From contig CAWELD010000003.1 in NCBI GenBank assembly GCA_963809895.1, positions 544,001-608,000 of the forward strand: a stretch of 64,000 nt of DNA. Reading direction: 5' to 3'. Of the stretch, positions 1 to 64,000 are shown piece by piece. Below the pieces are notes generated by a model. The model made no database searches. It worked only from the letters and a program-made list of their open reading frames with translations, and was not told the DNA's origin. The DNA comes from an uncultured Gemmatimonadales bacterium. Its GTDB lineage: Bacteria > Gemmatimonadota > Gemmatimonadetes > Longimicrobiales > Gaopeijiaceae. The number at the start of each line of letters is the position of its first letter. The stretch's first letter is position 1. A program made the position numbers and the translations under genes.

Positions 1-1929
1 GGCCAGCAGGATCCCCACCAGCGCCTCGCCGGTGATGAGCCCCGACGAGAACAGCAGGCCGCGCCGCTCCGAGCGGGTGACGGCATCGGCCATGTCGGCC
101 TCGGAGCCGCGATAGCGCGCCCGCACCACCCGGCCCGCGCCCCAGGCGATCATGCCGCCGATGAAGATCGGCACGGTGAGCTCCAGGGGAAGGTAGATCC
201 CCACGGCCACCGCCAGCACGGGTGTGCGGAAGTCGCTCTTGCGCGCTTTGAGCCACTGGTCCAGGGCGATGATCACCACGGCCACCACCACCCCGATCCA
301 GATCATGGTCCAGGGCAGGTTGCGCTTGAAGACGCCGTCGGCCACGGCGCTCATGAGGGTGGCCTGCGGCGCCTGAAGTGCCTGCGACGGGTCCATCCCC
401 TCCCGGGGGAACACGTCGCCCAGCCCGTAGGCCTGGAAGAGGAGCTGCAGGACCGGCGCGACCACCAGCGCTCCCGCCACCACGCCCACCATCTGCATGA
501 TCTGCTGCTTGTAGGGCGTGGCCCCGACGAGCTGACCCGCCTTGAGGTCCTGCATGTTGTCGCCGGCGATGGCCGCGGCGTTGGCCACCACGGCGCCGAC
601 CAGGATGGCGGTGGCGGCGGCGGCGGTGGCCTGCGCGCCCCCGGCGGCGAAGTCGATCTGCGAGCCCAGCACCGCCAGCAGGATCAGCGAGATGGTCAGG
701 ATGGTGGCGATGGTGACGCCGGAGATGGGGTTGTTGGACGACCCCACCAGCCCGGCCATGTAGCCCGCCACCGACGAGAACAGGAACCCGGCTACCAGGG
801 CGAAGGCCACGCCCAGCAGGATGGTCTCCCAGTAGAGCCCGGTGCCGATGCCCAGGTGTCCCTGATCCACCACGTGCAGGAACACCAGGAGGATGGGGAT
901 CGTCATGAACACGGTGCCCCACGCCACCCAGGTGAAGGGCGTGTCCTGCTCGGTGCGGGGAACGGCGTCGGCGCCGCCCCGTCCGGCCTGACCCATGGCC
1001 GCGAGCGAGGAGCGGATGCCGTCGCGGATGGGTCCCATCAGCGACAGGAGCGCCCAGATGCCGCCGGTGGCCATGGCCCCCACGCCCAGGTAGCGGATGC
1101 GGGCGCTCCACACGGCCTCGGCCAGGTCGAAGCCCGACGCACCGCCGCCGATGGCCTGGAGCGTTTCCGGGGTGGCCGTCGCCGTGAAGATGGGGATGCC
1201 GAAGAGCCACGAGATGAGCCCGCCGGCGAAGACCAGGACGGCGATGTTGAGGCCCACGATGTAGCCGACCCCCAGGAGGGCCACCGACAGGTCGCTGCCG
1301 AACCCGAAGATGGCCCCTCCGGCGGTGACCGCTCCCGTGAAGCGGTCTCCCACCAGCTTGAACCCGGTCTGGGTGAGCTTGAGCAGCGCGCCGGCCATGC
1401 CCGCGAAGGCGATCCCCCGGACCCCTTCGCCCCCCTCCGTGCCGGCCTTGAGCACCTCGCCGGTGGCCACGCCCTCGGGAAAGCGGAGGCCCGCTTCGAG
1501 GATCAGCGCCCGGCGCAGGGGAATGGTGAAGAGCACGCCCAGGACGCCGCCGGCCAGGGCCAGGCCGGCGGTGGAGGAGAACTCGAAGCCTCCCCAGTAC
1601 CCCAGCATGATGAGCGCCGGAAGCGTGAAGATGACCCCGGCCGCCACCGATTCGCCGGCCGAGGCGGCGGTCTGGACGATGTTGTTCTCGAGGATGTTGC
1701 TCTCGCGGAACAGCCGCAGCACCGCCATGGAGATGACCGCCGCGGGAATGGACGCCGACACGGTCATGCCGACCTTGAGGCCGAGATAGGCGTTGGCCCC
1801 GGCCAGGATCGCCGACAGCAGCATGCCCAGGACCACGGCTTTGACCGTGATCTCCGGAAGCGTGCGGGACGCGGGAATGTAGGGCGTGACGGTCCCGGGA
1901 TCGGAACCGCCGGCGCTGGCGTCGGACAT
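1..1929 (-). CDS. OPT family oligopeptide transporter (runs off left edge)
   Basis: Manual translation from ATG at 1929: MSDASAGG...LPEITVKAVVLGMLLSAILAGANAYLGLKVGMTVSASIPAAVISMAVLRLFRESNILENNIVQTAASAGES..., later GLVGSSNNPISG and NMQDLKAGQLVGATPYKQQ. These are bacterial OPT motifs. Absent from the ORF track because it has no stop inside the window. Confidence 0.93.
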   Translation of the reverse strand, partial: MSDASAGGSDPGTVTPYIPASRTLPEITVKAVVLGMLLSAILAGANAYLGLKVGMTVSASIPAAVISMAVLRLFRESNILENNIVQTAASAGESVAAGVIFTLPALIMLGYWGGFEFSSTAGLALAGGVLGVLFTIPLRRALILEAGLRFPEGVATGEVLKAGTEGGEGVRGIAFAGMAGALLKLTQTGFKLVGDRFTGAVTAGGAIFGFGSDLSVALLGVGYIVGLNIAVLVFAGGLISWLFGIPIFTATATPETLQAIGGGASGFDLAEAVWSARIRYLGVGAMATGGIWALLSLMGPIRDGIRSSLAAMGQAGRGGADAVPRTEQDTPFTWVAWGTVFMTIPILLVFLHVVDQGHLGIGTGLYWETILLGVAFALVAGFLFSSVAGYMAGLVGSSNNPISGVTIATILTISLILLAVLGSQIDFAAGGAQATAAAATAILVGAVVANAAAIAGDNMQDLKAGQLVGATPYKQQIMQMVGVVAGALVVAPVLQLLFQAYGLGDVFPREGMDPSQALQAPQATLMSAVADGVFKRNLPWTMIWIGVVVAVVIIALDQWLKARKSDFRTPVLAVAVGIYLPLELTVPIFIGGMIAWGAGRVVRARYRGSEADMADAVTRSERRGLLFSSGLITGEALVGILLA

Positions 1930-2100
1930 GCGCTCGTCCAGGTGGGGTGGGGACGTACGGTCGCGCCGAAGGTCGCCGGGCGCCGCGCGCGGTGTCAAGC
2001 GAGGGTAGCGCATCGGGAGGGCGTGGGAGGTCGCGTCGGGTCGAGGGGCGGCGCTATCTTGCGGGGCCCTCCTCCGTGCCCGCTCCGTCCGGACGCCCGA

Positions 2101-4701
2101 ATGCCGTTCCCCCGTCGAGCTATCCCGCTGTCTCGTCTCGCCCTTATGGCGCTCCTGGCCGTGCCCGCGGCGGCCGTAGCCCAGGCTCCGCCCTCGCCGG
2201 CCGACGTGCTGGGCTGGGAGCTGGGAGAGCGCTTCACCGACGTGCCCGACGTGGGCCGCTACATGGAGGCGCTGGCCGACGCCTCGCCGCTGGTGAGCGT
2301 CGAGCGTTACGGGGAGACCTTCGAGGGCCGTCCGCTCGTGCAGGTGCTGGTGGCATCGCCGGAGTACCGCGCCCGGCTGGACGAGATCCTGGCCGCCAAC
2401 CGCGAGCTCACCGATCCCGGGACCTCCCGGGAGCGGGCCGCCGACATCATCCGGGACAATCCCGCCGTGGTGTACCTGTCGTACGGCGTGCACGGCAACG
2501 AGACCTCCTCGTCGGAGGCGGCCATGTGGACCGCCTGGGACCTGGCCCGGGGCGCCGCAGAGGTGGCGGGGGTGCTGGACTCGGTGATCGTGGTCATCGA
2601 TCCCATGCTCAATCCCGACGGCCGCGCGCGCTATGTGCAGTTCTACCGGGGCGCCCGGGGAGCGGAGCCCAATCCCAACCCCGACGCCCGTGAGCACGAC
2701 GAGCCCTGGCCCGGCGGGCGCAGCAACCACTTCTACTTCGATCTGAACCGGGACTGGAGCTGGGTGAGCCAGGCCGAGACCCGGGCGCGCCTGGCGACGT
2801 GGGATCGCTGGAATCCCCAGGTCCACGTGGACTTCCACGAGATGAGCCCGCGCTCCACCTACTTCTTCTTCCCGTCCGCGGAGCCGGTGAACCCCATCTA
2901 TCCCGAGACGACGCTGGCGTGGGGACGGCGGTTCGGCGAGGCCAACGCCCGGGCCTTCGACGCGCGGGGCTGGCTCTATTTCACGGGCGAGAGCTACGAC
3001 CACTTCTACCCGGGCTACGGAGACACCTGGCCTTCACTCACCGGGGCCATCGGCATGACCTACGAGCAGGCGGGCGGCGGGTCGGCGGGGCTGGCCTTCG
3101 AGCGTGCCGACGGCACCGTGCTGACCCTGCGAGATCGGGCGCAGCACCATCGCACCACCGGCGAAGCGACGCTGCGCACCGCCGCCCAGGGCCGTACGCG
3201 CCTGCTGGAGGACTACGCCGCCTTTCACCGGGACATCGGCGCCGACGAGCCCGACGTGCTCCTGGTACCGGCGACCGACCCGGGCCCGGCCCGGGCGCTG
3301 GTGGCGCTCCTGCAGGCGCAGGGCGTCGAGGTGGAGCGGGCCTCGGAGGCCTTCGAGACGCGGGCCCGGCCCCACCGGGGATGGGACGAGCGCCGGGAGT
3401 TTCCGGCCGGGACCTACCGGGTGCGGGCCCGGCAGCCGCGGGGGCGATTGGCCACCACGCTGCTTCAGGCCGAGACCGAGCTCGACGCCACCTTCTCGTA
3501 CGACATCAGCGCCTGGTCGCTCCCCTATGGCTTCGGCGTGGAGGCCCAGTCGGCCGAGAACGTGCCCGATGCCGGCTGGCGCGCCGCGCCCGTGGAGTCG
3601 TCGGTGAGCATGGCCGGCTCCGCCGCGGAGGGTGATGCCGCGGAGGGTGCCGCCAATGCGGCGGCCGCCCCGCCGCCCACCGATGCCGCCGCCCGCGTGG
3701 GCTACCTGGTGCGTCCCGGCTTCGCTGCCTGGCCAGGCATCGTCCGCTTCCTGGGTGACGGCGGTTCGGTCCGCGTTATGGCCGAACCCTTCACCCTGGG
3801 CGGCGAGGCCTATCCCCGGGGCACCTTCTACCTGCCCCGGGATTCGGACGGGGAGTTGGACGAGCGCGTGCGTCGCGCGGGACTGGGCGAGCGGGCGGAA
3901 CCTGCGGCCACCGGCCTCACCGACGACGGACCCGACCTGGGCACCGGAAGCGCCGCCGAGCTGCTCCTGCCCCGGGTCGCGCTCCTGTCCGGTGAAGGCA
4001 CCTCGTCGGGCTCCATGGGCGCAACCTGGTACTTCCTGGAGCGACGCCTGGGGCTGCCCTTCGACGCGCTGGAGGTGAGCCGGGTCGCCGGCACCGACCT
4101 GTCCGACTACGATGTGGTCGTCGTGCCGTCGGCGTCGGGGCTCGGGCGCACCCTGGGCGAGGCCGGACGCTCGGCGCTGGAGGACTGGGTGCGGACGGGC
4201 GGCACGCTGGTGGCGCTGGCGCGCGGCGCCGCCGAGGTGGGCGGCTGGATGGACGTCACCCTGCGGGAGCCCCCGGGCGTGGACGAGGCGCTCCGGCTGG
4301 ACCGGGCCCTCCGCACCCGGCACGAGCGCGAGGTGGAGTCCTGGGAGGAGGCGACGCCGGGAGCGATTCTCCAGGCCACGCTGGATCCGCAGCAGCCGCT
4401 GGCCTTCGGTGCCGCGGCCGGGGGCGTGGACCACGCCATGTTCGTCCTGTCCACGGGCACCAGCTTCGAGCCCGCCGAGAGCTTCGAGAGCGTGGCCTGG
4501 TTCGCCGACGACGTGGACAAGATCAGCGGCGTCGTGGGTGAGGCCACCCTGGACCGCCTGCGCCGGAGCAGTTGGATCGTGCAGCGGCGCTCGGGCCGGG
4601 GCAGGGTGGTGTTGTTCGCCGACGATCCCCTGTACCGCATGATGTGGTACGCCGGCTTCCAGCCCTTCACCAACGCGGTGATGCTGGCGCCGGTGTTCTG
4701 A
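2101..4701 (+). CDS. Secreted M14 family zinc carboxypeptidase with C-terminal GATase-like domain
   Basis: Signal peptide (LALMALLAVPAAAVA-Q), HGNE zinc motif, NPDG, DLNRD, DFHEM. The ORF-track start at 856 is an antisense shadow of OPT; the true start is near ATG 2101. Confidence 0.88.
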   Translation: MPFPRRAIPLSRLALMALLAVPAAAVAQAPPSPADVLGWELGERFTDVPDVGRYMEALADASPLVSVERYGETFEGRPLVQVLVASPEYRARLDEILAANRELTDPGTSRERAADIIRDNPAVVYLSYGVHGNETSSSEAAMWTAWDLARGAAEVAGVLDSVIVVIDPMLNPDGRARYVQFYRGARGAEPNPNPDAREHDEPWPGGRSNHFYFDLNRDWSWVSQAETRARLATWDRWNPQVHVDFHEMSPRSTYFFFPSAEPVNPIYPETTLAWGRRFGEANARAFDARGWLYFTGESYDHFYPGYGDTWPSLTGAIGMTYEQAGGGSAGLAFERADGTVLTLRDRAQHHRTTGEATLRTAAQGRTRLLEDYAAFHRDIGADEPDVLLVPATDPGPARALVALLQAQGVEVERASEAFETRARPHRGWDERREFPAGTYRVRARQPRGRLATTLLQAETELDATFSYDISAWSLPYGFGVEAQSAENVPDAGWRAAPVESSVSMAGSAAEGDAAEGAANAAAAPPPTDAAARVGYLVRPGFAAWPGIVRFLGDGGSVRVMAEPFTLGGEAYPRGTFYLPRDSDGELDERVRRAGLGERAEPAATGLTDDGPDLGTGSAAELLLPRVALLSGEGTSSGSMGATWYFLERRLGLPFDALEVSRVAGTDLSDYDVVVVPSASGLGRTLGEAGRSALEDWVRTGGTLVALARGAAEVGGWMDVTLREPPGVDEALRLDRALRTRHEREVESWEEATPGAILQATLDPQQPLAFGAAAGGVDHAMFVLSTGTSFEPAESFESVAWFADDVDKISGVVGEATLDRLRRSSWIVQRRSGRGRVVLFADDPLYRMMWYAGFQPFTNAVMLAPVF

Positions 4702-4819
4702 CATGGCCGGGCGCCGCCGCGACGCGTGGCAGGGTGAGGGCGACTGCCACGTCTGGCGCGGATCCTGCATTCAGGGGTGTGGTAAACGAGTGGACCATAG
4801 ATCCTCGCCAGGAGCCACC

Positions 4820-6259
4820 ATGCCTCGCCTACGACATCGCCGGGCGGCCACGCTGCTGCCGCTCCTCCTTCTCGCGGCCGGCTGTGCGGTCAACCCCGCC
4901 ACCGGGGAGCGCCAGCTCAGCCTCATCAGCGAGGATCAGGAGATCCAGATGGGCCGCGACGCCGATCAGCAGATCACGGCCAGCATGGGGCTCTATCCCG
5001 ACGACGACGTGCAGGCGTACGTGTCGAGTCTGGGCAAGAAGCTGGCAGCCGGCTCCGAGCGTCCGAACCTGCCCTGGACCTTCCGCGTCATCGACGATCC
5101 CACGGTGAACGCCTTCGCGCTCCCCGGGGGATTCGTCTACGTCACCCGCGGCATCCTCACGCACCTCACCTCCGAGGCCGAGTTGGCCGGGGTGCTGGGC
5201 CACGAGATCGGACACGTCACCGCGCGGCACTCGGTGAACCAGATGAGCAAGGCCCAGCTCGCGCAGCTCGGCCTGGGCATCGGCATGATCTTCTCCGAGA
5301 CGCTGCGGAACTTCGGCAACGTGGCCGGCGCCGGGCTCCAGCTCCTCTTCCTCAAGTTCAGTCGCGACGACGAGAGCCAGGCGGATCGGCTGGGCGTGCG
5401 CTACATGACCAACCTGGACTACGATCCCAGACAGCTCGCCGGCGTGATGACCATGCTGGCACGCTCGTCGCAGCTGCAGGCCGGGAGCGGCCGCGTGCCC
5501 GAGTGGCTGTCCACGCACCCGGACCCGGCCAACCGCAGCCAGGCCATCATGGCCATGGTGGACCAGTCGGGGATCGACCTGTCCAGCGCGGTGGTGGCGC
5601 GTCCCACGTATCTGCGCCATGTGGACGACATGATCTTCGGCGCCAATCCCCGGGAGGGATACACCGAGGAGGGCGTCTTCCACCATCCGGATCTGGCGTT
5701 CCGGATGGAGGTGCCGTCGGGCTGGTCGGTCATCAACGGCAAGCAGGAGGTCCAGTTCGTATCGCCGAACCAGGACGGGGCCGTCATCCTGAGCCTCAGC
5801 GAGGGCGCGCCTCGTGACGCCCTGGCGACCTTCGCGCAGCAGGACGGCCTCACGGTGGGCACGCCGGAGGCGCGCACGGTCAACGGCTTCGACGCCGTGG
5901 CGGCACCCTTCGAAGCCACCACCGATCAGGGCACCCTCCGCGGGGAGGCGCTCTTCCTGCGCTACGACGGCAACACCTACCGGCTGCTCGGCGTGGCCTC
6001 GTCGAGTGCGTGGTCGTCGTTGGCGTCCGCCGCACGGTCCACCATGAACAGCTTCCGCCGCGAAACCGACTCCCGCGTCCTGGGCGTGCAGCCCGATCGC
6101 GTAGATCTGGTGGACCTGAGCTCGTCGTTGTCCGTGGGCAGCTTCATGGACCGCTACCCGTCTGCGGTGCGGCCGGAGATCATCGCCCTCATCAATCAGG
6201 TCCCGGTGGACGGATCGTTCTCGCCGGGTCTGACGAAGCGGGTGGTCGGGGGGCGCTGA
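4820..6259 (+). CDS. M48 family metalloprotease (BepA/YfgC-like), lipoprotein
   Basis: GGAG RBS before ATG 4820; lipobox LAAGC; NAFALPGG, HEIGH, FSRDDESQAD, LSTHP. Confidence 0.88.
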   Translation: MPRLRHRRAATLLPLLLLAAGCAVNPATGERQLSLISEDQEIQMGRDADQQITASMGLYPDDDVQAYVSSLGKKLAAGSERPNLPWTFRVIDDPTVNAFALPGGFVYVTRGILTHLTSEAELAGVLGHEIGHVTARHSVNQMSKAQLAQLGLGIGMIFSETLRNFGNVAGAGLQLLFLKFSRDDESQADRLGVRYMTNLDYDPRQLAGVMTMLARSSQLQAGSGRVPEWLSTHPDPANRSQAIMAMVDQSGIDLSSAVVARPTYLRHVDDMIFGANPREGYTEEGVFHHPDLAFRMEVPSGWSVINGKQEVQFVSPNQDGAVILSLSEGAPRDALATFAQQDGLTVGTPEARTVNGFDAVAAPFEATTDQGTLRGEALFLRYDGNTYRLLGVASSSAWSSLASAARSTMNSFRRETDSRVLGVQPDRVDLVDLSSSLSVGSFMDRYPSAVRPEIIALINQVPVDGSFSPGLTKRVVGGR

Positions 6260-6269
6260 GCCGGGGGGA

Positions 6270-8273
6270 TCAGTCTCCGACGAGATCCTCGAGGAGGCCG
6301 TTCTTCGCGAGGTCCTCCAGGGCCCGGACCACGCGGGGATCGAAGGCCGCGCCGGCGTCCTTGCGGATCATGTCCAGGGTGCGGGCCATGGGAATGGCCT
6401 CCTTGTAGGGACGCTGGTGGAGGAGGGAGTCGAAGACGTCGGCCACGGCCACGATACGGCCCGTGACCGGGATGTCGTTTCCGGCCCGACCGGCCGGATA
6501 GCCCTTGCCGTCCCAACGCTCGTGGTGCGAGAGGGCGATCTCGCGGGCCACTTCCAGCACCCGGTGCGGGCTGCCCGCGAGCAGCTCGGCGCCCAGACGC
6601 GTGTGCTCCCGCATGCGGGCGTACTGGGCGTCGGTGAGGGGGCCGGGCTTGCGCAGGATGTCGTCCGGGATGGCAATCTTGCCGACATCGTGCAGGGGCG
6701 CCGCCAGGCGCAGCACGGACACCGTCGCCGGGTCCATCTCCATGCGCACGGCGATGCGTTCGGCCAGGATGCCCACCCGCTCCTGGTGGCGGCCGGTGGC
6801 GTCGTCCCGGTACTCGGCCGCACGGGCCAGGCGTCGGAGAATCTCCACCCGGGCGTCTTCCAGCTCCCGGGTGCGCTCGCGGACCCGTTCCTCCAGCTGG
6901 TCGCGGGCCTCGCGTAGCGCAAGGTGGAGGGCGCGGGTCTCCAGTAGGTTGAGGATGCGGGCTTCCAGCTCGGTGAGGTCCACGGGCTTGTTGAGGAAGT
7001 CCCGCCCACCCATGCGCAGCGCGCGCTCGCGCACCTCGGGCTGACGCTCGCCGGTGAGGACGAGCACGGGCAGGTATCCCTCGGACTCCACCAGCGGCTT
7101 CATCCGCTCCAGCACCTGGAATCCGTCCATCTCGGGCATCATCAGGTCCAGGAGCACCAGGTCCGGCGCGTCGGCGTCCATGGACGCCAGCGCTTGCACC
7201 GGATCCTGGAAGCCCTCGACGTTGGTGAACCCCAGAGCCCGGAGCGCACGGCCGAACGCCCGCAGGTTGGAGCCCTCGTCGTCCACGACCACGATGCGCG
7301 CCCCCAGGAATCGCTGTGCGCCGTTGCTTGCGCCGGGTCCGGGCCCACCCGCCAACGCCAGAACCGGTGTGGACGATCCTCGCACGGCAACGCCCGACTC
7401 GAGCTCGCCCTCGAACGCATGCACGCGCAGCTGATCCGGTCCCTGGCGCTTCGCCTCGCGCAGGGCCTCATCGGCGGCGCTCACCAGGGCATCCGCGCTG
7501 GCCGTGTGCTCGTCGTGCGACGCCACGCCGGCGCTCATCGTGACGGGCTGCCAGCGGAGCGGGGCATCGCGCACGGCCGTCCGCAGGGCGTCGGCGCGGG
7601 CGACGGCCCGGGCCTCGGTCACGGCGGGCAGGATCACCAGGAACTCGCCGCCCCCCCAGCGGCCCACGAGCTCACCGTCGCGGAGCGTGCGGCGGATGAT
7701 CCCGCCGACCTCGCGCAGCACCTCATCACCGGCCTCATGGCCGTGCTCCTCGTTGAGCCAGCGGAGGCCGTCCAGGTCGAAGAGGACGAGCGACAGGGGC
7801 GTGCCCGCCCGGGCGCCCGCAACCGAGGCGTTCAGCGTGATCTGGGTATGGCGCCGATTGGGGAGGCCCGTTACCGGATCGGTGAGGGCCAGGCGGTGAC
7901 TCGCGGCCCGCTGGCGGTCCTGGAGGCTCGCGAACCAGCCGGCGCCGACGCTCAGCGCGACGTACGCCGCCAGCGCGGGAACGACCACGCGCCAGTCCGG
8001 CATGCCACCCCCCCGCAGGTTCACCAGGACCTGCCCGATCGCCAGCACCGCCATTCCCGCCGCCATCGCCGTGGAGGTGCCCCGCCATCCGCCGTAGTGG
8101 CTCAGGACGAAGGCCGGCAACAAGGTCGTCATCCAGAGGAGTAGACCCAGCTCGCGGGCCGAGCCCGGTGCCGCCGCCAGCCATGCCACCAGCGGGAGCG
8201 CCAGCGACACGCAGATCAGCACCAACGCCGGACCCGGGAGGTGCCTTCGTGGAGGATCGGGAGGTGACGTCAT
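6270..8273 (-). CDS. Membrane-bound degenerate GGDEF - REC - HD-GYP cyclic dinucleotide signalling protein
   Basis: About 4 N-terminal TM helices; TDPVTGLPNRR...GRWGGGEF; REC (VVDD, LLDLMMPEMDG, FLNKP); HD-GYP (HDVGK, HHERWDGKGYP, VADVFD, RPYK). Start ambiguous (8273, or 8357 in the ORF track). Confidence 0.85.
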   Translation of the reverse strand: MTSPPDPPRRHLPGPALVLICVSLALPLVAWLAAAPGSARELGLLLWMTTLLPAFVLSHYGGWRGTSTAMAAGMAVLAIGQVLVNLRGGGMPDWRVVVPALAAYVALSVGAGWFASLQDRQRAASHRLALTDPVTGLPNRRHTQITLNASVAGARAGTPLSLVLFDLDGLRWLNEEHGHEAGDEVLREVGGIIRRTLRDGELVGRWGGGEFLVILPAVTEARAVARADALRTAVRDAPLRWQPVTMSAGVASHDEHTASADALVSAADEALREAKRQGPDQLRVHAFEGELESGVAVRGSSTPVLALAGGPGPGASNGAQRFLGARIVVVDDEGSNLRAFGRALRALGFTNVEGFQDPVQALASMDADAPDLVLLDLMMPEMDGFQVLERMKPLVESEGYLPVLVLTGERQPEVRERALRMGGRDFLNKPVDLTELEARILNLLETRALHLALREARDQLEERVRERTRELEDARVEILRRLARAAEYRDDATGRHQERVGILAERIAVRMEMDPATVSVLRLAAPLHDVGKIAIPDDILRKPGPLTDAQYARMREHTRLGAELLAGSPHRVLEVAREIALSHHERWDGKGYPAGRAGNDIPVTGRIVAVADVFDSLLHQRPYKEAIPMARTLDMIRKDAGAAFDPRVVRALEDLAKNGLLEDLVGD

Positions 8274-8333
8274 TCGGCTACCATCGAGGGAATACCCACC
8301 TTTCACAACCCCCGGGACGATACTGCCCGCCCC

Positions 8334-8349
8334 TGGCACCCAACTTGTA
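8334..8349 (+). promoter_or_regulatory. Putative sigma54-type -24/-12 element upstream of clpB
   Basis: TGGCAC-CCAAC-TTGTA versus consensus TGGCAC-N5-TTGC(A/T); one mismatch at the -12 C; about 60 nt before the clpB ATG. Confidence 0.4.
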
Positions 8350-8409
8350 CCATTCAATGTGTAGCACCCGCCCCGACTGTCAGAAAGGCAGAAGCCGGAG
8401 ACTGATTAC

Positions 8410-11031
8410 ATGATAAGCTATGAGCGCCTGACCGTGAAAGCCGCGGAAGCCCTCCAGGCTGCATCGCACGATGCGCGCCGCCGGGGCAATCCCGAGATCC
8501 ACGGTGTCCACCTCCTCCTGGCTCTACTCGATCAGGAAGAGGGTATCGTCACACCCGTCCTCCAGAAGCTGGGCGTGGGCGTGCCGCGCATCCGCCAACT
8601 CACCGAAGAAGCCGTGGAGCGCATGGCCCGCGTCGAGGGCGGGGCCGAGCCTCGCCTCTCCCGTGATCTCACGCGGGCGCTGGACAAGGCCGAGAGCGAG
8701 GCGCGGAGCCTCCAGGACGAGTACGTGTCCACGGAGCACCTTCTCCTGGGCCTGACCGAGGAGAAGAACGACGCCGGGCGCATCCTGAAGGATGCCGGTG
8801 CCACGCCGGCGGCGGTGCGCGAAGCCCTGGAGGCGGTGCGTGGCTCGCACCGGGTGACCGATCAGAGTCCCGAGGACAAGTATCAGGCGCTGGCCCGCTA
8901 CAGCCGCGACCTCACCGACCTTGCGCGCCGCGGCAAACTCGATCCGGTCATCGGGCGTGACGAGGAGATCCGTCGGGTCATCAAGGTCCTGGCTCGCCGC
9001 ACCAAGAACAACCCGGTGCTCATCGGTGAGCCCGGGGTGGGGAAGACCGCCATCGTGGAGGGCCTCGCTCAGCGGATGGTCGCCGGCGACGTACCGACCT
9101 CACTGGCGGACAAGAAGCTGGTGGCCCTGGACATCGGATCCATGCTGGCCGGTGCCAAGTACCGGGGCGAGTTCGAGGAGCGCATGAAGGCGGTGCTGAA
9201 GGAGATCACCGACGCCGATGGCCGCTACGTGGTGTTCATCGACGAGATGCACACCATCGTCGGCGCTGGTGCCGCCGAGGGTGCCGTGGACGCCGGCAAC
9301 ATGCTCAAGCCGCCGCTGGCCCGCGGAGAGCTGCGCCTCGTCGGCGCCACCACGCTGGACGAATACCGCAAGCACATCGAGAAGGACGCCGCGCTGGAGC
9401 GCCGCTTCCAGCCGGTCTTCGTCGCACCACCGTCCGTGGAGGACGCGGTGGCGATCCTGAGGGGGCTCAAGGAGCGCTACGAGGTCCATCACGGGGTCCG
9501 CATCACCGATGACGCGATCATCGCGGCGGTGAAGCTCAGCGACCGCTACATCGGCGGTCGTTTCCTGCCGGACAAGGCCATCGACCTCATGGACGAGGCT
9601 GCGAGCCGGCTCCGCATCGAGATCGATTCCATGCCCCAGGAGATCGACGAGGTGGAGCGGCGCATCACGCAGCTCGAGATCGAGAAGCAGGCGCTGGTGC
9701 GCGAGGAGGATCGCTCGGCGAAGGAGCGTCGCGGCGCCATCGAAGAGGAGCTCAGCGAGCTCCGGGAGAAGAGCAGCGGGATGAAGGCCCGCTGGCAGAG
9801 CGAGAAGGAGGCCATTCAGCGGCTTCAGGGCCTCAAGGAGCGTGTGGACGAGCTCAAGGTCGAGGCGGAGCGTGCCACCCGCACGGGTGACCTGGAGCGC
9901 GCGGCCGAGATCCAGTACTCGGAGATTCCGGGCACGCAGAAGGCCATCGAGGTGGCCGAGGATCGCCTCGGCGAGCTTCAGGCCTCGGGCAAGTTCCTCA
10001 AGGAGGAGGTGGACGCCGACGATATCGCCCAGGTGGTGGGCGAGTGGACCGGGATTCCCGTGAGCCGGCTGCTGGAGTCCGAGCGGCAGCGCCTGACCCA
10101 TCTGGAGGAGTTGCTGTCGCAGCGGGTGGTGGGGCAGCAGGAGGCCGTGGAGGCGGTGGCCAAGGCCGTACGGCGCGCACGTTCGGGTCTGCAGGACCCG
10201 GACCGGCCGGTGGGCTCGTTCATCTTCCTGGGGCCCACCGGGGTCGGGAAGACCGAGACCGCCCGCGCGCTGGCCGAGTTCCTCTTCGACGACGAGCGCG
10301 CCATGGTCCGCATCGACATGTCCGAGTACATGGAGAGACACGCGGTGGCGCGCCTCATCGGGGCGCCTCCCGGATACGTGGGCTTCGAGGAGGGCGGACA
10401 GCTCACCGAAGCCGTGCGTCGCCGGCCCCACGCGGTCATCCTCTTCGACGAGATCGAGAAGGCGCACCCCGAGGTGTTCAACGTCTTCCTGCAGATCCTC
10501 GACGATGGACGCCTCACGGACAGCCAGGGGCGCACCGTCGACTTCCGGCACACCGTGGTCATCATGACCTCCAACATCGGCAGCCAGCTCATCCTGGAGC
10601 GCGCCCAGGCCGGCGATTGGGAGAACCTGGAGGAGACGGTGCGCAAGGAGATGCACCACCATTTCCGGCCGGAGTTCCTGAACCGGGTCGACGACATCAT
10701 CGTCTTCCATCCCCTGGGGATGGAGGAGTTGGTGCGCATCGTGGATCTGCAGCTCGCGCGTGTGGAACGACTGGCGCGGGAGCTGGGGGTGAGCCTCCAG
10801 GTCACGCCCGCGGCGAAGCGCCGTCTGGCCGACGAGGGGTTCGATCCGGCGTTCGGCGCGCGGCCGCTCAAGCGTGTGATCCAGCGCCGGGTGCAGGACC
10901 CGTTGGCGATGCGCCTGCTGGAGGAAGAGGTGCCCGAGGGCACGGTGGCGCGGGTGGACGTGGACCCGGAGGGAGACGAGCTGAGTATCACCCTGGAACC
11001 GGCGCCGGAGCCTGCCGGCACACCCGCTTGA
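8410..11031 (+). CDS. clpB: ATP-dependent chaperone ClpB
   Basis: Clp-N repeats, two AAA+ modules ([16 protein letters not shown]), coiled-coil middle domain, GAPPGYVG; 873 aa. Confidence 0.97.
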
Positions 11032-11039
11032 CGGCTTCT

Positions 11040-11070
11040 CGGGGGTGCGGCAAGTTCCGCCGAGCCCCCG
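11040..11070 (+). terminator. GC-rich hairpin after clpB (no U-tract; possible terminator or RNA stabiliser)
   Basis: CGGGGG-tg-CGGC-aagttcc-GCCG-ag-CCCCCG just downstream of the clpB stop. Confidence 0.35.
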
Positions 11071-11093
11071 CCACCCTCACGCCCGGAACCGCC

Positions 11094-11564
11094 ATGATCG
11101 CACGTCGTCCAGCATCGAGGGGACGCATCCTCTTCACGCTCACCGCGGGAATGCTGCTCGTCGGCGGGTGCACGACCAAGACCACGCCCATTCGCTCCGG
11201 CGGCGACTCGGCGTTGTCGTCTGTCGCTCCGCAGTTGTCTGTGGAGCGATTCCTGCAGGCTGTGAACGCGAAGGACTACGCGGCCATGGCTTCGCTGTTC
11301 GGCACCGCTGACGGACCGGTGCAGGGCAAGCGTACCGAGATCGAGCTGTGGATGGACACGCTGACGAAGATCCTCGCCCACGAAGACTACAAGATCGTGT
11401 CGCAGGCGCCGGTGGCGGGGCAGGAGCACCCGACGACGCGGGTCGGTGTGGATCTCACCATCGCGGGCGAAGTGGTTCCCAATGTCGCGTTCAACGTCGT
11501 GCAGACGAAGGACGGGAACTGGCTGGTGGAGAAGATCGACACCGAGGCCGTCACGAACCGCTGA
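11094..11564 (+). CDS. Hypothetical lipoprotein (NTF2-like helix/strand pattern)
   Basis: ATG 11094, MIARRPASRGRILFTLTAGMLLVGG-C lipobox; VERFLQAVNAKDYAAMASLFG...WLVEKID. Confidence 0.7.
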   Translation: MIARRPASRGRILFTLTAGMLLVGGCTTKTTPIRSGGDSALSSVAPQLSVERFLQAVNAKDYAAMASLFGTADGPVQGKRTEIELWMDTLTKILAHEDYKIVSQAPVAGQEHPTTRVGVDLTIAGEVVPNVAFNVVQTKDGNWLVEKIDTEAVTNR

Positions 11565-11952
11565 TCTGCACCAGCTCCGTGAGGACGCGCCCGGTGGAGC
11601 GCGGGTGCAGGAAAGCCACCAGATGCCCGCGGGCTCCGGGTCTGGGCTCCTCGTCCACGAGCTCGAAGCCCGCCGCGCGCAGCCGGGAGAGCTCCTGCCG
11701 GATATCCGGCGTACGGTACGCGATGTGGTGAAGCCCGGGGCCGGAGCGCTGGAGAAAGCGCCCCACGGGCGAGTCGGGATCGGTGGGCTCCAGGAGCTCG
11801 ATGGCACCGACGAAGGCGACCCGGACCCGCTGAGACGGGATCTCCTCGACCGGGGAACCGTTCGAGCCGGTCAGGGATTGGTAGAGAGGCAGGGCGTCGC
11901 CCAGCGAAGGCACGGCGATGGCCACGTGATCGAGAGGTAGACCGTTCATCAT
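11551..11952 (-). CDS. mce: Methylmalonyl-CoA epimerase (VOC superfamily)
   Basis: [40 protein letters not shown]. Confidence 0.88.
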
Positions 11953-12030
11953 CGGGTCCGTTCACAAGAGTACGGGCTCGCAGACCACCGGTGGAGGAGC
12001 CGCCGGCGGCGAACATAAAGGAGAGCAGAC

Positions 12031-12372
12031 ATGGCGAACAGCACCACGATTCTCACCGTCACCGACGACAACTTCCAGGCCGAGGTCGAAGGGACCGACG
12101 GCATCGCCATGGTGGACTTCTGGGCCACCTGGTGCGGTCCGTGCCGTATCATCGCGCCGGTGGTGGAGCAGCTGGCCGGTGAGTACGCGGAGCAGGGCCT
12201 CAAGGTCGGCAAACTGGACGTGGACGAGAACCCCAACACCGCGGCCCGATACGGCGTGCGCTCGATTCCCACCGTGCTCTTCTTCAAGAACGGTGAGCTG
12301 GTGGATCGGCTGGTGGGTGCCATGCCCAAGCCGTACTTCGAGGAGAAGATCCAGGCGCTGCTGCAGAACTGA
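12031..12372 (+). CDS. trxA: Thioredoxin
   Basis: [11 protein letters not shown] active site, VRSIPT; AAGGAG RBS. Confidence 0.96.
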
Positions 12373-12402
12373 TCGGCGTCCCGGTCCCCACGGGAGCGGA
12401 GC

Positions 12403-12444
12403 GCGGCGGCCCGGCGGAATCCCTGTCGGGCCGCCGCCTTTTTT
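12403..12444 (+). terminator. Rho-independent terminator after trxA
   Basis: GCGGCGGCCCGGC...GTCGGGCCGCCGC 13-bp stem (one G-U) followed by CTTTTTT. Confidence 0.8.
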
Positions 12445-12486
12445 CGGCCTGTTCCCGCCCACGCGGCTCCGGTAGGATTGGTGTCC

Positions 12487-13359
12487 ATGCCTACCCTCTA
12501 CGTCGTCGCCACACCCATCGGGAACCTGGAGGATCTGACCCGACGCGCCGAGCGCGTGCTGGGTGAGGTCGACCGGGTGTTGGCCGAGGACACCCGCCGC
12601 ACGGGACTCCTCCTCAAGCACCTGGGGATCAAGCGGCCCCTGGTCTCCTTCCACCAGCACAACGAGGCCGCACGCCAGGCGCAGGTCCTGGAGTGGTTGG
12701 CCACGGGCGAGGATCTCGCCCTGGTGTCCGACGCCGGCACCCCGCTGGTCTCGGACCCTGGCGCGCGCCTGGTGGAGGCGGTGGCGGCGGCCGGTCACGA
12801 CGTGGTGCCGATTCCCGGTCCGTCGGCGGTGCTCGCCGCCCTCGTCAGCGCGGGCATTCCGGCCGAGCGCTTCACCTTTTTCGGGTTCACGCCGCGCAAG
12901 GGCCGGGAGCGCGCGTCAACACTCCAGCGGGTCGCCGGGTCGGAGGAGACGGTGGTGCTCTTCGAGTCACCGGAGCGGCTGCGGGCGCTGCTCACCGCGT
13001 TGCGGGACGTGTGCGGTCCGACCCGGCGCGTGACCGTGGCCCGGGAGCTCACGAAGCTCCACGAGAGCGTCGTGCGAGGAACCCTGGACGAGGTCCTCCG
13101 CTACTACGAGGAGCAAGACGGTGTCCGGGGCGAGGTGACCGTCGTGGTCGCCCCGTCTCCGGATTCGGGCCCGGACGAGTCGCGCGTCGAGGACGAGGCG
13201 CGCGCGCTGGCCCGAACCCTCCTGGAGGCCGGTACCGCACCCAGCCGCGTGGCCCGTGAGCTCGCCCGGCACACGGGCCTGACCCGGAACCGGGCCTACG
13301 CCCTGGTCCAGGAGCTGGACGACTCTGACCGATCGCGGATGGGGAGCGACGACGCGTGA
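12487..13359 (+). CDS. rsmI: 16S rRNA (cytidine1402-2'-O)-methyltransferase
   Basis: [54 protein letters not shown]. Confidence 0.95.
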
Positions 13360-14015
13360 TCTTCGCCCTGGCTCTGACCCTCGCCCTGGCACAGGGTGTG
13401 GGGTCCGATACCATCACCATCGGCCGCCTTCGATACGAGGGGGGTGGGGACTGGTACGCCAATCCGTCGTCGCTGCCGAACCTGCTGTCGGCCATCCGGG
13501 ACCGCACGGGGATTCCCACGGCCCGTCGCGAGGTGGTGGTCACGCCGCTGGATCCGGGGCTGCGAGACCATCCCTACATCTACATGACCGGGCACGGCAA
13601 CGTGCACTTCAGCCCCCAGGAGCGGGCGGCGCTACGGGCCTACCTGCTGGACGGGGGCTTCCTGCACGCCGATGACAACTACGGCCTCGACGAATCGCTC
13701 CGCCGCGAGTTGGCGCTGCTCTTTCCGGACCGTGACATGGTGGAGCTGCCCCCCGACCATCCGGTCTTCCACATGTACTACGACTTTCCGGGGGGCCTGC
13801 CCAAGATCCACGAGCACGACGGCAAACGGGCGCAGGGGTTCGGCATCTTCGACGAGGGCCGGCTGGTGGTCTTCTACTCCTACGAAAGCGATCTCGGCGA
13901 CGGGTGGGAGGACCCCGACGTGCATCACGATCCGCCGGAGATCCGCGAGCAGGCCATCGAGATGGGGGTGAATCTCTTCCTGTACGCGCTGAGCACCGGC
14001 GTGGGAGCCTCGTGA
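13356..14015 (+). CDS. DUF4159 domain-containing exported protein
   Basis: Signal peptide; RLRYEGGGDWYANPSSLPNL, YMTGHGN, GGFLHADDNYG, PKIHEHDG, ESDLGDGWED. Confidence 0.85.
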   Translation: MIFALALTLALAQGVGSDTITIGRLRYEGGGDWYANPSSLPNLLSAIRDRTGIPTARREVVVTPLDPGLRDHPYIYMTGHGNVHFSPQERAALRAYLLDGGFLHADDNYGLDESLRRELALLFPDRDMVELPPDHPVFHMYYDFPGGLPKIHEHDGKRAQGFGIFDEGRLVVFYSYESDLGDGWEDPDVHHDPPEIREQAIEMGVNLFLYALSTGVGAS

Positions 14016-14034
14016 GCACGCCGCGGGGGGAACG

Positions 14035-17000
14035 GTGAGTCCGGTTACGGTCCGGCAGCTCCACGCCGCGGTGCGGGGCCACCTCCGGACCCTGCTGCGT
14101 CGGGCGGGCCTGGCGTGGTCCGGCGTCCTGGTGGCGGCGGTGCTGGTGGCCGCCTGGCTGCTGGTGGGTGCCGACGGCTGGGCGTCGGGCTCGGTCGTTC
14201 CGCTGGTCCTGGACACCGTCCTGCTCGCGGCACTCGTCGCCGGGCTCGTCGCGTTGCGGCGCTGGGTGCGACGTGAGCTCTCCGATGCCCGCGTGGCCCG
14301 CGCCATGGAGGGCGCGGTGGGCCTCCCGGACGGCACCGTCCTGGGCACGCTGGAGCTGGGACGTGGGGTTCCCACGGGCGTGTCGGCGTCACTGGCCCGC
14401 CGGAGCGAGCGCCATCTGGCGGAGCGTCTCGGCGGCGGGACCCAGGCGCTGGCGGGGGACACCGGGCGGGCGGTGGCGTCCTGGGGGCGCCGGGGGCTGC
14501 GCATCCTGGCCCTCGCGGCCCCGGTGCTGGCCTTGCTGTTGATCGTGTCGCCGCGGCGCACCGCCACGGCCTGGACCGGCCTGGGGGTGCCGCTCCGCGT
14601 GCTGGCGACGCCGGCCCTGCCGCCGCTGGCGGTGGAGCCGGGGTCGGTGGAGCTGCCGCGGGGAGCGGCGCTGGAGGTGCGCATCACGGCCGCGTGGCGT
14701 GACAGCGTGACCATCCACTGGCAGGCGGCGGGCGACGTGGGCCGTACGGAGACGGTGCCGGTCGCGGGCGACGTGGGCCGCTGGAGCGCCGACGAGGTGA
14801 CGGCGGGGCTCGAGTACTGGGTGTCGGCGCCCGACGGCGCGCGCACGCCGGTCTTCCGGGTCACACCGGTGGATCCCCTCTTCGTGTCCGACGTCACGGT
14901 CCACCTGGCATTTCCCGACTACACCGGCCGACCCGACGAAGAGTATCGAGGCGACGCCCCCGCGCTGGAGGTGCCCTCGGGCACGCGCATCCGTATCGAG
15001 GGGCAGGGCAGTCGTCCCCTGTCCCGAGGCGAGCTGGTGCTCCAGGGTGAGGGGGCGTCGGATGCCGCACTCACGCTCGATCTGAACGGAAGGGCGTTCG
15101 CCGGCAGCTGGACGCCTCGCCGCTCCGGCACCTACGCCTGGGTCTTCACCGACGCCGAGGGAGGCGCGGCGGAGCTCGTGCCACGGCCCCTGCAGCTCAC
15201 GGTGGTTCCGGACCTGCCTCCCCGGGTGGAGATCGCGCTACCGGGGCGTGACACCGTGCTTCCGCTCAGCATGAAGCAGCCGCTGGTGATCCAGGCCGCC
15301 GACGATTACGGCGTGTCGTGGCTGGAGTTGGTGGCGTGGAGGGTTACGGCGCTGGGTGAGCCCCAGGAGCCGGTGCGCCAACGGGTGGAGCTGGGAGGCG
15401 TGCCGGGTGCCCTGGCCCGACCGCTCATGGACGTGTCCCGTTGGGGCCTCCTCCCCGGGGACGAGGTGCGCTACTACGCCCGGGCCGTGGACAACTCCCC
15501 CGCCGCCCACGAGGCGCAGACCCGGGAGTTCGTGCTCCGCATGCCCGACGCCAGCAGCCTGCAGCGCGAGGCGCAGCAGCAGCTGGATTCGGCGGCCACC
15601 GCGCTCGAAGACCTGGCCGAGCGGGCCCGTCGCAGCGCCGAGGAGACCCGAAATCAGGAGCGCCAGTCCCGATCACCCGACCGGAGCGCGCAGGACCAGG
15701 CGAAACAGCGAAACGCGGCGGGCGACGAGCAGGTGGATTTCGAGGAGCGTGAGGACCTTCAGCGTGCCGTGGACGAGCAGGAAGCCATGGCCTCGCAGGT
15801 GGATTCACTCCGGCAGGAGCTTTCGGACCTGTCCAACACGCTCCAGGACGCCGGCGCCCAGGATCCGGAGCTGGGCAAGGACCTGAAGGAGCTACAGGAC
15901 CTTCTGAACGAGGTGGGGGGCCAGGAACTGCGTGACAAGCTCCAGGAGCTGTCGGAGCGCATGAGCGACATGGACCGGCAGCAGGCGCGCCAGGCCCTGT
16001 CCGACCTCGCCGAGCAGGAAGAGGACTTCCGCCAGCGCCTGGAGCAGGCGTTGGACCGCATGAAGCGCGCTGCCGTGGAGCAGGACTTCCGGGCCACCAC
16101 GTCGGAGGCCCAGGAGCTGGCCAAGCAGGAGCAGGCCCTGTCCGAGGCCATGACCGAAGAGGCCGAGGGCTCCGATCGGGCGCGGCAGCAAGAGGATCTC
16201 CAGGAGCGGGCCGGCGACATGGACGCCCGCATGGAGAAGCTCGGGGAGCGCCTGCAGGAGCTGGGCGAGCAGGACGCCGCCCGGGGCGTCGAGCAGGCCA
16301 GGCAGCAGGGACAGCAGTCCATGCAGTCCATGTCCGAAGCGGCCCAACAGGCCCGGGCTCAGCAGGGGCAGCAGGCGGGGGACCAGGCGGCCCAGGCCGC
16401 CGAGCAGATGAGCCAGGCGGCGCAGGAGCTCCAGGACGCTCAGCAGCAGATGCAGCAGCAGCGGGCCGAGGCGCTCCAGCGCGCCCTGCAGCAGACCAGT
16501 CAGGATGCCCTGTCGCTGGCTCGCCGCCAGGCCGAGCTTCAGCAGGCCATGCAGCAGGCTTCAGCCCAGGAGATGGCCGATATGCGGGGCGACGTGGCCG
16601 CCGTGGAGCAGGGCGTGCGGAACATGGCGGAGAACCTGTCGGCCGCCACGCGCATGGCGGGGGCGTCGGGAGGCGAGCGTGAGATCGGCACGGCCATGGG
16701 TCAGGCCATGGCGGCGCTTCAGCAGACCATCTCCACCATGGATTCGCCCTCGGCGAGCACCCGCTCTCCCGGCACCTCGGCCGAGGCGTCCGTCGACGCC
16801 CTCAACCGGATCGCCATGCAGGCGCGTGCCGCTGCGCAGCAGATGTCGCAGGGCCAGCAGTCCGGGACCTCGGCCGAGCAGATGATGCAGGCGCTCGAGC
16901 GCATGGCGCAGCAGCAGGCGGACGTGAACAACCAGGCCGGCCAGATGATGCCCATGCAGCTCTCCCAGCAGGCACTGCAGCAACAGATGCAGCAGCTCTC

Positions 17001-17439
17001 GCAGGGCCAGCAGTCCGTGGCGTCGGATCTGGACGATCTGGCCCGCAAGGAGAGTGACGAAGGGCCGCTGGGCGACCTGGAGGCCATGGCCAAGGAGGCC
17101 GAGGCGCTGGCCCGGGAGCTGGCCCAGGGCCGGCTGGACCCGGAGACCCGGCGCCGGCAGGAGGAGCTCTTCCATCACCTCCTCGATGCCGGGCGCAGCC
17201 TGGAGAAGGAGGAGTATTCCGAAGAGCGTGAGTCCGAGAGCCCCGGGACATTCGAGCCCGGCGAGGTGGCCCCACTGACCCGAGATGCCCTGGGGCTGCT
17301 GCGCTTCCAGGCGCCGGATGCCGAGACGCTGGGACGCCTGCCACCCGCGGCCAGGGCCTTGGTGTTGCGATACTTCCAGCGCCTGAATCGGGGAGGCTCC
17401 GGCGCCACGCCCCCGCCGGCGAGGCCGGGGGGATCATGA
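14035..17439 (+). CDS. DUF4175-like large membrane protein with Ig-like region and long Gln/Glu-rich coiled coil
   Basis: Three N-terminal TM segments, beta-rich middle (DDYGV...YYARAVDN), ~500 aa Q/E/A-rich coiled coil, C-terminal 'LVLRYFQRL'; adjacent to DUF4159. Confidence 0.7.
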   Translation: MSPVTVRQLHAAVRGHLRTLLRRAGLAWSGVLVAAVLVAAWLLVGADGWASGSVVPLVLDTVLLAALVAGLVALRRWVRRELSDARVARAMEGAVGLPDGTVLGTLELGRGVPTGVSASLARRSERHLAERLGGGTQALAGDTGRAVASWGRRGLRILALAAPVLALLLIVSPRRTATAWTGLGVPLRVLATPALPPLAVEPGSVELPRGAALEVRITAAWRDSVTIHWQAAGDVGRTETVPVAGDVGRWSADEVTAGLEYWVSAPDGARTPVFRVTPVDPLFVSDVTVHLAFPDYTGRPDEEYRGDAPALEVPSGTRIRIEGQGSRPLSRGELVLQGEGASDAALTLDLNGRAFAGSWTPRRSGTYAWVFTDAEGGAAELVPRPLQLTVVPDLPPRVEIALPGRDTVLPLSMKQPLVIQAADDYGVSWLELVAWRVTALGEPQEPVRQRVELGGVPGALARPLMDVSRWGLLPGDEVRYYARAVDNSPAAHEAQTREFVLRMPDASSLQREAQQQLDSAATALEDLAERARRSAEETRNQERQSRSPDRSAQDQAKQRNAAGDEQVDFEEREDLQRAVDEQEAMASQVDSLRQELSDLSNTLQDAGAQDPELGKDLKELQDLLNEVGGQELRDKLQELSERMSDMDRQQARQALSDLAEQEEDFRQRLEQALDRMKRAAVEQDFRATTSEAQELAKQEQALSEAMTEEAEGSDRARQQEDLQERAGDMDARMEKLGERLQELGEQDAARGVEQARQQGQQSMQSMSEAAQQARAQQGQQAGDQAAQAAEQMSQAAQELQDAQQQMQQQRAEALQRALQQTSQDALSLARRQAELQQAMQQASAQEMADMRGDVAAVEQGVRNMAENLSAATRMAGASGGEREIGTAMGQAMAALQQTISTMDSPSASTRSPGTSAEASVDALNRIAMQARAAAQQMSQGQQSGTSAEQMMQALERMAQQQADVNNQAGQMMPMQLSQQALQQQMQQLSQGQQSVASDLDDLARKESDEGPLGDLEAMAKEAEALARELAQGRLDPETRRRQEELFHHLLDAGRSLEKEEYSEERESESPGTFEPGEVAPLTRDALGLLRFQAPDAETLGRLPPAARALVLRYFQRLNRGGSGATPPPARPGGS

Positions 17440-19199
17440 GTCCGGCGCGCACCGCGGGGCTGCTCCTGCTGGTGATGGCCGGCGCGTCGCCGGGTCTGGC
17501 GGCTCAGCAGGATCCCGTGGGACCCCAGGAAGAGGCTCGTCTGTTGCGGGAGGCCTCGGGACTCGAGTGGCAGGGCAAGGTGGACGAGGCCATCGGCACC
17601 CTGGAGGAGCTTCTCGACCGCAAGCCGGACTCGTCGGGGGGCCTGTTCGCCCTGGAGCGCATCCTGAGGGGCGCCGAACGGGTCCGGGAAGTGCTGCCCA
17701 GGGCCGACCGCTTTCTGGAGGTCGACCCTTCGGCGTCGGGTCCGCGCTACCTCAAGCTCCGGGTCCTGGTGGAGATCGATTCCCTGGGGGCGCTGGACGC
17801 CGCCGCCCGCGCCTGGTTCCGCGCCGAGCCCGGATCGCCGGATCCCTACCGCGAAGTGGCCCGTCTGTATGAACGCGCCTACGGTCCCGAGCGGGCCCTG
17901 GACGTGCTGCGCAGGGGACGCGACGCGTTGGACCGGGCCGACGCCCTGGCACTGGAGACCGGCGATCTCCTCGCCGAGACCGGTGACCAGCGAGGCGCCG
18001 TGCGGGAGTGGGCCGCCGCGTTGGCGGATCCCCAGACCGACGTGTCGGACGTGTTGGAGCGCCTCGAGGGCCTGAAGCACGACGACCCGGGGCTGGCCGA
18101 GCCGGTGGTGGAGGCCCTGATGGCGTCGGCGTCCAGCGCCGAGCGTCGCAAGGCGGCGGTGGCGGTGGCGCTGAGCGCGGGTCCCGACCGCGCCATCGAG
18201 GTCGCCGGGCGCATCCTGGACGGGCTCGACGGATCACGGCGAAACGCCTTTCTGGATCAGGTCGCCCAGCTGGCGCGGGAACGCCAGGCGCCCAAGGTCT
18301 CGCTGTGGGCGCTGGAAGGGCTCCAGTCCTCATCCACGCGGGGCGACGCATCGTCGCCGCAGGTCCAGGCACGCATGGCGGCCGCGGCCCTGGCCGCGGG
18401 CGACACCGCCGAGGCCCTGGCCGCCCAGACTCGCCTGGCCCGGAGCCTGGAGCCCGGCTCGGCCGAAAGGCGTCGCGTGGTCGCGGACCTGGTGCGGCTG
18501 GAAGCGGGCAGCGCCGATGCGGCCACGCTGGAGCAGCGGCTGGAGGGCTTCCGGCGAGAGTTTCCCGAGGCTCCGGAGGCCGACGGGCTTCTGGCCGACG
18601 TCGCCGCGCGCCTGGCGGCCCGGGGGCAGGTCGACGAGGCGCTGGGACTGATCGATCAGGTCCTGGGTCCGCGCAGCCAGCTCGAGCGAGCCTGGCTCTA
18701 CTTCGAGCAGGGCGACGTGGCGCGGGGCAGGGAGGCGCTGGAGGCGGCGCTGCCGGCCCTGGCGCCCGCCGAGGCCACCGAAGCGTTGCAGCTTCTCACG
18801 TCGCTGGACCGGGTGGCTCCCGCCACGGGCGCCGCCCTGGCCCTGGCTGCCGCCAGAGTTCACCACGGCGCGCCCGAGACAGCACTGTCGGGCCTGAACG
18901 CGGCACTGACCGAGGCGCCCGAGGCCGACCAGGCGCCCCTCCACGCGCGCGCCGCTCGTGTGGCGCTGACGCTGGGCGACACCGTCACCTGCGAGTCACA
19001 TCTCCGCTACGTGGTCGACGAGGCCACCGACAGTCCCGAAGCGCCCGAAGCCTTCCTGCTGTTGGCCCGGCTGCGCGCAGCGAGCCCGGACGGGGTCCAG
19101 GAGGCCCGTGCCCTTCTGGAGAAGCTCATCGTCGCACATCCGCAGGCCGCCGTGGTGCCGGCGGCCCGGCGCGAGCTCGACAGGCTGGGGCGCGGCTGA
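17436..19199 (+). CDS. Exported tetratricopeptide-repeat protein
   Basis: Signal peptide; helical A/L/E/R-rich TPR pattern; C-terminal YfiO/CpoB-like 'LEKLIVAHPQAAVVPAARREL'. ATGA overlap with the upstream gene. Confidence 0.7.
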   Translation: MSPARTAGLLLLVMAGASPGLAAQQDPVGPQEEARLLREASGLEWQGKVDEAIGTLEELLDRKPDSSGGLFALERILRGAERVREVLPRADRFLEVDPSASGPRYLKLRVLVEIDSLGALDAAARAWFRAEPGSPDPYREVARLYERAYGPERALDVLRRGRDALDRADALALETGDLLAETGDQRGAVREWAAALADPQTDVSDVLERLEGLKHDDPGLAEPVVEALMASASSAERRKAAVAVALSAGPDRAIEVAGRILDGLDGSRRNAFLDQVAQLARERQAPKVSLWALEGLQSSSTRGDASSPQVQARMAAAALAAGDTAEALAAQTRLARSLEPGSAERRRVVADLVRLEAGSADAATLEQRLEGFRREFPEAPEADGLLADVAARLAARGQVDEALGLIDQVLGPRSQLERAWLYFEQGDVARGREALEAALPALAPAEATEALQLLTSLDRVAPATGAALALAAARVHHGAPETALSGLNAALTEAPEADQAPLHARAARVALTLGDTVTCESHLRYVVDEATDSPEAPEAFLLLARLRAASPDGVQEARALLEKLIVAHPQAAVVPAARRELDRLGRG

Positions 19200-20473
19200 T
19201 GCGGGCACGGTCGAAGGGTTCGTGGGGCGGGCTGGCGCTGGCGCTGTGCGTCCTGGCGGCCGTGCCGGGCGGCGCGTCGGCCCAGCAGCTCCTCGTGCCC
19301 ATGGACCGGTCGCAGGCCAATCACCTCAAGGCCTACGGGCTCACCTACTGGGTCCTGGAGCGGGGCGAGAAAGCCGAGTGGCTGCTGAACTACCGGGCGG
19401 GCTCGTTTCTGCTGCCCGACGATCCCCAGGTGCGCTCGGAGGCCGCGCTCCGGGGCGTGACGGTGGAACCGGTGGGGGCCGCCGACGTCGCGCAGATCCG
19501 GGGTGTCATCGCCGACGGGAACATGGACGCGGTGCCTCTGGAGAAGGCCCCCAAGATCGCCGTCTACTCGCCGCCCAACGCCACGCCCTGGGACGACGCG
19601 GTCACCATGGCGCTGGAGTACGCGGGCATCCCCTACGAGAAGGTCTGGGACGCCGAGGTCATGGGCGGCGAGCTCAAGGACTACGACTGGCTCCATCTCC
19701 ACCACGAGGACTTCACCGGGCAGTATTCCAAGTTCTACCTGACGTACGCCGGCGCGGCCTGGCTGCAGGAGGAGGTGGCGCGCAACCAGGAGATGGCCCG
19801 GCAGCTCGGCTTTCCCTCCGTGCCGGCGCTGAAGAAGGCCGTGGCGGTGGCGATCCGCGACTACGTGGAGGAGGGGGGATTCCTCTTCGCCATGTGCTCG
19901 GCTCCGGAGACGCTGGAGCTGGCGCTGGCGGCGGGGCCGGTGGACATCGCGGCGGCGTACTCCGACGGCACGCCGCCGGATCCCCAGGCCAACCAGAAGC
20001 TGGACTGGGGCCGGACCATGGCGTTCGAGAACGCGGAGCTGCAGACCTCGCCTTCGGTGAACGCCTTCAGTGACATCGACGGGCACCAGGTCAACACGCC
20101 CTGGCGGAAGGAGCTGGGCTACTACACCCTCTTCGATTTCTCCGCCAAATTCGATCCCGTGCCCGCCATGCTGACCCAGGACCACGAGTCGGTGCTGCCG
20201 GATTTCTACGGACTCACCACCTCCTTCGCCATGGATCGCATCAAGCCGGGCACCATCGTGCTCGCCCGTGAAGGCGACTGGGCCAAGTACGTGCACGGCG
20301 ACCTGGGGAAGGGCACCTTCACCTTCTTCGGCGGGCACGATCCGGAGGATCCGGAGCACCAGATCGGCGATCCCCCGACGGATCTGGCCCTCCATCCCAA
20401 CTCGCCGGGCTACCGACTGATTCTCAACAACGTCCTCTTCCCGGCGGCGAAGAAGAAGAAGCTCAAGACTTGA
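19199..20473 (+). CDS. Exported class I glutamine-amidotransferase-like protein (family often auto-annotated 'asparagine synthetase B')
   Basis: TGATG overlap start; signal peptide; LLVPMD..QANHLKAYG, WLLNYRAGSF, PWDDAV, WLHLHHEDFTGQ, GGFLFAMCSA, GGHDPED, PNSPGYRLILNNVLFPAAKKKKLKT. Confidence 0.75.
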   Translation: MRARSKGSWGGLALALCVLAAVPGGASAQQLLVPMDRSQANHLKAYGLTYWVLERGEKAEWLLNYRAGSFLLPDDPQVRSEAALRGVTVEPVGAADVAQIRGVIADGNMDAVPLEKAPKIAVYSPPNATPWDDAVTMALEYAGIPYEKVWDAEVMGGELKDYDWLHLHHEDFTGQYSKFYLTYAGAAWLQEEVARNQEMARQLGFPSVPALKKAVAVAIRDYVEEGGFLFAMCSAPETLELALAAGPVDIAAAYSDGTPPDPQANQKLDWGRTMAFENAELQTSPSVNAFSDIDGHQVNTPWRKELGYYTLFDFSAKFDPVPAMLTQDHESVLPDFYGLTTSFAMDRIKPGTIVLAREGDWAKYVHGDLGKGTFTFFGGHDPEDPEHQIGDPPTDLALHPNSPGYRLILNNVLFPAAKKKKLKT

Positions 20474-23079
20474 GCGGTCCCACACCGGATCCGTCCGCGG
20501 CCCTGGTGGGCGTGGACGGCCTGGACGAGCCCCCCGTGGCTCCCCCGGGCCCCGCCCCGGGGGCGGAGCCCTTGCGCCTGGCGCCCGAGGCGGCCGAGCG
20601 GATCCGCAGCGAGATCGCGCGGGCCGGGGGCCGGGAGGTCTGCTTCCTGGCGTCCGTGACGCCGGCGCGCGTCGTGGTGGACCCCCGGGCGGTGGCCCGC
20701 GGCAACTACGATGCGGTCCTGGCTGCGGCCCGGGACGAACCCGGGGGTGGGGTCATGATCCACAACCACCCATCCGGGGCCCTGGAGCCGTCGCACGCCG
20801 ACCTGTCCGTGGCCGCCCGGCTCTTCGAGCAGGAGCTGGGCACCGCCATCACCGACAACCAGGCCTCCGCGCTGTACGTCGTGGTGGAGCCACCGGCGCC
20901 CCGGGTCGTCACGCCGTTGGATCCGGAGGAGCTGGGCGCGGTGCTGGCGCCCGGTGGAGCCCTCTCGCGGCGACACCCCGGCTACGAGGACCGACGGGGA
21001 CAGCGCGAGATGCTCCAACGCGTGGTGGAGGCCTACAACGACGGCGGCGTGCTCCTGGTGGAGGCCGGCACCGGAACGGGCAAGTCCCTGGCCTATCTGC
21101 TCCCGGCGGCGCGTTGGGCCGCGCAGAACAACGAGCGCACCATCGTCTCCACCGCCACCATCAACCTGCAGGCTCAGCTGGCCAGCAAGGATCTGCCTCT
21201 GGTGGCCAGCCTGGTGGAGGGAGAGCCGTCGTGGGCCCTGGTGAAGGGGCGCGGCAACTACGTGTCCATCCGCCGGGCCCGCCTGGCCAGCGCCGGCGCG
21301 CCGGATCTCTTCGAGAACGATCGCTCCAAGGAGCTCGAGGCCATCCAGGAGTGGATCGGCACCACCGACGACGGCTCGCTGGCGGATCTTCCCTTCCTGC
21401 CGTCGGACGAGGTGTGGGAGGAGGTGCGGAGCGATCCGGACATCTGCTTGCGGGGCAAGTGTCCTCACTTCCAGGAGTGCTTCTACCAGCGCTCCCGTCG
21501 GCGGGCGGCGTCGGCGCGGCTGGTGGTGGTGAATCACCATCTGCTCTTCACCGACCTCGCCGTGCGCCGCGCCACGCAGAACTGGACCCAGTCGGCGGTG
21601 CTGCCCGCCTACAAGCGCGTGATTCTCGACGAGGCGCACAACGTGGAGGACGCGGCCACGTCGCATCTGGGCGTGGAGGTGACCCGGAGCGGTCTCTTCC
21701 GGGTGCTGTCCCGGCTCGATCGGAGGGGCAAGGGCGTGTTGGCCGCGGTCCAGGAGTCCCTGCCCCGCGACGGCGGGCGCGGACAGGACCTGCGGCGGCG
21801 CATCGAGGAGCGGGTGCGGCCCGCGGTGGACGACGCGCGGGCCACGCTGGAGCTGTTCGTGGACGCTCTGGAGCCCTTCGTCATGGCCCGCACGGAGGTG
21901 GAGGGCGAAGCGCTACGCATCGGCGGCCAGGGGGAGGGAGCGGTCCCCGAGCCCATGGGTCAGGACGCGGTGCGGGAGCGCCTGCGGGGGTTGCAGGCGG
22001 CCTTCCAGGCCCTGGAGCGAGAGGTTGGATCGCTGCGCCGGGCGGTGGAGATGGACGAAGCGCTGGAGGAGAGCCTGGAAGGTCGCCTCCTGGACCTGCG
22101 CAGCGCCGAGCGCCGCCTGAGCGCGGCGCAGGCGGGCCTGCAACTCGTGCTGGAGCCGGGGGACCGGGCGGACGCGTTCGTGCGCTGGCTCGAGCTCCGG
22201 GGGCGGGGGCGGAGTCGGAACCTGGTATTGGCCGCCGCCCCCATCGAGCTGGGACCCCTGTTGCGCGACAACCTGTTCGCGCGGGTGGACACGGCCGTGC
22301 TGTCGTCGGCGACGCTGTCCACGCGCAAGCGCTTCGACTTCATCCGGGACCGTCTGGGGCTGGACGCGCCGGGCCTGGCGACGCTGGAGGATCCGCTGAC
22401 GGTGCGGGAAGAGCTGGTCCCGTCGCCCTTCGACTTCGCCACCCAGACCGTGCTGGCGGTTCCCACGGACCTGCCCGATGCGCGCTCCGGGAGCGACGAG
22501 CTGCAGGAGGCCACGGCGCGCGTGGTGGAGGAGCTGGCGCAGCGCACGGGCGGAGGCCTGTTCGTCCTGTTCACCTCGCACCGGGCACTACGCCGGGTCG
22601 CCGAGTACCTGCGTGGTCGCGGGGCCGAAGCGCATTGGCCGCTCTTCGTGCACGGCGAGGACGAACGGGCCCGGCTTCTGGACGGGTTCATCCGCCACGG
22701 CCACGGGATCCTGTTGGGCACCTCGTCGTTCTGGGAGGGCGTGGACGTTCCCGGCGATCCCCTGCGGGGGTTGGTGATCCAGAAGCTCCCGTTCAAGGTG
22801 CCCACAGAGCCGGTGACCGCAGCCCGGGTCGAGGCCCTCGAGGCCCGCGGCGGGAACGCCTTCTGGGAGTACATGCTCCCGCTGGCGGCGCTGAGGCTGA
22901 AGCAGGGATTCGGCCGGCTGGTGCGCTCGACCACCGACCGTGGCGCCGTGATCCTCCTGGACGATCGCATTCTCAGGAAGCGCTATGGGCGTTATCTGCG
23001 GGACTCGTTGCCCGATGCGCCCTTGATCAAAGGGCCGTGGACCCTCCTCACGCGGGGCCTCGACGACTTCTACGGCTGA
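20470..23079 (+). CDS. dinG: DinG/YoaA family ATP-dependent helicase with N-terminal JAB/MPN (RadC-like) domain
   Basis: IHNHPSG.LEPS..D JAB motif; EAGTGTGKS, VKGRGNY, NHHLL, DEAH, SATL, LFTS, SFWEGVDVPG, KLPF, QGFGRLVR. Confidence 0.88.
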   Translation: MSGPTPDPSAALVGVDGLDEPPVAPPGPAPGAEPLRLAPEAAERIRSEIARAGGREVCFLASVTPARVVVDPRAVARGNYDAVLAAARDEPGGGVMIHNHPSGALEPSHADLSVAARLFEQELGTAITDNQASALYVVVEPPAPRVVTPLDPEELGAVLAPGGALSRRHPGYEDRRGQREMLQRVVEAYNDGGVLLVEAGTGTGKSLAYLLPAARWAAQNNERTIVSTATINLQAQLASKDLPLVASLVEGEPSWALVKGRGNYVSIRRARLASAGAPDLFENDRSKELEAIQEWIGTTDDGSLADLPFLPSDEVWEEVRSDPDICLRGKCPHFQECFYQRSRRRAASARLVVVNHHLLFTDLAVRRATQNWTQSAVLPAYKRVILDEAHNVEDAATSHLGVEVTRSGLFRVLSRLDRRGKGVLAAVQESLPRDGGRGQDLRRRIEERVRPAVDDARATLELFVDALEPFVMARTEVEGEALRIGGQGEGAVPEPMGQDAVRERLRGLQAAFQALEREVGSLRRAVEMDEALEESLEGRLLDLRSAERRLSAAQAGLQLVLEPGDRADAFVRWLELRGRGRSRNLVLAAAPIELGPLLRDNLFARVDTAVLSSATLSTRKRFDFIRDRLGLDAPGLATLEDPLTVREELVPSPFDFATQTVLAVPTDLPDARSGSDELQEATARVVEELAQRTGGGLFVLFTSHRALRRVAEYLRGRGAEAHWPLFVHGEDERARLLDGFIRHGHGILLGTSSFWEGVDVPGDPLRGLVIQKLPFKVPTEPVTAARVEALEARGGNAFWEYMLPLAALRLKQGFGRLVRSTTDRGAVILLDDRILRKRYGRYLRDSLPDAPLIKGPWTLLTRGLDDFYG

Positions 23080-24128
23080 TTCCCGGCCAGCGTCCGCTCC
23101 AGCCACGACAGGGCCCGCGGGCCGTCGGCGTCCACGGCCACCCGGGCCGGTGGCCGGTCCTGGACGACGTGGAGCGCGCCGGCATCGGGTCCGGCCGCCG
23201 TCACTGCGAGAGCCACCGAGCGTGTGTGAACCACGCCCGGATGTACGGCCTCGGCGGTGGCAAGGGGATCCCAGAGCTGGTATTGGCCGGCCTGGATCAT
23301 GGGGGTCTGGGCCTCCAGGACGCCGACGACGAAGGTCAGGGCCGGCGTGGCCGGTCCCGCGGCGGCCAGCCGCGCCACCACGGTGGAGTCCACCGGCACG
23401 CGGCTGGTGGCATCGAGTCCCACCAGGGTCACATCGAAGCCGGCGCCCAGCACGCGGTCTGCGGCACGGGGATCCACCCGGGCGTTCCACTCCGCTTTGC
23501 CGCTGGCGCCGGCATCGTCTGCCGAGGTCACGTTGCCAGGGGCCTCCAGCGACCCGAGCATGGCCACGAGACGCTGGACCCGGCGCGGCATGTCCGGGAG
23601 CGAATCGAGCGCCAGGGCCACATTGGTCAGGGCCCCGAGGGCGAGCAGCGTCACCGGACCGTCCGCATCGCGCACCGCACGGGTCATGAGGCCCACGCCT
23701 TGTGTGTCCATCTCGCCGGGTCGAGGGTCGGGGGGCGCATCGACCCCGAGGAAGCCGGCGGCGTCGTCTCGCCATGGCTTGGGAAAGAGGCGACCGCCGT
23801 CCCACGGCCGCGGGGCACCGCACGCCTTCGGCACCGGGGAGTGCCCGGCCGCGACCTCCAGACGCCTCAGGTGCGAGAGAGCCGTGGCGCAGTCGACGTA
23901 GCCCGGCGCCACCGTGATCGCGCGCACCTCGACGGTGGGTTCCCGCAGGAGAGCCAGCAGCGCGATCCAGTCGTCGGGGCCCAGGTCGGAGTCCACGATG
24001 ACGACGCGAGGTGGCGAGTCCGGGCTCTCGGGGGCATGGTCGCGGGTGCTCGGCTCTCCGCGGCACGCGGCCAGGAACGCGAGCCCCGCCGCGAAGAAGG
24101 CGGCCCGGCGCGCCCGTGTCGTGGTCAC
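23070..24128 (-). CDS. Inosine/uridine-preferring nucleoside hydrolase family lipoprotein
   Basis: GTG start overlapping the upstream stop (GTGA); lipobox LAAC; DSDLGPDD (DxDxxxDD), LGALTNVA, GNVT, AEWNA..DP.AA, WDP. Confidence 0.82.
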   Translation of the reverse strand: MTTTRARRAAFFAAGLAFLAACRGEPSTRDHAPESPDSPPRVVIVDSDLGPDDWIALLALLREPTVEVRAITVAPGYVDCATALSHLRRLEVAAGHSPVPKACGAPRPWDGGRLFPKPWRDDAAGFLGVDAPPDPRPGEMDTQGVGLMTRAVRDADGPVTLLALGALTNVALALDSLPDMPRRVQRLVAMLGSLEAPGNVTSADDAGASGKAEWNARVDPRAADRVLGAGFDVTLVGLDATSRVPVDSTVVARLAAAGPATPALTFVVGVLEAQTPMIQAGQYQLWDPLATAEAVHPGVVHTRSVALAVTAAGPDAGALHVVQDRPPARVAVDADGPRALSWLERTLAGNQP

Positions 24129-25294
24129 GAGCCGTCGGGTGCGCGCCACAGGCGGCCGGTCAGGAGCACGAGGGCCAATCCCAGGGCGGCGAAGAGCAGC
24201 GCCAGCACCGGAATGGCCCGACGGGCTCGGCGGATGCCGCCCACCGGCGCCGGCCCCGGCACCGTGCGCAGTGACCAGACCGACCAACGTGTCACGCCCG
24301 AGTCTCTGCGGAAGCCCAGGATCCGGTCGGGTCGCAGGAAGCCCACGAGCAGGACGTCCGTATCGGTCTGCGCCAGTCTGCGACCCAGCGTATCGAGCAG
24401 CTCCACCCTGGACGCCCAGGCGCGTTCGGGATCCGAGACGGCGTAGGTCGGGCCTCCGGGCGCCGCGGAGGGAACGGGCGTGAGAGCGCGGGCCCAGTCG
24501 GGGCCTGCCCTTCGCACGAGGGTCACGAGATTGCCTTCGTCGTCCGAGGTGATGTCCAACATCTCCGGTGGTGCCGGGTGGTCGGGAGCCGGCGGTGGGG
24601 TCTGCGTTCGGGGTGGGAACCAGTCCGTCTCCACGACCAACGAGTCCACCAGCGTGCCGGAGGCGTCGATACGGTCGATGTGGTAGGCCGTGGGCATGAT
24701 CGCCCAGGCGCCCCCTCGCGGGTCCGTGGTGAGCCGTCGCTGAAGGAGGTAGACGCCCCGCCAGTCCAGGGGCTGTGCCGGCCCCGAGGAGCCCTGCGCG
24801 ACGCCGTCGGGCGAGAGGAGGTGAAAGGGCCTCGCCTCCTGTTCGCCGCTCCCTTCGGCGCGGCCCGAGGTCAGCCAATCGCCCCGCTCCAGGCGAATCG
24901 CGTCCTGCACCTGGAGAGGAAGGGGCGTGCGCCGCACCACCCCACCGTCGATGTCCAGCACCACCAGCGCCGGGCGAGCGGCGTCGAAGGCGAAGATGGA
25001 ATCCCCCGTCACCAGCAGGGAGCCGATGGAGTCCAGCGTCGTCGGTCCTCCCAGCCGTCGGAGGAAGCGCCCACCGGGCGAGAAGACCGCGATCCACCCG
25101 GGCGCGCCCTCGGACACGGCATAGAGCCGTCCCTCGGTGTCCATGGCCCAGGCCCGCGGCGCACCCAGGGCACCGGGTCCGTCCCGGTCCCCGAACGATC
25201 CCGCCTCCTCGAGCTCGAGGTGACACGGCGGGCAGATCGCCTGGGCGCCGGAACCCGGCGCAAGAAGCAGGAACAGGCCGAGGAGTGGAGTCAT
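24125..25294 (-). CDS. Exported 6-bladed beta-propeller-like protein with C-terminal membrane anchor
   Basis: Signal peptide; NHL-like blades (DTEGRLYAV, VFSPGGRFLRRLG, IDASGTLV); C-terminal hydrophobic helix; ATGA overlap with the upstream oxidoreductase. Confidence 0.6.
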   Translation of the reverse strand: MTPLLGLFLLLAPGSGAQAICPPCHLELEEAGSFGDRDGPGALGAPRAWAMDTEGRLYAVSEGAPGWIAVFSPGGRFLRRLGGPTTLDSIGSLLVTGDSIFAFDAARPALVVLDIDGGVVRRTPLPLQVQDAIRLERGDWLTSGRAEGSGEQEARPFHLLSPDGVAQGSSGPAQPLDWRGVYLLQRRLTTDPRGGAWAIMPTAYHIDRIDASGTLVDSLVVETDWFPPRTQTPPPAPDHPAPPEMLDITSDDEGNLVTLVRRAGPDWARALTPVPSAAPGGPTYAVSDPERAWASRVELLDTLGRRLAQTDTDVLLVGFLRPDRILGFRRDSGVTRWSVWSLRTVPGPAPVGGIRRARRAIPVLALLFAALGLALVLLTGRLWRAPDGS

Positions 25295-26604
25295 GGCCGG
25301 CCGAATTTCGTCTCGATCTCCACGCCGCAGTCGCGCAGGAACCGCGTCGGCAGCTCTCCGCCGATGAAGACGAACACCTGGCTCGCCGGAACCTGGATTG
25401 CCTGGCGATCCCGGTCGAGGACCACCTCGCCCGGGCGGATCTCCGTCGGCGTCGTTCCCAGGAGAGCTTCCACGGACCCTCGCGAGATCGCCTCCTCCAC
25501 GCGCTCGTGGTTTCGCGGCTTGATGCGGCTGAACGCCTCACGTCGATACGAGATACGGACCTCGTTGCCCGGCTGTTCCGAGAGTGCCAGCGCGGCTTCC
25601 ACCGCGGAGTCGCCGCCGCCCACCACGAGAATGCGATCGGTGGCGTACGCTTCCGGCTCCCGGAGCGAATACGCCACGTGGGGAGCGTCTTCGCCAGGGA
25701 CACCGAGCTTGCGGGGCACCCCTCGCCGCCCGATGGCCAGCACCACCCTGCGGGACTCGTAGATGCCCCGGTCGGTGATCACCCGGAAGTGGAGATCGCC
25801 GACACGATCCACCGACTGCACCGTCTCGCGTGTGTGAACATCGAGGTCGCCTTGCGTGGCGATGTCCTCCCACAGCTCGATGAGCTCCTCCTTGGAGATC
25901 TCGCGCAACGGCAGCTTGCCGTAGCCCGGGACCTGCACCGGGCGCGTCATCACCAGCTTCTTCCGGGGATAATGGCGCACCGTACCCCCGAGATCCTCCT
26001 TTTCCAGGGTAACGGCGGTCAGTCCCCGATGCCGGGCGGTGAGCGACGCCGAGAGGCCGGCGGGACCGCATCCGACGATCAGCAGGTCGAGCAGGTCGCC
26101 GGCAGTGGTGCCACGCCCCTCTTTCAGAATGCCCTCGATGCACTGCCGGCCCTGCTCGAAGGCGTTGGCCACCAGTCCCATGCCGCCGAGCTCTCCCACG
26201 ACGTAGAGCCCGCGCACGTTGGTCTCGAAGTTCTCCTTGACCCGGGGCAGGTCCACGCCTCGCGTCTCGGTTCCGAACACGAGCTGAATGGCGTCCATGG
26301 GGCAGGAGCGCTCACAGAGGCCGTGGCCGATGCACCGCGCCGGAGCCACGGCCACGCCCTGGCCGGCGCGGAGGCCGAGCACCTCCTCGGGGCAGACGCT
26401 CACGCAGTTCGCGATCCCGATGCAGCGCTCGGGGTCGACCACCGGATGCAACGAGACGGGCTCGTGGAGACCGTATTTCAGAGCCTCCACCTCCGCGTCG
26501 TCGGTCTGGCGCTCCTTGCGGCGCATGCGGATCAGGACCGGGAGCGTCACGAGGGCGGTGAGCGCCGACCCGATGCCCCAGACGATGAGCATGTCCCGGT
26601 CCAT
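25291..26604 (-). CDS. Membrane-anchored ferredoxin - FAD/NAD(P)H oxidoreductase fusion (TrxR/FNR-like)
   Basis: ATG 26604 (TGATG overlap); N-terminal TM; CIGIANCVSVCP and CIGHGLCERSCP; GCGPAG FAD motif; LAIGRRG.P; GGGDSA and YRR NADP-binding motifs. Confidence 0.85.
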   Translation of the reverse strand: MDRDMLIVWGIGSALTALVTLPVLIRMRRKERQTDDAEVEALKYGLHEPVSLHPVVDPERCIGIANCVSVCPEEVLGLRAGQGVAVAPARCIGHGLCERSCPMDAIQLVFGTETRGVDLPRVKENFETNVRGLYVVGELGGMGLVANAFEQGRQCIEGILKEGRGTTAGDLLDLLIVGCGPAGLSASLTARHRGLTAVTLEKEDLGGTVRHYPRKKLVMTRPVQVPGYGKLPLREISKEELIELWEDIATQGDLDVHTRETVQSVDRVGDLHFRVITDRGIYESRRVVLAIGRRGVPRKLGVPGEDAPHVAYSLREPEAYATDRILVVGGGDSAVEAALALSEQPGNEVRISYRREAFSRIKPRNHERVEEAISRGSVEALLGTTPTEIRPGEVVLDRDRQAIQVPASQVFVFIGGELPTRFLRDCGVEIETKFGRP

Positions 26605-28205
26605 CAGAACGTCCTCGACAGCGAGAGGCTCAGGTATTGGCCACGCAGGCCGCCGCCCCATTGGCTCCTCAGCCGAGCGGACAACCGGAGACCCGTCGCC
26701 AACGGTGCGTCGGCGCTGAGCTCGCCCGCGTGCGTCGTGGACACGTAGGTCGGGTAGTCCGCCCGATAGAAGCGGTACCCCAGGCGCATGCGGGCTCTGC
26801 CCAGGCCGAAGAGCAGCGCCGGCGCCGCCGAGATCACGCGTCCATCCTCGTTGCTCCAGAACGAGGCGGAGCCCGCGAATCCCAGGCCCGAGCCCCGCGG
26901 GGGTGCGGACAGCGAAGTCGTGGACCCCCAGGACGTGCGCCCGTCTTCCTGCCGGGAGGCGGACGCGTCGAGTCCCAGGTATGCGCCTCCGAGCCTGAAT
27001 CCGAGCCCGCCGTCCACCCGATCGCGGCGGGGCCCGAACGTCTCGGACAGCGTCCACAGGCGGTACCGCTCGTCGCGCGCCACACCCACCCGCAGATCGA
27101 CCACCGGCGAGAGCCTCACGGTGCTGCGCATGCGTAGCTCCGACACCTTCCAGCTTCCGTCGTCGGGATCCCGGTCCACCTGGAGATCCTGGCTGAGTCG
27201 GAAGGGTCCCGCGGCGATCCGCTGACTCAATCCGAGAAAGGTGTGCCCGTTCAGGTCGGTGGTCGGCCGCACCGTGTGCGCGGACAGGTCGGCCCGCCAG
27301 CGCCAGTCCCGGCCGCGCCGCTCCGTGTCGACGAAGACCGACGCCTTGGGGAGCTCTCCACTCGGCGTCTCGTTCCAGCGGTCCGGCTGAAAGCCCACCA
27401 GAAACCCGACGCCGAGGGATTCCGGTCCGTAGCGAACCATGAGCCCGTCCCAGAAGCCGCTGTAGGATTCGGCGGGGCTGTAGAAGCGTCCCAGCGTCAG
27501 GCGGAGTGGGAGGCTGGTGAAGCGGCGATCCAGCGCGGCCTCGTAGACTCGTACCGACGTCGGGCGGAGGAGCGAGGCGTCCTGGGCCGCATAGCGATAC
27601 GCCACGCGGGCGCTGGTGCGCAGCTCGAATCCCCCGACGGCGTCCGGCACGGTGACGTCGAAGCGCAGCGCGGGTGTGGCGAAGGTGCGATCCACGCTCT
27701 CGGGATCGGTCCTGCCCACCTGGGTCGTGGAGTGGCTGGCAGCGAGATCCAGACTCCAGCGACCGTGCGCGGGGCTCGATGCCACGGGCGAGGACCGCTC
27801 CGCGGGTTCGGGGGATTCGGCTGCAGGCGTCGTCGGCCTCGTGTCGACCTTCGGTGCGACCCGTGCCGCCCGCACCATGTGCAGGACGATCGCGCTTCCC
27901 CGGAGCACGTCCAGAGGGGGGCCCACGAAGCTCAGCACGGCACGGGTCGGCGTGCTCGCGGTGACCACCACCACGCCGGACGTGGCCGCGTCGTCCGCCA
28001 GCTCCACGGCGAGGGTGTCTCCGGTGGCCAGACCCTGATCCGTGCCGATGTCGAGGTATAGCGTGTTTCCCGCCACCTGCCGGACGGCGACGGTGAGGGG
28101 TGCCGGCGGCGCGTCCTGCGCCTCGAGGGGCGAGCGCGCCGCGAGCGCGACCGCCACGGCGCACGTCAGCGCCGAAAGGCGTGGGAACACCCCCATGCGC
28201 GCCAT
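26604..28205 (-). CDS. Putative outer-membrane beta-barrel (porin partner of the multiheme cytochromes)
   Basis: Signal peptide, small N-terminal beta domain, Pro-rich linker, then ~380 aa of alternating amphipathic strands ending YLSLSLSRTF (terminal Phe, BAM-type signal); TGATG overlaps on both sides. Confidence 0.7.
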   Translation of the reverse strand: MARMGVFPRLSALTCAVAVALAARSPLEAQDAPPAPLTVAVRQVAGNTLYLDIGTDQGLATGDTLAVELADDAATSGVVVVTASTPTRAVLSFVGPPLDVLRGSAIVLHMVRAARVAPKVDTRPTTPAAESPEPAERSSPVASSPAHGRWSLDLAASHSTTQVGRTDPESVDRTFATPALRFDVTVPDAVGGFELRTSARVAYRYAAQDASLLRPTSVRVYEAALDRRFTSLPLRLTLGRFYSPAESYSGFWDGLMVRYGPESLGVGFLVGFQPDRWNETPSGELPKASVFVDTERRGRDWRWRADLSAHTVRPTTDLNGHTFLGLSQRIAAGPFRLSQDLQVDRDPDDGSWKVSELRMRSTVRLSPVVDLRVGVARDERYRLWTLSETFGPRRDRVDGGLGFRLGGAYLGLDASASRQEDGRTSWGSTTSLSAPPRGSGLGFAGSASFWSNEDGRVISAAPALLFGLGRARMRLGYRFYRADYPTYVSTTHAGELSADAPLATGLRLSARLRSQWGGGLRGQYLSLSLSRTF

Positions 28206-30624
28206 CAGTCCCCCCGTCCTCTGGGGTGGCACGCAAAGCATGCGGACGTCTCGTAGGTGTAGCCCGACACTTCGCTGTGGTCACGGTCGGTGTTGGAGCG
28301 CGTGTGGCAGGTCGTGCACGAGAAGCTCCCGAAGTCGCCGGGCACGGTGTGACAATCCGCGCACTGATTCCACCTGCCCTGATGGGATCCAGAGTAGATC
28401 GGGAAGAACTGGGCGTCGTGATCGAAGGACGTCGCACTCCAGGTGTCCACGTTGTGGCAGGACAGGCAGGTAGTGGGGAAGCCGTCCGTGGCGTGCTCGC
28501 CGTCGTAGTCGCTCTGATGGCAGGCCACGCAGTCGTCCTGGGTGGCGGGGTCGGGGAAGAGCAGCGTGTAGCCGGGCACGGCGTGGCAGTCGGTGCAGGC
28601 GGCGGAGGCGTGGCTGCCCACGAGCTGGAAGCCACCGGAGAGCGCGACGTGGTCGACCTGGGCGCCGTCCCAGCCGGTCTGGGTGTGGCAGGACAGACAG
28701 GTCGTAGGGAAGCCCGAGCCGGCGTGCTCGCCGTCGTAGTCGGCCTGATGGCAGGCCACGCAGTCGTCCTGGGTGGCGGGGTCGGGGAAGAGCAGCGTGT
28801 AGCCGGGTACGGCGTGGCAGTCGGTGCAGGCGGCGGAGGCGTGGCTGCCCACGAGCTGGAAGCCTCCGGAGAGCGCGGCGTGGTCGACCTGGGCGCCGTC
28901 CCAGCCGGTCTGGGTGTGGCAGGACAGGCAGGTAGTGGGGAAGCCGGCCGTGGCGTGCTCGCCGTCGTAGTCGGCCTGATGGCAGGCCACGCAGTCGTCC
29001 TGGGTGGCGGGGTCGGGGAAGACGCAGCGTGTAGCCGGGCACGGCGTGGCAGCCGGGCAGGCGGCTGAGGTGGGCGCCGAGGAGCGGGAAGTCCGGAGGC
29101 GGCGTGATCGAACTCGGCGTCGTCCCAGCGGTCGACGGTGTGACAGGTGAGGCAGGTGGTAGGGAAGCCCGAGCCGGCGTGCTCACCGTCGTAGTCGGCC
29201 TGGTGGCAGGCCACGCAGTCGTCCTGGGTGGCCGGGTCGGGGAAACGCAGCCCCCCGCCCTCGAGGTGACAGGCCGAGCAGTCCTGACTCTGGTGGGCGC
29301 CGAGGAGGGCGAATCCGGTGGTGGCGTGATCGAAGTCGGCGTCGTCCCAGCGGTCGACGGTGTGACAGGTGAGGCAGGTGGTGGGGAAGCCCGAGCCGGC
29401 GTGCTCACCGTCGTAGTCGGCCTGGTGGCAGGCCACGCAGTCGTCCTGGGTGGCGGGGTCGGGGAAACGCAGCCCCCCGCCCTCGAGGTGACAGGCCGAG
29501 CAGTCCTGACTCTGGTGGGCGCCGAGGAGGGCGAATCCGGTGGTGGCGTGATCGAAGTCGGCGTCGTCCCAGCGGTCGACGGTGTGACAGGTGAGGCAGG
29601 TGGTGGGGAAGCCCGAGCCGGCGTGCTCACCGTCGTAGTCGGCCTGGTGGCAGGCCACGCAGTCGTCCTGGGTGGCGGGGTCGGGGAAACGCAGCCCCCC
29701 GCCCTCGAGGTGACAGGCCGAGCAGTCCTGACTCTGGTGGGCGCCGAGGAGGGCGAATCCGGTGATGGCGTGGTCGAAGTCGGGATCCGACCAGGTGTTC
29801 TGCGTGTGGCAGGAGAGGCAGGTGGTGGGGAATCCCGAGCCACCGTGCTCGCGGTCGTAGTCGGCCTGGTGACAGGACGTGCAATCCTCAGGTCCTGCCG
29901 GCGAGAACAGGGTCGCCATGCCGGGGGTCTGGTGGCAGCTCGCGCAGCGCAGTCCCTGGTGGGCTCCCAGGAGGGGGTACCCTCCGCTCGCTCCGAGGTG
30001 ATCGAAGGCGGGTGCGTCGCTCCATCCGACGGTACCGTGACACTGCGTACAATCCATGGGATAGCCCGCAGCCACGTGGTCCAGGGTCTGGGCGCTACGA
30101 TAGGCCGATGCGTGGCATGAGGCGCAGTCGGTGGGGAGGGCCGTGAAGGCCCCTCCGGAGTCGTCGGTGTGGCAGCTCGCGCACGTCACCTGCAGGTGCG
30201 CGCCGGTGAGGGGGAACGACGTGCGGGCGTGCACGGCTTCGCCATCGACATCGTGGAAGGAGTCCGTGCTGTGACAGACTGTGCACTCCTGCACCATGCG
30301 CCCGTCATGTGGGTCTTCGTGGCAGCTGGTGCAGTCGTCCATGTCCACCTGCGGCGCGGCGAAGCGGAGGTCCGTGTGGCAGGTGCTGCATTCCAGCGCG
30401 CCGTGGGTTCCGGTCAGCGGCGTCGGGTGCGTGAAGCGGAGCGTGTCTCGAAGCGGGGTCCACGCCGAGGACGTATGGCAGGCCGCGCAATCCAATCCCT
30501 CAGGGAGCGCGCCATGCGGATTGGTGGACGAGGGACGCTGGCCGAGCGTGGCCGCCGGAAGGCTGGCGGAGGCGAGCAGGGCGAGGGTCAGCGGACGAAG
30601 CACGGACCGGACGAGGGAGCTCAC
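28205..30624 (-). CDS. Giant multiheme cytochrome c (30 intact CxxCH + 1 disrupted), frameshifted at ~29020-29100
   Basis: GTG 30624 with GGAGG RBS and Sec signal peptide; 19 CxxCH before the frame disruption and 11 after (28205-28990 frame); the intervening sequence aligns with neighbouring repeats except for small indels. Confidence 0.88.
28455..29050 (-). repeat. About 2.5 near-identical 231-bp (77-aa, 3-heme) tandem repeats
   Basis: CAGGCCAC recurs at 28521, 28752, 28983; unit with CTDCH/CVACH/CLSCH. Confidence 0.9.
29105..29780 (-). repeat. Three near-identical 222-bp (74-aa, 3-heme) tandem repeats
   Basis: GTGCTCACCG recurs at 29179, 29401, 29623; unit DFDHATTGFALLGAHQSQDCSACH...DDCVACH...TTCLTCHTVDRWDDA. 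Confidence 0.92.
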
Positions 30625-32086
30625 GCGGCACCTCCGTGGCAGTCCGTGCACGAATGACCCAGCGGGCGATAGCGCGTGATGCTTACGCCCCCGGGACCCG
30701 GCTCGGACCGATGGCAGGCGACACACGCCAGCTCCTGATGCACACCCTCCAGGTCGAATCCCGTGACGCGATGATCGAAGTCGGGAATGGCAAAGCTCGT
30801 CTGCTCGTGGCAGGAGTCGCAGCGCCGCCCGTCGAACTGATCGCCGTGGGGATTGTCACCCGCGTGGCAGCTGAGGCAGCTGCTCAGCCCCGACCTGCAT
30901 GACGAAGCGCGTCCCTTCCCGTCGGTGGCACTCGCCGCAGGCGACCGTCAGGTGGGCGCCTTCGAGCTGGAAAGCGTTGTCCGCGTTGTGGCGGCCGATG
31001 TCGTACTGCGCCGGGAGCCATCGATCCTGTCCGTGACAGTCCGTGCACGCGTCGGTGCCGTCGGTGCCCGCCAGGACGCCCTGGTGCTCGTCCTCGTGGC
31101 AGCTGGTGCAGCGCTCGCTCTCCGGCGCGGGGAACGTCCGCGAGGCGGTACCGTCGACGTAGCGGACATGAAGGCCCGGAAGGCCCGCGGCCGTTTCTCG
31201 GTCGTGACACGAGGCGCATGGTGTTTCCGCGTGTCGACCCTGGAGCACGAAACCGGTCGACGCGTGATCGAAGCGGCCCTCGACCCTCGATCGGTTCACC
31301 GGCAACCAGCCGGCGGTGCTGTGGCAGGTGGTACACGCCCCTTGCATGGCCCCGTCGTGCCGATCCTGGTGGCAAGCGGTGCACGTGCCGAACGAGAGAG
31401 GTCGAAAACGCACCGAGACGGGCTCACTCGGCGGGTCCGGGCTCGTGGCAGGAAGAGCAGTCCAGCGCCCGGTGCCGCCCCGTGAGCCGATAGCGCGCGC
31501 GATCGTGGTCGAACCCCGGTGCATCTTCCCAGCTGCCGGTGTCGTGGCATGCGGTGCAGGCCCGGTCGGAGAACTCACCGGCGTGCGGGTCATCGTCCTC
31601 GTGACACGCGGCGCACGTGTTCGGGAGCCCCAGGAACGTCCGGGCCAGCGCCGTGGGGTCCGGCCTGAAGCGGCGCACCGCCGCATCGACGATGCGCTCG
31701 GGGGCGTGACAGTCTCCGCATTCGAGCTCGACATGGCCGCCGTCGAGGGCGAAGCCCGCGTCTTCGTGTGGGAAGCTCGCCGTGTCCAGGCGCACCAGGG
31801 CGAAATCACGCCCGAAGTGCTCCTTGTGACAGGTCGCACAGTCCTCTTCGTTCAGCGAGGCGTGATAGCCTTCTCCACGATCCAGCCGCTGGCGGAGAGG
31901 CTCGTGGCACTCCAGGCACAGGGCGGGGGAGATGCCGGGCTTGCGGAGCTCGTGGCAGGACGTGCACTTCCGCAACCCCTCCAGCTGGGCGTGGGGCGCG
32001 GACAGCTTGCCCGGCGACAGGATCTGTGACCGCGCAGGCAACGGGGCCATGGCGGCCAGTGCCACCAGGATCAGGGCGCGGCTCAA
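30621..32086 (-). CDS. 17-heme cytochrome c (cytochrome c3/c7-like repeats), with two frameshifts (~31435 and ~30890)
   Basis: TTG 32086 (TTGA overlap), Sec signal MSRALILVALAAMAPLPARS-Q, QILSPGKLSAPHAQLEG; 7 + 6 + 4 CxxCH in three successive frames; the last frame ends HSCTDCHGGAA* overlapping the next start (GTGA). Confidence 0.85.
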
Positions 32087-32679
32087 GGCAGCCTCGCCCC
32101 GAGTCGGTCCGAAGCGGCGTCGATCTGCTCGCGCAAGCCGTCGTCGTCGGTCGCCACCCTGGCCCGGGCCCACCACTCGCGGGCGCCGCGCGCGTCTCCT
32201 CGATTCGCCAGCACCGCACCCAGGTCGTACATGGCCACCGCGTCGTCGGGGGCCCGGGCGAGCCGCTCCTCGAGGACGCTTCCGGCCCGATCCCATTCAC
32301 CCAGCTCGCCGTGTGCCGCCGCCAGGTCGAAGTAGGCCTGGGGCTCGTCCGGGTCCAGCGCGACAGCCCGCACGTAGTGGGGGATGGCCTCGCGTGTGCG
32401 GTGTCCATCGTGGAGGAGGCGGGCGAGCTCGAGATGAACGGCGCGGTTGTCGGGGGCGGATTCCAGGTGGTCCTCCAGCGCCCTCACCCGCTGGGTGAAC
32501 GACGCGGCGAGATCTCCGGCCGCGACCGTTCGAACCCCGGCGGCCGTATGGGCTGCAGCCACGGCGTCCGAAGGGGATGCGGGCGACCCGGAACCGGGCA
32601 GACGCCGTGCGACGAAGCCGAGCACGGTGAGAGCAACGGCGGTCAGAAGCATCAGCGGAGCCACCACGCGTGCGATCAT
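32083..32679 (-). CDS. Membrane-anchored TPR protein (possibly CcmI/NrfG-like maturation accessory)
   Basis: N-terminal hydrophobic helix; three TPRs (HLELARLLH, YFDLAAAHG, MYDLGAVLA). Confidence 0.72.
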   Translation of the reverse strand: MIARVVAPLMLLTAVALTVLGFVARRLPGSGSPASPSDAVAAAHTAAGVRTVAAGDLAASFTQRVRALEDHLESAPDNRAVHLELARLLHDGHRTREAIPHYVRAVALDPDEPQAYFDLAAAHGELGEWDRAGSVLEERLARAPDDAVAMYDLGAVLANRGDARGAREWWARARVATDDDGLREQIDAASDRLGARLP

Positions 32680-32681
32680 GG

Positions 32682-33533
32682 TCAGAAGATCCAGGTGTAG
32701 CCGAAGAGAATGGACACCGTGACGTGCACGCCGAGGATCAGGAACATCACGATGGCCAGAGGCAGGTGGACGACGTGCCAGTAGCGGAAGAGTCGCTGGA
32801 ACGGATGCAGGAGGAGAGTCTGCTGCCGGAGCCGCGCCCGTTCGCGCACCAGGTCGGCGAGACGCCGCTGGATCGGGGCCGGCAGCGACCAGGTCTCGAG
32901 CTCGCGCCGCAGACGGCGCCGGCCGAGACGGCCCTTCAGGTCCTCGCGCATGGCCAGCCACAGGGCTCCGATCAGGCTGCGAGGATGGGCGATCCCGTCG
33001 CCGGCTCCCAGGAGGCGAGCCACCGCTTCCGGCGACACGTCGGTCGTGGCGCGGATCTCGGCGGCGAGCGCGCCGGTCCGAGCCTCCACGGCGTCCTGGC
33101 CCAGGAAGCGGCCGTTCACCGTCTTGGGAATGCGCACGTACACGTACCGTCCGAAGATCCCGCTGGCCACGACCACGGCCATGCTCCAGAACGCCACCGA
33201 GACCAATCCCCCGAACTTGAACGTGGTGTGCAGGAGCACGAAGAAGGGGCCCAGCGTGCACAGGAAGATGTGGACCTGCAGCCAGTAGCGGAGGCCGCCG
33301 AGCCGCTCGAGGAAGGCAGCGCGCTTGCGCATGGAGTAGCCGATCACGCCCACGACGATCATGGTGGTGCCAACGATGCCGAGGCCGTGTCCCACGAGCC
33401 CGGTGGGCGAGAACATGGGGGCGAGCTCCGAATAGGCGCGCTGGTCCAGAGGCAGGACGTAGTAGTCCAGTCCCCAGACGAGGGCGGAGCCGGCGGCCCC
33501 GAGCCAGACGACCAGGAGGATGAAGGCGAGCAC
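32682..33533 (-). CDS. His-rich integral inner-membrane protein (putative b-type cytochrome / quinone-interacting subunit)
   Basis: About 5 TM helices with GHGLG, WLQVHIFL, VLLHT, WHVVHLP, GVHV. The ORF extends to ATG 33605, but that ATG abuts the terminator U-tract; GTG 33533 has an AGGA RBS. Confidence 0.72.
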   Translation of the reverse strand: MLAFILLVVWLGAAGSALVWGLDYYVLPLDQRAYSELAPMFSPTGLVGHGLGIVGTTMIVVGVIGYSMRKRAAFLERLGGLRYWLQVHIFLCTLGPFFVLLHTTFKFGGLVSVAFWSMAVVVASGIFGRYVYVRIPKTVNGRFLGQDAVEARTGALAAEIRATTDVSPEAVARLLGAGDGIAHPRSLIGALWLAMREDLKGRLGRRRLRRELETWSLPAPIQRRLADLVRERARLRQQTLLLHPFQRLFRYWHVVHLPLAIVMFLILGVHVTVSILFGYTWIF

Positions 33534-33606
33534 CGGGTTCCTGTCAGGGGGAGGCGGGGTGACGGACGGACCGGCATGCAAGGAGCGGACCGCACGAGGA
33601 CGCATG

Positions 33607-33638
33607 AAAAAAAGACCCGACGCACCATGCGCCGGGCC
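33607..33638 (-). terminator. Intrinsic terminator of the riboswitch expression platform
   Basis: Minus strand GGCCCGGCGCA-UGG-UGCGUCGGGUC (11-bp stem with 2 G-U) followed by U7, located between the aptamer and the first gene. Confidence 0.85.
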
Positions 33639-33664
33639 GTAGAACGGAGCGTTGGCTCCGCCCT

Positions 33665-33748
33665 ACCTGGCAGCTGGGCGATCCACGAGGTGGTGGACCC
33701 CTGGCTTTGCGTCCCGCCGTTGCCGACGGTTTGCCCTTAGCAGGTTGC
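33665..33748 (-). ncRNA. Cyclic di-GMP-I (GEMM-I) riboswitch aptamer
   Basis: Minus strand ACCUG-CUAAG-GGCAAACC-GUCG-GCAA-CGGC-GGGACGCAAAGC-CAGGGGUCC...GGAUCGCCCAGCUGC-CAGGU. It has the GGCAAACC and GGGACGCAAAGC hallmarks, a GNRA tetraloop, and P1 ACCUG/CAGGU in register with the Vc2 aptamer (G20=33735, A47=33708, C92=33670). Confidence 0.9.
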
Positions 33749-33752
33749 TTCA

Positions 33753-33782
33753 AACTTATGCAAATGCCACAAAACGGGTCAA
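33753..33782 (-). promoter_or_regulatory. Putative sigma70 promoter driving the riboswitch and cytochrome operon
   Basis: TTGACC(33782-33777)-N18-TAAGTT(33758-33753) in an AT-rich patch; the implied TSS (~33746) coincides with the aptamer 5' end. Confidence 0.6.
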
Positions 33783-33905
33783 CGAATTCGTGTGGGCCCC
33801 GGTGCGTGGGGCGATTCGCGCACGACGGCGGACCGCGGTAGCTTCGCAGCGCCGGACCGGAGCGACGGGTTCGGGGCACCTACGACCACCCTCTCGGAGG
33901 ACCAC

Positions 33906-35195
33906 ATGATCAGCAGGCGAGGCTTCATCGGTGCGTCCGCCACCGTGGCGGCCGGAGCAATGGCGGGATCGGGGAACGATCTCCTGGCCGCGGAGCCCCA
34001 GGAGCTACCACCGTCCATCGCGCGCTTGCGCTCGCAGCGGGATAAGGCCCACCCCATCACGGTCGCCGAGCGTGAAGCTCGCATCGAGCGTGCTCGCAGC
34101 CTCATGCGGGATGTCGGCCTCGATGCGCTCATGCTGACCGGTGGCACCTCCATGACCTACTTCACCAACGTGCAGTGGGGTCTCAGCGAGCGATTGTTCG
34201 CCGTGGTGGTCCCGGTGCGAGGTGAGGCCTTCGTGGTCACTCCGGCCTTCGAAGAGGGGCGCACGCGGGAGCAACTCGAGACCGGTCCACTGGGGTCGGC
34301 CGAGGTGTTGACGTGGCAAGAGGACGAGAGCCCCTACGAACGTGTGGCCCAGGGCCTGCGTGCTCGAAGCATCGCTTCCGGCCGGATCGGCATGGAGGAG
34401 ACCGTGCGCTTCGTCTTCGCCGATGGTGTCGCGCAGGCGGCCCCATCGCTGGAGGTGGTGAGCGGGACGCCGGTCACCGCCGGGTGCCGCGGACGGAAGG
34501 ACGAGCACGAGTTGGCGCTGATGCGGCTGGCTTCGGAGGTCACGCTGACGGCCTACAAGGCCGCGTACGAGGCGTTGGAAGAAGGGATGACCCAGGACGA
34601 CTTCGCGCGCCTGGTGAGCCTCGCCCACGAGCGGCAGGGCTTCTCGGGGGGAGCCGGCGTTCAGGTCGGGCAGTTCTCGGCGTTGCCCCACGGCTCCGTC
34701 ACGCCGCAGGTCGTGCGCCAGGGGACGATCCTGCTCATGGACGGGGGCTGTGGGGTCGAGGGATACCGCTCCGACCTGAGCCGGACCTTCGTCATGGGCG
34801 CGCCCACCGACAAGATGCGCACGGTGTTCGAGATCGAGCATCGGGCCCAGAAGGCCGCGTTGGACCAGGCCCGGCCCGGCGTCGAGGCGCAATCGGTGGA
34901 CGCGGCCGCCCGCAAGGTCATCGAGGACGCCGGCTACGGTCCGGGGTACAAGTACTTCACGCATCGAGTGGGGCACGGGATCGGTATGGACGGCCACGAA
35001 TGGCCGTATCTCGTGAAGGGGAACACCATGCTTCTGCAGCCCGGAATGACATTCAGCGACGAGCCCGGGATCTACATTCCCGGAGAGTTCGGGGTCCGGC
35101 TCGAGGACGACATGGTCATCACCGATTCGGGAGCCCAGTTGCTGACGCCCCAGAGCCCATCTCTGGAGGATCCGTTCGGGAACTGGCCTTCGTAG
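33906..35195 (+). CDS. Tat-exported Xaa-Pro peptidase (M24 family)
   Basis: GGAGG RBS; SRRGFIG twin-arginine signal; creatinase-N domain; ALPHG, DGGC...YRSD, HRVGHGIGMDGHE, SDEPG, GVRLEDD. Confidence 0.92.
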   Translation: MISRRGFIGASATVAAGAMAGSGNDLLAAEPQELPPSIARLRSQRDKAHPITVAEREARIERARSLMRDVGLDALMLTGGTSMTYFTNVQWGLSERLFAVVVPVRGEAFVVTPAFEEGRTREQLETGPLGSAEVLTWQEDESPYERVAQGLRARSIASGRIGMEETVRFVFADGVAQAAPSLEVVSGTPVTAGCRGRKDEHELALMRLASEVTLTAYKAAYEALEEGMTQDDFARLVSLAHERQGFSGGAGVQVGQFSALPHGSVTPQVVRQGTILLMDGGCGVEGYRSDLSRTFVMGAPTDKMRTVFEIEHRAQKAALDQARPGVEAQSVDAAARKVIEDAGYGPGYKYFTHRVGHGIGMDGHEWPYLVKGNTMLLQPGMTFSDEPGIYIPGEFGVRLEDDMVITDSGAQLLTPQSPSLEDPFGNWPS

Positions 35196-35352
35196 GGCCC
35201 CCCGACCGGACCCCGGACCCGGGCCGCCGCGAACACGTCATGCTTGACGATCCTGCTCGCGCTCGGGAGGTTCAAGCACGCGCAATGACCCTGCGGGGGG
35301 CCCGGTGATGGACGGGTCGCCCGGGAGGCCTCGCCTTTCTCGCCCGGAGCCC

Positions 35353-36516
35353 ATGTCCTCCTCGACCCCTCCACACCCGATCGCAGTCGGCGCGTCGAGA
35401 TCAGCGCTGGGTCTCGTCATGGCCGCCGTCGGCGTGCTCCTGACCGGGTCCCTGTCGGCGCAGGAGTTGCCGCTGCGCCGCGAGATCCCGAGGCAGGGGA
35501 AGGCCGTCTGCGAAGGGCGCCCCCCGACCCGCACGCCCACCGACGAGGAGCGGGCCCAGGCCGAACAGCTCGGGTCCAGCGCATCGCAGGCCGTGATCCT
35601 GGGGGATAACGAGCGGGCGCGGGACCTGCTCGCCCGGGCGGTACAGCTCAACCCGACCTCCACGGCGCTGACCTACCAGTACGCGCGCATCCTGGAAGAC
35701 CTGGGTGAGTCCGATGCGGCCCAGCGTCAATACTGTCTGGTGCTCGCCCTGGCTTCGGATTCCCCCGAAGCGACCGATGCTCAGGGCCGCCTCGACGCCC
35801 TGACCGCTCGTGCGGGGGCCATGCTGCCCACCACCGCCGTCGCGCGCTTCCGGGACGGCGTGGCCGCGGCCGAAGCGGGTCGTCTGGACGAGGCGGCCGC
35901 GGCGTTCGCCGGCGCCGCGTCTCTCGCGCCGGAGTGGCCCGACGCGGCATACAACCAGGGCGCCGCCCTGGCCCGGCTCGGCCGTCGGCGAGAAGCCATC
36001 GCGGCGCTGCGGCGATATCTCCAGTTGCAGCCCGACGCGCCCGACGGGATTCTCGTGTCCGAGCGCATCGGGCAGCTTCAGACCGGGTTGAGCACGCCGA
36101 GTCCGGGGGCGGCATTTACGTTGGGCCTGCTGATCCCGGGCATGGGGCAGTTCTATTCGGGACGCCCCGTTCCCGGACTCGCGGTGCTCTCCCTGGCCGG
36201 TGGGGCCGCGGCCTTTGCGCTGTTGAGCAAGGAGACCCACGTGAAGTGCCGGCAGGATCCGGGCCCCGGAGCGGATTGCCCGCCGGAGGACGTTCTCGGG
36301 GAGACGTCTGACAGGCCGTATCTCGCAGCGGGGCTCGGCGCGGCCGGGGCGATCACGGTTCTGGGAGCCATCGAGGCCCTGGTCAAGGCACGAGGGCGGC
36401 GCGGCTCTGAAGGGCCTATGATGTCCATGGACATCGGGAGTGCGACCATCACGGGTCCGACGGTGGCGGCCCAGGGCATACACCTGGATCTGCGCCTGGT
36501 CGGGATTCGATTCTGA
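35353..36516 (+). CDS. Exported TPR protein with C-terminal membrane hairpin (DUF5683/TM2-like) ending in Phe
   Basis: Signal peptide, two TPR pairs, PGAAFTLGLLIPGMGQFYSG, hydrophobic helices, ...LRLVGIRF. Start uncertain (35305-35419). Confidence 0.68.
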   Translation: MSSSTPPHPIAVGASRSALGLVMAAVGVLLTGSLSAQELPLRREIPRQGKAVCEGRPPTRTPTDEERAQAEQLGSSASQAVILGDNERARDLLARAVQLNPTSTALTYQYARILEDLGESDAAQRQYCLVLALASDSPEATDAQGRLDALTARAGAMLPTTAVARFRDGVAAAEAGRLDEAAAAFAGAASLAPEWPDAAYNQGAALARLGRRREAIAALRRYLQLQPDAPDGILVSERIGQLQTGLSTPSPGAAFTLGLLIPGMGQFYSGRPVPGLAVLSLAGGAAAFALLSKETHVKCRQDPGPGADCPPEDVLGETSDRPYLAAGLGAAGAITVLGAIEALVKARGRRGSEGPMMSMDIGSATITGPTVAAQGIHLDLRLVGIRF

Positions 36517-36524
36517 GGCATGGC

Positions 36525-37544
36525 ATGAACGGCCGCCGCCTGACTTCCTGGCTCGCCGGCATCCTGCTCGTGTCGGGGTGCGAATCGGTCTCCGTGGAGG
36601 TCGTCCCGGTGGCCCGCGTCGACGTGCAGCCTGGCAGCGCCCAACTCATCGAGGGGGAATCCGTGACGCTTACCGCCGTGGCCCGGTCCGCGGAGGGGAG
36701 CGTCCTCTCCGGGCGAGGTGTGAGTTGGACCAGCGACGCCCCGCTGGTGGCCTCGGTGGACGGGGGCGGGTCCGTTCAGGGGCTCGCGCCGGGTGAGACG
36801 TCCGTCCACGCCCGGGTCGAGGGCATCGACGGCAGCGCGCAGGTCACGGTGCTGGCGGCCCCGACCCTCGAGGTGTCTCGGTCCCTGATCTCTGTGACCG
36901 CGGACGAGGGCGGGAGCGCACCTCAGGAGACGGTGACCGTCTCGAACGGCGGGAGCGGGGACCTCACCGGGCTCACGGCCTCCGTGGCGTACGGCGCCGG
37001 TGCCGCCGTGGGATGGCTGACGGCCGGCCTGTCCAGCACCAGCGCCCCAGCCACCCTCACTCTGGCCGCGTCGGCCGCCGGGCTTTCGGCCGGTGACTAC
37101 GAGGCGACCGTCACGGTGCGCTCTCCACAGCGTGGCGGCCTCGAGGCGACCGTGGGCGTCTCGTTCACGGTAACCACGCCTCCGCCGAGTGTGGTGGTCG
37201 ACCCCGATGCCGTGGGATTGAACGTGTTGGTGGGCACCGTGGGTGACGTCACGCAGACGGTGTCGGTGACGAACGGCGGCGGTGGGGTGCTCGACGGACT
37301 CACCACCGCCATCGAGTACGTCAGCGGCCCCTCTCAGGGATGGCTCACCGCCACCCTCGCCGCGACGGAGGCACCCACGACGCTGGAGCTGCGGGCCTCT
37401 CCGCTCCTCCTGACCGCGGGCACCTACCGGGCGCGGGTCACCGTGAGCTCGCCTGAGGCGCCGGACGCGTCAGGCACGGTCGAGGTCGAGCTCACCGTGG
37501 CCCTCCCCGGCGTGCGTGTGCCGACCGGCGAGGGAGATCGATGA
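36525..37544 (+). CDS. Lipoprotein with Big_2 Ig-like and two BACON-like domains
   Basis: Lipobox LVSGC; VSWTSDAPLVASVD..G.V.GL..G (Big_2); two NGG.G.L.GL...GWL...L repeats. Confidence 0.78.
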   Translation: MNGRRLTSWLAGILLVSGCESVSVEVVPVARVDVQPGSAQLIEGESVTLTAVARSAEGSVLSGRGVSWTSDAPLVASVDGGGSVQGLAPGETSVHARVEGIDGSAQVTVLAAPTLEVSRSLISVTADEGGSAPQETVTVSNGGSGDLTGLTASVAYGAGAAVGWLTAGLSSTSAPATLTLAASAAGLSAGDYEATVTVRSPQRGGLEATVGVSFTVTTPPPSVVVDPDAVGLNVLVGTVGDVTQTVSVTNGGGGVLDGLTTAIEYVSGPSQGWLTATLAATEAPTTLELRASPLLLTAGTYRARVTVSSPEAPDASGTVEVELTVALPGVRVPTGEGDR

Positions 37545-40500
37545 GGGCGCGGTTCGGGATCCGGCCGCTGGCCGCGGTGGGGCTCGCGCTGGCGTTGGGC
37601 GCCACGCTCCTCGTCCAGGCGTGCTCGACCAAGGACGTGGTGGCCGTGGTCATCAGCTCCGTGACGGTGAGCCCGGCGAGCGCCACGTTGATCGTGGGTG
37701 AGACCCAGGACTTCTCGGTCACGGTGCGGGACGAGGACGGCACGGTCGTGCCGGGGACCACCGTGAGCTGGAGCGCCAGCCCCAGCGGCGTTCTATCCAT
37801 CACGCCGGAGGGCCGCGCCGAGGCGCTTCAGCCGGGAGCCGCCACTGTGCGCGCGTCGGTAAACGGCGTGTCGGGGACCGCGGCGGTCACGGTTCAGCCG
37901 CGCCCCAGCATTGCGGTCTCGCCTTCGTCCGTGAGCCTGTTCGCCGCCCGTGGCGGCGCCTCTCCCGATCCGTTGGACGTGCAGATCAGCAACGGCGGAT
38001 CCGGCTCCCTGACGGGTCTGGCGGCGAGCATCAGTTACGCCGCGGGCGAGTCCACCGGTTGGCTTTCCCTGGACCTCTCGGCCACCACGGCCCCGACGAT
38101 CCTGACCATCACGGTGAGCAGCGCGTCGCTGGCGGCGGGAGACTACCACGCTACCGTCTCCATCACATCGGCGGCGGCCAGCAACTCCCCGGTGGAGCTT
38201 CCGGTCGAGCTGTCGGTGACCGAAGACAGCCCGATCATCCGACTGACGCCGGCCAGCGTCGGCTTCGCCGCGGAGAGCGGAGGCGACCCGCCTCCGGACC
38301 AGGTGGTCAAGGTGGCCAACGACGGTGGTGGCACCGTCAGCGGCCTCGCCACCACCATCAGCTACGTGCAGGGTGCGGGTGGATGGTTGGATGCCCAGCT
38401 GTCCAGCACATCGGCGCCGGCCGACCTGGTGCTGTCCGCAGACCCCTCGGGGCTCGCCGAAGGGAGCTACCGAGCCAGCGTCCAGGTCTCCTCGCCGGGG
38501 GCTCTCAACAGCCCGCGTACCGTGACCGTCAGCTTCTCCGTGTCGTCGGAACCCGAAGCCGACCTCTCCGTCACCAAGATCGGCCCGACCTCGGCCGTGG
38601 TCAGCGATACGGTGGACTTCGTGTTGACGGTGAGCAACGGCGGACCCAGGGACGCCACCACCACCCTTCTCATCGACTCCATCCCCGAGGGATTCGACAT
38701 CGTGTCGGCCTCGGGCGGCGGCGTGATCTCCGGACGGGTGGCCATGTGGTCGTTGGGTACGGTAGCCGCCGGCACTTCCGTGGTGGACACGCTCCGGGCC
38801 GTGGCGAAGGCGGTGGGTGCCTGGGTCAATGTGGGATCGGTGGCGTCGGCGACACTGGATCCGGTGACCTCCAACAACCGCAACACGGCCACGGTACAGG
38901 TGCTGCTCCAGACCGCAGGCGTGTCCATCGTCAAGACCGGGCCGTCCGTGGCCAACTTCGGCGACACCATCGAGTACGTGCTGTCCACGGCGAACGCAGG
39001 ACCGGGTCCGGCGGCCAACGTGGTGGTCACCGATTCCCTGCCGGCGGCGGTGGCTGTCGTCTACACGTCGTCGGGTGGCGTGGCGGCTTCGGCTCGCGTG
39101 GTGTGGTCCATGGACACGCTTCAGGCCGGAGCCACGCGGTCTGACACCCTCCGGGTCGAGATCACCGGCACGGGCTCCCTCGAGAACGTGGCCAGGGTGG
39201 CCACCACCAGCCCCGACGTGCTGACGTTGGACAACCGTTCCACGGTGGTGACGTCGGTGGGACGATTGGCGGACCTGGCCATGGCGAAGACCGGGCCCGA
39301 CACCGTGGCCGTGGGTGACACCGTCCGCTACCAGCTGGCCGTGAGCAACACCGGACCCGACTCCGCCACCGGTGTGCAGACGGTGGATTCGCTGCCCGTG
39401 GGGCTCTCTTTCGTGTCGGCGAGCGCCGGCGGTGTCGCCAGCGGTGGCGTCGTGACCTGGTCCGGCCTGGCCGTGGCCCCCGGGGACACCCGGACAGACA
39501 CCGTCGTGGCGGTGGCGACGGCGACGGGCGCGATGATGGATGTGGCGAGGGTCGGTGCGTCCACACCGGATCCCGATAGCACCGACCTGCGCAGCACGTG
39601 GAGCACCGTCGTGAGAGGCGCCGACCTGTCCCTGGCCAAGACGGGGCCGGCTTCGGTGGCCGTGGGCGACACCTTGACCTACGTCCTCACCGTGACAAAC
39701 AGCGGCCCCGATACGGCCGCCGCCGTGGCTCTCACGGACAGCTTGCCCACGGGCGTGACCTTCGTGTCCGCCAGCGGTGGCGGCACCCTCACCGGGACCG
39801 CCGTGACCTGGAGCCTGGGCTCGCTGGCCGGGGCCACCGCCAGTGTGGACACGGTGAAGGTGGTGGCCACGGCGACGGGCGCGAAGACCAACATCGCGCG
39901 CGTGACCAGCACCACGGCGGATCCGGACAGCACCGACCTGCGGGCCGTGGCGGCGACCAACCTCACTGGCGCGGACCTCTCGCTGACCAAGGTGGCTCCG
40001 GCGACGGCGGCCGTGGGCGACACCCTCCTCTACGAGCTGACGGTGACCAACGCGGGGCCCGACGCCGCAGCGGGCGTCGCACTGGTGGACAGTCTGCCCG
40101 GCGGTGTGACGTTCGTGTCCGCCACGGGCGGCGGGACGCCGTCCGGGACGGCGGTGACGTGGGCGCTGGGAGCGATGGCCAGCGGCAGCAGCGTGGTGGA
40201 CACGTTGCGGGTCCTGACCACGGCGGCGGGGTCCACCATGAACGTCGCCAGGGTGTCGAGCTCCACGGCGGACCCCGACTCTCTGGACCGGCGAGCCACC
40301 GCGACCACGGCGGTGGAGGGTGCGGATCTCTCGGTAGCCAAGACCGCGCCCGCCTCGGTGGCGGTGGGCGACACCGTGACCTACGTGGTGACCATTGCCA
40401 ACGCGGGGCCGGACGCCGCCGCCGGGGTGGCCCTCACCGATAGTCTGCCCGCGGGTGTGACCTTCGTGTCGGCCACCAACGGCGGCACACTGGTCGGGAC

Positions 40501-43500
40501 GGCGGTGGGTTGGTCCAAGGGTGCCTTGGCATCCGGAGCGTCCACCGTCGACACGGTCAAGGCGGTCGCCACCATCACGGGAGCCATCGCCAACGTGGCC
40601 CGCGCCTCCAGCGGCACCGCCGATCCGGACACGACGGATCTGCGCGCGACGGCCGCCACCAACGTGGCGGGCGCCGACCTGTCGGTGACCAAGACGGGCC
40701 CGGCCACGGTGGCGGTGGGGGACACCCTCGTGTACGTGATCTCGGTGGCCAACGCGGGACCGTCGGCTGCGGCTACCGTGACGCTCACCGACAGCCTGCC
40801 GGCCGGCGTCACCTACGCGTCGGCGACAGGTGGCGGCACCCTCTCCGGCACGGCCGTGACCTGGGCCAAGGGCAGCCTGGCCAGCGGTTCGGGGACGGTG
40901 GACACGGTGAAGGTCGTGGCGACCACCACGGGGGCGAAGACCAACGTCGCGCGGGTGTCGAGCGCCACCGCCGACCCCGACACCACCGATCTGAGGGCCA
41001 CCGCGTCCACGAATCTCACGGGCGCCGACCTCTCGGTGGCCAAGACCGCGCCGGCCACGGCCTCGGTACTGGACACGCTCTTGTACGTCATCACCACGAC
41101 GAACTCCGGCCCCGACCTGGCGGCTGCGGTCATGCTCGTAGATAGTCTCCCCGCGGGCGTCACCTACGTGTCGGCCACGGGTGGCGGCACGCTTTCGGGC
41201 ACCGCCGTGTCGTGGACGAAGGGCGCCATGCCCAGTGGCACCACCGTCACCGACACGGTGCGGGTGGTGGCGACCACGGCGGGCGTGAAGGCCAACGTGG
41301 CCCGAGTGGCGAGCGTGACCGCCGACCCCGACACGCTGGACCGCCGCGCCACGGCCAGCACCAGCGTCACGGGCGCGGACCTGTCGGTGACGAAATCCGC
41401 CAGCGCGTCGGCGGCGGTCGGCGACACCGTGGTCTACGTGCTGAGCGTGAGCAACGCGGGTCCCGACGCGGCGGTGGGAGTGGTCCTCCGGGACAGCCTG
41501 CCCGCCGGGCTCACGGTAGCCTCGGTCACCAACAGCGGCAGCGTCAGTGGGTCGGTGGTGACCTGGTCCAAGGGACTCCTGGCCAGTGGGGCCAGCACCC
41601 TGGACAGCGTGCGTGCCGTCGCGACCTCGACCGGCACCAAGGTCAATGTGGCCCGCGTATCGAGCTCCACGGCCGATCCCGACTCGACGGACCGGCGCAG
41701 CACGGCGTCGACCACCGTCAGCGGAGCCGATCTGTCCGTGATCAAGATCGCGCCCGGTGCGGTGGGCGTGGGCGACACCATCGCCTATGTCCTGGAGACC
41801 ACGAACGGCGGCCCGGACGCAGCCTCCAGCGTCGTGCTCAGCGACAGTCTGCCGGCGGGCATGACCTTCGTGTCGGCGACGGGGGGCGGGAGCCAGGTGG
41901 GCTCCGCCGTGGTGTGGTCTGTCGGATCGGTGGCCAGCGGCGTGACCCGTACCGACACGCTGAAGGTGGTGGCCGGGGCCACTGGAAACGCCACCAACGT
42001 GGCCCGGGTGTCCAGCCCGACCGCCGACCCGGACTCCACGGATCGCCGTGCCACGGCGGCCACGGCGGTCACGGGCGCAGACCTGTCTCTCACCAAGAGC
42101 GCCTCCGCGTCGGTTCCGCTGGGTGACACCATCCGCTACGTGCTGACCCTGGCCAACAGCGGCCCCGACGCCGCGACCAGCGTCGTGTTGACCGACAGCC
42201 TGCCGGTCGGCGTGACCTTCGTGTCGGCGACCAACGGCGGCACGCTGAGCGGGACGGCGGTGACCTGGAACAAGGGCACGGTAGGCACCGGCGCGGGCAC
42301 GCTGGATACCGTGAGGGTGCTGGCCACGACGACCGGGTCCAAGACCAACATCGCTCGCGTGAGCAGCGCCACGGCCGACCCCGACGCCGCGGATCGCCGC
42401 GCTACCGCGACGACGACGGTCACCGCCGCCGACCTGTCCGTTACCAAGGCGGCCCCCGCCGCCGTCGGCATCGGCGACACGATCCGCTACGTGCTGACCA
42501 TCAGCAACAGCGGACCGAGTGCGGCGAGCGCGGTGGTGCTGACGGACAGCCTGCCGGCAGGCGTGACCTTCGTGTCGGCGACCAACGGCGGCACGCTGAG
42601 TGGGACGGCGGTGACCTGGAACAAGGGCGCGCTGGCCAGCGGGGCCGGCACGCTGGACACGGTGAAGGTGATCGCGAGTAGCGCCGGGACCCCGTCCAAC
42701 GTGGCCCGGGTGAGCAGCCCGACGGCCGATCCGGACACGCTGGACCGCCGGGCCACCGCGTCCACGACGGTGTCCGCCGCCGATCTGTCGGTGACGAAGA
42801 GCGCGACGGCGGCGGTGGGTGTGGGCGACACCATCTACTACGTGCTGACGGTGGCCAACGGAGGGCCAGACGCCGCGACCGGCGTGGTGCTGACGGACAG
42901 CCTGCCGGCGGGCGTGACCTTCGTGTCGGCGACCAACGGCGGCACGCTGAGTGGGACGGCGGTGACCTGGAACAAGGGCGCGCTGGCCAGCGGGGCCGGC
43001 ACGCTGGACACGGTGAAGGTGATCGCGTCCGCCGGGGGGACCCCGTCCAACGTGGCCCGGGTGAGCAGCCCGACGGCCGATCCGGACACGCTGGACCGCC
43101 GGGCCACCGCGTCCACGACGGTGTCCGCCGCCGACCTGTCGGTGACGAAGAGCGCGACGGCGGCCGTGGGTGTGGGCGACACGATCTACTACGTGCTGAC
43201 GGTGGCCAACGGAGGGCCAGACGCCGCGACCGGCGTGGTGCTGACGGACAGCCTGCCGGCGGGCGTGACCTTCGCGTCGGCGACCAACGGCGGCACGCTG
43301 AGCGGTACGGCGGTGACCTGGAACAAGGGCGCGCTGGCCAGCGGGGCCGGCACGCTGGATACGGTGAAGGTGATCGCGTGCAGCCGCGGGGACCCCGTCC
43401 AACGTGGCCCGGGTGAGCAGCCCGACGGCCGATCCGGACACGCTGGACCGCCGGGCCACCGCGTCCACGACGGTGTCCGCCGCCGACCTGTCGGTGACGA

Positions 43501-44676
43501 AGAGCGCGACGGCGGCCGTGGGTGTGGGCGACACGATCTACTACGTGCTGACGGTGGCCAACGGAGGGCCAGACGCCGCGACCGGCGTGGTGCTGACGGA
43601 CAGCCTGCCGGCGGGCGTGACCTTCGCGTCGGCGACCAACGGCGGCACGCTGAGCGGCACGGCGGTGACCTGGAACAAGGGCGCGCTGGCCAGCGGGGCC
43701 GGCACGCTGGATACGGTGAAGGTGATCGCGTCCGCCGGGGGGACCCCGTCCAACGTGGCCCGGGTGAGCAGCCCGACGGCCGATCCGGACACGCTGGACC
43801 GCCGGGCCACCGCGTCGACCACCGTTACGGCCGCCGATCTGTCGGTCACCAAGACCGCATCGGCGGCCACCGTACCGGTGGGTGACACCATGGAGTACGA
43901 AGTCGTGCTCTCCAACGCGGGTCCCGATGCCGCGACCAGCGTGGTGCTGACCGACAGCCTGCCGGCGGACGTGACCTTCGTGTCGGCGACCAACGGCGGC
44001 ACGCTGAGCGGTACGGCGGTGACCTGGAACAAGGGCGACGCTGGCCAGCGGCTCGTCCACGACCGACACGGTGCGGGTCGTGCCGTCGGCGACGGGCTCC
44101 GTGACCAACGTGGCGCGCGTCAGCAGCAGTACGGCGGATCCCGATACGCTGGACTGGCGATCCACCACCACGACCACGGTGACGGGGGCGGACCTCTCCC
44201 TCATCAAGTCGGCCACGGCCTCGGTGGGCGTGGGTGGCACCATCGAGTACGTGCTCACCCTCACCAACAGCGGGCCCGACGACGCCCTGAACGTGGTCGT
44301 CACCGACAGTTTGCCGGCCTCGGTGACCTTCGTGTCCGCGACCAACGGCGGGACGTTGAGCGGCACCGCGGTGACCTGGAACAAGGGCACCGTCGCAAGC
44401 GGGGTCACCATCGAAGACACCGTCATGGTGACCGCCGGCTCCGCGGGCAGTCTCGAGAACATCGCCCGCGTCTCGACCACCACGGCGGATCCCGACTCCA
44501 CCGACCACCGGGCCACGGCCAGTACCTCGGTCGCCCTGCAGCAGGAATCACAGCAGGAGCAGGCTCCGCAGCCGGAGGCCCGGCTCCCCTCGCAGCCCTT
44601 CCCGGGATCCCCGGACCGGCCTGATGTGGTCCGTCCCGCCGAGCCTGCGCAGGCCGCTCGTCGCCCCTCCCGGTGA
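37541..44676 (+). CDS. Giant surface lipoprotein: Big_2 + 2 BACON-like + 17 DUF11 repeats (~2380 aa; frameshifts at ~43380 and ~44038)
   Basis: Lipobox LVQAC; 17 units starting ADLSVTK-like with N.GPD.A..VVLTDSLP.GVTFVSA; ORFs 37541-43885, 43404-44624 and 44071-44676 join into one repeat array after two +1 shifts. Confidence 0.85.
42533..43822 (+). repeat. Near-identical 351-bp (117-aa) DUF11 tandem repeats
   Basis: GACGGACAG recurs at 42541, 42892, 43243 and 43595 (351, 351, 352 bp; the last interval contains the +1 indel). Confidence 0.92.
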
Positions 44677-45335
44677 TCGCGGTGGAGCGGAGTGAGAAGG
44701 AGCGCCAGGACGGCGCGCCGCCGCCGCCGGAGGACTCGCCGTTCCCGCTGGTCTTCGGGGGAGAGGCGGCGCGACCTTCCCTGTGGCGCCGCATCATGGT
44801 GGCGCTGAGAGTCTGGCTTCGTCGCGAGCCCGCCTCACCGAGTGCCCAGGACGTGGCATCGCCGAGCGGTCCCGCGAAACGGCCGCGCCCCGAGCCCTCG
44901 CCCTCCCCGACATCGCCGCCGCCGCCCGCGCCCAGCCCATCCAGCGCGCCGCGTCTGGTGCCGCGCGCGGAGGCCGGCGACGGCGTGCGCCGCGCCACGC
45001 TCCAGCTGCTGCCGGGACGGTTGCAGCCCCTGGATCCGGATCAACTCGCGCAGGAGATCCGGTTCCTGCGCGCGGGGCCCGAGGCGACGGTGGTGACGCT
45101 CGGATGGGATGCGGAGGAGCCACCGTCGCACATCACGCTGGACCATCCGTCCATCCAGGCGCGCCATGCGCGCATGAGCTATCGCGGGGGGCAGTGGGCC
45201 ATCGAGAGCCTCAGTGAATGGGATCCCGTGCAGGTGAACGGGACGCCGCTGCCTCCGGGTGAAGAGCCTCGTGTGCTCTGGTCGGGCGACGAGGTGCGGA
45301 TCGGCGAGGTGACCTTCCGGTTCATGATGTCGTGA
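44673..45335 (+). CDS. FHA-domain protein (degenerate phospho-Thr site) with Pro-rich N-terminus
   Basis: VVTLGW...ITLDHPSIQARHARM...WAIESLSEWDPVQVNG...LWSGDEVRIGEVTFRF FHA pattern; GTGA overlaps. Confidence 0.78.
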   Translation: MIAVERSEKERQDGAPPPPEDSPFPLVFGGEAARPSLWRRIMVALRVWLRREPASPSAQDVASPSGPAKRPRPEPSPSPTSPPPPAPSPSSAPRLVPRAEAGDGVRRATLQLLPGRLQPLDPDQLAQEIRFLRAGPEATVVTLGWDAEEPPSHITLDHPSIQARHARMSYRGGQWAIESLSEWDPVQVNGTPLPPGEEPRVLWSGDEVRIGEVTFRFMMS

Positions 45336-46228
45336 GCGACGCGCGCGGGGCCCTCGAGGTGGGACAGCGCACCGAAACGGGACCGCGCCCGGCGAACCAG
45401 GACGCGGTGCTCGTCGCGGAGCTCGGTGACGGATTGCTGGCAGTGGTGGCCGACGGCATGGGGGGGTTGGAGGCTGGCGAGGTGGCGAGCCGCACCGCCG
45501 TGGAGGCGTTCCGCGACGCCGTGGCCGCCGGCAGGCCGCTCCGGGCGGCGGTTCAGGACGCCAACCGCGCGGTCCTGGAGGTCGCGGGAGATTCCCGGGT
45601 GGGCACCACGCTGGTGGCGGCCTTCGTCAAAGACGGCCAGGCCCACGTCGTCCACGTAGGCGACAGCCGAGCCTACCACCTGGGTACGGTAGGGCTCACC
45701 CAGCTCACGCGGGACCACACCATGGCGGCGGAGGCCGCCCGGGCGGCGGGAGAGGCCGGGAGCCTGGCGGAGCGGGAGGTGGCAGCCTCGCGCTGGGGTG
45801 GCACGCTCACGCGGTCGCTGGGTGAGGGGCCGGACGTGCAGGTGGACGAGGTCGGCCCGGTCGGGCTCCGCCCCACAGAGATGATTCTCCTGACCAGTGA
45901 CGGAGTCCACGGCGTGCTGTCGGCCCGGGAGATGGAAGACATCCTGAACGCGGGTGGCGCACCGGCGGAGGTCGTGGACGCGCTGGTGACGACCGCGCTG
46001 GAGCGGGGCAGCAGCGACAATCTGTCCGCCGTCCTGATCGCGTCCGGCGAGGCGCGAGCGACGGCGCACGAGAGGCCCACGCGCAAGCGCACCCCCTGGG
46101 ATCCCGTTCGTCTCGTGGAGCTCTCGCACAACGAGGCCCGCAAGCGCGCGTGGGTCGGCCCGGGGATCCTCGTGTGGGTGGTGGTGGTAGCCGTAGTCCT
46201 GTTCGTCCTGCTCCTGCTCCTCGGATGA
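45332..46228 (+). CDS. PP2C/PPM family Ser/Thr phosphatase with C-terminal TM helix
   Basis: RPANQD, VADGMGG, GTT, HVGDSRAY, DHT, LTRSLG, TSDG, DNLS. Confidence 0.92.
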   Translation: MSDARGALEVGQRTETGPRPANQDAVLVAELGDGLLAVVADGMGGLEAGEVASRTAVEAFRDAVAAGRPLRAAVQDANRAVLEVAGDSRVGTTLVAAFVKDGQAHVVHVGDSRAYHLGTVGLTQLTRDHTMAAEAARAAGEAGSLAEREVAASRWGGTLTRSLGEGPDVQVDEVGPVGLRPTEMILLTSDGVHGVLSAREMEDILNAGGAPAEVVDALVTTALERGSSDNLSAVLIASGEARATAHERPTRKRTPWDPVRLVELSHNEARKRAWVGPGILVWVVVVAVVLFVLLLLLG

Positions 46229-46250
46229 GCGCTTGCCGCGCGGTGGGTCC

Positions 46251-49200
46251 ATGAAGGATCCGGGAAGTCTGAAACAGCTCCTCGCCGAGCTGGGCTCGGA
46301 GTACGAGCTCGTGCGCGAGCTCGGACGGGGGACCACGGCCATCGTCTACCTGGTCCGGGACCACGCCCTGGGTCGGGACGTGGCGCTCAAGGTGATCCGC
46401 TCCTCGTTCGGCCACGACGAGGAGGCGGTGGCCCGCCTGCAACGAGAGGCGCGGCTGGTGGCCCAGCTTCAGCACCCCAACATCGTGCGCCTCTACGGGA
46501 CCCGTCAGGCCGACGACGGCAGCCTGGTCCTGCTCATGGAGCACGTTCCCGGACGGAATCTCAAGGAGGTGCTGCGTGAGGAGGGCGCCCTCTCACCGCG
46601 GCGCACCGTGGGCTACCTGCGCGACGTGGCGTCGGCCCTGGCCTATGCCCATCGTCGGCGCATCGTGCACCGCGATGTGAAGCCCGAGAACATCTACGTG
46701 GACGACGAGGTGGGCACGGCTCGCCTGGCCGACTTCGGCGTGGCGCGCCCGTGGGATCGGGATACCCGGCTGACGCTCCCGGGCGAATCGCTGGGCACGC
46801 CGGCCTACATGTCTCCGGAACAGATCGACGACGAGGACGTGGACGGGCGGAGCGACGTCTACAGTCTCGGCCTGGTCGGATACGAGATGCTGTTGGGACA
46901 GCACCCCTGGGAGGGGGAGAACCTGTTCAGCGTCATCTACAAGCAGAAGAACGAGGTGCTCCCGCCGCTGTCCGAGCGTGTGCCCGGCGTGCCTCCGGGC
47001 CTGGCGCGCGTGCTCGAACGCGCTCTCCGGAAGGAGAAGGAAGGGCGCTGGGCGTCGGCCGAGGCCTTTCTGGCCGCGCTGGACGGTCTGGAAACGGGCG
47101 CCGAGCCCGACATGCTGGACGAAATGGAACCACTGGACCGTGCCTTTCTGGGATCGGCTGCGTCGTCCGGCGAAGAGCGGCGGGTGCCCGACCGGAGGGA
47201 GATCGAGGCGGCACTGCGGTCGGTGGAGGCCGAGACGGGGGACGAGGACGAGGTGTCCACCGGGGCGCCGGAGGCCACCGCTGCGGCGGATCACGCATCG
47301 GTGGACGCGTCGTGGGGCGGCTCGGCCGACGACGGCTGGGACGACGTGGCCCCGGGCTGGGAAGGGGAAGACGAGGAGGAAGGGGCCGCCGAGCCCGAAG
47401 CACCGGAGCCCACGGGACGCCGCGGCCTCGCCGGCACGCTGATCCTGATCCTGCTGGCCAGCGGGGTCGGGATCACCTGGTGGTGGAGCCGGGGATCGGA
47501 GACGCCGTCCGTCGAGACGTCCGAGGCCGTCCCGTCCTCGCCGCCGGCCTCGCCGGCGCAGGGTCCGACCGCGGCCGGGCCGCAAGGGAGTCCCGTGTTG
47601 TCGATGCCCGCCTACGTGCCGTCGGTGGGCCGGGCAGGGGAGGAGGTGCTCGTGGCGGTGGCGGTCAACGACTCGTCGGGGGCTCCGCTCCAGGGGCGCG
47701 ACGTGAGCTTCGAGGTCGTGGAGGGGGACGCCACCCTGTCGGCGGACCACGCCGCCACCGGGCCGGCCGGCGTGGCCCAGACCGAGGCTCGGCTTCCCGA
47801 GCAGCCCGGCCGCATCATCCTCCAGGCTTCGGCCGAAGGCGCGCTCGATCCCCTCCGTCTCTCGGTGGACGTGGTGCCCGGGCCTCCCGTCGATGCCGAG
47901 GCCTTCTACGGCACCGGTCAGCGCGCACTGGTCGGCGAGGACCTGCCGCAGGTGGTGGGAATCCGGATTCGTGACCAGTTCGGCAATCCCGTGCCCGACG
48001 AGGAGGTGAACTTCCGGGTCGTGTCGGGCGGCGGTCGCATCGGCCCGCCGCGCACCACGACGGACTCGGCCGGACGTGCCTATGCCCGTTGGACCCTGGG
48101 AGACCTGGTCGGGACGCAGCAGGCGCAGGCCGCGCTTCCCGCGGCCGCCGATCTGGTGGTGTCCCTGAGCGCCACCGCCCAGGCCCTGCCGGTGGACAGT
48201 ACGCCTGCGCAGCAGGAGGACCCGTCACAGGCGGAGGCCGCCTCGTCACCCGAGCAGGCGCCCGAAGCGCCCCCTCTGCGTGTGGTGTCGCGCTCCTACG
48301 CCGTGGGCGGAACCAGCGTCTGTCGTGTGACCGGGGGTGATGTCTCGTGTCGGGGCTCCAACGACCGGGGACAGCGGGACGGCGGACCCGACCAGGGGAT
48401 CGTGGCGCTGGCCGTGGGCGTGTCTCATGCCTGCTCGCTGGACGCCGACGGACGAGCGTTCTGCTGGGGAGCCAACGACAGTGGCCAGCTGGGGGACGGA
48501 ACTCGCAGCGATCGTGCGGAGGCGGTGGCGGTGGACACCGATGTCCGCTTCCGGACGCTGGCGGCCGGACTGTCCCACACCTGCGGCCTGGACGCCGCGG
48601 GCCGGCCGTGGTGTTGGGGGCGGAATCTGGGTGGACAGCTCGGCGACGGCACTCGGGACGATCACGCCGTCCCGCGGCCCGCCGGAGACGTGCAGCTGCG
48701 GACGCTGGTGGCTGGATGGAACCACACCTGCGGGCTGGACGTCGAAGGGCGGGCGTGGTGCTGGGGGCTCAACGCCGACGGGCAGCTCGGCGACGGCACC
48801 CGGGTGGACCGCCTGAGCCCGAAGCGGCTGCCGGGCTCGCCGGTGTTCGACGAACTCACCGCCGGCAGCACCCACACCTGCGGCCTCGTCCGTGGGCAGG
48901 TGTCGTGCTGGGGGGACGACGGCTTCGGGCAGCTGGGTGACGGCTCGACCACCGACAGCGATCGGCCGGTGCCGGTCCCGGGGCTTCCCGGGACGGTCGT
49001 GCGCGTCGTTGCCGGAGCGGTGCACACGTGTGCTCTGGTCGAGGACGGTGAGGCCTTCTGCTGGGGTCAGAACGCCCATGGCCAGCTCGGCTCCGGCACC
49101 ACCCGCAACGCCAGCAGCCCGGTGGCCGTGGCCGGCGGGCTCACCTTCCAGACCCTCCTGGCGGGCGGCGGCATGACCTGCGGGTTCGCCCAGGGCGGCG

Positions 49201-49289
49201 GTGAGTACTGCTGGGGGCTGAATCAGGCCGGACAGCTCGGCGACGGCACCCGTACGAACCGATTGCAGCCCACGCCGGTCGGCGGGTAG
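46251..49289 (+). CDS. Transmembrane Hanks-type Ser/Thr kinase with Big_1 Ig-like domains and 7 RCC1/BLIP-II repeats
   Basis: LGRG, VALK, HPNIV, HRDVKPEN, DFG, GTPAYMSPEQ, SDVYSLG; acidic linker; TM; two invasin-like Ig domains; seven H.C.L...G...CWG.N..GQLGDG blades. Confidence 0.9.
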   Translation: MKDPGSLKQLLAELGSEYELVRELGRGTTAIVYLVRDHALGRDVALKVIRSSFGHDEEAVARLQREARLVAQLQHPNIVRLYGTRQADDGSLVLLMEHVPGRNLKEVLREEGALSPRRTVGYLRDVASALAYAHRRRIVHRDVKPENIYVDDEVGTARLADFGVARPWDRDTRLTLPGESLGTPAYMSPEQIDDEDVDGRSDVYSLGLVGYEMLLGQHPWEGENLFSVIYKQKNEVLPPLSERVPGVPPGLARVLERALRKEKEGRWASAEAFLAALDGLETGAEPDMLDEMEPLDRAFLGSAASSGEERRVPDRREIEAALRSVEAETGDEDEVSTGAPEATAAADHASVDASWGGSADDGWDDVAPGWEGEDEEEGAAEPEAPEPTGRRGLAGTLILILLASGVGITWWWSRGSETPSVETSEAVPSSPPASPAQGPTAAGPQGSPVLSMPAYVPSVGRAGEEVLVAVAVNDSSGAPLQGRDVSFEVVEGDATLSADHAATGPAGVAQTEARLPEQPGRIILQASAEGALDPLRLSVDVVPGPPVDAEAFYGTGQRALVGEDLPQVVGIRIRDQFGNPVPDEEVNFRVVSGGGRIGPPRTTTDSAGRAYARWTLGDLVGTQQAQAALPAAADLVVSLSATAQALPVDSTPAQQEDPSQAEAASSPEQAPEAPPLRVVSRSYAVGGTSVCRVTGGDVSCRGSNDRGQRDGGPDQGIVALAVGVSHACSLDADGRAFCWGANDSGQLGDGTRSDRAEAVAVDTDVRFRTLAAGLSHTCGLDAAGRPWCWGRNLGGQLGDGTRDDHAVPRPAGDVQLRTLVAGWNHTCGLDVEGRAWCWGLNADGQLGDGTRVDRLSPKRLPGSPVFDELTAGSTHTCGLVRGQVSCWGDDGFGQLGDGSTTDSDRPVPVPGLPGTVVRVVAGAVHTCALVEDGEAFCWGQNAHGQLGSGTTRNASSPVAVAGGLTFQTLLAGGGMTCGFAQGGGEYCWGLNQAGQLGDGTRTNRLQPTPVGG

Positions 49290-49327
49290 ATCCGGCCTGC
49301 GAGGCCTACGCCCGACGCTCGGGCGAC

Positions 49328-49810
49328 TCAGTTCGCCGGCTGGATCACCTGGTCCTCGGCCCGGATCATGAAGGCGTTGCCCGTCGAAGGCAGAACCCGG
49401 GCGATCACCTCCACCGGCTCGCCGGCGGGCCAACTCGGCCCCTCGGTGACCTCGACCTCCAGCACCGGGCCGACCGACTCGGGCCGTTGCATGATGCGGG
49501 TGGACCAGATGGCACCTTCGTACACCAGGTAGAGCGCCTCGATCGCCAGACCGTTGGGGATGTCCCGGCCGTCGCTACGCACGAGCCTGAGGTGTGACAC
49601 CACCGAGCCGCGCTCCTGGGAATTCGGCGGGTCGGGCTCGCGTGTCAGCTGCGCCTCGAGGCGCAGGGACGCATCCCCGAGCCCGATGACCGTGGGCGTC
49701 GACTCCAACGTCTCCAGGGGCGGCACGGACAGGAGCGTGTAGGAGCAGCCGCTCAGGAGCAGGCCGGCCAGGAAGAGCCCCGCGGGGCGCGAGAAGCGTG
49801 GACGAGACAT
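49328..49810 (-). CDS. Hypothetical lipoprotein
   Basis: MSRPRFSRPAGLFLAGLLLSG-C lipobox; beta-rich mature part with EGPSWP motif. Confidence 0.65.
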   Translation of the reverse strand: MSRPRFSRPAGLFLAGLLLSGCSYTLLSVPPLETLESTPTVIGLGDASLRLEAQLTREPDPPNSQERGSVVSHLRLVRSDGRDIPNGLAIEALYLVYEGAIWSTRIMQRPESVGPVLEVEVTEGPSWPAGEPVEVIARVLPSTGNAFMIRAEDQVIQPAN

Positions 49811-49914
49811 GGGCATCCCAGACGGACGTGGATTCGAGGCGATGAGCGTTCGCGTACCTCATTCATACGCTCCGGCCGCCGGATCGTAACGTCGGGGGAC
49901 AACCGCGCGCGAGA

Positions 49915-52473
49915 TCAGCCCCGGCGCCGGGGGGTCCCGCGGAGCGGCTCGGCCGAGAGGGGATCCTCGGGCCAGGCGTGTTTGGGATAGCGCCCACGCA
50001 TGTCCTTGCGTACCTCGTGGTAGGCGTCACGCCAGAAGCTGGCCAGGTCGCGGGTCACCTGTACCGGCCGTCGTGCCGGTGACAGCAGCTTCATGAGCAG
50101 AGGCACCCGACCTCCGCCGATACGGGGGGTCTCGCTCAGGCCGAACACCTCCTGCAGGCGCACGGCCAGCGCCGGGGCTGTTGGATCGGAGTAGTCCAGG
50201 AGGATCCGGGAGCCGCTGGGGACCTCGATCCGCTCCGGGGCCAGGTGGTCGAGGCGCTGCCGATCCTTCCAGTCCAGTCTCGAGAGGAGTGCCTCGTCCA
50301 GGGCGAGCCGTCGCAGGTCGTCCAGGGAGCGCATGCCTGCCGCGAAGGGGGCGAGCCAACCGTCGAGGCCAGCCAGGAGCGCCTCGTCGGACACCTCGGG
50401 CCAACTCCCGGGCTCCAGGTGGTGCAGGAACGCGAGCCGATGACGGAGCTGCTCCACCTCGCGGGTCCAGGGCAGCACGCGCAGGCCACGCTCCCGGATG
50501 CCCTCCATGAGCGCCGCCGTCACGTCGCTCGGTGCGGGATCCGAGAGGGGGCCCTCCTCCAGGACCAGCGCTCCCAGGGAGCGTATCCAGCGCGCGCGCA
50601 CCCGCTCGGCACCGCTGTCCCAGAAGACCTCTTCTCGGGCCTGCACCTGGGCCGCGAAGTGCTCTTCCACGGCCTCGAGACTCAGGGGCGCCGCCTGGAA
50701 GATGCGGGCGTCGCGGCCCCGCCCTTCGACCGCCACGGCCACGAGCCAGTCCGCCCCGGCCAGGGGCTGGGGCTCGGCGAAGCGGGCTCCCCGGCCGTTG
50801 CGCAGGAGGAACCGGCCCCGCTCTCCCTCCCGACGCCGCCCGATACGGTCGGGGTAGGCCCAGGCAGCCAACACGCCGACCACGTCCTCGTCGCTGCCCC
50901 TCTCGCCACGCCGCTCCACACCCAGCATCCGGCTCCAGTGACGGGACTCGCGCAGCGCCCGGTGCAGACCGCGGCGGTCGACGCGTTGGCCCCGGACCGT
51001 CGCCGGGATGCGGGATCCGCCGGCGCCGGCGCGGCCCAGGGCTTCCACGCGCAGGCGCAGGTCGGCGTCCGGGGCCCGCCCCTCGGCCCGGAGGATGTCC
51101 CGCTCACCCAACAGCGCGGCCACGTGGCACGCCGTCGCGGCCCACCCGCGGTCTCTGGCCCGCAGGAGCATGTGCGCGAGGCGTGGATGGAGGCCCAGCT
51201 CCGCCATGGCCCGGCCATGGGCCGTGATGGAGCCCTGGGCGTCCAACGCGTCCAGCTCCCCCAGGAGCTCGCGGGCCTGAGCGAAGGATGCCGCGGGAGG
51301 TGGGTCCAGCCAGCGCAGATCGTCGGGCGCGCTTCCCCAGGCGGCCAACTCCAGCGCGAGAGGAGCCAGGTCGGCTTCAAGGATCTCCGGCGTCCTCCCG
51401 GGCACCAGGCCGCGCTCCTCGCCGGGCGTCCAGAGTCGGTAGCAGACCCCGGGCCCCGTCCGTCCCGCTCGTCCTCGCCGCTGGTCGGCGGAGTCTCTCG
51501 ACACGCGCACGGTCTCGAGTCGCGTCATGCCCGTGCCCGGGTCGAAGCGCGGAACGCGCATGAGGCCTGCGTCCACCACCACGCGCACGCCGTCGATGGT
51601 GAGGGAGCTCTCGGCGATGGCCGAGGACAGGACCACCTTGCGCCGCCCGTCGGGCGCCGGCCGCACCGCACGGTCCTGCGCCTCGGCCGACAGGCTCCCG
51701 TGAAGGCGGAGCACCTCCACACCCGCAGGCAGGCGGGCGGCCTCCAGGGCTTCCGCGGTACGTCGAATCTCCCGGGCTCCCGGCAGGAAGACCAACACGT
51801 CTCCGCTCTCCTCCTCGAGGGCGGCACGCACCCTGTCGGCGACCACCGGCTCGATCCAGCCCCGCACCGGCGCGTCCAGCCAGCGGGTTTCAACGGGATG
51901 GCGTCGGCCCCGGCTCTCCAACACGGGAGCGCCGTCGAGCAACGCAGCCACGGGCTCGGCATCCAGCGTCGCCGACATGACCATGAGCCGTAGGTCGGGA
52001 CGAAAGAGACGGCGCGCCTGCAGCGCCAGCGCCAGGCCCAGATCGGCGTGCAGGGAGCGCTCGTGGAATTCGTCGAAGATCACCAGACCGACGCCACGCA
52101 GCGCCGGGTCGCTCTGGAGCATGCGGGTGAGCACCCCTTCGGTCACGAGCTCCACCCGCGTCCGCGGGCCCACCCGCGTGTCCATGCGCACCCGGTATCC
52201 CACGGTGCCTCCGGGCTCGGTCTCGCCCACGAGACGGCTCATGTGCCAGGCCGCGGCGCGGGCGGCCAGGCGCCGCGGTTCCAGGACGAGGATGGTCTCG
52301 GATCCGAGCCACGGCTCCTCCAGCAGCGCCAGCGGCACCAGGGTCGTCTTGCCGGCGCCGGGGGGCGCGATCAGGACGGCGCGGCGATCCCGGGCCAACG
52401 CGTCGCGAATGTCACCCAGCGCCTCCCGAACGGGCAGGTCGGGGAGCGGCGGGACGGACGGCCTGCGGCTCAT
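49915..52473 (-). CDS. hrpB: ATP-dependent RNA helicase HrpB
   Basis: APPGAGKTT, LEPRRLAAR, DEFHER, MSATL, QRRGRAGR, C-terminal LSPARRPVQVT.DLASFW...YPKHAWPEDP. Confidence 0.95.
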   Translation of the reverse strand: MSRRPSVPPLPDLPVREALGDIRDALARDRRAVLIAPPGAGKTTLVPLALLEEPWLGSETILVLEPRRLAARAAAWHMSRLVGETEPGGTVGYRVRMDTRVGPRTRVELVTEGVLTRMLQSDPALRGVGLVIFDEFHERSLHADLGLALALQARRLFRPDLRLMVMSATLDAEPVAALLDGAPVLESRGRRHPVETRWLDAPVRGWIEPVVADRVRAALEEESGDVLVFLPGAREIRRTAEALEAARLPAGVEVLRLHGSLSAEAQDRAVRPAPDGRRKVVLSSAIAESSLTIDGVRVVVDAGLMRVPRFDPGTGMTRLETVRVSRDSADQRRGRAGRTGPGVCYRLWTPGEERGLVPGRTPEILEADLAPLALELAAWGSAPDDLRWLDPPPAASFAQARELLGELDALDAQGSITAHGRAMAELGLHPRLAHMLLRARDRGWAATACHVAALLGERDILRAEGRAPDADLRLRVEALGRAGAGGSRIPATVRGQRVDRRGLHRALRESRHWSRMLGVERRGERGSDEDVVGVLAAWAYPDRIGRRREGERGRFLLRNGRGARFAEPQPLAGADWLVAVAVEGRGRDARIFQAAPLSLEAVEEHFAAQVQAREEVFWDSGAERVRARWIRSLGALVLEEGPLSDPAPSDVTAALMEGIRERGLRVLPWTREVEQLRHRLAFLHHLEPGSWPEVSDEALLAGLDGWLAPFAAGMRSLDDLRRLALDEALLSRLDWKDRQRLDHLAPERIEVPSGSRILLDYSDPTAPALAVRLQEVFGLSETPRIGGGRVPLLMKLLSPARRPVQVTRDLASFWRDAYHEVRKDMRGRYPKHAWPEDPLSAEPLRGTPRRRG

Positions 52474-52488
52474 CCGTCCGGTCGTCCG

Positions 52489-53550
52489 TCAGGCGTCACG
52501 GCGATCCGGACGGGGTAGCGCGCCGAGCGCCTCGCGCAGGCGCGCCGGATCGTCGCTGCTCACACCGATGCGGCGAACGAGCTTCCGGCGCCCGTACAGC
52601 CCGACGGCTTCCACAGGGGCGGCGAGCTCCACGAGGAACCACGGTCGACCCGGGAGGGCGAGGCACAGGTCCACGTCTCGCCGTGAGGAGCCCAGCGGCG
52701 CGTCGCCCACGGCGGTCACCGCCTCCCGGGGGACCCGTACCGTCCAGCGGAGGCCCAGTCGGAGCAGCAGCTCGTCGGAGCTCAACAGCATCGGTCGAAG
52801 GCTCGCGGCTCGGGCGTCGCCGACCAGCCAGAGGATCGAGTAGGCGCTCAGCGCCGTGAGCGTCCACGCCAGCGTCGGGCTGAGCCCGCGGAGCATCACA
52901 TGGACGCCGGCTCCCTCGGCACAGATCACCAGGATCAGTGCTCCCACCAGAGCCGGATATCCGCTCCGGCGGTGGTATGTGAACGCGACCGCGTCGGGCC
53001 GGGTCTCCGGCGCCGCCCTCCAGGAAACGAAGGCGTAGCGGAGCAGCGCGAACTCGTAGGCCAGGGCGTCGGCCAGCCGTGAGGGGCCCAGCACCTGACG
53101 CGTGGCCTCTCGGATCGCCTGGAGGGTGTCTCCCGCGCCCGCCCCGGCGCGGCTGGCGTGGGCGATGCGCCGCACCCTCCTGACGACGAGCCAGAGCACG
53201 ACCAGCTCCGCCGGCGCGGCCAGCAGGCCGGCAGCGTCCAGCAGCTGGCGGCGCCCGCTGGGCAGGATGAACCCGGCCACGGCCACCGCCGCCACGAACA
53301 CCGGCAGGACCGTCGTGGCCGACCAGCCCCGGGGGCGGGCGACCAGCAGGTACCAGAGGGCGGGCACCACGACCGTGAGGTCCGTGGTCACCGCCGCGTC
53401 CAGCAGGGCCTGACGACCGGTGCCCGGCGCCACCGCCACCACCTGGGCGGCTACGGCGAAGACGCCGGCGCAGGCGGCCACGAACAGCAGCGCCAGGTGC
53501 CGGGCGCTGAGGGGCCGGCGCAGCAGGGAGGGCGGAAGCGAGCGGTTCAT
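52489..53550 (-). CDS. Hypothetical multi-pass membrane protein
   Basis: About 6 hydrophobic helices (DLTVVVPALWY, FTYHRRSGY, E...VH.ML) and a C-terminal PH-like beta region. Confidence 0.65.
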   Translation of the reverse strand: MNRSLPPSLLRRPLSARHLALLFVAACAGVFAVAAQVVAVAPGTGRQALLDAAVTTDLTVVVPALWYLLVARPRGWSATTVLPVFVAAVAVAGFILPSGRRQLLDAAGLLAAPAELVVLWLVVRRVRRIAHASRAGAGAGDTLQAIREATRQVLGPSRLADALAYEFALLRYAFVSWRAAPETRPDAVAFTYHRRSGYPALVGALILVICAEGAGVHVMLRGLSPTLAWTLTALSAYSILWLVGDARAASLRPMLLSSDELLLRLGLRWTVRVPREAVTAVGDAPLGSSRRDVDLCLALPGRPWFLVELAAPVEAVGLYGRRKLVRRIGVSSDDPARLREALGALPRPDRRDA

Positions 53551-53680
53551 GGCGGAGGGGAGCATGGGATCGGCGAGGCTCGAAAGGAGGGTAGAGGACG
53601 CTGACAACAGGCGCCAGCCCTTGGACAGCCTCCGTCGGCGGGCCATTCTACTCCATCCCCACCAACCCGGAGGTCCGCCC

Positions 53681-54550
53681 GTGCCCGAACCTGTTACGAG
53701 TCCCTACCTCGTTCCCTTCGACGGATCCTTCCACGTCGCGGATGCCGCCACCGAGCCGCCCGACGATGCGCCCTCGAAGAAGAAGTGCGAGAAGCGCCTC
53801 GACGATCTCGTGGACCGTCTCGAGGAGCTCCAGCGCACGCTGTACGCCGACGATCGCTACGCCATCCTCCTGGTCTTCCAGGCCCTGGACGCGGCCGGCA
53901 AGGACGGCACCATCCGGGCGGTGCTCGAGGGCGTGAATCCGGCCGGGTGCCAGGTCTTCTCCTTCAAGCAGCCGTCCCGCGAGGAGCTCGATCACGACTT
54001 TCTGTGGCGGACCGCACGCCGCCTGCCGGAGCGCGGTCGCATCGGCGTGTTCAACCGCAGCTACTACGAAGAGGTCCTGGTCGTGCGGGTGCATCCCTCG
54101 TTTCTGGGGGCCCAGCGCTTGCCCGAGGGGGATCCCACGCCGGAGTTCTGGGATCGGCGCTTCGAGTCCATCCGGGACCACGAGCGCCATCTCGCCCGCA
54201 ACGGGACCGTGGTCCTCAAGTTCTGGCTCAACGTGTCCAGGGACGAGCAGCGCCGCCGCTTCCTGGACCGCCTGCGCGAGCCGGACAAGAACTGGAAGTT
54301 CTCCACGGGCGACGTTCAGGAGCGTGACCACTGGGACGCCTACCGGTACGCCTACGAGGAGGCGCTCAGGGCGACCTCCCGGCCCTGGGCACCGTGGTAC
54401 GCCATTCCCGCGGACGACAAGCCGTTCATGCGCATGACCGTGGCGGACGTCGTCGTGAGGACGCTGGAGGGGCTGGGGCTCGCCTATCCGGAGGTGAACG
54501 AAGCGGAGAAGGCCCGCTTCGACGAGATGCGGCGCCTGCTGGAGAAATGA
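53681..54550 (+). CDS. ppk2: Polyphosphate kinase 2 family (class III-like polyphosphate:nucleotide phosphotransferase)
   Basis: GGAGG RBS + GTG; LVFQALDAAGKDG, SFKQPS.EELDHDFLWR, FNRSYYEEVL, KNWKFS..D, APWYAIPAD.K. Confidence 0.93.
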   Translation: MPEPVTSPYLVPFDGSFHVADAATEPPDDAPSKKKCEKRLDDLVDRLEELQRTLYADDRYAILLVFQALDAAGKDGTIRAVLEGVNPAGCQVFSFKQPSREELDHDFLWRTARRLPERGRIGVFNRSYYEEVLVVRVHPSFLGAQRLPEGDPTPEFWDRRFESIRDHERHLARNGTVVLKFWLNVSRDEQRRRFLDRLREPDKNWKFSTGDVQERDHWDAYRYAYEEALRATSRPWAPWYAIPADDKPFMRMTVADVVVRTLEGLGLAYPEVNEAEKARFDEMRRLLEK

Positions 54551-54666
54551 CGGTCCGCGGGACCGGGCCCCCGGGACTTGTCCCCCGTGCCGCCAATCGT
54601 AGATTCGGGTCCGAGTGGGCCGGTGGGATCCGGCGCACGCGATGACTCCCTTCACGTCGAGACCTC

Positions 54667-54864
54667 ATGAAGTTTTTCGGATACGTCATCGGAATCATCT
54701 GGATCGGCCTCGCCTTCGGAGCGTTCCGCACGTCGGCGGCCGGATGGTCGGGCGGCCATTCCGACATGGGCTTCTGGTGGGCGGTGATCGGCACCCTGCT
54801 GTCGGTGGCGGCGCTCGGCGCCCTGATCGGCACCACGATCCACATCCGGGCCCAGCGCCACTGA
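54667..54864 (+). CDS. Small two-TM membrane protein
   Basis: 65 aa with two hydrophobic helices and coding-like codon usage. Confidence 0.55.
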   Translation: MKFFGYVIGIIWIGLAFGAFRTSAAGWSGGHSDMGFWWAVIGTLLSVAALGALIGTTIHIRAQRH

Positions 54865-54877
54865 CGGCTCGCGGGCC

Positions 54878-55504
54878 GTGACACTGCCTCTTCCGACACC
54901 TTCCAAGATCGTGTGCGTGGGCCGGAACTACCGGGCCCACGCGGCGGAGCTCGGCAACGACGTGCCCGCCGAGCCACTGATCTTCCTGAAGCCACCCTCC
55001 GCATTGCTGGCACCCGGGGCGGCCATCGTTCTACCGCCCCAGTCGTCGCGGGTGGAGCACGAAGGCGAGATCGGGATCATCGTCGGGCGGCGCCTCCGAC
55101 ACGCCTCGGACTCCGAGACCCGTAGCGCGGTCTCGCACGTCCTGCCTCTCAACGACGTCACGGCCAGGGACCTGCAGCGCACCGACGCTCAATGGACCCG
55201 CGCCAAGGGCTTCGACACCTTCTGCCCGGTGGGCGACCCCGTGGCGGCCGACGGGCTGGACCTCGAGGCGCTGGAGGTCCTCTGTCGGGTGAACGGAGAC
55301 ACGCGTCAGCACGGCCGTGCATCGGACATGGTCTTCAACGTCCCCTTCATCCTCTCCTACATCTCCCACATCATGACGCTGGAGCCCGGCGATGTGGTGG
55401 CCACCGGCTCGCCCGAGGGTGTCGGACCACTCCGCCCCGGTGACGTGGTGCGGGTGGAGATCCCGGGGGTGGGCGCGGTGGAGAACCCGGTGGTGTCGGG
55501 ATGA
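54878..55504 (+). CDS. Fumarylacetoacetate hydrolase family protein
   Basis: KIVCVGRNY..HAAE, FLKP, EHEGE, NDVTARD.Q, RAKGFDTFCP, TLEPGDV.ATG.P.GVG. Confidence 0.93.
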   Translation: MTLPLPTPSKIVCVGRNYRAHAAELGNDVPAEPLIFLKPPSALLAPGAAIVLPPQSSRVEHEGEIGIIVGRRLRHASDSETRSAVSHVLPLNDVTARDLQRTDAQWTRAKGFDTFCPVGDPVAADGLDLEALEVLCRVNGDTRQHGRASDMVFNVPFILSYISHIMTLEPGDVVATGSPEGVGPLRPGDVVRVEIPGVGAVENPVVSG

Positions 55505-56670
55505 GCCTGCCCAGAAGCGCCCGCGTGGACCGACTCCCCGGCTATCCGCTGGCGCAGATCCCCGAGATCCGGCGCTCGCTGGAGGCCCGCGGCGTCGACG
55601 TCATCGACCTGGGGGCCGGCGACGCCGATCTGGCGCCTCCGCCGGCGGCCGTGGAGGCGCTCCAGCAGGCGGCGGCGGACCCTCGCATGTCCCGGTATCC
55701 GTTCCAGCTCGGCCTGCCGGCCTTCCGTGAGGCGGTGGCGGCCTTCATGCGCAAGCGCTTCGGCGTGGTGCTGGATCCCTTCCGCGAGATCCTGCCCCTG
55801 ATCGGATCCAAGGAGGGGATCGCGCACCTGCCTTTCGGTCTCCTGGATCCGGGTGATGCGGCCGTGCTGCCCGATCCCGGCTACCAGGCGTACCGGGGCG
55901 GAGTGATCCTGGCCGGGGCCGAGCCCCACCTGGTCCCGCTGCGTCCGGAGAACGAGTTCCTGGTGCCGCTGGACGAGGTCCCGGCCGAGGTGGCCGCACG
56001 GACCCGCATGGTCATCCTGAACTATCCCAACAATCCCACCACGGCCTGCGCGCCCGACGACTACATGTGCGGAGCGGTGGACTTCTGCCGGCGGCGGGGT
56101 GCGGTGCTCGTCCACGACCATGCGTACTCGGAGATCGCCTTCGATGGATACCGTCCCCGGAGCGTGCTCGAATTCGAGGGTGCCCGCGACGTGGCCCTGG
56201 AGTTCCACTCGCTCTCCAAGACCTACAACATGACGGGCTGGCGCCTGGGATGGGCGGCGGGAAGCCCCGACCTCATCGCCCTGCTGAGCCGCGTGAAGAC
56301 GTTCGTGGACACGGGCGTCTTCCTCGGCGTCCAGGCCGCCGGGGCCGCCGCGCTGAGCTGCTGGGAGGAGTGGGTTCCGGGCAACGTGGCGGTCTTCCAG
56401 ACCCGGCGCGACGCGGCGGCGCAGGCCCTGGACGAGGCCGGCTTCGACATCACCGTGCCCCAGGCGACCATGTACCTGTGGATTCCCGTGCCCGGTGCGG
56501 AGCCCGCCGAGGCGTTCGCGCTGCGCGCGCTGGAGCAGGAGGGCGTGGTGGTCCTGCCCGGCTCGGCTCTCGGCGACGGAGGTGAGGGGTTCTTCCGGGT
56601 CGCCCTGACCGTGGGGCCCGAGCGCCTCGCGGAGGCCGCCGAGCGGCTGGGCCGCGTCGGCCGAGGGTGA
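55501..56670 (+). CDS. dapL: Class I/II PLP-dependent aminotransferase, LL-diaminopimelate aminotransferase-like
   Basis: IGSKEGIAH, PDPGY, NYPNNPT, DHAYSE, EFHSLSKTYNMTGWRLG, GEGFFR. Confidence 0.75.
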   Translation: MSLPRSARVDRLPGYPLAQIPEIRRSLEARGVDVIDLGAGDADLAPPPAAVEALQQAAADPRMSRYPFQLGLPAFREAVAAFMRKRFGVVLDPFREILPLIGSKEGIAHLPFGLLDPGDAAVLPDPGYQAYRGGVILAGAEPHLVPLRPENEFLVPLDEVPAEVAARTRMVILNYPNNPTTACAPDDYMCGAVDFCRRRGAVLVHDHAYSEIAFDGYRPRSVLEFEGARDVALEFHSLSKTYNMTGWRLGWAAGSPDLIALLSRVKTFVDTGVFLGVQAAGAAALSCWEEWVPGNVAVFQTRRDAAAQALDEAGFDITVPQATMYLWIPVPGAEPAEAFALRALEQEGVVVLPGSALGDGGEGFFRVALTVGPERLAEAAERLGRVGRG

Positions 56671-56727
56671 ACCCGTCGGAGGCCGAAATGCCAGGAACCG
56701 CGCGGGGAAGCGGGGTTACCATACACG

Positions 56728-57600
56728 ATGACGGCCTCCACTTCCCCTACTCCGGCCCCGCCCGACCCGTCCGCGTCCGAGCCGCCGGCGCGACGCGATC
56801 GCTACCGCCAGACCCTGGGATGGGCGTTGGCGGCGTCGGCGTTGGTGCACGTGGTGGCCATCCTTCTTTACCCGCACCTGTTCGGTCGCCTGCCACCCGC
56901 ACAGAATCGGGGGACGCCGGACGCGACCCGGCCACCCACCGGCACCGAGATCATCAACCTGGTGGAGGTGGCCGGCGAGGAGGCGCGACCGGAGACACCT
57001 CCGCCGGAGCGTCGCCCCGAGCTCCAACCACCCCCGACACCGACTGAGGCGCGAGAAGCGGAGCCCTCGCGAGCGCCGCCGGTCCTGGCACCCCCCGGCG
57101 TGCGGCCCGGCGCCCCCGGCGAGGAGGAGGGCTGGACGACCGCGGAGCGCCTCCGACCGACCCCGGGCGATCCTCGCCTGTGGGCGCCCCTTCCCGAGGA
57201 GATCACCGAGCTGTCGCCGGAGCAGCGCATGGAGAACCTGCTCTACGGGCGCCTGCAGGCGCTCAACGATTCCGCGGCCATCGAGGCGGAGCGGGCCCGC
57301 CGGGCCACCGATTGGACCTACACCGACGGTGACGGGAACAAGTGGGGGGTATCACCGGGCAAGCTGCATCTGGGCCCCATCACCATTCCGCTGCCGTTCA
57401 GCTTCGGCATGCCGCCCGGCGCGTCGGACGACATGCATCGCCGGCAGTCGCAGGACGCCGAGATTCGCAGGGCGGCGGGGCAGGGGGCCGTGGACGAGAC
57501 CAACGAGGAGCGGGCCAAGGCGATCCGCAAGCGCATGGACGAGGAACGAAAGAAGAGAAAGGCCGACCCCGACACGACCTCCGGGGGTGGGGGCGGATGA
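56728..57600 (+). CDS. Hypothetical single-pass Pro-rich periplasmic protein (TonB-like N-terminus)
   Basis: TM with S...H motif (ASALVH), Pro/Glu-rich linker, C-terminal DWTYTD.DG.KWGVSPGKLHLG domain. Confidence 0.65.
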   Translation: MTASTSPTPAPPDPSASEPPARRDRYRQTLGWALAASALVHVVAILLYPHLFGRLPPAQNRGTPDATRPPTGTEIINLVEVAGEEARPETPPPERRPELQPPPTPTEAREAEPSRAPPVLAPPGVRPGAPGEEEGWTTAERLRPTPGDPRLWAPLPEEITELSPEQRMENLLYGRLQALNDSAAIEAERARRATDWTYTDGDGNKWGVSPGKLHLGPITIPLPFSFGMPPGASDDMHRRQSQDAEIRRAAGQGAVDETNEERAKAIRKRMDEERKKRKADPDTTSGGGGG

Positions 57601-58061
57601 GCAAGCCGATGCGCAGGAGGCTGCGCCTGGCCGGCCGGGACCGCGCCGACACGTGGATCGTGCCCGCGGCGCTGGGGGCCGCGGCCGGTGTGGTGGTGGG
57701 CTGGATGCTGGGGCGACCCACGTCCCGCCGAAGGGACGAGGCGCCCCGGGAGAGCACGAGGCTCGGTGAGCGGCTGAGCAACGGCCTCGGTGCGGCGGTG
57801 GACGGCCTGCGGGAGATCCACGCGCGCTTCGTCCAGGAGGAGCCACCCGAGATCGTGGAGATCGAGGCCCGGCTGGCCCTCGTCGAGGGCGCCGCCGGGA
57901 TCCGCGTCGCACATCTGGGCGACGGGATCGTGGAGCTGACGGGGTCGGGTTCCGACGAGACGGCCCGCGCCGCCGCAGCAGCGGTAGCCCGAGTAGCCGG
58001 AGTCCATGCCGTCGTGAACCGCGTGTGGACGCCCTCATCGGCCGCTCCGCCCGCGAATTGA
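57597..58061 (+). CDS. BON-domain membrane protein
   Basis: ATGA overlap; one TM; GIVELTGS...AAAAAVARVAGVHAVVNR BON motif. Confidence 0.7.
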   Translation: MSKPMRRRLRLAGRDRADTWIVPAALGAAAGVVVGWMLGRPTSRRRDEAPRESTRLGERLSNGLGAAVDGLREIHARFVQEEPPEIVEIEARLALVEGAAGIRVAHLGDGIVELTGSGSDETARAAAAAVARVAGVHAVVNRVWTPSSAAPPAN

Positions 58062-58086
58062 CGCCATCCCGCCCTTCGGATAAGGT
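58058..58086 (+). promoter_or_regulatory. Putative sigma70 promoter of valS
   Basis: TTGACG-N17-TAAGGT, 84 nt upstream of the valS start. Confidence 0.6.
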
Positions 58087-58169
58087 AGCGTGTTCTCTTC
58101 GCGACGCCCCGGCGTCGCGAAGCCCCGACACCGAATCCCGCTGATTTCCCCGGAGCCTTTGGAGGCCCC

Positions 58170-60928
<2,759 letters not shown>

Positions 60929-60932
<4 letters not shown>

Positions 60933-62323
60933 CCCGCCGCCTCATCCGGGCCCTGGTGCCCGTCCTGGCGTCGTTGGGTTTGGCGGCCGCCTGCGCGCGG
61001 CAGGGACGCCCCCCCGGCGGGCCCCCGGACCACCGGCCCCCGTTCGTGGTGGCGGTGACGCCGGACACCTTCGCCACCGTCCCGCCGGGCAAGGGCGAGA
61101 TCAAGGTCACCTTCAACGAGCGCATCAGCGAGCGCACCTCGGGGGGGCCGCTGGACGATGCCGTATCCGTGTCGCCGCGGACCGGCGACGTGCGGGTGGA
61201 GCACGGCCGCGACGGGCTGAACATCACGCTGGACGGGGGATTCCGGCCCGGCCTCGTCTACCGGGTCCGGGTGGAGCCGGTCATCCAGGACATGTTCGGC
61301 AACACCATGCGGGTCCCGTACGAGTGGGTCTTCACCACGGGCGGGGAGTTCAACCAGAACGCCGTGGGTGGGCTGGTCTGGGACCGCGTCACCGGTGACG
61401 TGCTGGAGGACGTGACGGTGCTTCTGCGACCGGGGCAGCCTGGCACTCCGGCGTTCGACTCCACGCCCGCCAACGCGGCCATCACCGACACGGCCGGGAT
61501 CTTCACGCTCCGCTACGTGCCGGCGGACACCTTCACGGTGATCGCCTTCCAGGATCGGAACCGGAACGACCAGGCCGACGCCTTCGAGGCCCAGGGGCGG
61601 CGCACGGGCCTGGTGGTGGGGGCCACGGACACGGTGGTGACCAGCCTGCCCATCATGGTGCCGGACACCACACCGCCGCGGGTCGTGCGCATCGAGACCG
61701 TGGACTCCATGACGCTCCGGGTCACCATGGACGATCCCCTGGACCCCCTGGAGCCGCTGGGTCGCGTGGTTCCGGGCCTCTACCGCGAGGAGGGCAACTC
61801 ACCCGCCGTGGAGCGGATCCTGCACGAGAGGGAATGGACGGCATTGGCGGACTCGTTGGCCGAGGCGCGTCAGGCCGCCGCGCCCACCCCACCCGCCGAT
61901 ACCGCCGCTCAGGCCGGCGACAGCGCGGCCGCGGCTGCAGCGGCTCCGCCGTCCGGCCGCCCACCGGCGCGGCTGCCGGCAGCGGGCAGACCCCGAAGTG
62001 CAGCGGCGGCGGGGCAGCCCACCCGCGAATTTCTCCCCGATGGATCGCCCGTGCCGACCCGGACCTTCGTGGTGCGGCTGGACGGGCCGCTGGAGCCCGG
62101 CGAGGCCTACACCGTCCGCGTCCAGGGGGTCACGAACCTGGCCGGATTGACCAGCGAGTCCGAGGAGGCGGTGGTCACCCGGCCCGTGCCCGAGGCGCCG
62201 CCGGCCGCGGCAGCGTCCGACACCGCCGGCGTCCCCCCCGACACCGCCGCGGGGCCGCCCGACTCCCTGCGTGCGCCTCCGGACACGAACCGGGTGAGGA
62301 TCCGCCGGCCTGGGCATGAGTGA
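60929..62323 (+). CDS. Ig-like (Big_5) domain lipoprotein
   Basis: Lipobox LAAAC followed by A.QG.PPGGPPD..PP.V; VTFNERI; F.D.N.N motif; DTTPP. Confidence 0.75.
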
Positions 62324-63710
62324 CGATCCGCGCCGCCTGATTCCCGGCGTCGACCGGCTCCTGGAGCAGGAGCGCTCCGCCAGGCTGGCCGAGCGGTTCG
62401 GTCGCGCTCAGGTGACCGAGGCGCTCCGGGAGGTGGTGGCCAGGGCGCGGACCGCGGCGGAGGGGGGTGGTGGCCGCGACCTGGCGGATCCGACGCCGTA
62501 TCTGGATCAGGCCGAGGCGTTGCTGGAGGCTGCAGCCCGTCCCTCGCTCCGGCGCGTGATCAACGCCACGGGGGTCATCCTCCACACCAATCTGGGTCGT
62601 GCGCCCCTGGCCGCCGAGGCCCGCGCCGCCATGGCCGAGGTGGCGACCGGCTACAGCAACCTGGAATTCGACCTCCACGAGGGCGCCCGGGGATCGCGGT
62701 ACGTGCACTGCGCCGCCCTCCTGGCGGAGCTCACCGGCGCCGAAGGTGGCCTGGTGGTGAACAACTGCGCCGCGGCTCTGGTGCTGGCCCTGAATACGCT
62801 GGCCGCCGGCCGTGCCGTGGTGGTCTCACGCGGGGAGCTGGTGGAGATCGGCGGCGGCTTCCGCATTCCCGAGATGCTGACCCGCGCCGGAGCGCGGCTC
62901 CGCGAGGTGGGCAGCACCAATCGGACCCGCATCGAGGACTACCGCGCCGCCCTCGAGGAGGGTGACGTGGGGGCGATCCTCAAGGTGCACCGCTCCAACT
63001 TCCGGGTGTCGGGCTTCACGGAAGAGGCCCCACTGGACGCGCTGGTGGCTCTGGGCGCCGACGCGGGCATTCCCGTGGTGCACGACGTGGGGTCGGGCCT
63101 GCTGGTGGACCCGGCGTCGCTGGGGCTGCCACCGGAGCCACGCCCGGCGGAGTCCGTGGCGGAAGGCGCGGCGCTGGCGCTCTTTTCGGGCGACAAGCTG
63201 CTCGGGGGACCGCAGGCGGGGCTGGTCGTGGGCCGCGAGGCCACGGTGGCACGCCTGCGGACCAACCCGCTGTGCCGGGCGCTCAGGGTCGACAAGGGTA
63301 CCTTGGCGGCGCTGGAAGCGACGCTTCGCCTGTACCGGGATCCCGACACCGTGCGCACTCGGGTGCCCGTGCTGCGCATGTTGAGCGAGCCGACGTCCGA
63401 CGTCCGCCGCCGGGCAGAGCTTCTGCTCGAGCGCCTCGGCAGCGAGGTGGACGCGCACGTGGCGCCGGGGGATGCGGTGGTGGGCGGGGGGACCTTTCCC
63501 GGCCATGCCGTGCCCTCGTGGACGCTTCGGATCGCGTCGTCGTCCATGGGCGCCGAGGAACTGGCCGCGCGACTGCGGCACGGGGATCCTCCGGTGGTGT
63601 CGCGGGTGGAGGACGGCCGGGTCGTTCTGGACCTCCGGACCGTGGCCCCCGACGAGGAAGACGCGGTGCGGAAGGGTCTGCTGCGGGCGTTGGGCCCCTC
63701 CGCGTCGTGA
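62316..63710 (+). CDS. selA: L-seryl-tRNA(Sec) selenium transferase
   Basis: VINATGVILHTNLGRAPL, YSNLEFDL..G.RGSR, VVNNCAAA, SRGELVEIGGGFRIP, EVGSTNRT, KVHRSNF, FSGDKLLGGPQAG. Confidence 0.95.
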   Translation: MSDDPRRLIPGVDRLLEQERSARLAERFGRAQVTEALREVVARARTAAEGGGGRDLADPTPYLDQAEALLEAAARPSLRRVINATGVILHTNLGRAPLAAEARAAMAEVATGYSNLEFDLHEGARGSRYVHCAALLAELTGAEGGLVVNNCAAALVLALNTLAAGRAVVVSRGELVEIGGGFRIPEMLTRAGARLREVGSTNRTRIEDYRAALEEGDVGAILKVHRSNFRVSGFTEEAPLDALVALGADAGIPVVHDVGSGLLVDPASLGLPPEPRPAESVAEGAALALFSGDKLLGGPQAGLVVGREATVARLRTNPLCRALRVDKGTLAALEATLRLYRDPDTVRTRVPVLRMLSEPTSDVRRRAELLLERLGSEVDAHVAPGDAVVGGGTFPGHAVPSWTLRIASSSMGAEELAARLRHGDPPVVSRVEDGRVVLDLRTVAPDEEDAVRKGLLRALGPSAS

Positions 63711-64000
63711 GCCGCGCCGCTGTCTTCCTGGACCGCGACGGCACGCTCATCCGGGAAGCCGACTACCTGGCCGATCCCGATGGCGTCGCGCTGCTGCCCG
63801 GCGTCGTGGACGCGCTCGCGGAGCTCCGGAACGCCGGGCTGGCGCTGGTGGTGGTCACCAATCAGTCGGGGATCGCCCGAGGGCTGTACACCGAGGAGGA
63901 CTACCAGCGAGTGGCCGCGCGCCTGGACCAGGTGCTGGACGAACACGGCGTGTCGGTGGACGCCACCTACCACTGCCCGCACCACCCGGACTTCTCGGGC
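63707..64000 (+). CDS. gmhB: D-glycero-D-manno-heptose-1,7-bisphosphate phosphatase (HAD IIIA), truncated at right edge
   Basis: Manual translation from GTG 63707: SRAAVFLDRDGTLI...VVVTNQSGIARG...YHCPHHP. Confidence 0.88.
   Translation, partial: MSRAAVFLDRDGTLIREADYLADPDGVALLPGVVDALAELRNAGLALVVVTNQSGIARGLYTEEDYQRVAARLDQVLDEHGVSVDATYHCPHHPDFSG

Follow-up and report, generated by a model that had tools for sequence, protein, structure and literature searches.

What supplies electrons to a heme wire that appears to lead from the inner membrane towards the outside of the cell? We approach this question through an operon in a 64,000-nucleotide stretch of DNA (the window) from an uncultured Gemmatimonadales bacterium. 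Its cluster is of the PCC3 type, a class of porin-cytochrome complex defined as a porin, two multiheme cytochromes, one of them extracellular, together with an inner-membrane protein (IMP) that is conserved. For this four-gene set, found in iron oxidisers, a link to quinones has been hypothesised and no function tested (He et al. 2017, PMC5566968). The present locus and its relatives suggest that the real input of PCC3 may be a fifth core gene, encoding a membrane-anchored flavoprotein.

A riboswitch-led operon

By their layout, a riboswitch, a terminator and six following genes (A to F in Table 1) constitute a real operon. Gene calls agree with the first-pass annotation in placing six co-oriented genes on the minus strand with abutting or overlapping stop and start codons, and its placement in Gemmatimonadota is matched by same-genus genomes titled Gemmatimonadota or Longimicrobiales. 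The gene products were also as described, including a TPR domain in B, an N-terminal anchor and both domains in F, and a large outer-membrane barrel ending in Phe for E; what had gone unmentioned is that both cytochrome genes are frameshifted in the assembly. The set of six needs trimming to a conserved five, with the TPR gene optional. A seventh gene, G, had no match in 80 related loci. The start of A is most likely GTG 33533 and not the ATG beside the terminator, because it gives 283 residues, as in most homologues, and has AGGA upstream.

Table 1. Operon features in the window, in the direction of transcription
Feature	Coordinates	Strand	Basis or remarks
c-di-GMP-I (GEMM-I) riboswitch aptamer	33665..33744	-	Rfam c-di-GMP-I clan, 62.4 bits, E 2.5e-12
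Expression platform: intrinsic terminator preceded by a spacer hairpin	33606..33664	-	terminator 33638-33606; stem 33638-33614, U7 tail, z -4.5
A: 283-aa five-helix inner-membrane protein, PCC3-type IMP	32682..33533	-	two WX3HX13H motifs and SGXXG
B: N-anchored TPR protein	32083..32679	-	TPR domain; optional, 24/47 loci
C: 17-heme periplasmic cytochrome c, Sec-type signal peptide	30621..32086	-	two frameshifts, near 31427 and 30882
D: ~31-heme cytochrome c, 3-heme tandem repeats	28205..30624	-	one net frameshift, ~29100-29020
E: outer-membrane beta-barrel, ~22 strands, C-terminal Phe	26604..28205	-	predicted fold, pLDDT 89
F: 437-aa N-anchored cytoplasmic ferredoxin + flavoprotein	25291..26604	-	domain searches
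G: 389-aa secreted-looking protein	24125..25294	-	ATGA overlap with F stop; outside conserved cassette

The predicted riboswitch proved sound, with an Rfam match above the gathering score, as did the intrinsic terminator; a hairpin and a terminator with U-run recur in 7/9 of the leaders examined. At the positions that we map to G20, A47 and C92 (Vc2 numbering), the aptamer carries G, A and C. Under the class I specificity rule for position 20, as set out in PMC6140456, cGAMP specificity is rejected on this G, which points to c-di-GMP as the predicted ligand. The cyclic-dinucleotide control proposed earlier agrees with the type of riboswitch found, but does not extend across the family: the element is lineage-specific, occurring only in near relatives (14/78 and 0/25 loci). 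In Geobacter, cGAMP (GEMM-Ib) riboswitches control cytochrome genes; the element described here is likewise a class I cyclic-dinucleotide riboswitch upstream of multiheme cytochrome genes, differing in its G at position 20 and hence its c-di-GMP type. The promoter postulated upstream could not be recovered, a sigma-70 consensus scan returning 0 sites; a TTGACC...TAAGTT stretch, which has counterparts of similar sequence in several relatives, does no more than hint at one.

The estimate of about 48 hemes stands as a count, with 47 intact CxxCH motifs plus one garbled (17 in C, 30+1 in D), but the motifs are spread over broken frames, three in C (7+6+4) and two in D (19+11). Across the 64 kb window, the remaining five frames contain just one more CxxCH motif, so this number is far above chance. 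Three breaks within 3.9 kb of cytochrome genes, against none in 24 control genes over 35.7 kb, could be read as real decay of the operon in this strain with truncation of both cytochromes. We think this very improbable: the base at 31427 is absent from near-identical contigs of two independent runs, the D break falls at a switch between repeat types and is a blend of the two, and the frames of A, B, E and F are unbroken. The alignment of a third contig ends at 30883, at the second break, which is weak evidence in the same direction, and none of the contigs listed bridges the second and third frameshifts. The three frameshifts are probably assembly errors, and in relatives C is intact.

Both cytochromes carry ordinary signal peptides, and the lipobox pattern occurs at 0/52 D-type and 3/76 C-type starts, so the cell-surface end of the conduit that was proposed earlier is a prediction; D, with no lipobox to account for its export, speaks in this respect against an outward route. 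The 533-aa E, with an N-terminal 80-aa beta domain, belongs to no Pfam or NCBIfam family. Its best fold matches are 22-strand TonB-dependent barrels (Z 17.5, rmsd 3.8 over 363 residues), and MtrB is absent among the fold matches listed, an absence that does not exclude likeness.

The cluster as PCC3

We assign the cluster to PCC3, not to a new kind of complex, on two grounds: the defining motifs are found in A, and the genes stand in the PCC3 order. The published IMP has ~300 aa and five helices, with WX3HX13H on TM3 and TM5 and SGXXG on TM4, and the published cytochromes have very many hemes in repeats, at under ~30 residues per heme (PMC5566968). A has this size, helix number and motif set, the porin and two multiheme cytochromes are present, and the cytochromes are repetitive, with ~24 residues per heme in D. 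Comparison with proteobacterial PCC3 was made through the supplement rows (proteomic peptides) of Sideroxydans ES-1, whose two clusters (Slit_0867-0870 and Slit_1446-1449) share the IMP motifs and size, the order IMP, periplasmic multiheme cytochrome, second multiheme cytochrome, porin, and very heme-rich repeat cytochromes; by eye, one ES-1 cytochrome peptide resembles the C/D repeat. At 744 and 862 aa, the ES-1 porins are longer, and the annotation of one includes a TPR region; the present locus has a barrel of 533 aa and a separate TPR gene. The c-di-GMP riboswitch and the Gemmatimonadota host also set the present operon apart from published PCC3.

Other known systems fit less well. Membership of the MtrA family (MtrAB/MtoAB) was rejected on score (best 41 bits against a cut-off of 192 for the decaheme DmsE/MtrA family). 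MtrCAB and OmbB-OmaB-OmcB likewise combine a barrel with multiheme cytochromes crossing the outer membrane, but the present locus has no DmsE-family score near the cut-off, no lipoprotein cytochrome, a smaller barrel, and its own inner-membrane input in place of CymA, ImcH or CbcL. The Fig. 7 legend and Supplementary Table 6 of He et al. (PMC5566968) describe PCC4 and porin-less clusters of IMP, multiheme cytochrome and redox protein. As presented there, they resemble our locus in combining an HX13H inner-membrane protein with a multiheme cytochrome and one more redox protein, and differ in having 4-, 5- and 10-heme or single small cytochromes, with the redox partner not read as electron source; PCC4 itself was rejected, its three periplasmic cytochromes of 4, 5 and 10 hemes being absent.

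A flavoprotein co-inherited with the inner-membrane protein

The ferredoxin part of F is of the two-cluster type, with His replacing Cys in one motif and a Cys missing from the other; the His of the second cluster motif is kept in 48/48 and 49/50 sequences. It is joined to a circularly permuted thioredoxin-reductase (TrxR)-type FAD/NADP domain without the CxxC site, in which the NADP-type motifs GGGDSA and Y-R and a further Arg are invariant in 48/48. Among sequences with solved structures, those closest to F belong to YpdA/Bdr and to TrxR-type ferredoxin-NADP reductases. Residues 310-316 hold no Cys in 48/48, and F was rejected as a thioredoxin reductase for want of the redox-active CxxC between the FAD and NADP domains; as a YpdA/Bdr bacillithiol disulfide reductase it scored 159 bits for TIGR04018 against a cut-off of 340.

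For A, which also has a basic 120-aa cytoplasmic helical domain, both WX3HX13H motifs recur in 101/111 homologues and SGXXG in 108/111, and two b hemes are predicted across the membrane. Among the 111 members, weak matches (E up to 0.1) fell to Ferric_reduct in 24, with a best E of 2.8e-5, and to Ni_hydr_CYTB in 20; A itself has no significant Pfam match, Ferric_reduct included. A fold search retrieved only generic helical bundles at no significance, and 4D2, a two-heme bundle designed de novo (Z 8.1, rmsd 2.7 over 103), lies within helical-bundle noise. No longer, fused forms of A were seen among 8000 candidates, a weak test, and P0213, a metagenomic protein of 418 aa in which parts of A and of F are combined, looks chimeric and was set aside.

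The two genes are inherited together to a striking degree. Among 401 Gemmatimonadota genomes searched, 85 carry both, three A alone, four F alone and 309 neither, which makes 85 of the 92 with either and places the cassette in 88/401. F is present in 46/47 long loci, in 28/28 further loci (adjoining A in 23, in three arrangements) and in 19/20 loci from the Bacteroidota phylum, where a strong match was found in 32/301 sampled genomes. In the rearranged loci L056 and L068, A, C and F are kept apart from B, D and E, so that B moves with the D-E part. Short paralogues of A, which occur with one cytochrome and a flavoprotein, adjoin a different pyridine-nucleotide flavoprotein in 7/12 loci, while in 4/12 no flavoprotein lies among the ORFs scanned or listed. 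Kin genomes are not independent, and co-inheritance does not prove contact between A and F.

The pairing reaches the founding organism. Slit_0866 (430 aa), which follows the porin of the first ES-1 cluster just as F follows E here, yielded five peptides matching F at 32/49 positions (shuffle maximum 24); the second cluster, Slit_1446-1449, has no adjacent flavoprotein, and the other F-like gene, Slit_0525, is located elsewhere. This suggests a five-gene PCC3 core including F, and Slit_0866 beside the founding cluster is not noted in the literature that we found. The openly accessible papers searched contain no prior NADPH reading of PCC3. The nearest account is the accessible text of PMC13264449, where 7/11 clusters of one PCC group have a nearby ferredoxin-NADP reductase gene and "potential functional coupling" is suggested; that neighbour, annotated as a ferredoxin-NADP reductase, is possibly of the F family, but as described there the group is built around a large decaheme cytochrome, with neither IMP pairing nor mechanism. 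The NADP(H)-linked input module of the first-pass annotation accordingly gains from the motifs of F and its very tight co-inheritance with A, while the cluster type itself was already published as PCC3.

Source, direction and destination of the electrons

On balance we lean, without great assurance, towards an NADPH-oxidase-like route from NADPH through F, A and the cytochromes to the surface, at the cost of membrane potential. F on the cytoplasmic face would oxidise NADPH at its FAD, and its two Fe-S clusters would pass single electrons to the cytoplasm-side heme of A, whose two stacked b hemes would carry them across the inner membrane to the periplasm-spanning C; D, in or beyond the barrel E, would hand them on, at the outer membrane or outside it, to acceptors such as Fe/Mn oxides, humics or partner cells, and B may help to assemble the D-E part. 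Cofactors and NADPH use are here predicted from motifs and gene neighbourhood. In its logic the system would be an NADPH oxidase or ferric reductase divided between two genes, with a heme wire as its extension. NOX/FRD proteins and MsrQ likewise run from pyridine nucleotide through flavin and membrane heme(s) to an outside acceptor, with two His pairs 14 residues apart, and both HX13H heme-pair motifs of the FRD-type membrane domain are present in A. Its homology to FRD is weak, however, and in place of a fused plant-FNR-type FAD/NADPH domain the dehydrogenase is a separate, anchored, TrxR-type chain with ferredoxin, and the output a multiheme wire. A precedent is MsrQ, which belongs to the same heme-membrane superfamily: according to PMC12525009, a cytosolic NADH oxidoreductase feeds it, and its quinone may be an acceptor.

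Since outward transfer would be downhill and pulled by the membrane potential, such a wire would spend rather than conserve energy; because the route costs membrane potential, it would resemble reductant export more than respiration, acting as strong-reductant export or as a redox valve, here under c-di-GMP control. The cost in membrane potential is odd for so costly a wire.

To our knowledge, all characterised porin-cytochrome conduits are quinol-fed. That precedent, the weak resemblance of 20/111 members of A to hydrogenase-type cytochrome b and the ES-1 cluster without adjacent F would accord with the quinone link hypothesised by He et al. 2017 (PMC5566968). In this reading A, as a cytochrome b active with quinones, would connect the wire with the menaquinone pool, and F would lie on a branch to the side, passing electrons from NADPH to quinone or serving as a reactivation or assembly reductase. 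We consider this unlikely, given that nearly all genomes with A have F and very few have F alone, that the two remain neighbours when loci are rearranged, and that A paralogues recruit another flavoprotein. Electrons might instead run inwards, from Fe(II) minerals, reduced humics or a partner cell, with F making NADPH. TrxR-type ferredoxin-NADP reductases are reversible, PCC3 occurs in iron oxidisers, and of late magnetite and late Fe(II)-citrate cultures the former have the higher level of Slit_0866, by log2 differences of 2.35 and 2.55 (q 0.018 and 0.0027; just 4 unique peptides, many missing values). Yet this direction would be opposed by the membrane potential and, from textbook potentials, need a donor near -500 mV; the potential of an Fe-S cluster is usually raised when a ligand is His or a Cys is missing, both ES-1 clusters are down on Fe(II) relative to thiosulfate, and most carriers here appear to be heterotrophs, all of which makes it improbable.

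We give as little credence to a role without extracellular transfer, in which the hemes, fed by F and A, would be a periplasmic electron store or serve reactions in the periplasm or at the surface (superoxide formation, repair, metal uptake through E). The missing lipobox of D, the TonB-dependent likeness of E and the plasmid-borne cassette of Emticicia oligotrophica, an aerobe, would suit it, as would the short A paralogues with one cytochrome and a flavoprotein, which parallel the porin-less clusters in the cited legend and table of PMC5566968. Against it, E is kept with D in 46/47 long loci, and the heme number ranges from ~10 to 67 in D but remains near 17-26 in C, a pattern to be expected of a C that bridges a periplasm of fixed width and a D that extends outward.

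If the cassette does draw on NADPH, metabolism would have a second link to extracellular acceptors, besides the one through the quinone pool. More tentatively, PCC3 as a whole may be a widespread quinone-independent trans-envelope chain from NADPH to the outside of Gram-negative cells, at lower potential than quinol-fed conduits. Its cultured carriers include Sideroxydans ES-1 and Emticicia oligotrophica, F is small, and donor and acceptor are measurable. Were the proposal true, PCC3 in iron oxidisers would be read differently, and electrons could be delivered to low-potential minerals, humics and methanogen partners. The chain would then be present in about one-fifth of Gemmatimonadota and one-tenth of the Bacteroidota-phylum genomes sampled, in heterotrophs that are common in soil and sediment and are not counted as electroactive.

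Operon, flavoprotein and riboswitch

On the minus strand at 33744-25291, a class I cyclic-dinucleotide riboswitch and a terminator precede six closely packed, co-oriented genes, A to F, as the first-pass annotation had described. The gene abutting F was assigned to no family and has no counterpart among 80 related loci.

Genes of the operon and the two co-oriented genes that follow it
Gene	Position	Strand	Product
A	33533-32682	-	five-helix membrane protein
B	32679-32083	-	second gene of operon (N-anchored TPR protein)
C	32086-30621	-	multiheme cytochrome, two frameshifts in assembly
D	30624-28205	-	multiheme cytochrome, one frameshift in assembly
E	28205-26604	-	outer-membrane barrel
F	26604-25291	-	anchored ferredoxin + thioredoxin-reductase-type domain
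	25294-24125	-	secreted-looking protein without a family match, 389 aa
	24128-23070	-	nucleoside hydrolase with lipoprotein-like leader

F starts with a helix, followed by a two-cluster ferredoxin and by a domain of thioredoxin-reductase type that lacks the CxxC site and is circularly permuted, with the usual C-terminal FAD-binding segment (residues 119-160) preceding the GxGxxG FAD motif. NADP-type motifs are found in all 48 of 48 homologues, in keeping with the NADP(H)-linked flavo-Fe-S module claimed earlier and with a predicted use of NADPH. One cluster motif has His replacing Cys in 48/48 close and 49/50 more distant homologues; in the other, a Cys is absent from 43/48 close homologues and present in 32/50 distant ones. 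We take the NADP-type motifs to mean a preference for NADPH, and the cluster ligation to mean raised potentials; the clusters would be a His-ligated [4Fe-4S] and a [3Fe-4S].

The structure model of A (pLDDT 93.5) has five membrane helices. Of 111 homologues, 101 retain the two WX3HX13H motifs of A and 108 retain SGXXG; by the positive-inside rule both basic loops would lie on the cytoplasmic side. Pfam gave no match to A itself and weak matches to Ferric_reduct (24) and Ni_hydr_CYTB (20) among 111 family members; fold searches with A returned nothing informative. E is modelled as a large outer-membrane barrel, as had been claimed, nearest in the fold search to 22-strand TonB-dependent barrels.

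The riboswitch of the proposed cyclic-dinucleotide control is present, but extends poorly to other loci: a profile search, its profile partly made from the same matches, found the riboswitch in 14/78 and 0/25 leaders of two locus sets. G occupies position 20 in all of them, the position of the G20/A20 rule for class I riboswitch ligands (available part of PMC6140456). Some 25 kb from the operon (8357-6270, minus strand) lies a gene for a protein with GGDEF, receiver and HD domains, and hence for c-di-GMP turnover. Four further c-di-GMP-I riboswitches occur in this genome (G000:C3:2404384-2404463, locus L099, and loci L101-L103); one, near-identical to that of the operon, stands ahead of a membrane protein that by eye resembles a site-2 protease, and the others stand ahead of secreted-protein genes.

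Conservation and relation to PCC3

Of the 80 loci, the 47 that extend 8 kb beyond A were used and 33 shorter ones left out. F is present in 46/47, as is E once a profile search had added two divergent barrels to the 44 found by tblastn, but B in only 24/47, so that the conserved set has five genes rather than six. Among 28 further loci, chosen for long contigs from 88 A-positive genomes and including three duplicates of earlier loci, F and two cytochromes occur in 28/28 and E in 27/28; F adjoins A in 23, divergently in 15 and directly behind it in eight. Where F lies directly behind A (L114, L118, L120, L136, L139, L140), its anchor-ferredoxin junction carries an extra zinc-ribbon-like CxxC...CxxC insert. 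In the host phylum, 401 genomes were surveyed: 85 have both A and F, three only A, four only F and 309 neither, counts from related genomes to which no statistic is attached.

The full cassette was also found in 19 of 20 Bacteroidota genomes examined (of 32 with strong hits), the twentieth having a lone broken A. In Emticicia oligotrophica, a cultured carrier, the complete cassette lies on a plasmid together with ccsA, a gene for heme attachment (L098, NC_018749.1, 78197-89995), which would be a possible route of spread. Two rearranged loci part the cassette into A+C+F and B+D+E. L054 (A with cytochrome remnants, E and F not found within 10 kb) and L153 (A alone and truncated) look like decayed cassettes.

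In the available text of He et al. 2017 (PMC5566968), the definition of PCC3 requires a porin, a pair of very large cytochromes and an inner-membrane protein (IMP) whose motifs are exactly those of A; in the Sideroxydans ES-1 clusters the order is IMP, cytochrome, cytochrome, porin (PMC8788666, in part). The portions seen of PMC10734462 and bioRxiv 10.1101/2025.02.27.639646 likewise treat PCC3 as four genes of unverified function, whereas the cassette here has F as a fifth core gene. According to the accessible rows of the ES-1 proteome table (PMC12016527), Slit_0866, the next gene after one ES-1 cluster, encodes a 430-aa pyridine nucleotide-disulfide oxidoreductase, and its five proteomic peptides match F at 32/49 positions (shuffle maximum 24). 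The table also lists a second F-like protein, Slit_0525, unlinked to the PCC3 clusters. An FNR gene lies near 7/11 clusters of one PCC group (PMC13264449, in part). The locus, in a genome of the Gemmatimonadota, is a genuine and well conserved cassette of PCC3 type and belongs to a predicted family.

Cytochromes and the three frameshifts

Of the CxxCH motifs in the operon, 47 are intact and one is garbled, against one motif in the remainder of the window, which agrees with the roughly 48 c-hemes counted earlier. The two large cytochrome genes are there as claimed, but three frameshifts had been passed over. The base at 31427 is absent from near-identical contigs of two independent runs, the alignment of a third contig ends at the second break in C, and the break in D is a mixture of two tandem-repeat types; both frames are unbroken in relatives. 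Of 24 control genes taken from this genome none is split, which counts against assembly error. We nevertheless regard assembly errors as the likely cause, not proven for two of the three breaks, and decay of the operon in this strain as very improbable. The repeat number of D as assembled is uncertain. Across relatives, C has mostly 17-26 hemes and D about 10 to 67. Parts of PMC7399161, PMC13013709 and PMC5317091 contributed nothing specific apart from a Lentimicrobium cluster with 61- and 20-heme cytochromes, a candidate member of this family.

A giant DUF11-repeat surface protein (37541-44624, plus strand), its repeats near-identical, has an apparent frame change towards its end that resembles the break in D. 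A, E and F are each single-copy in the genome, which has at least three more clusters of multiheme cytochromes, each frame with 8-17 motifs (including C10:1138969-1162400 and C3:2185651-2245363). One of its three cytochrome c assembly (PF01578) matches, G000:C3:367928-368497, contains a TAG.

Proposed route and direction of electron flow

The constant company of a membrane-anchored NADP-type flavo-ferredoxin and a two-heme membrane protein is most simply accounted for if F is donor and A carrier. We lean towards a chain in which NADPH electrons would pass to the FAD of F and its Fe-S clusters, then through the two predicted b hemes of A in succession to C and on to D, by way of E. MsrQ provides a precedent (PMC12525009, in part). 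Short paralogues of A (about 190-240 aa; L124-L135) adjoin one 8-21-heme cytochrome, and in 7/12 loci a different pyridine-nucleotide flavoprotein (Pyr_redox_2) lies upstream. One further locus resembles PCC4 and encodes cNMP/Fe-S and FHA proteins; if it is included, 8/12 have a flavoprotein-family match among their neighbours and 4/12 none, three of the latter following a NAGPA-family gene. This pattern would fit a general supply of the A family from the cytoplasm.

A quinone link, as hypothesised for PCC3 by He et al., with F as a side branch, is unlikely beside F's near-constant presence, even though the available proteome rows place no flavoprotein beside the second ES-1 cluster. Both cytochromes carry Sec-type signal peptides and D lacks a lipobox; periplasmic or surface chemistry, with no extracellular transfer, seems to us improbable next to a conserved barrel. 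Inward electron uptake is no more credible: from textbook potentials it would require a donor near -500 mV, while outward flow would run downhill and consume membrane potential.

Relative to the literature searched, which covers few subscription papers and yielded no NADPH-input reading of PCC3, the fifth core gene F, the NADPH-input model and local c-di-GMP control are new. On these energetics, the proposed NADPH-fed wire would more likely serve for export of strong reductant, or as a redox valve, than for energy-conserving respiration.
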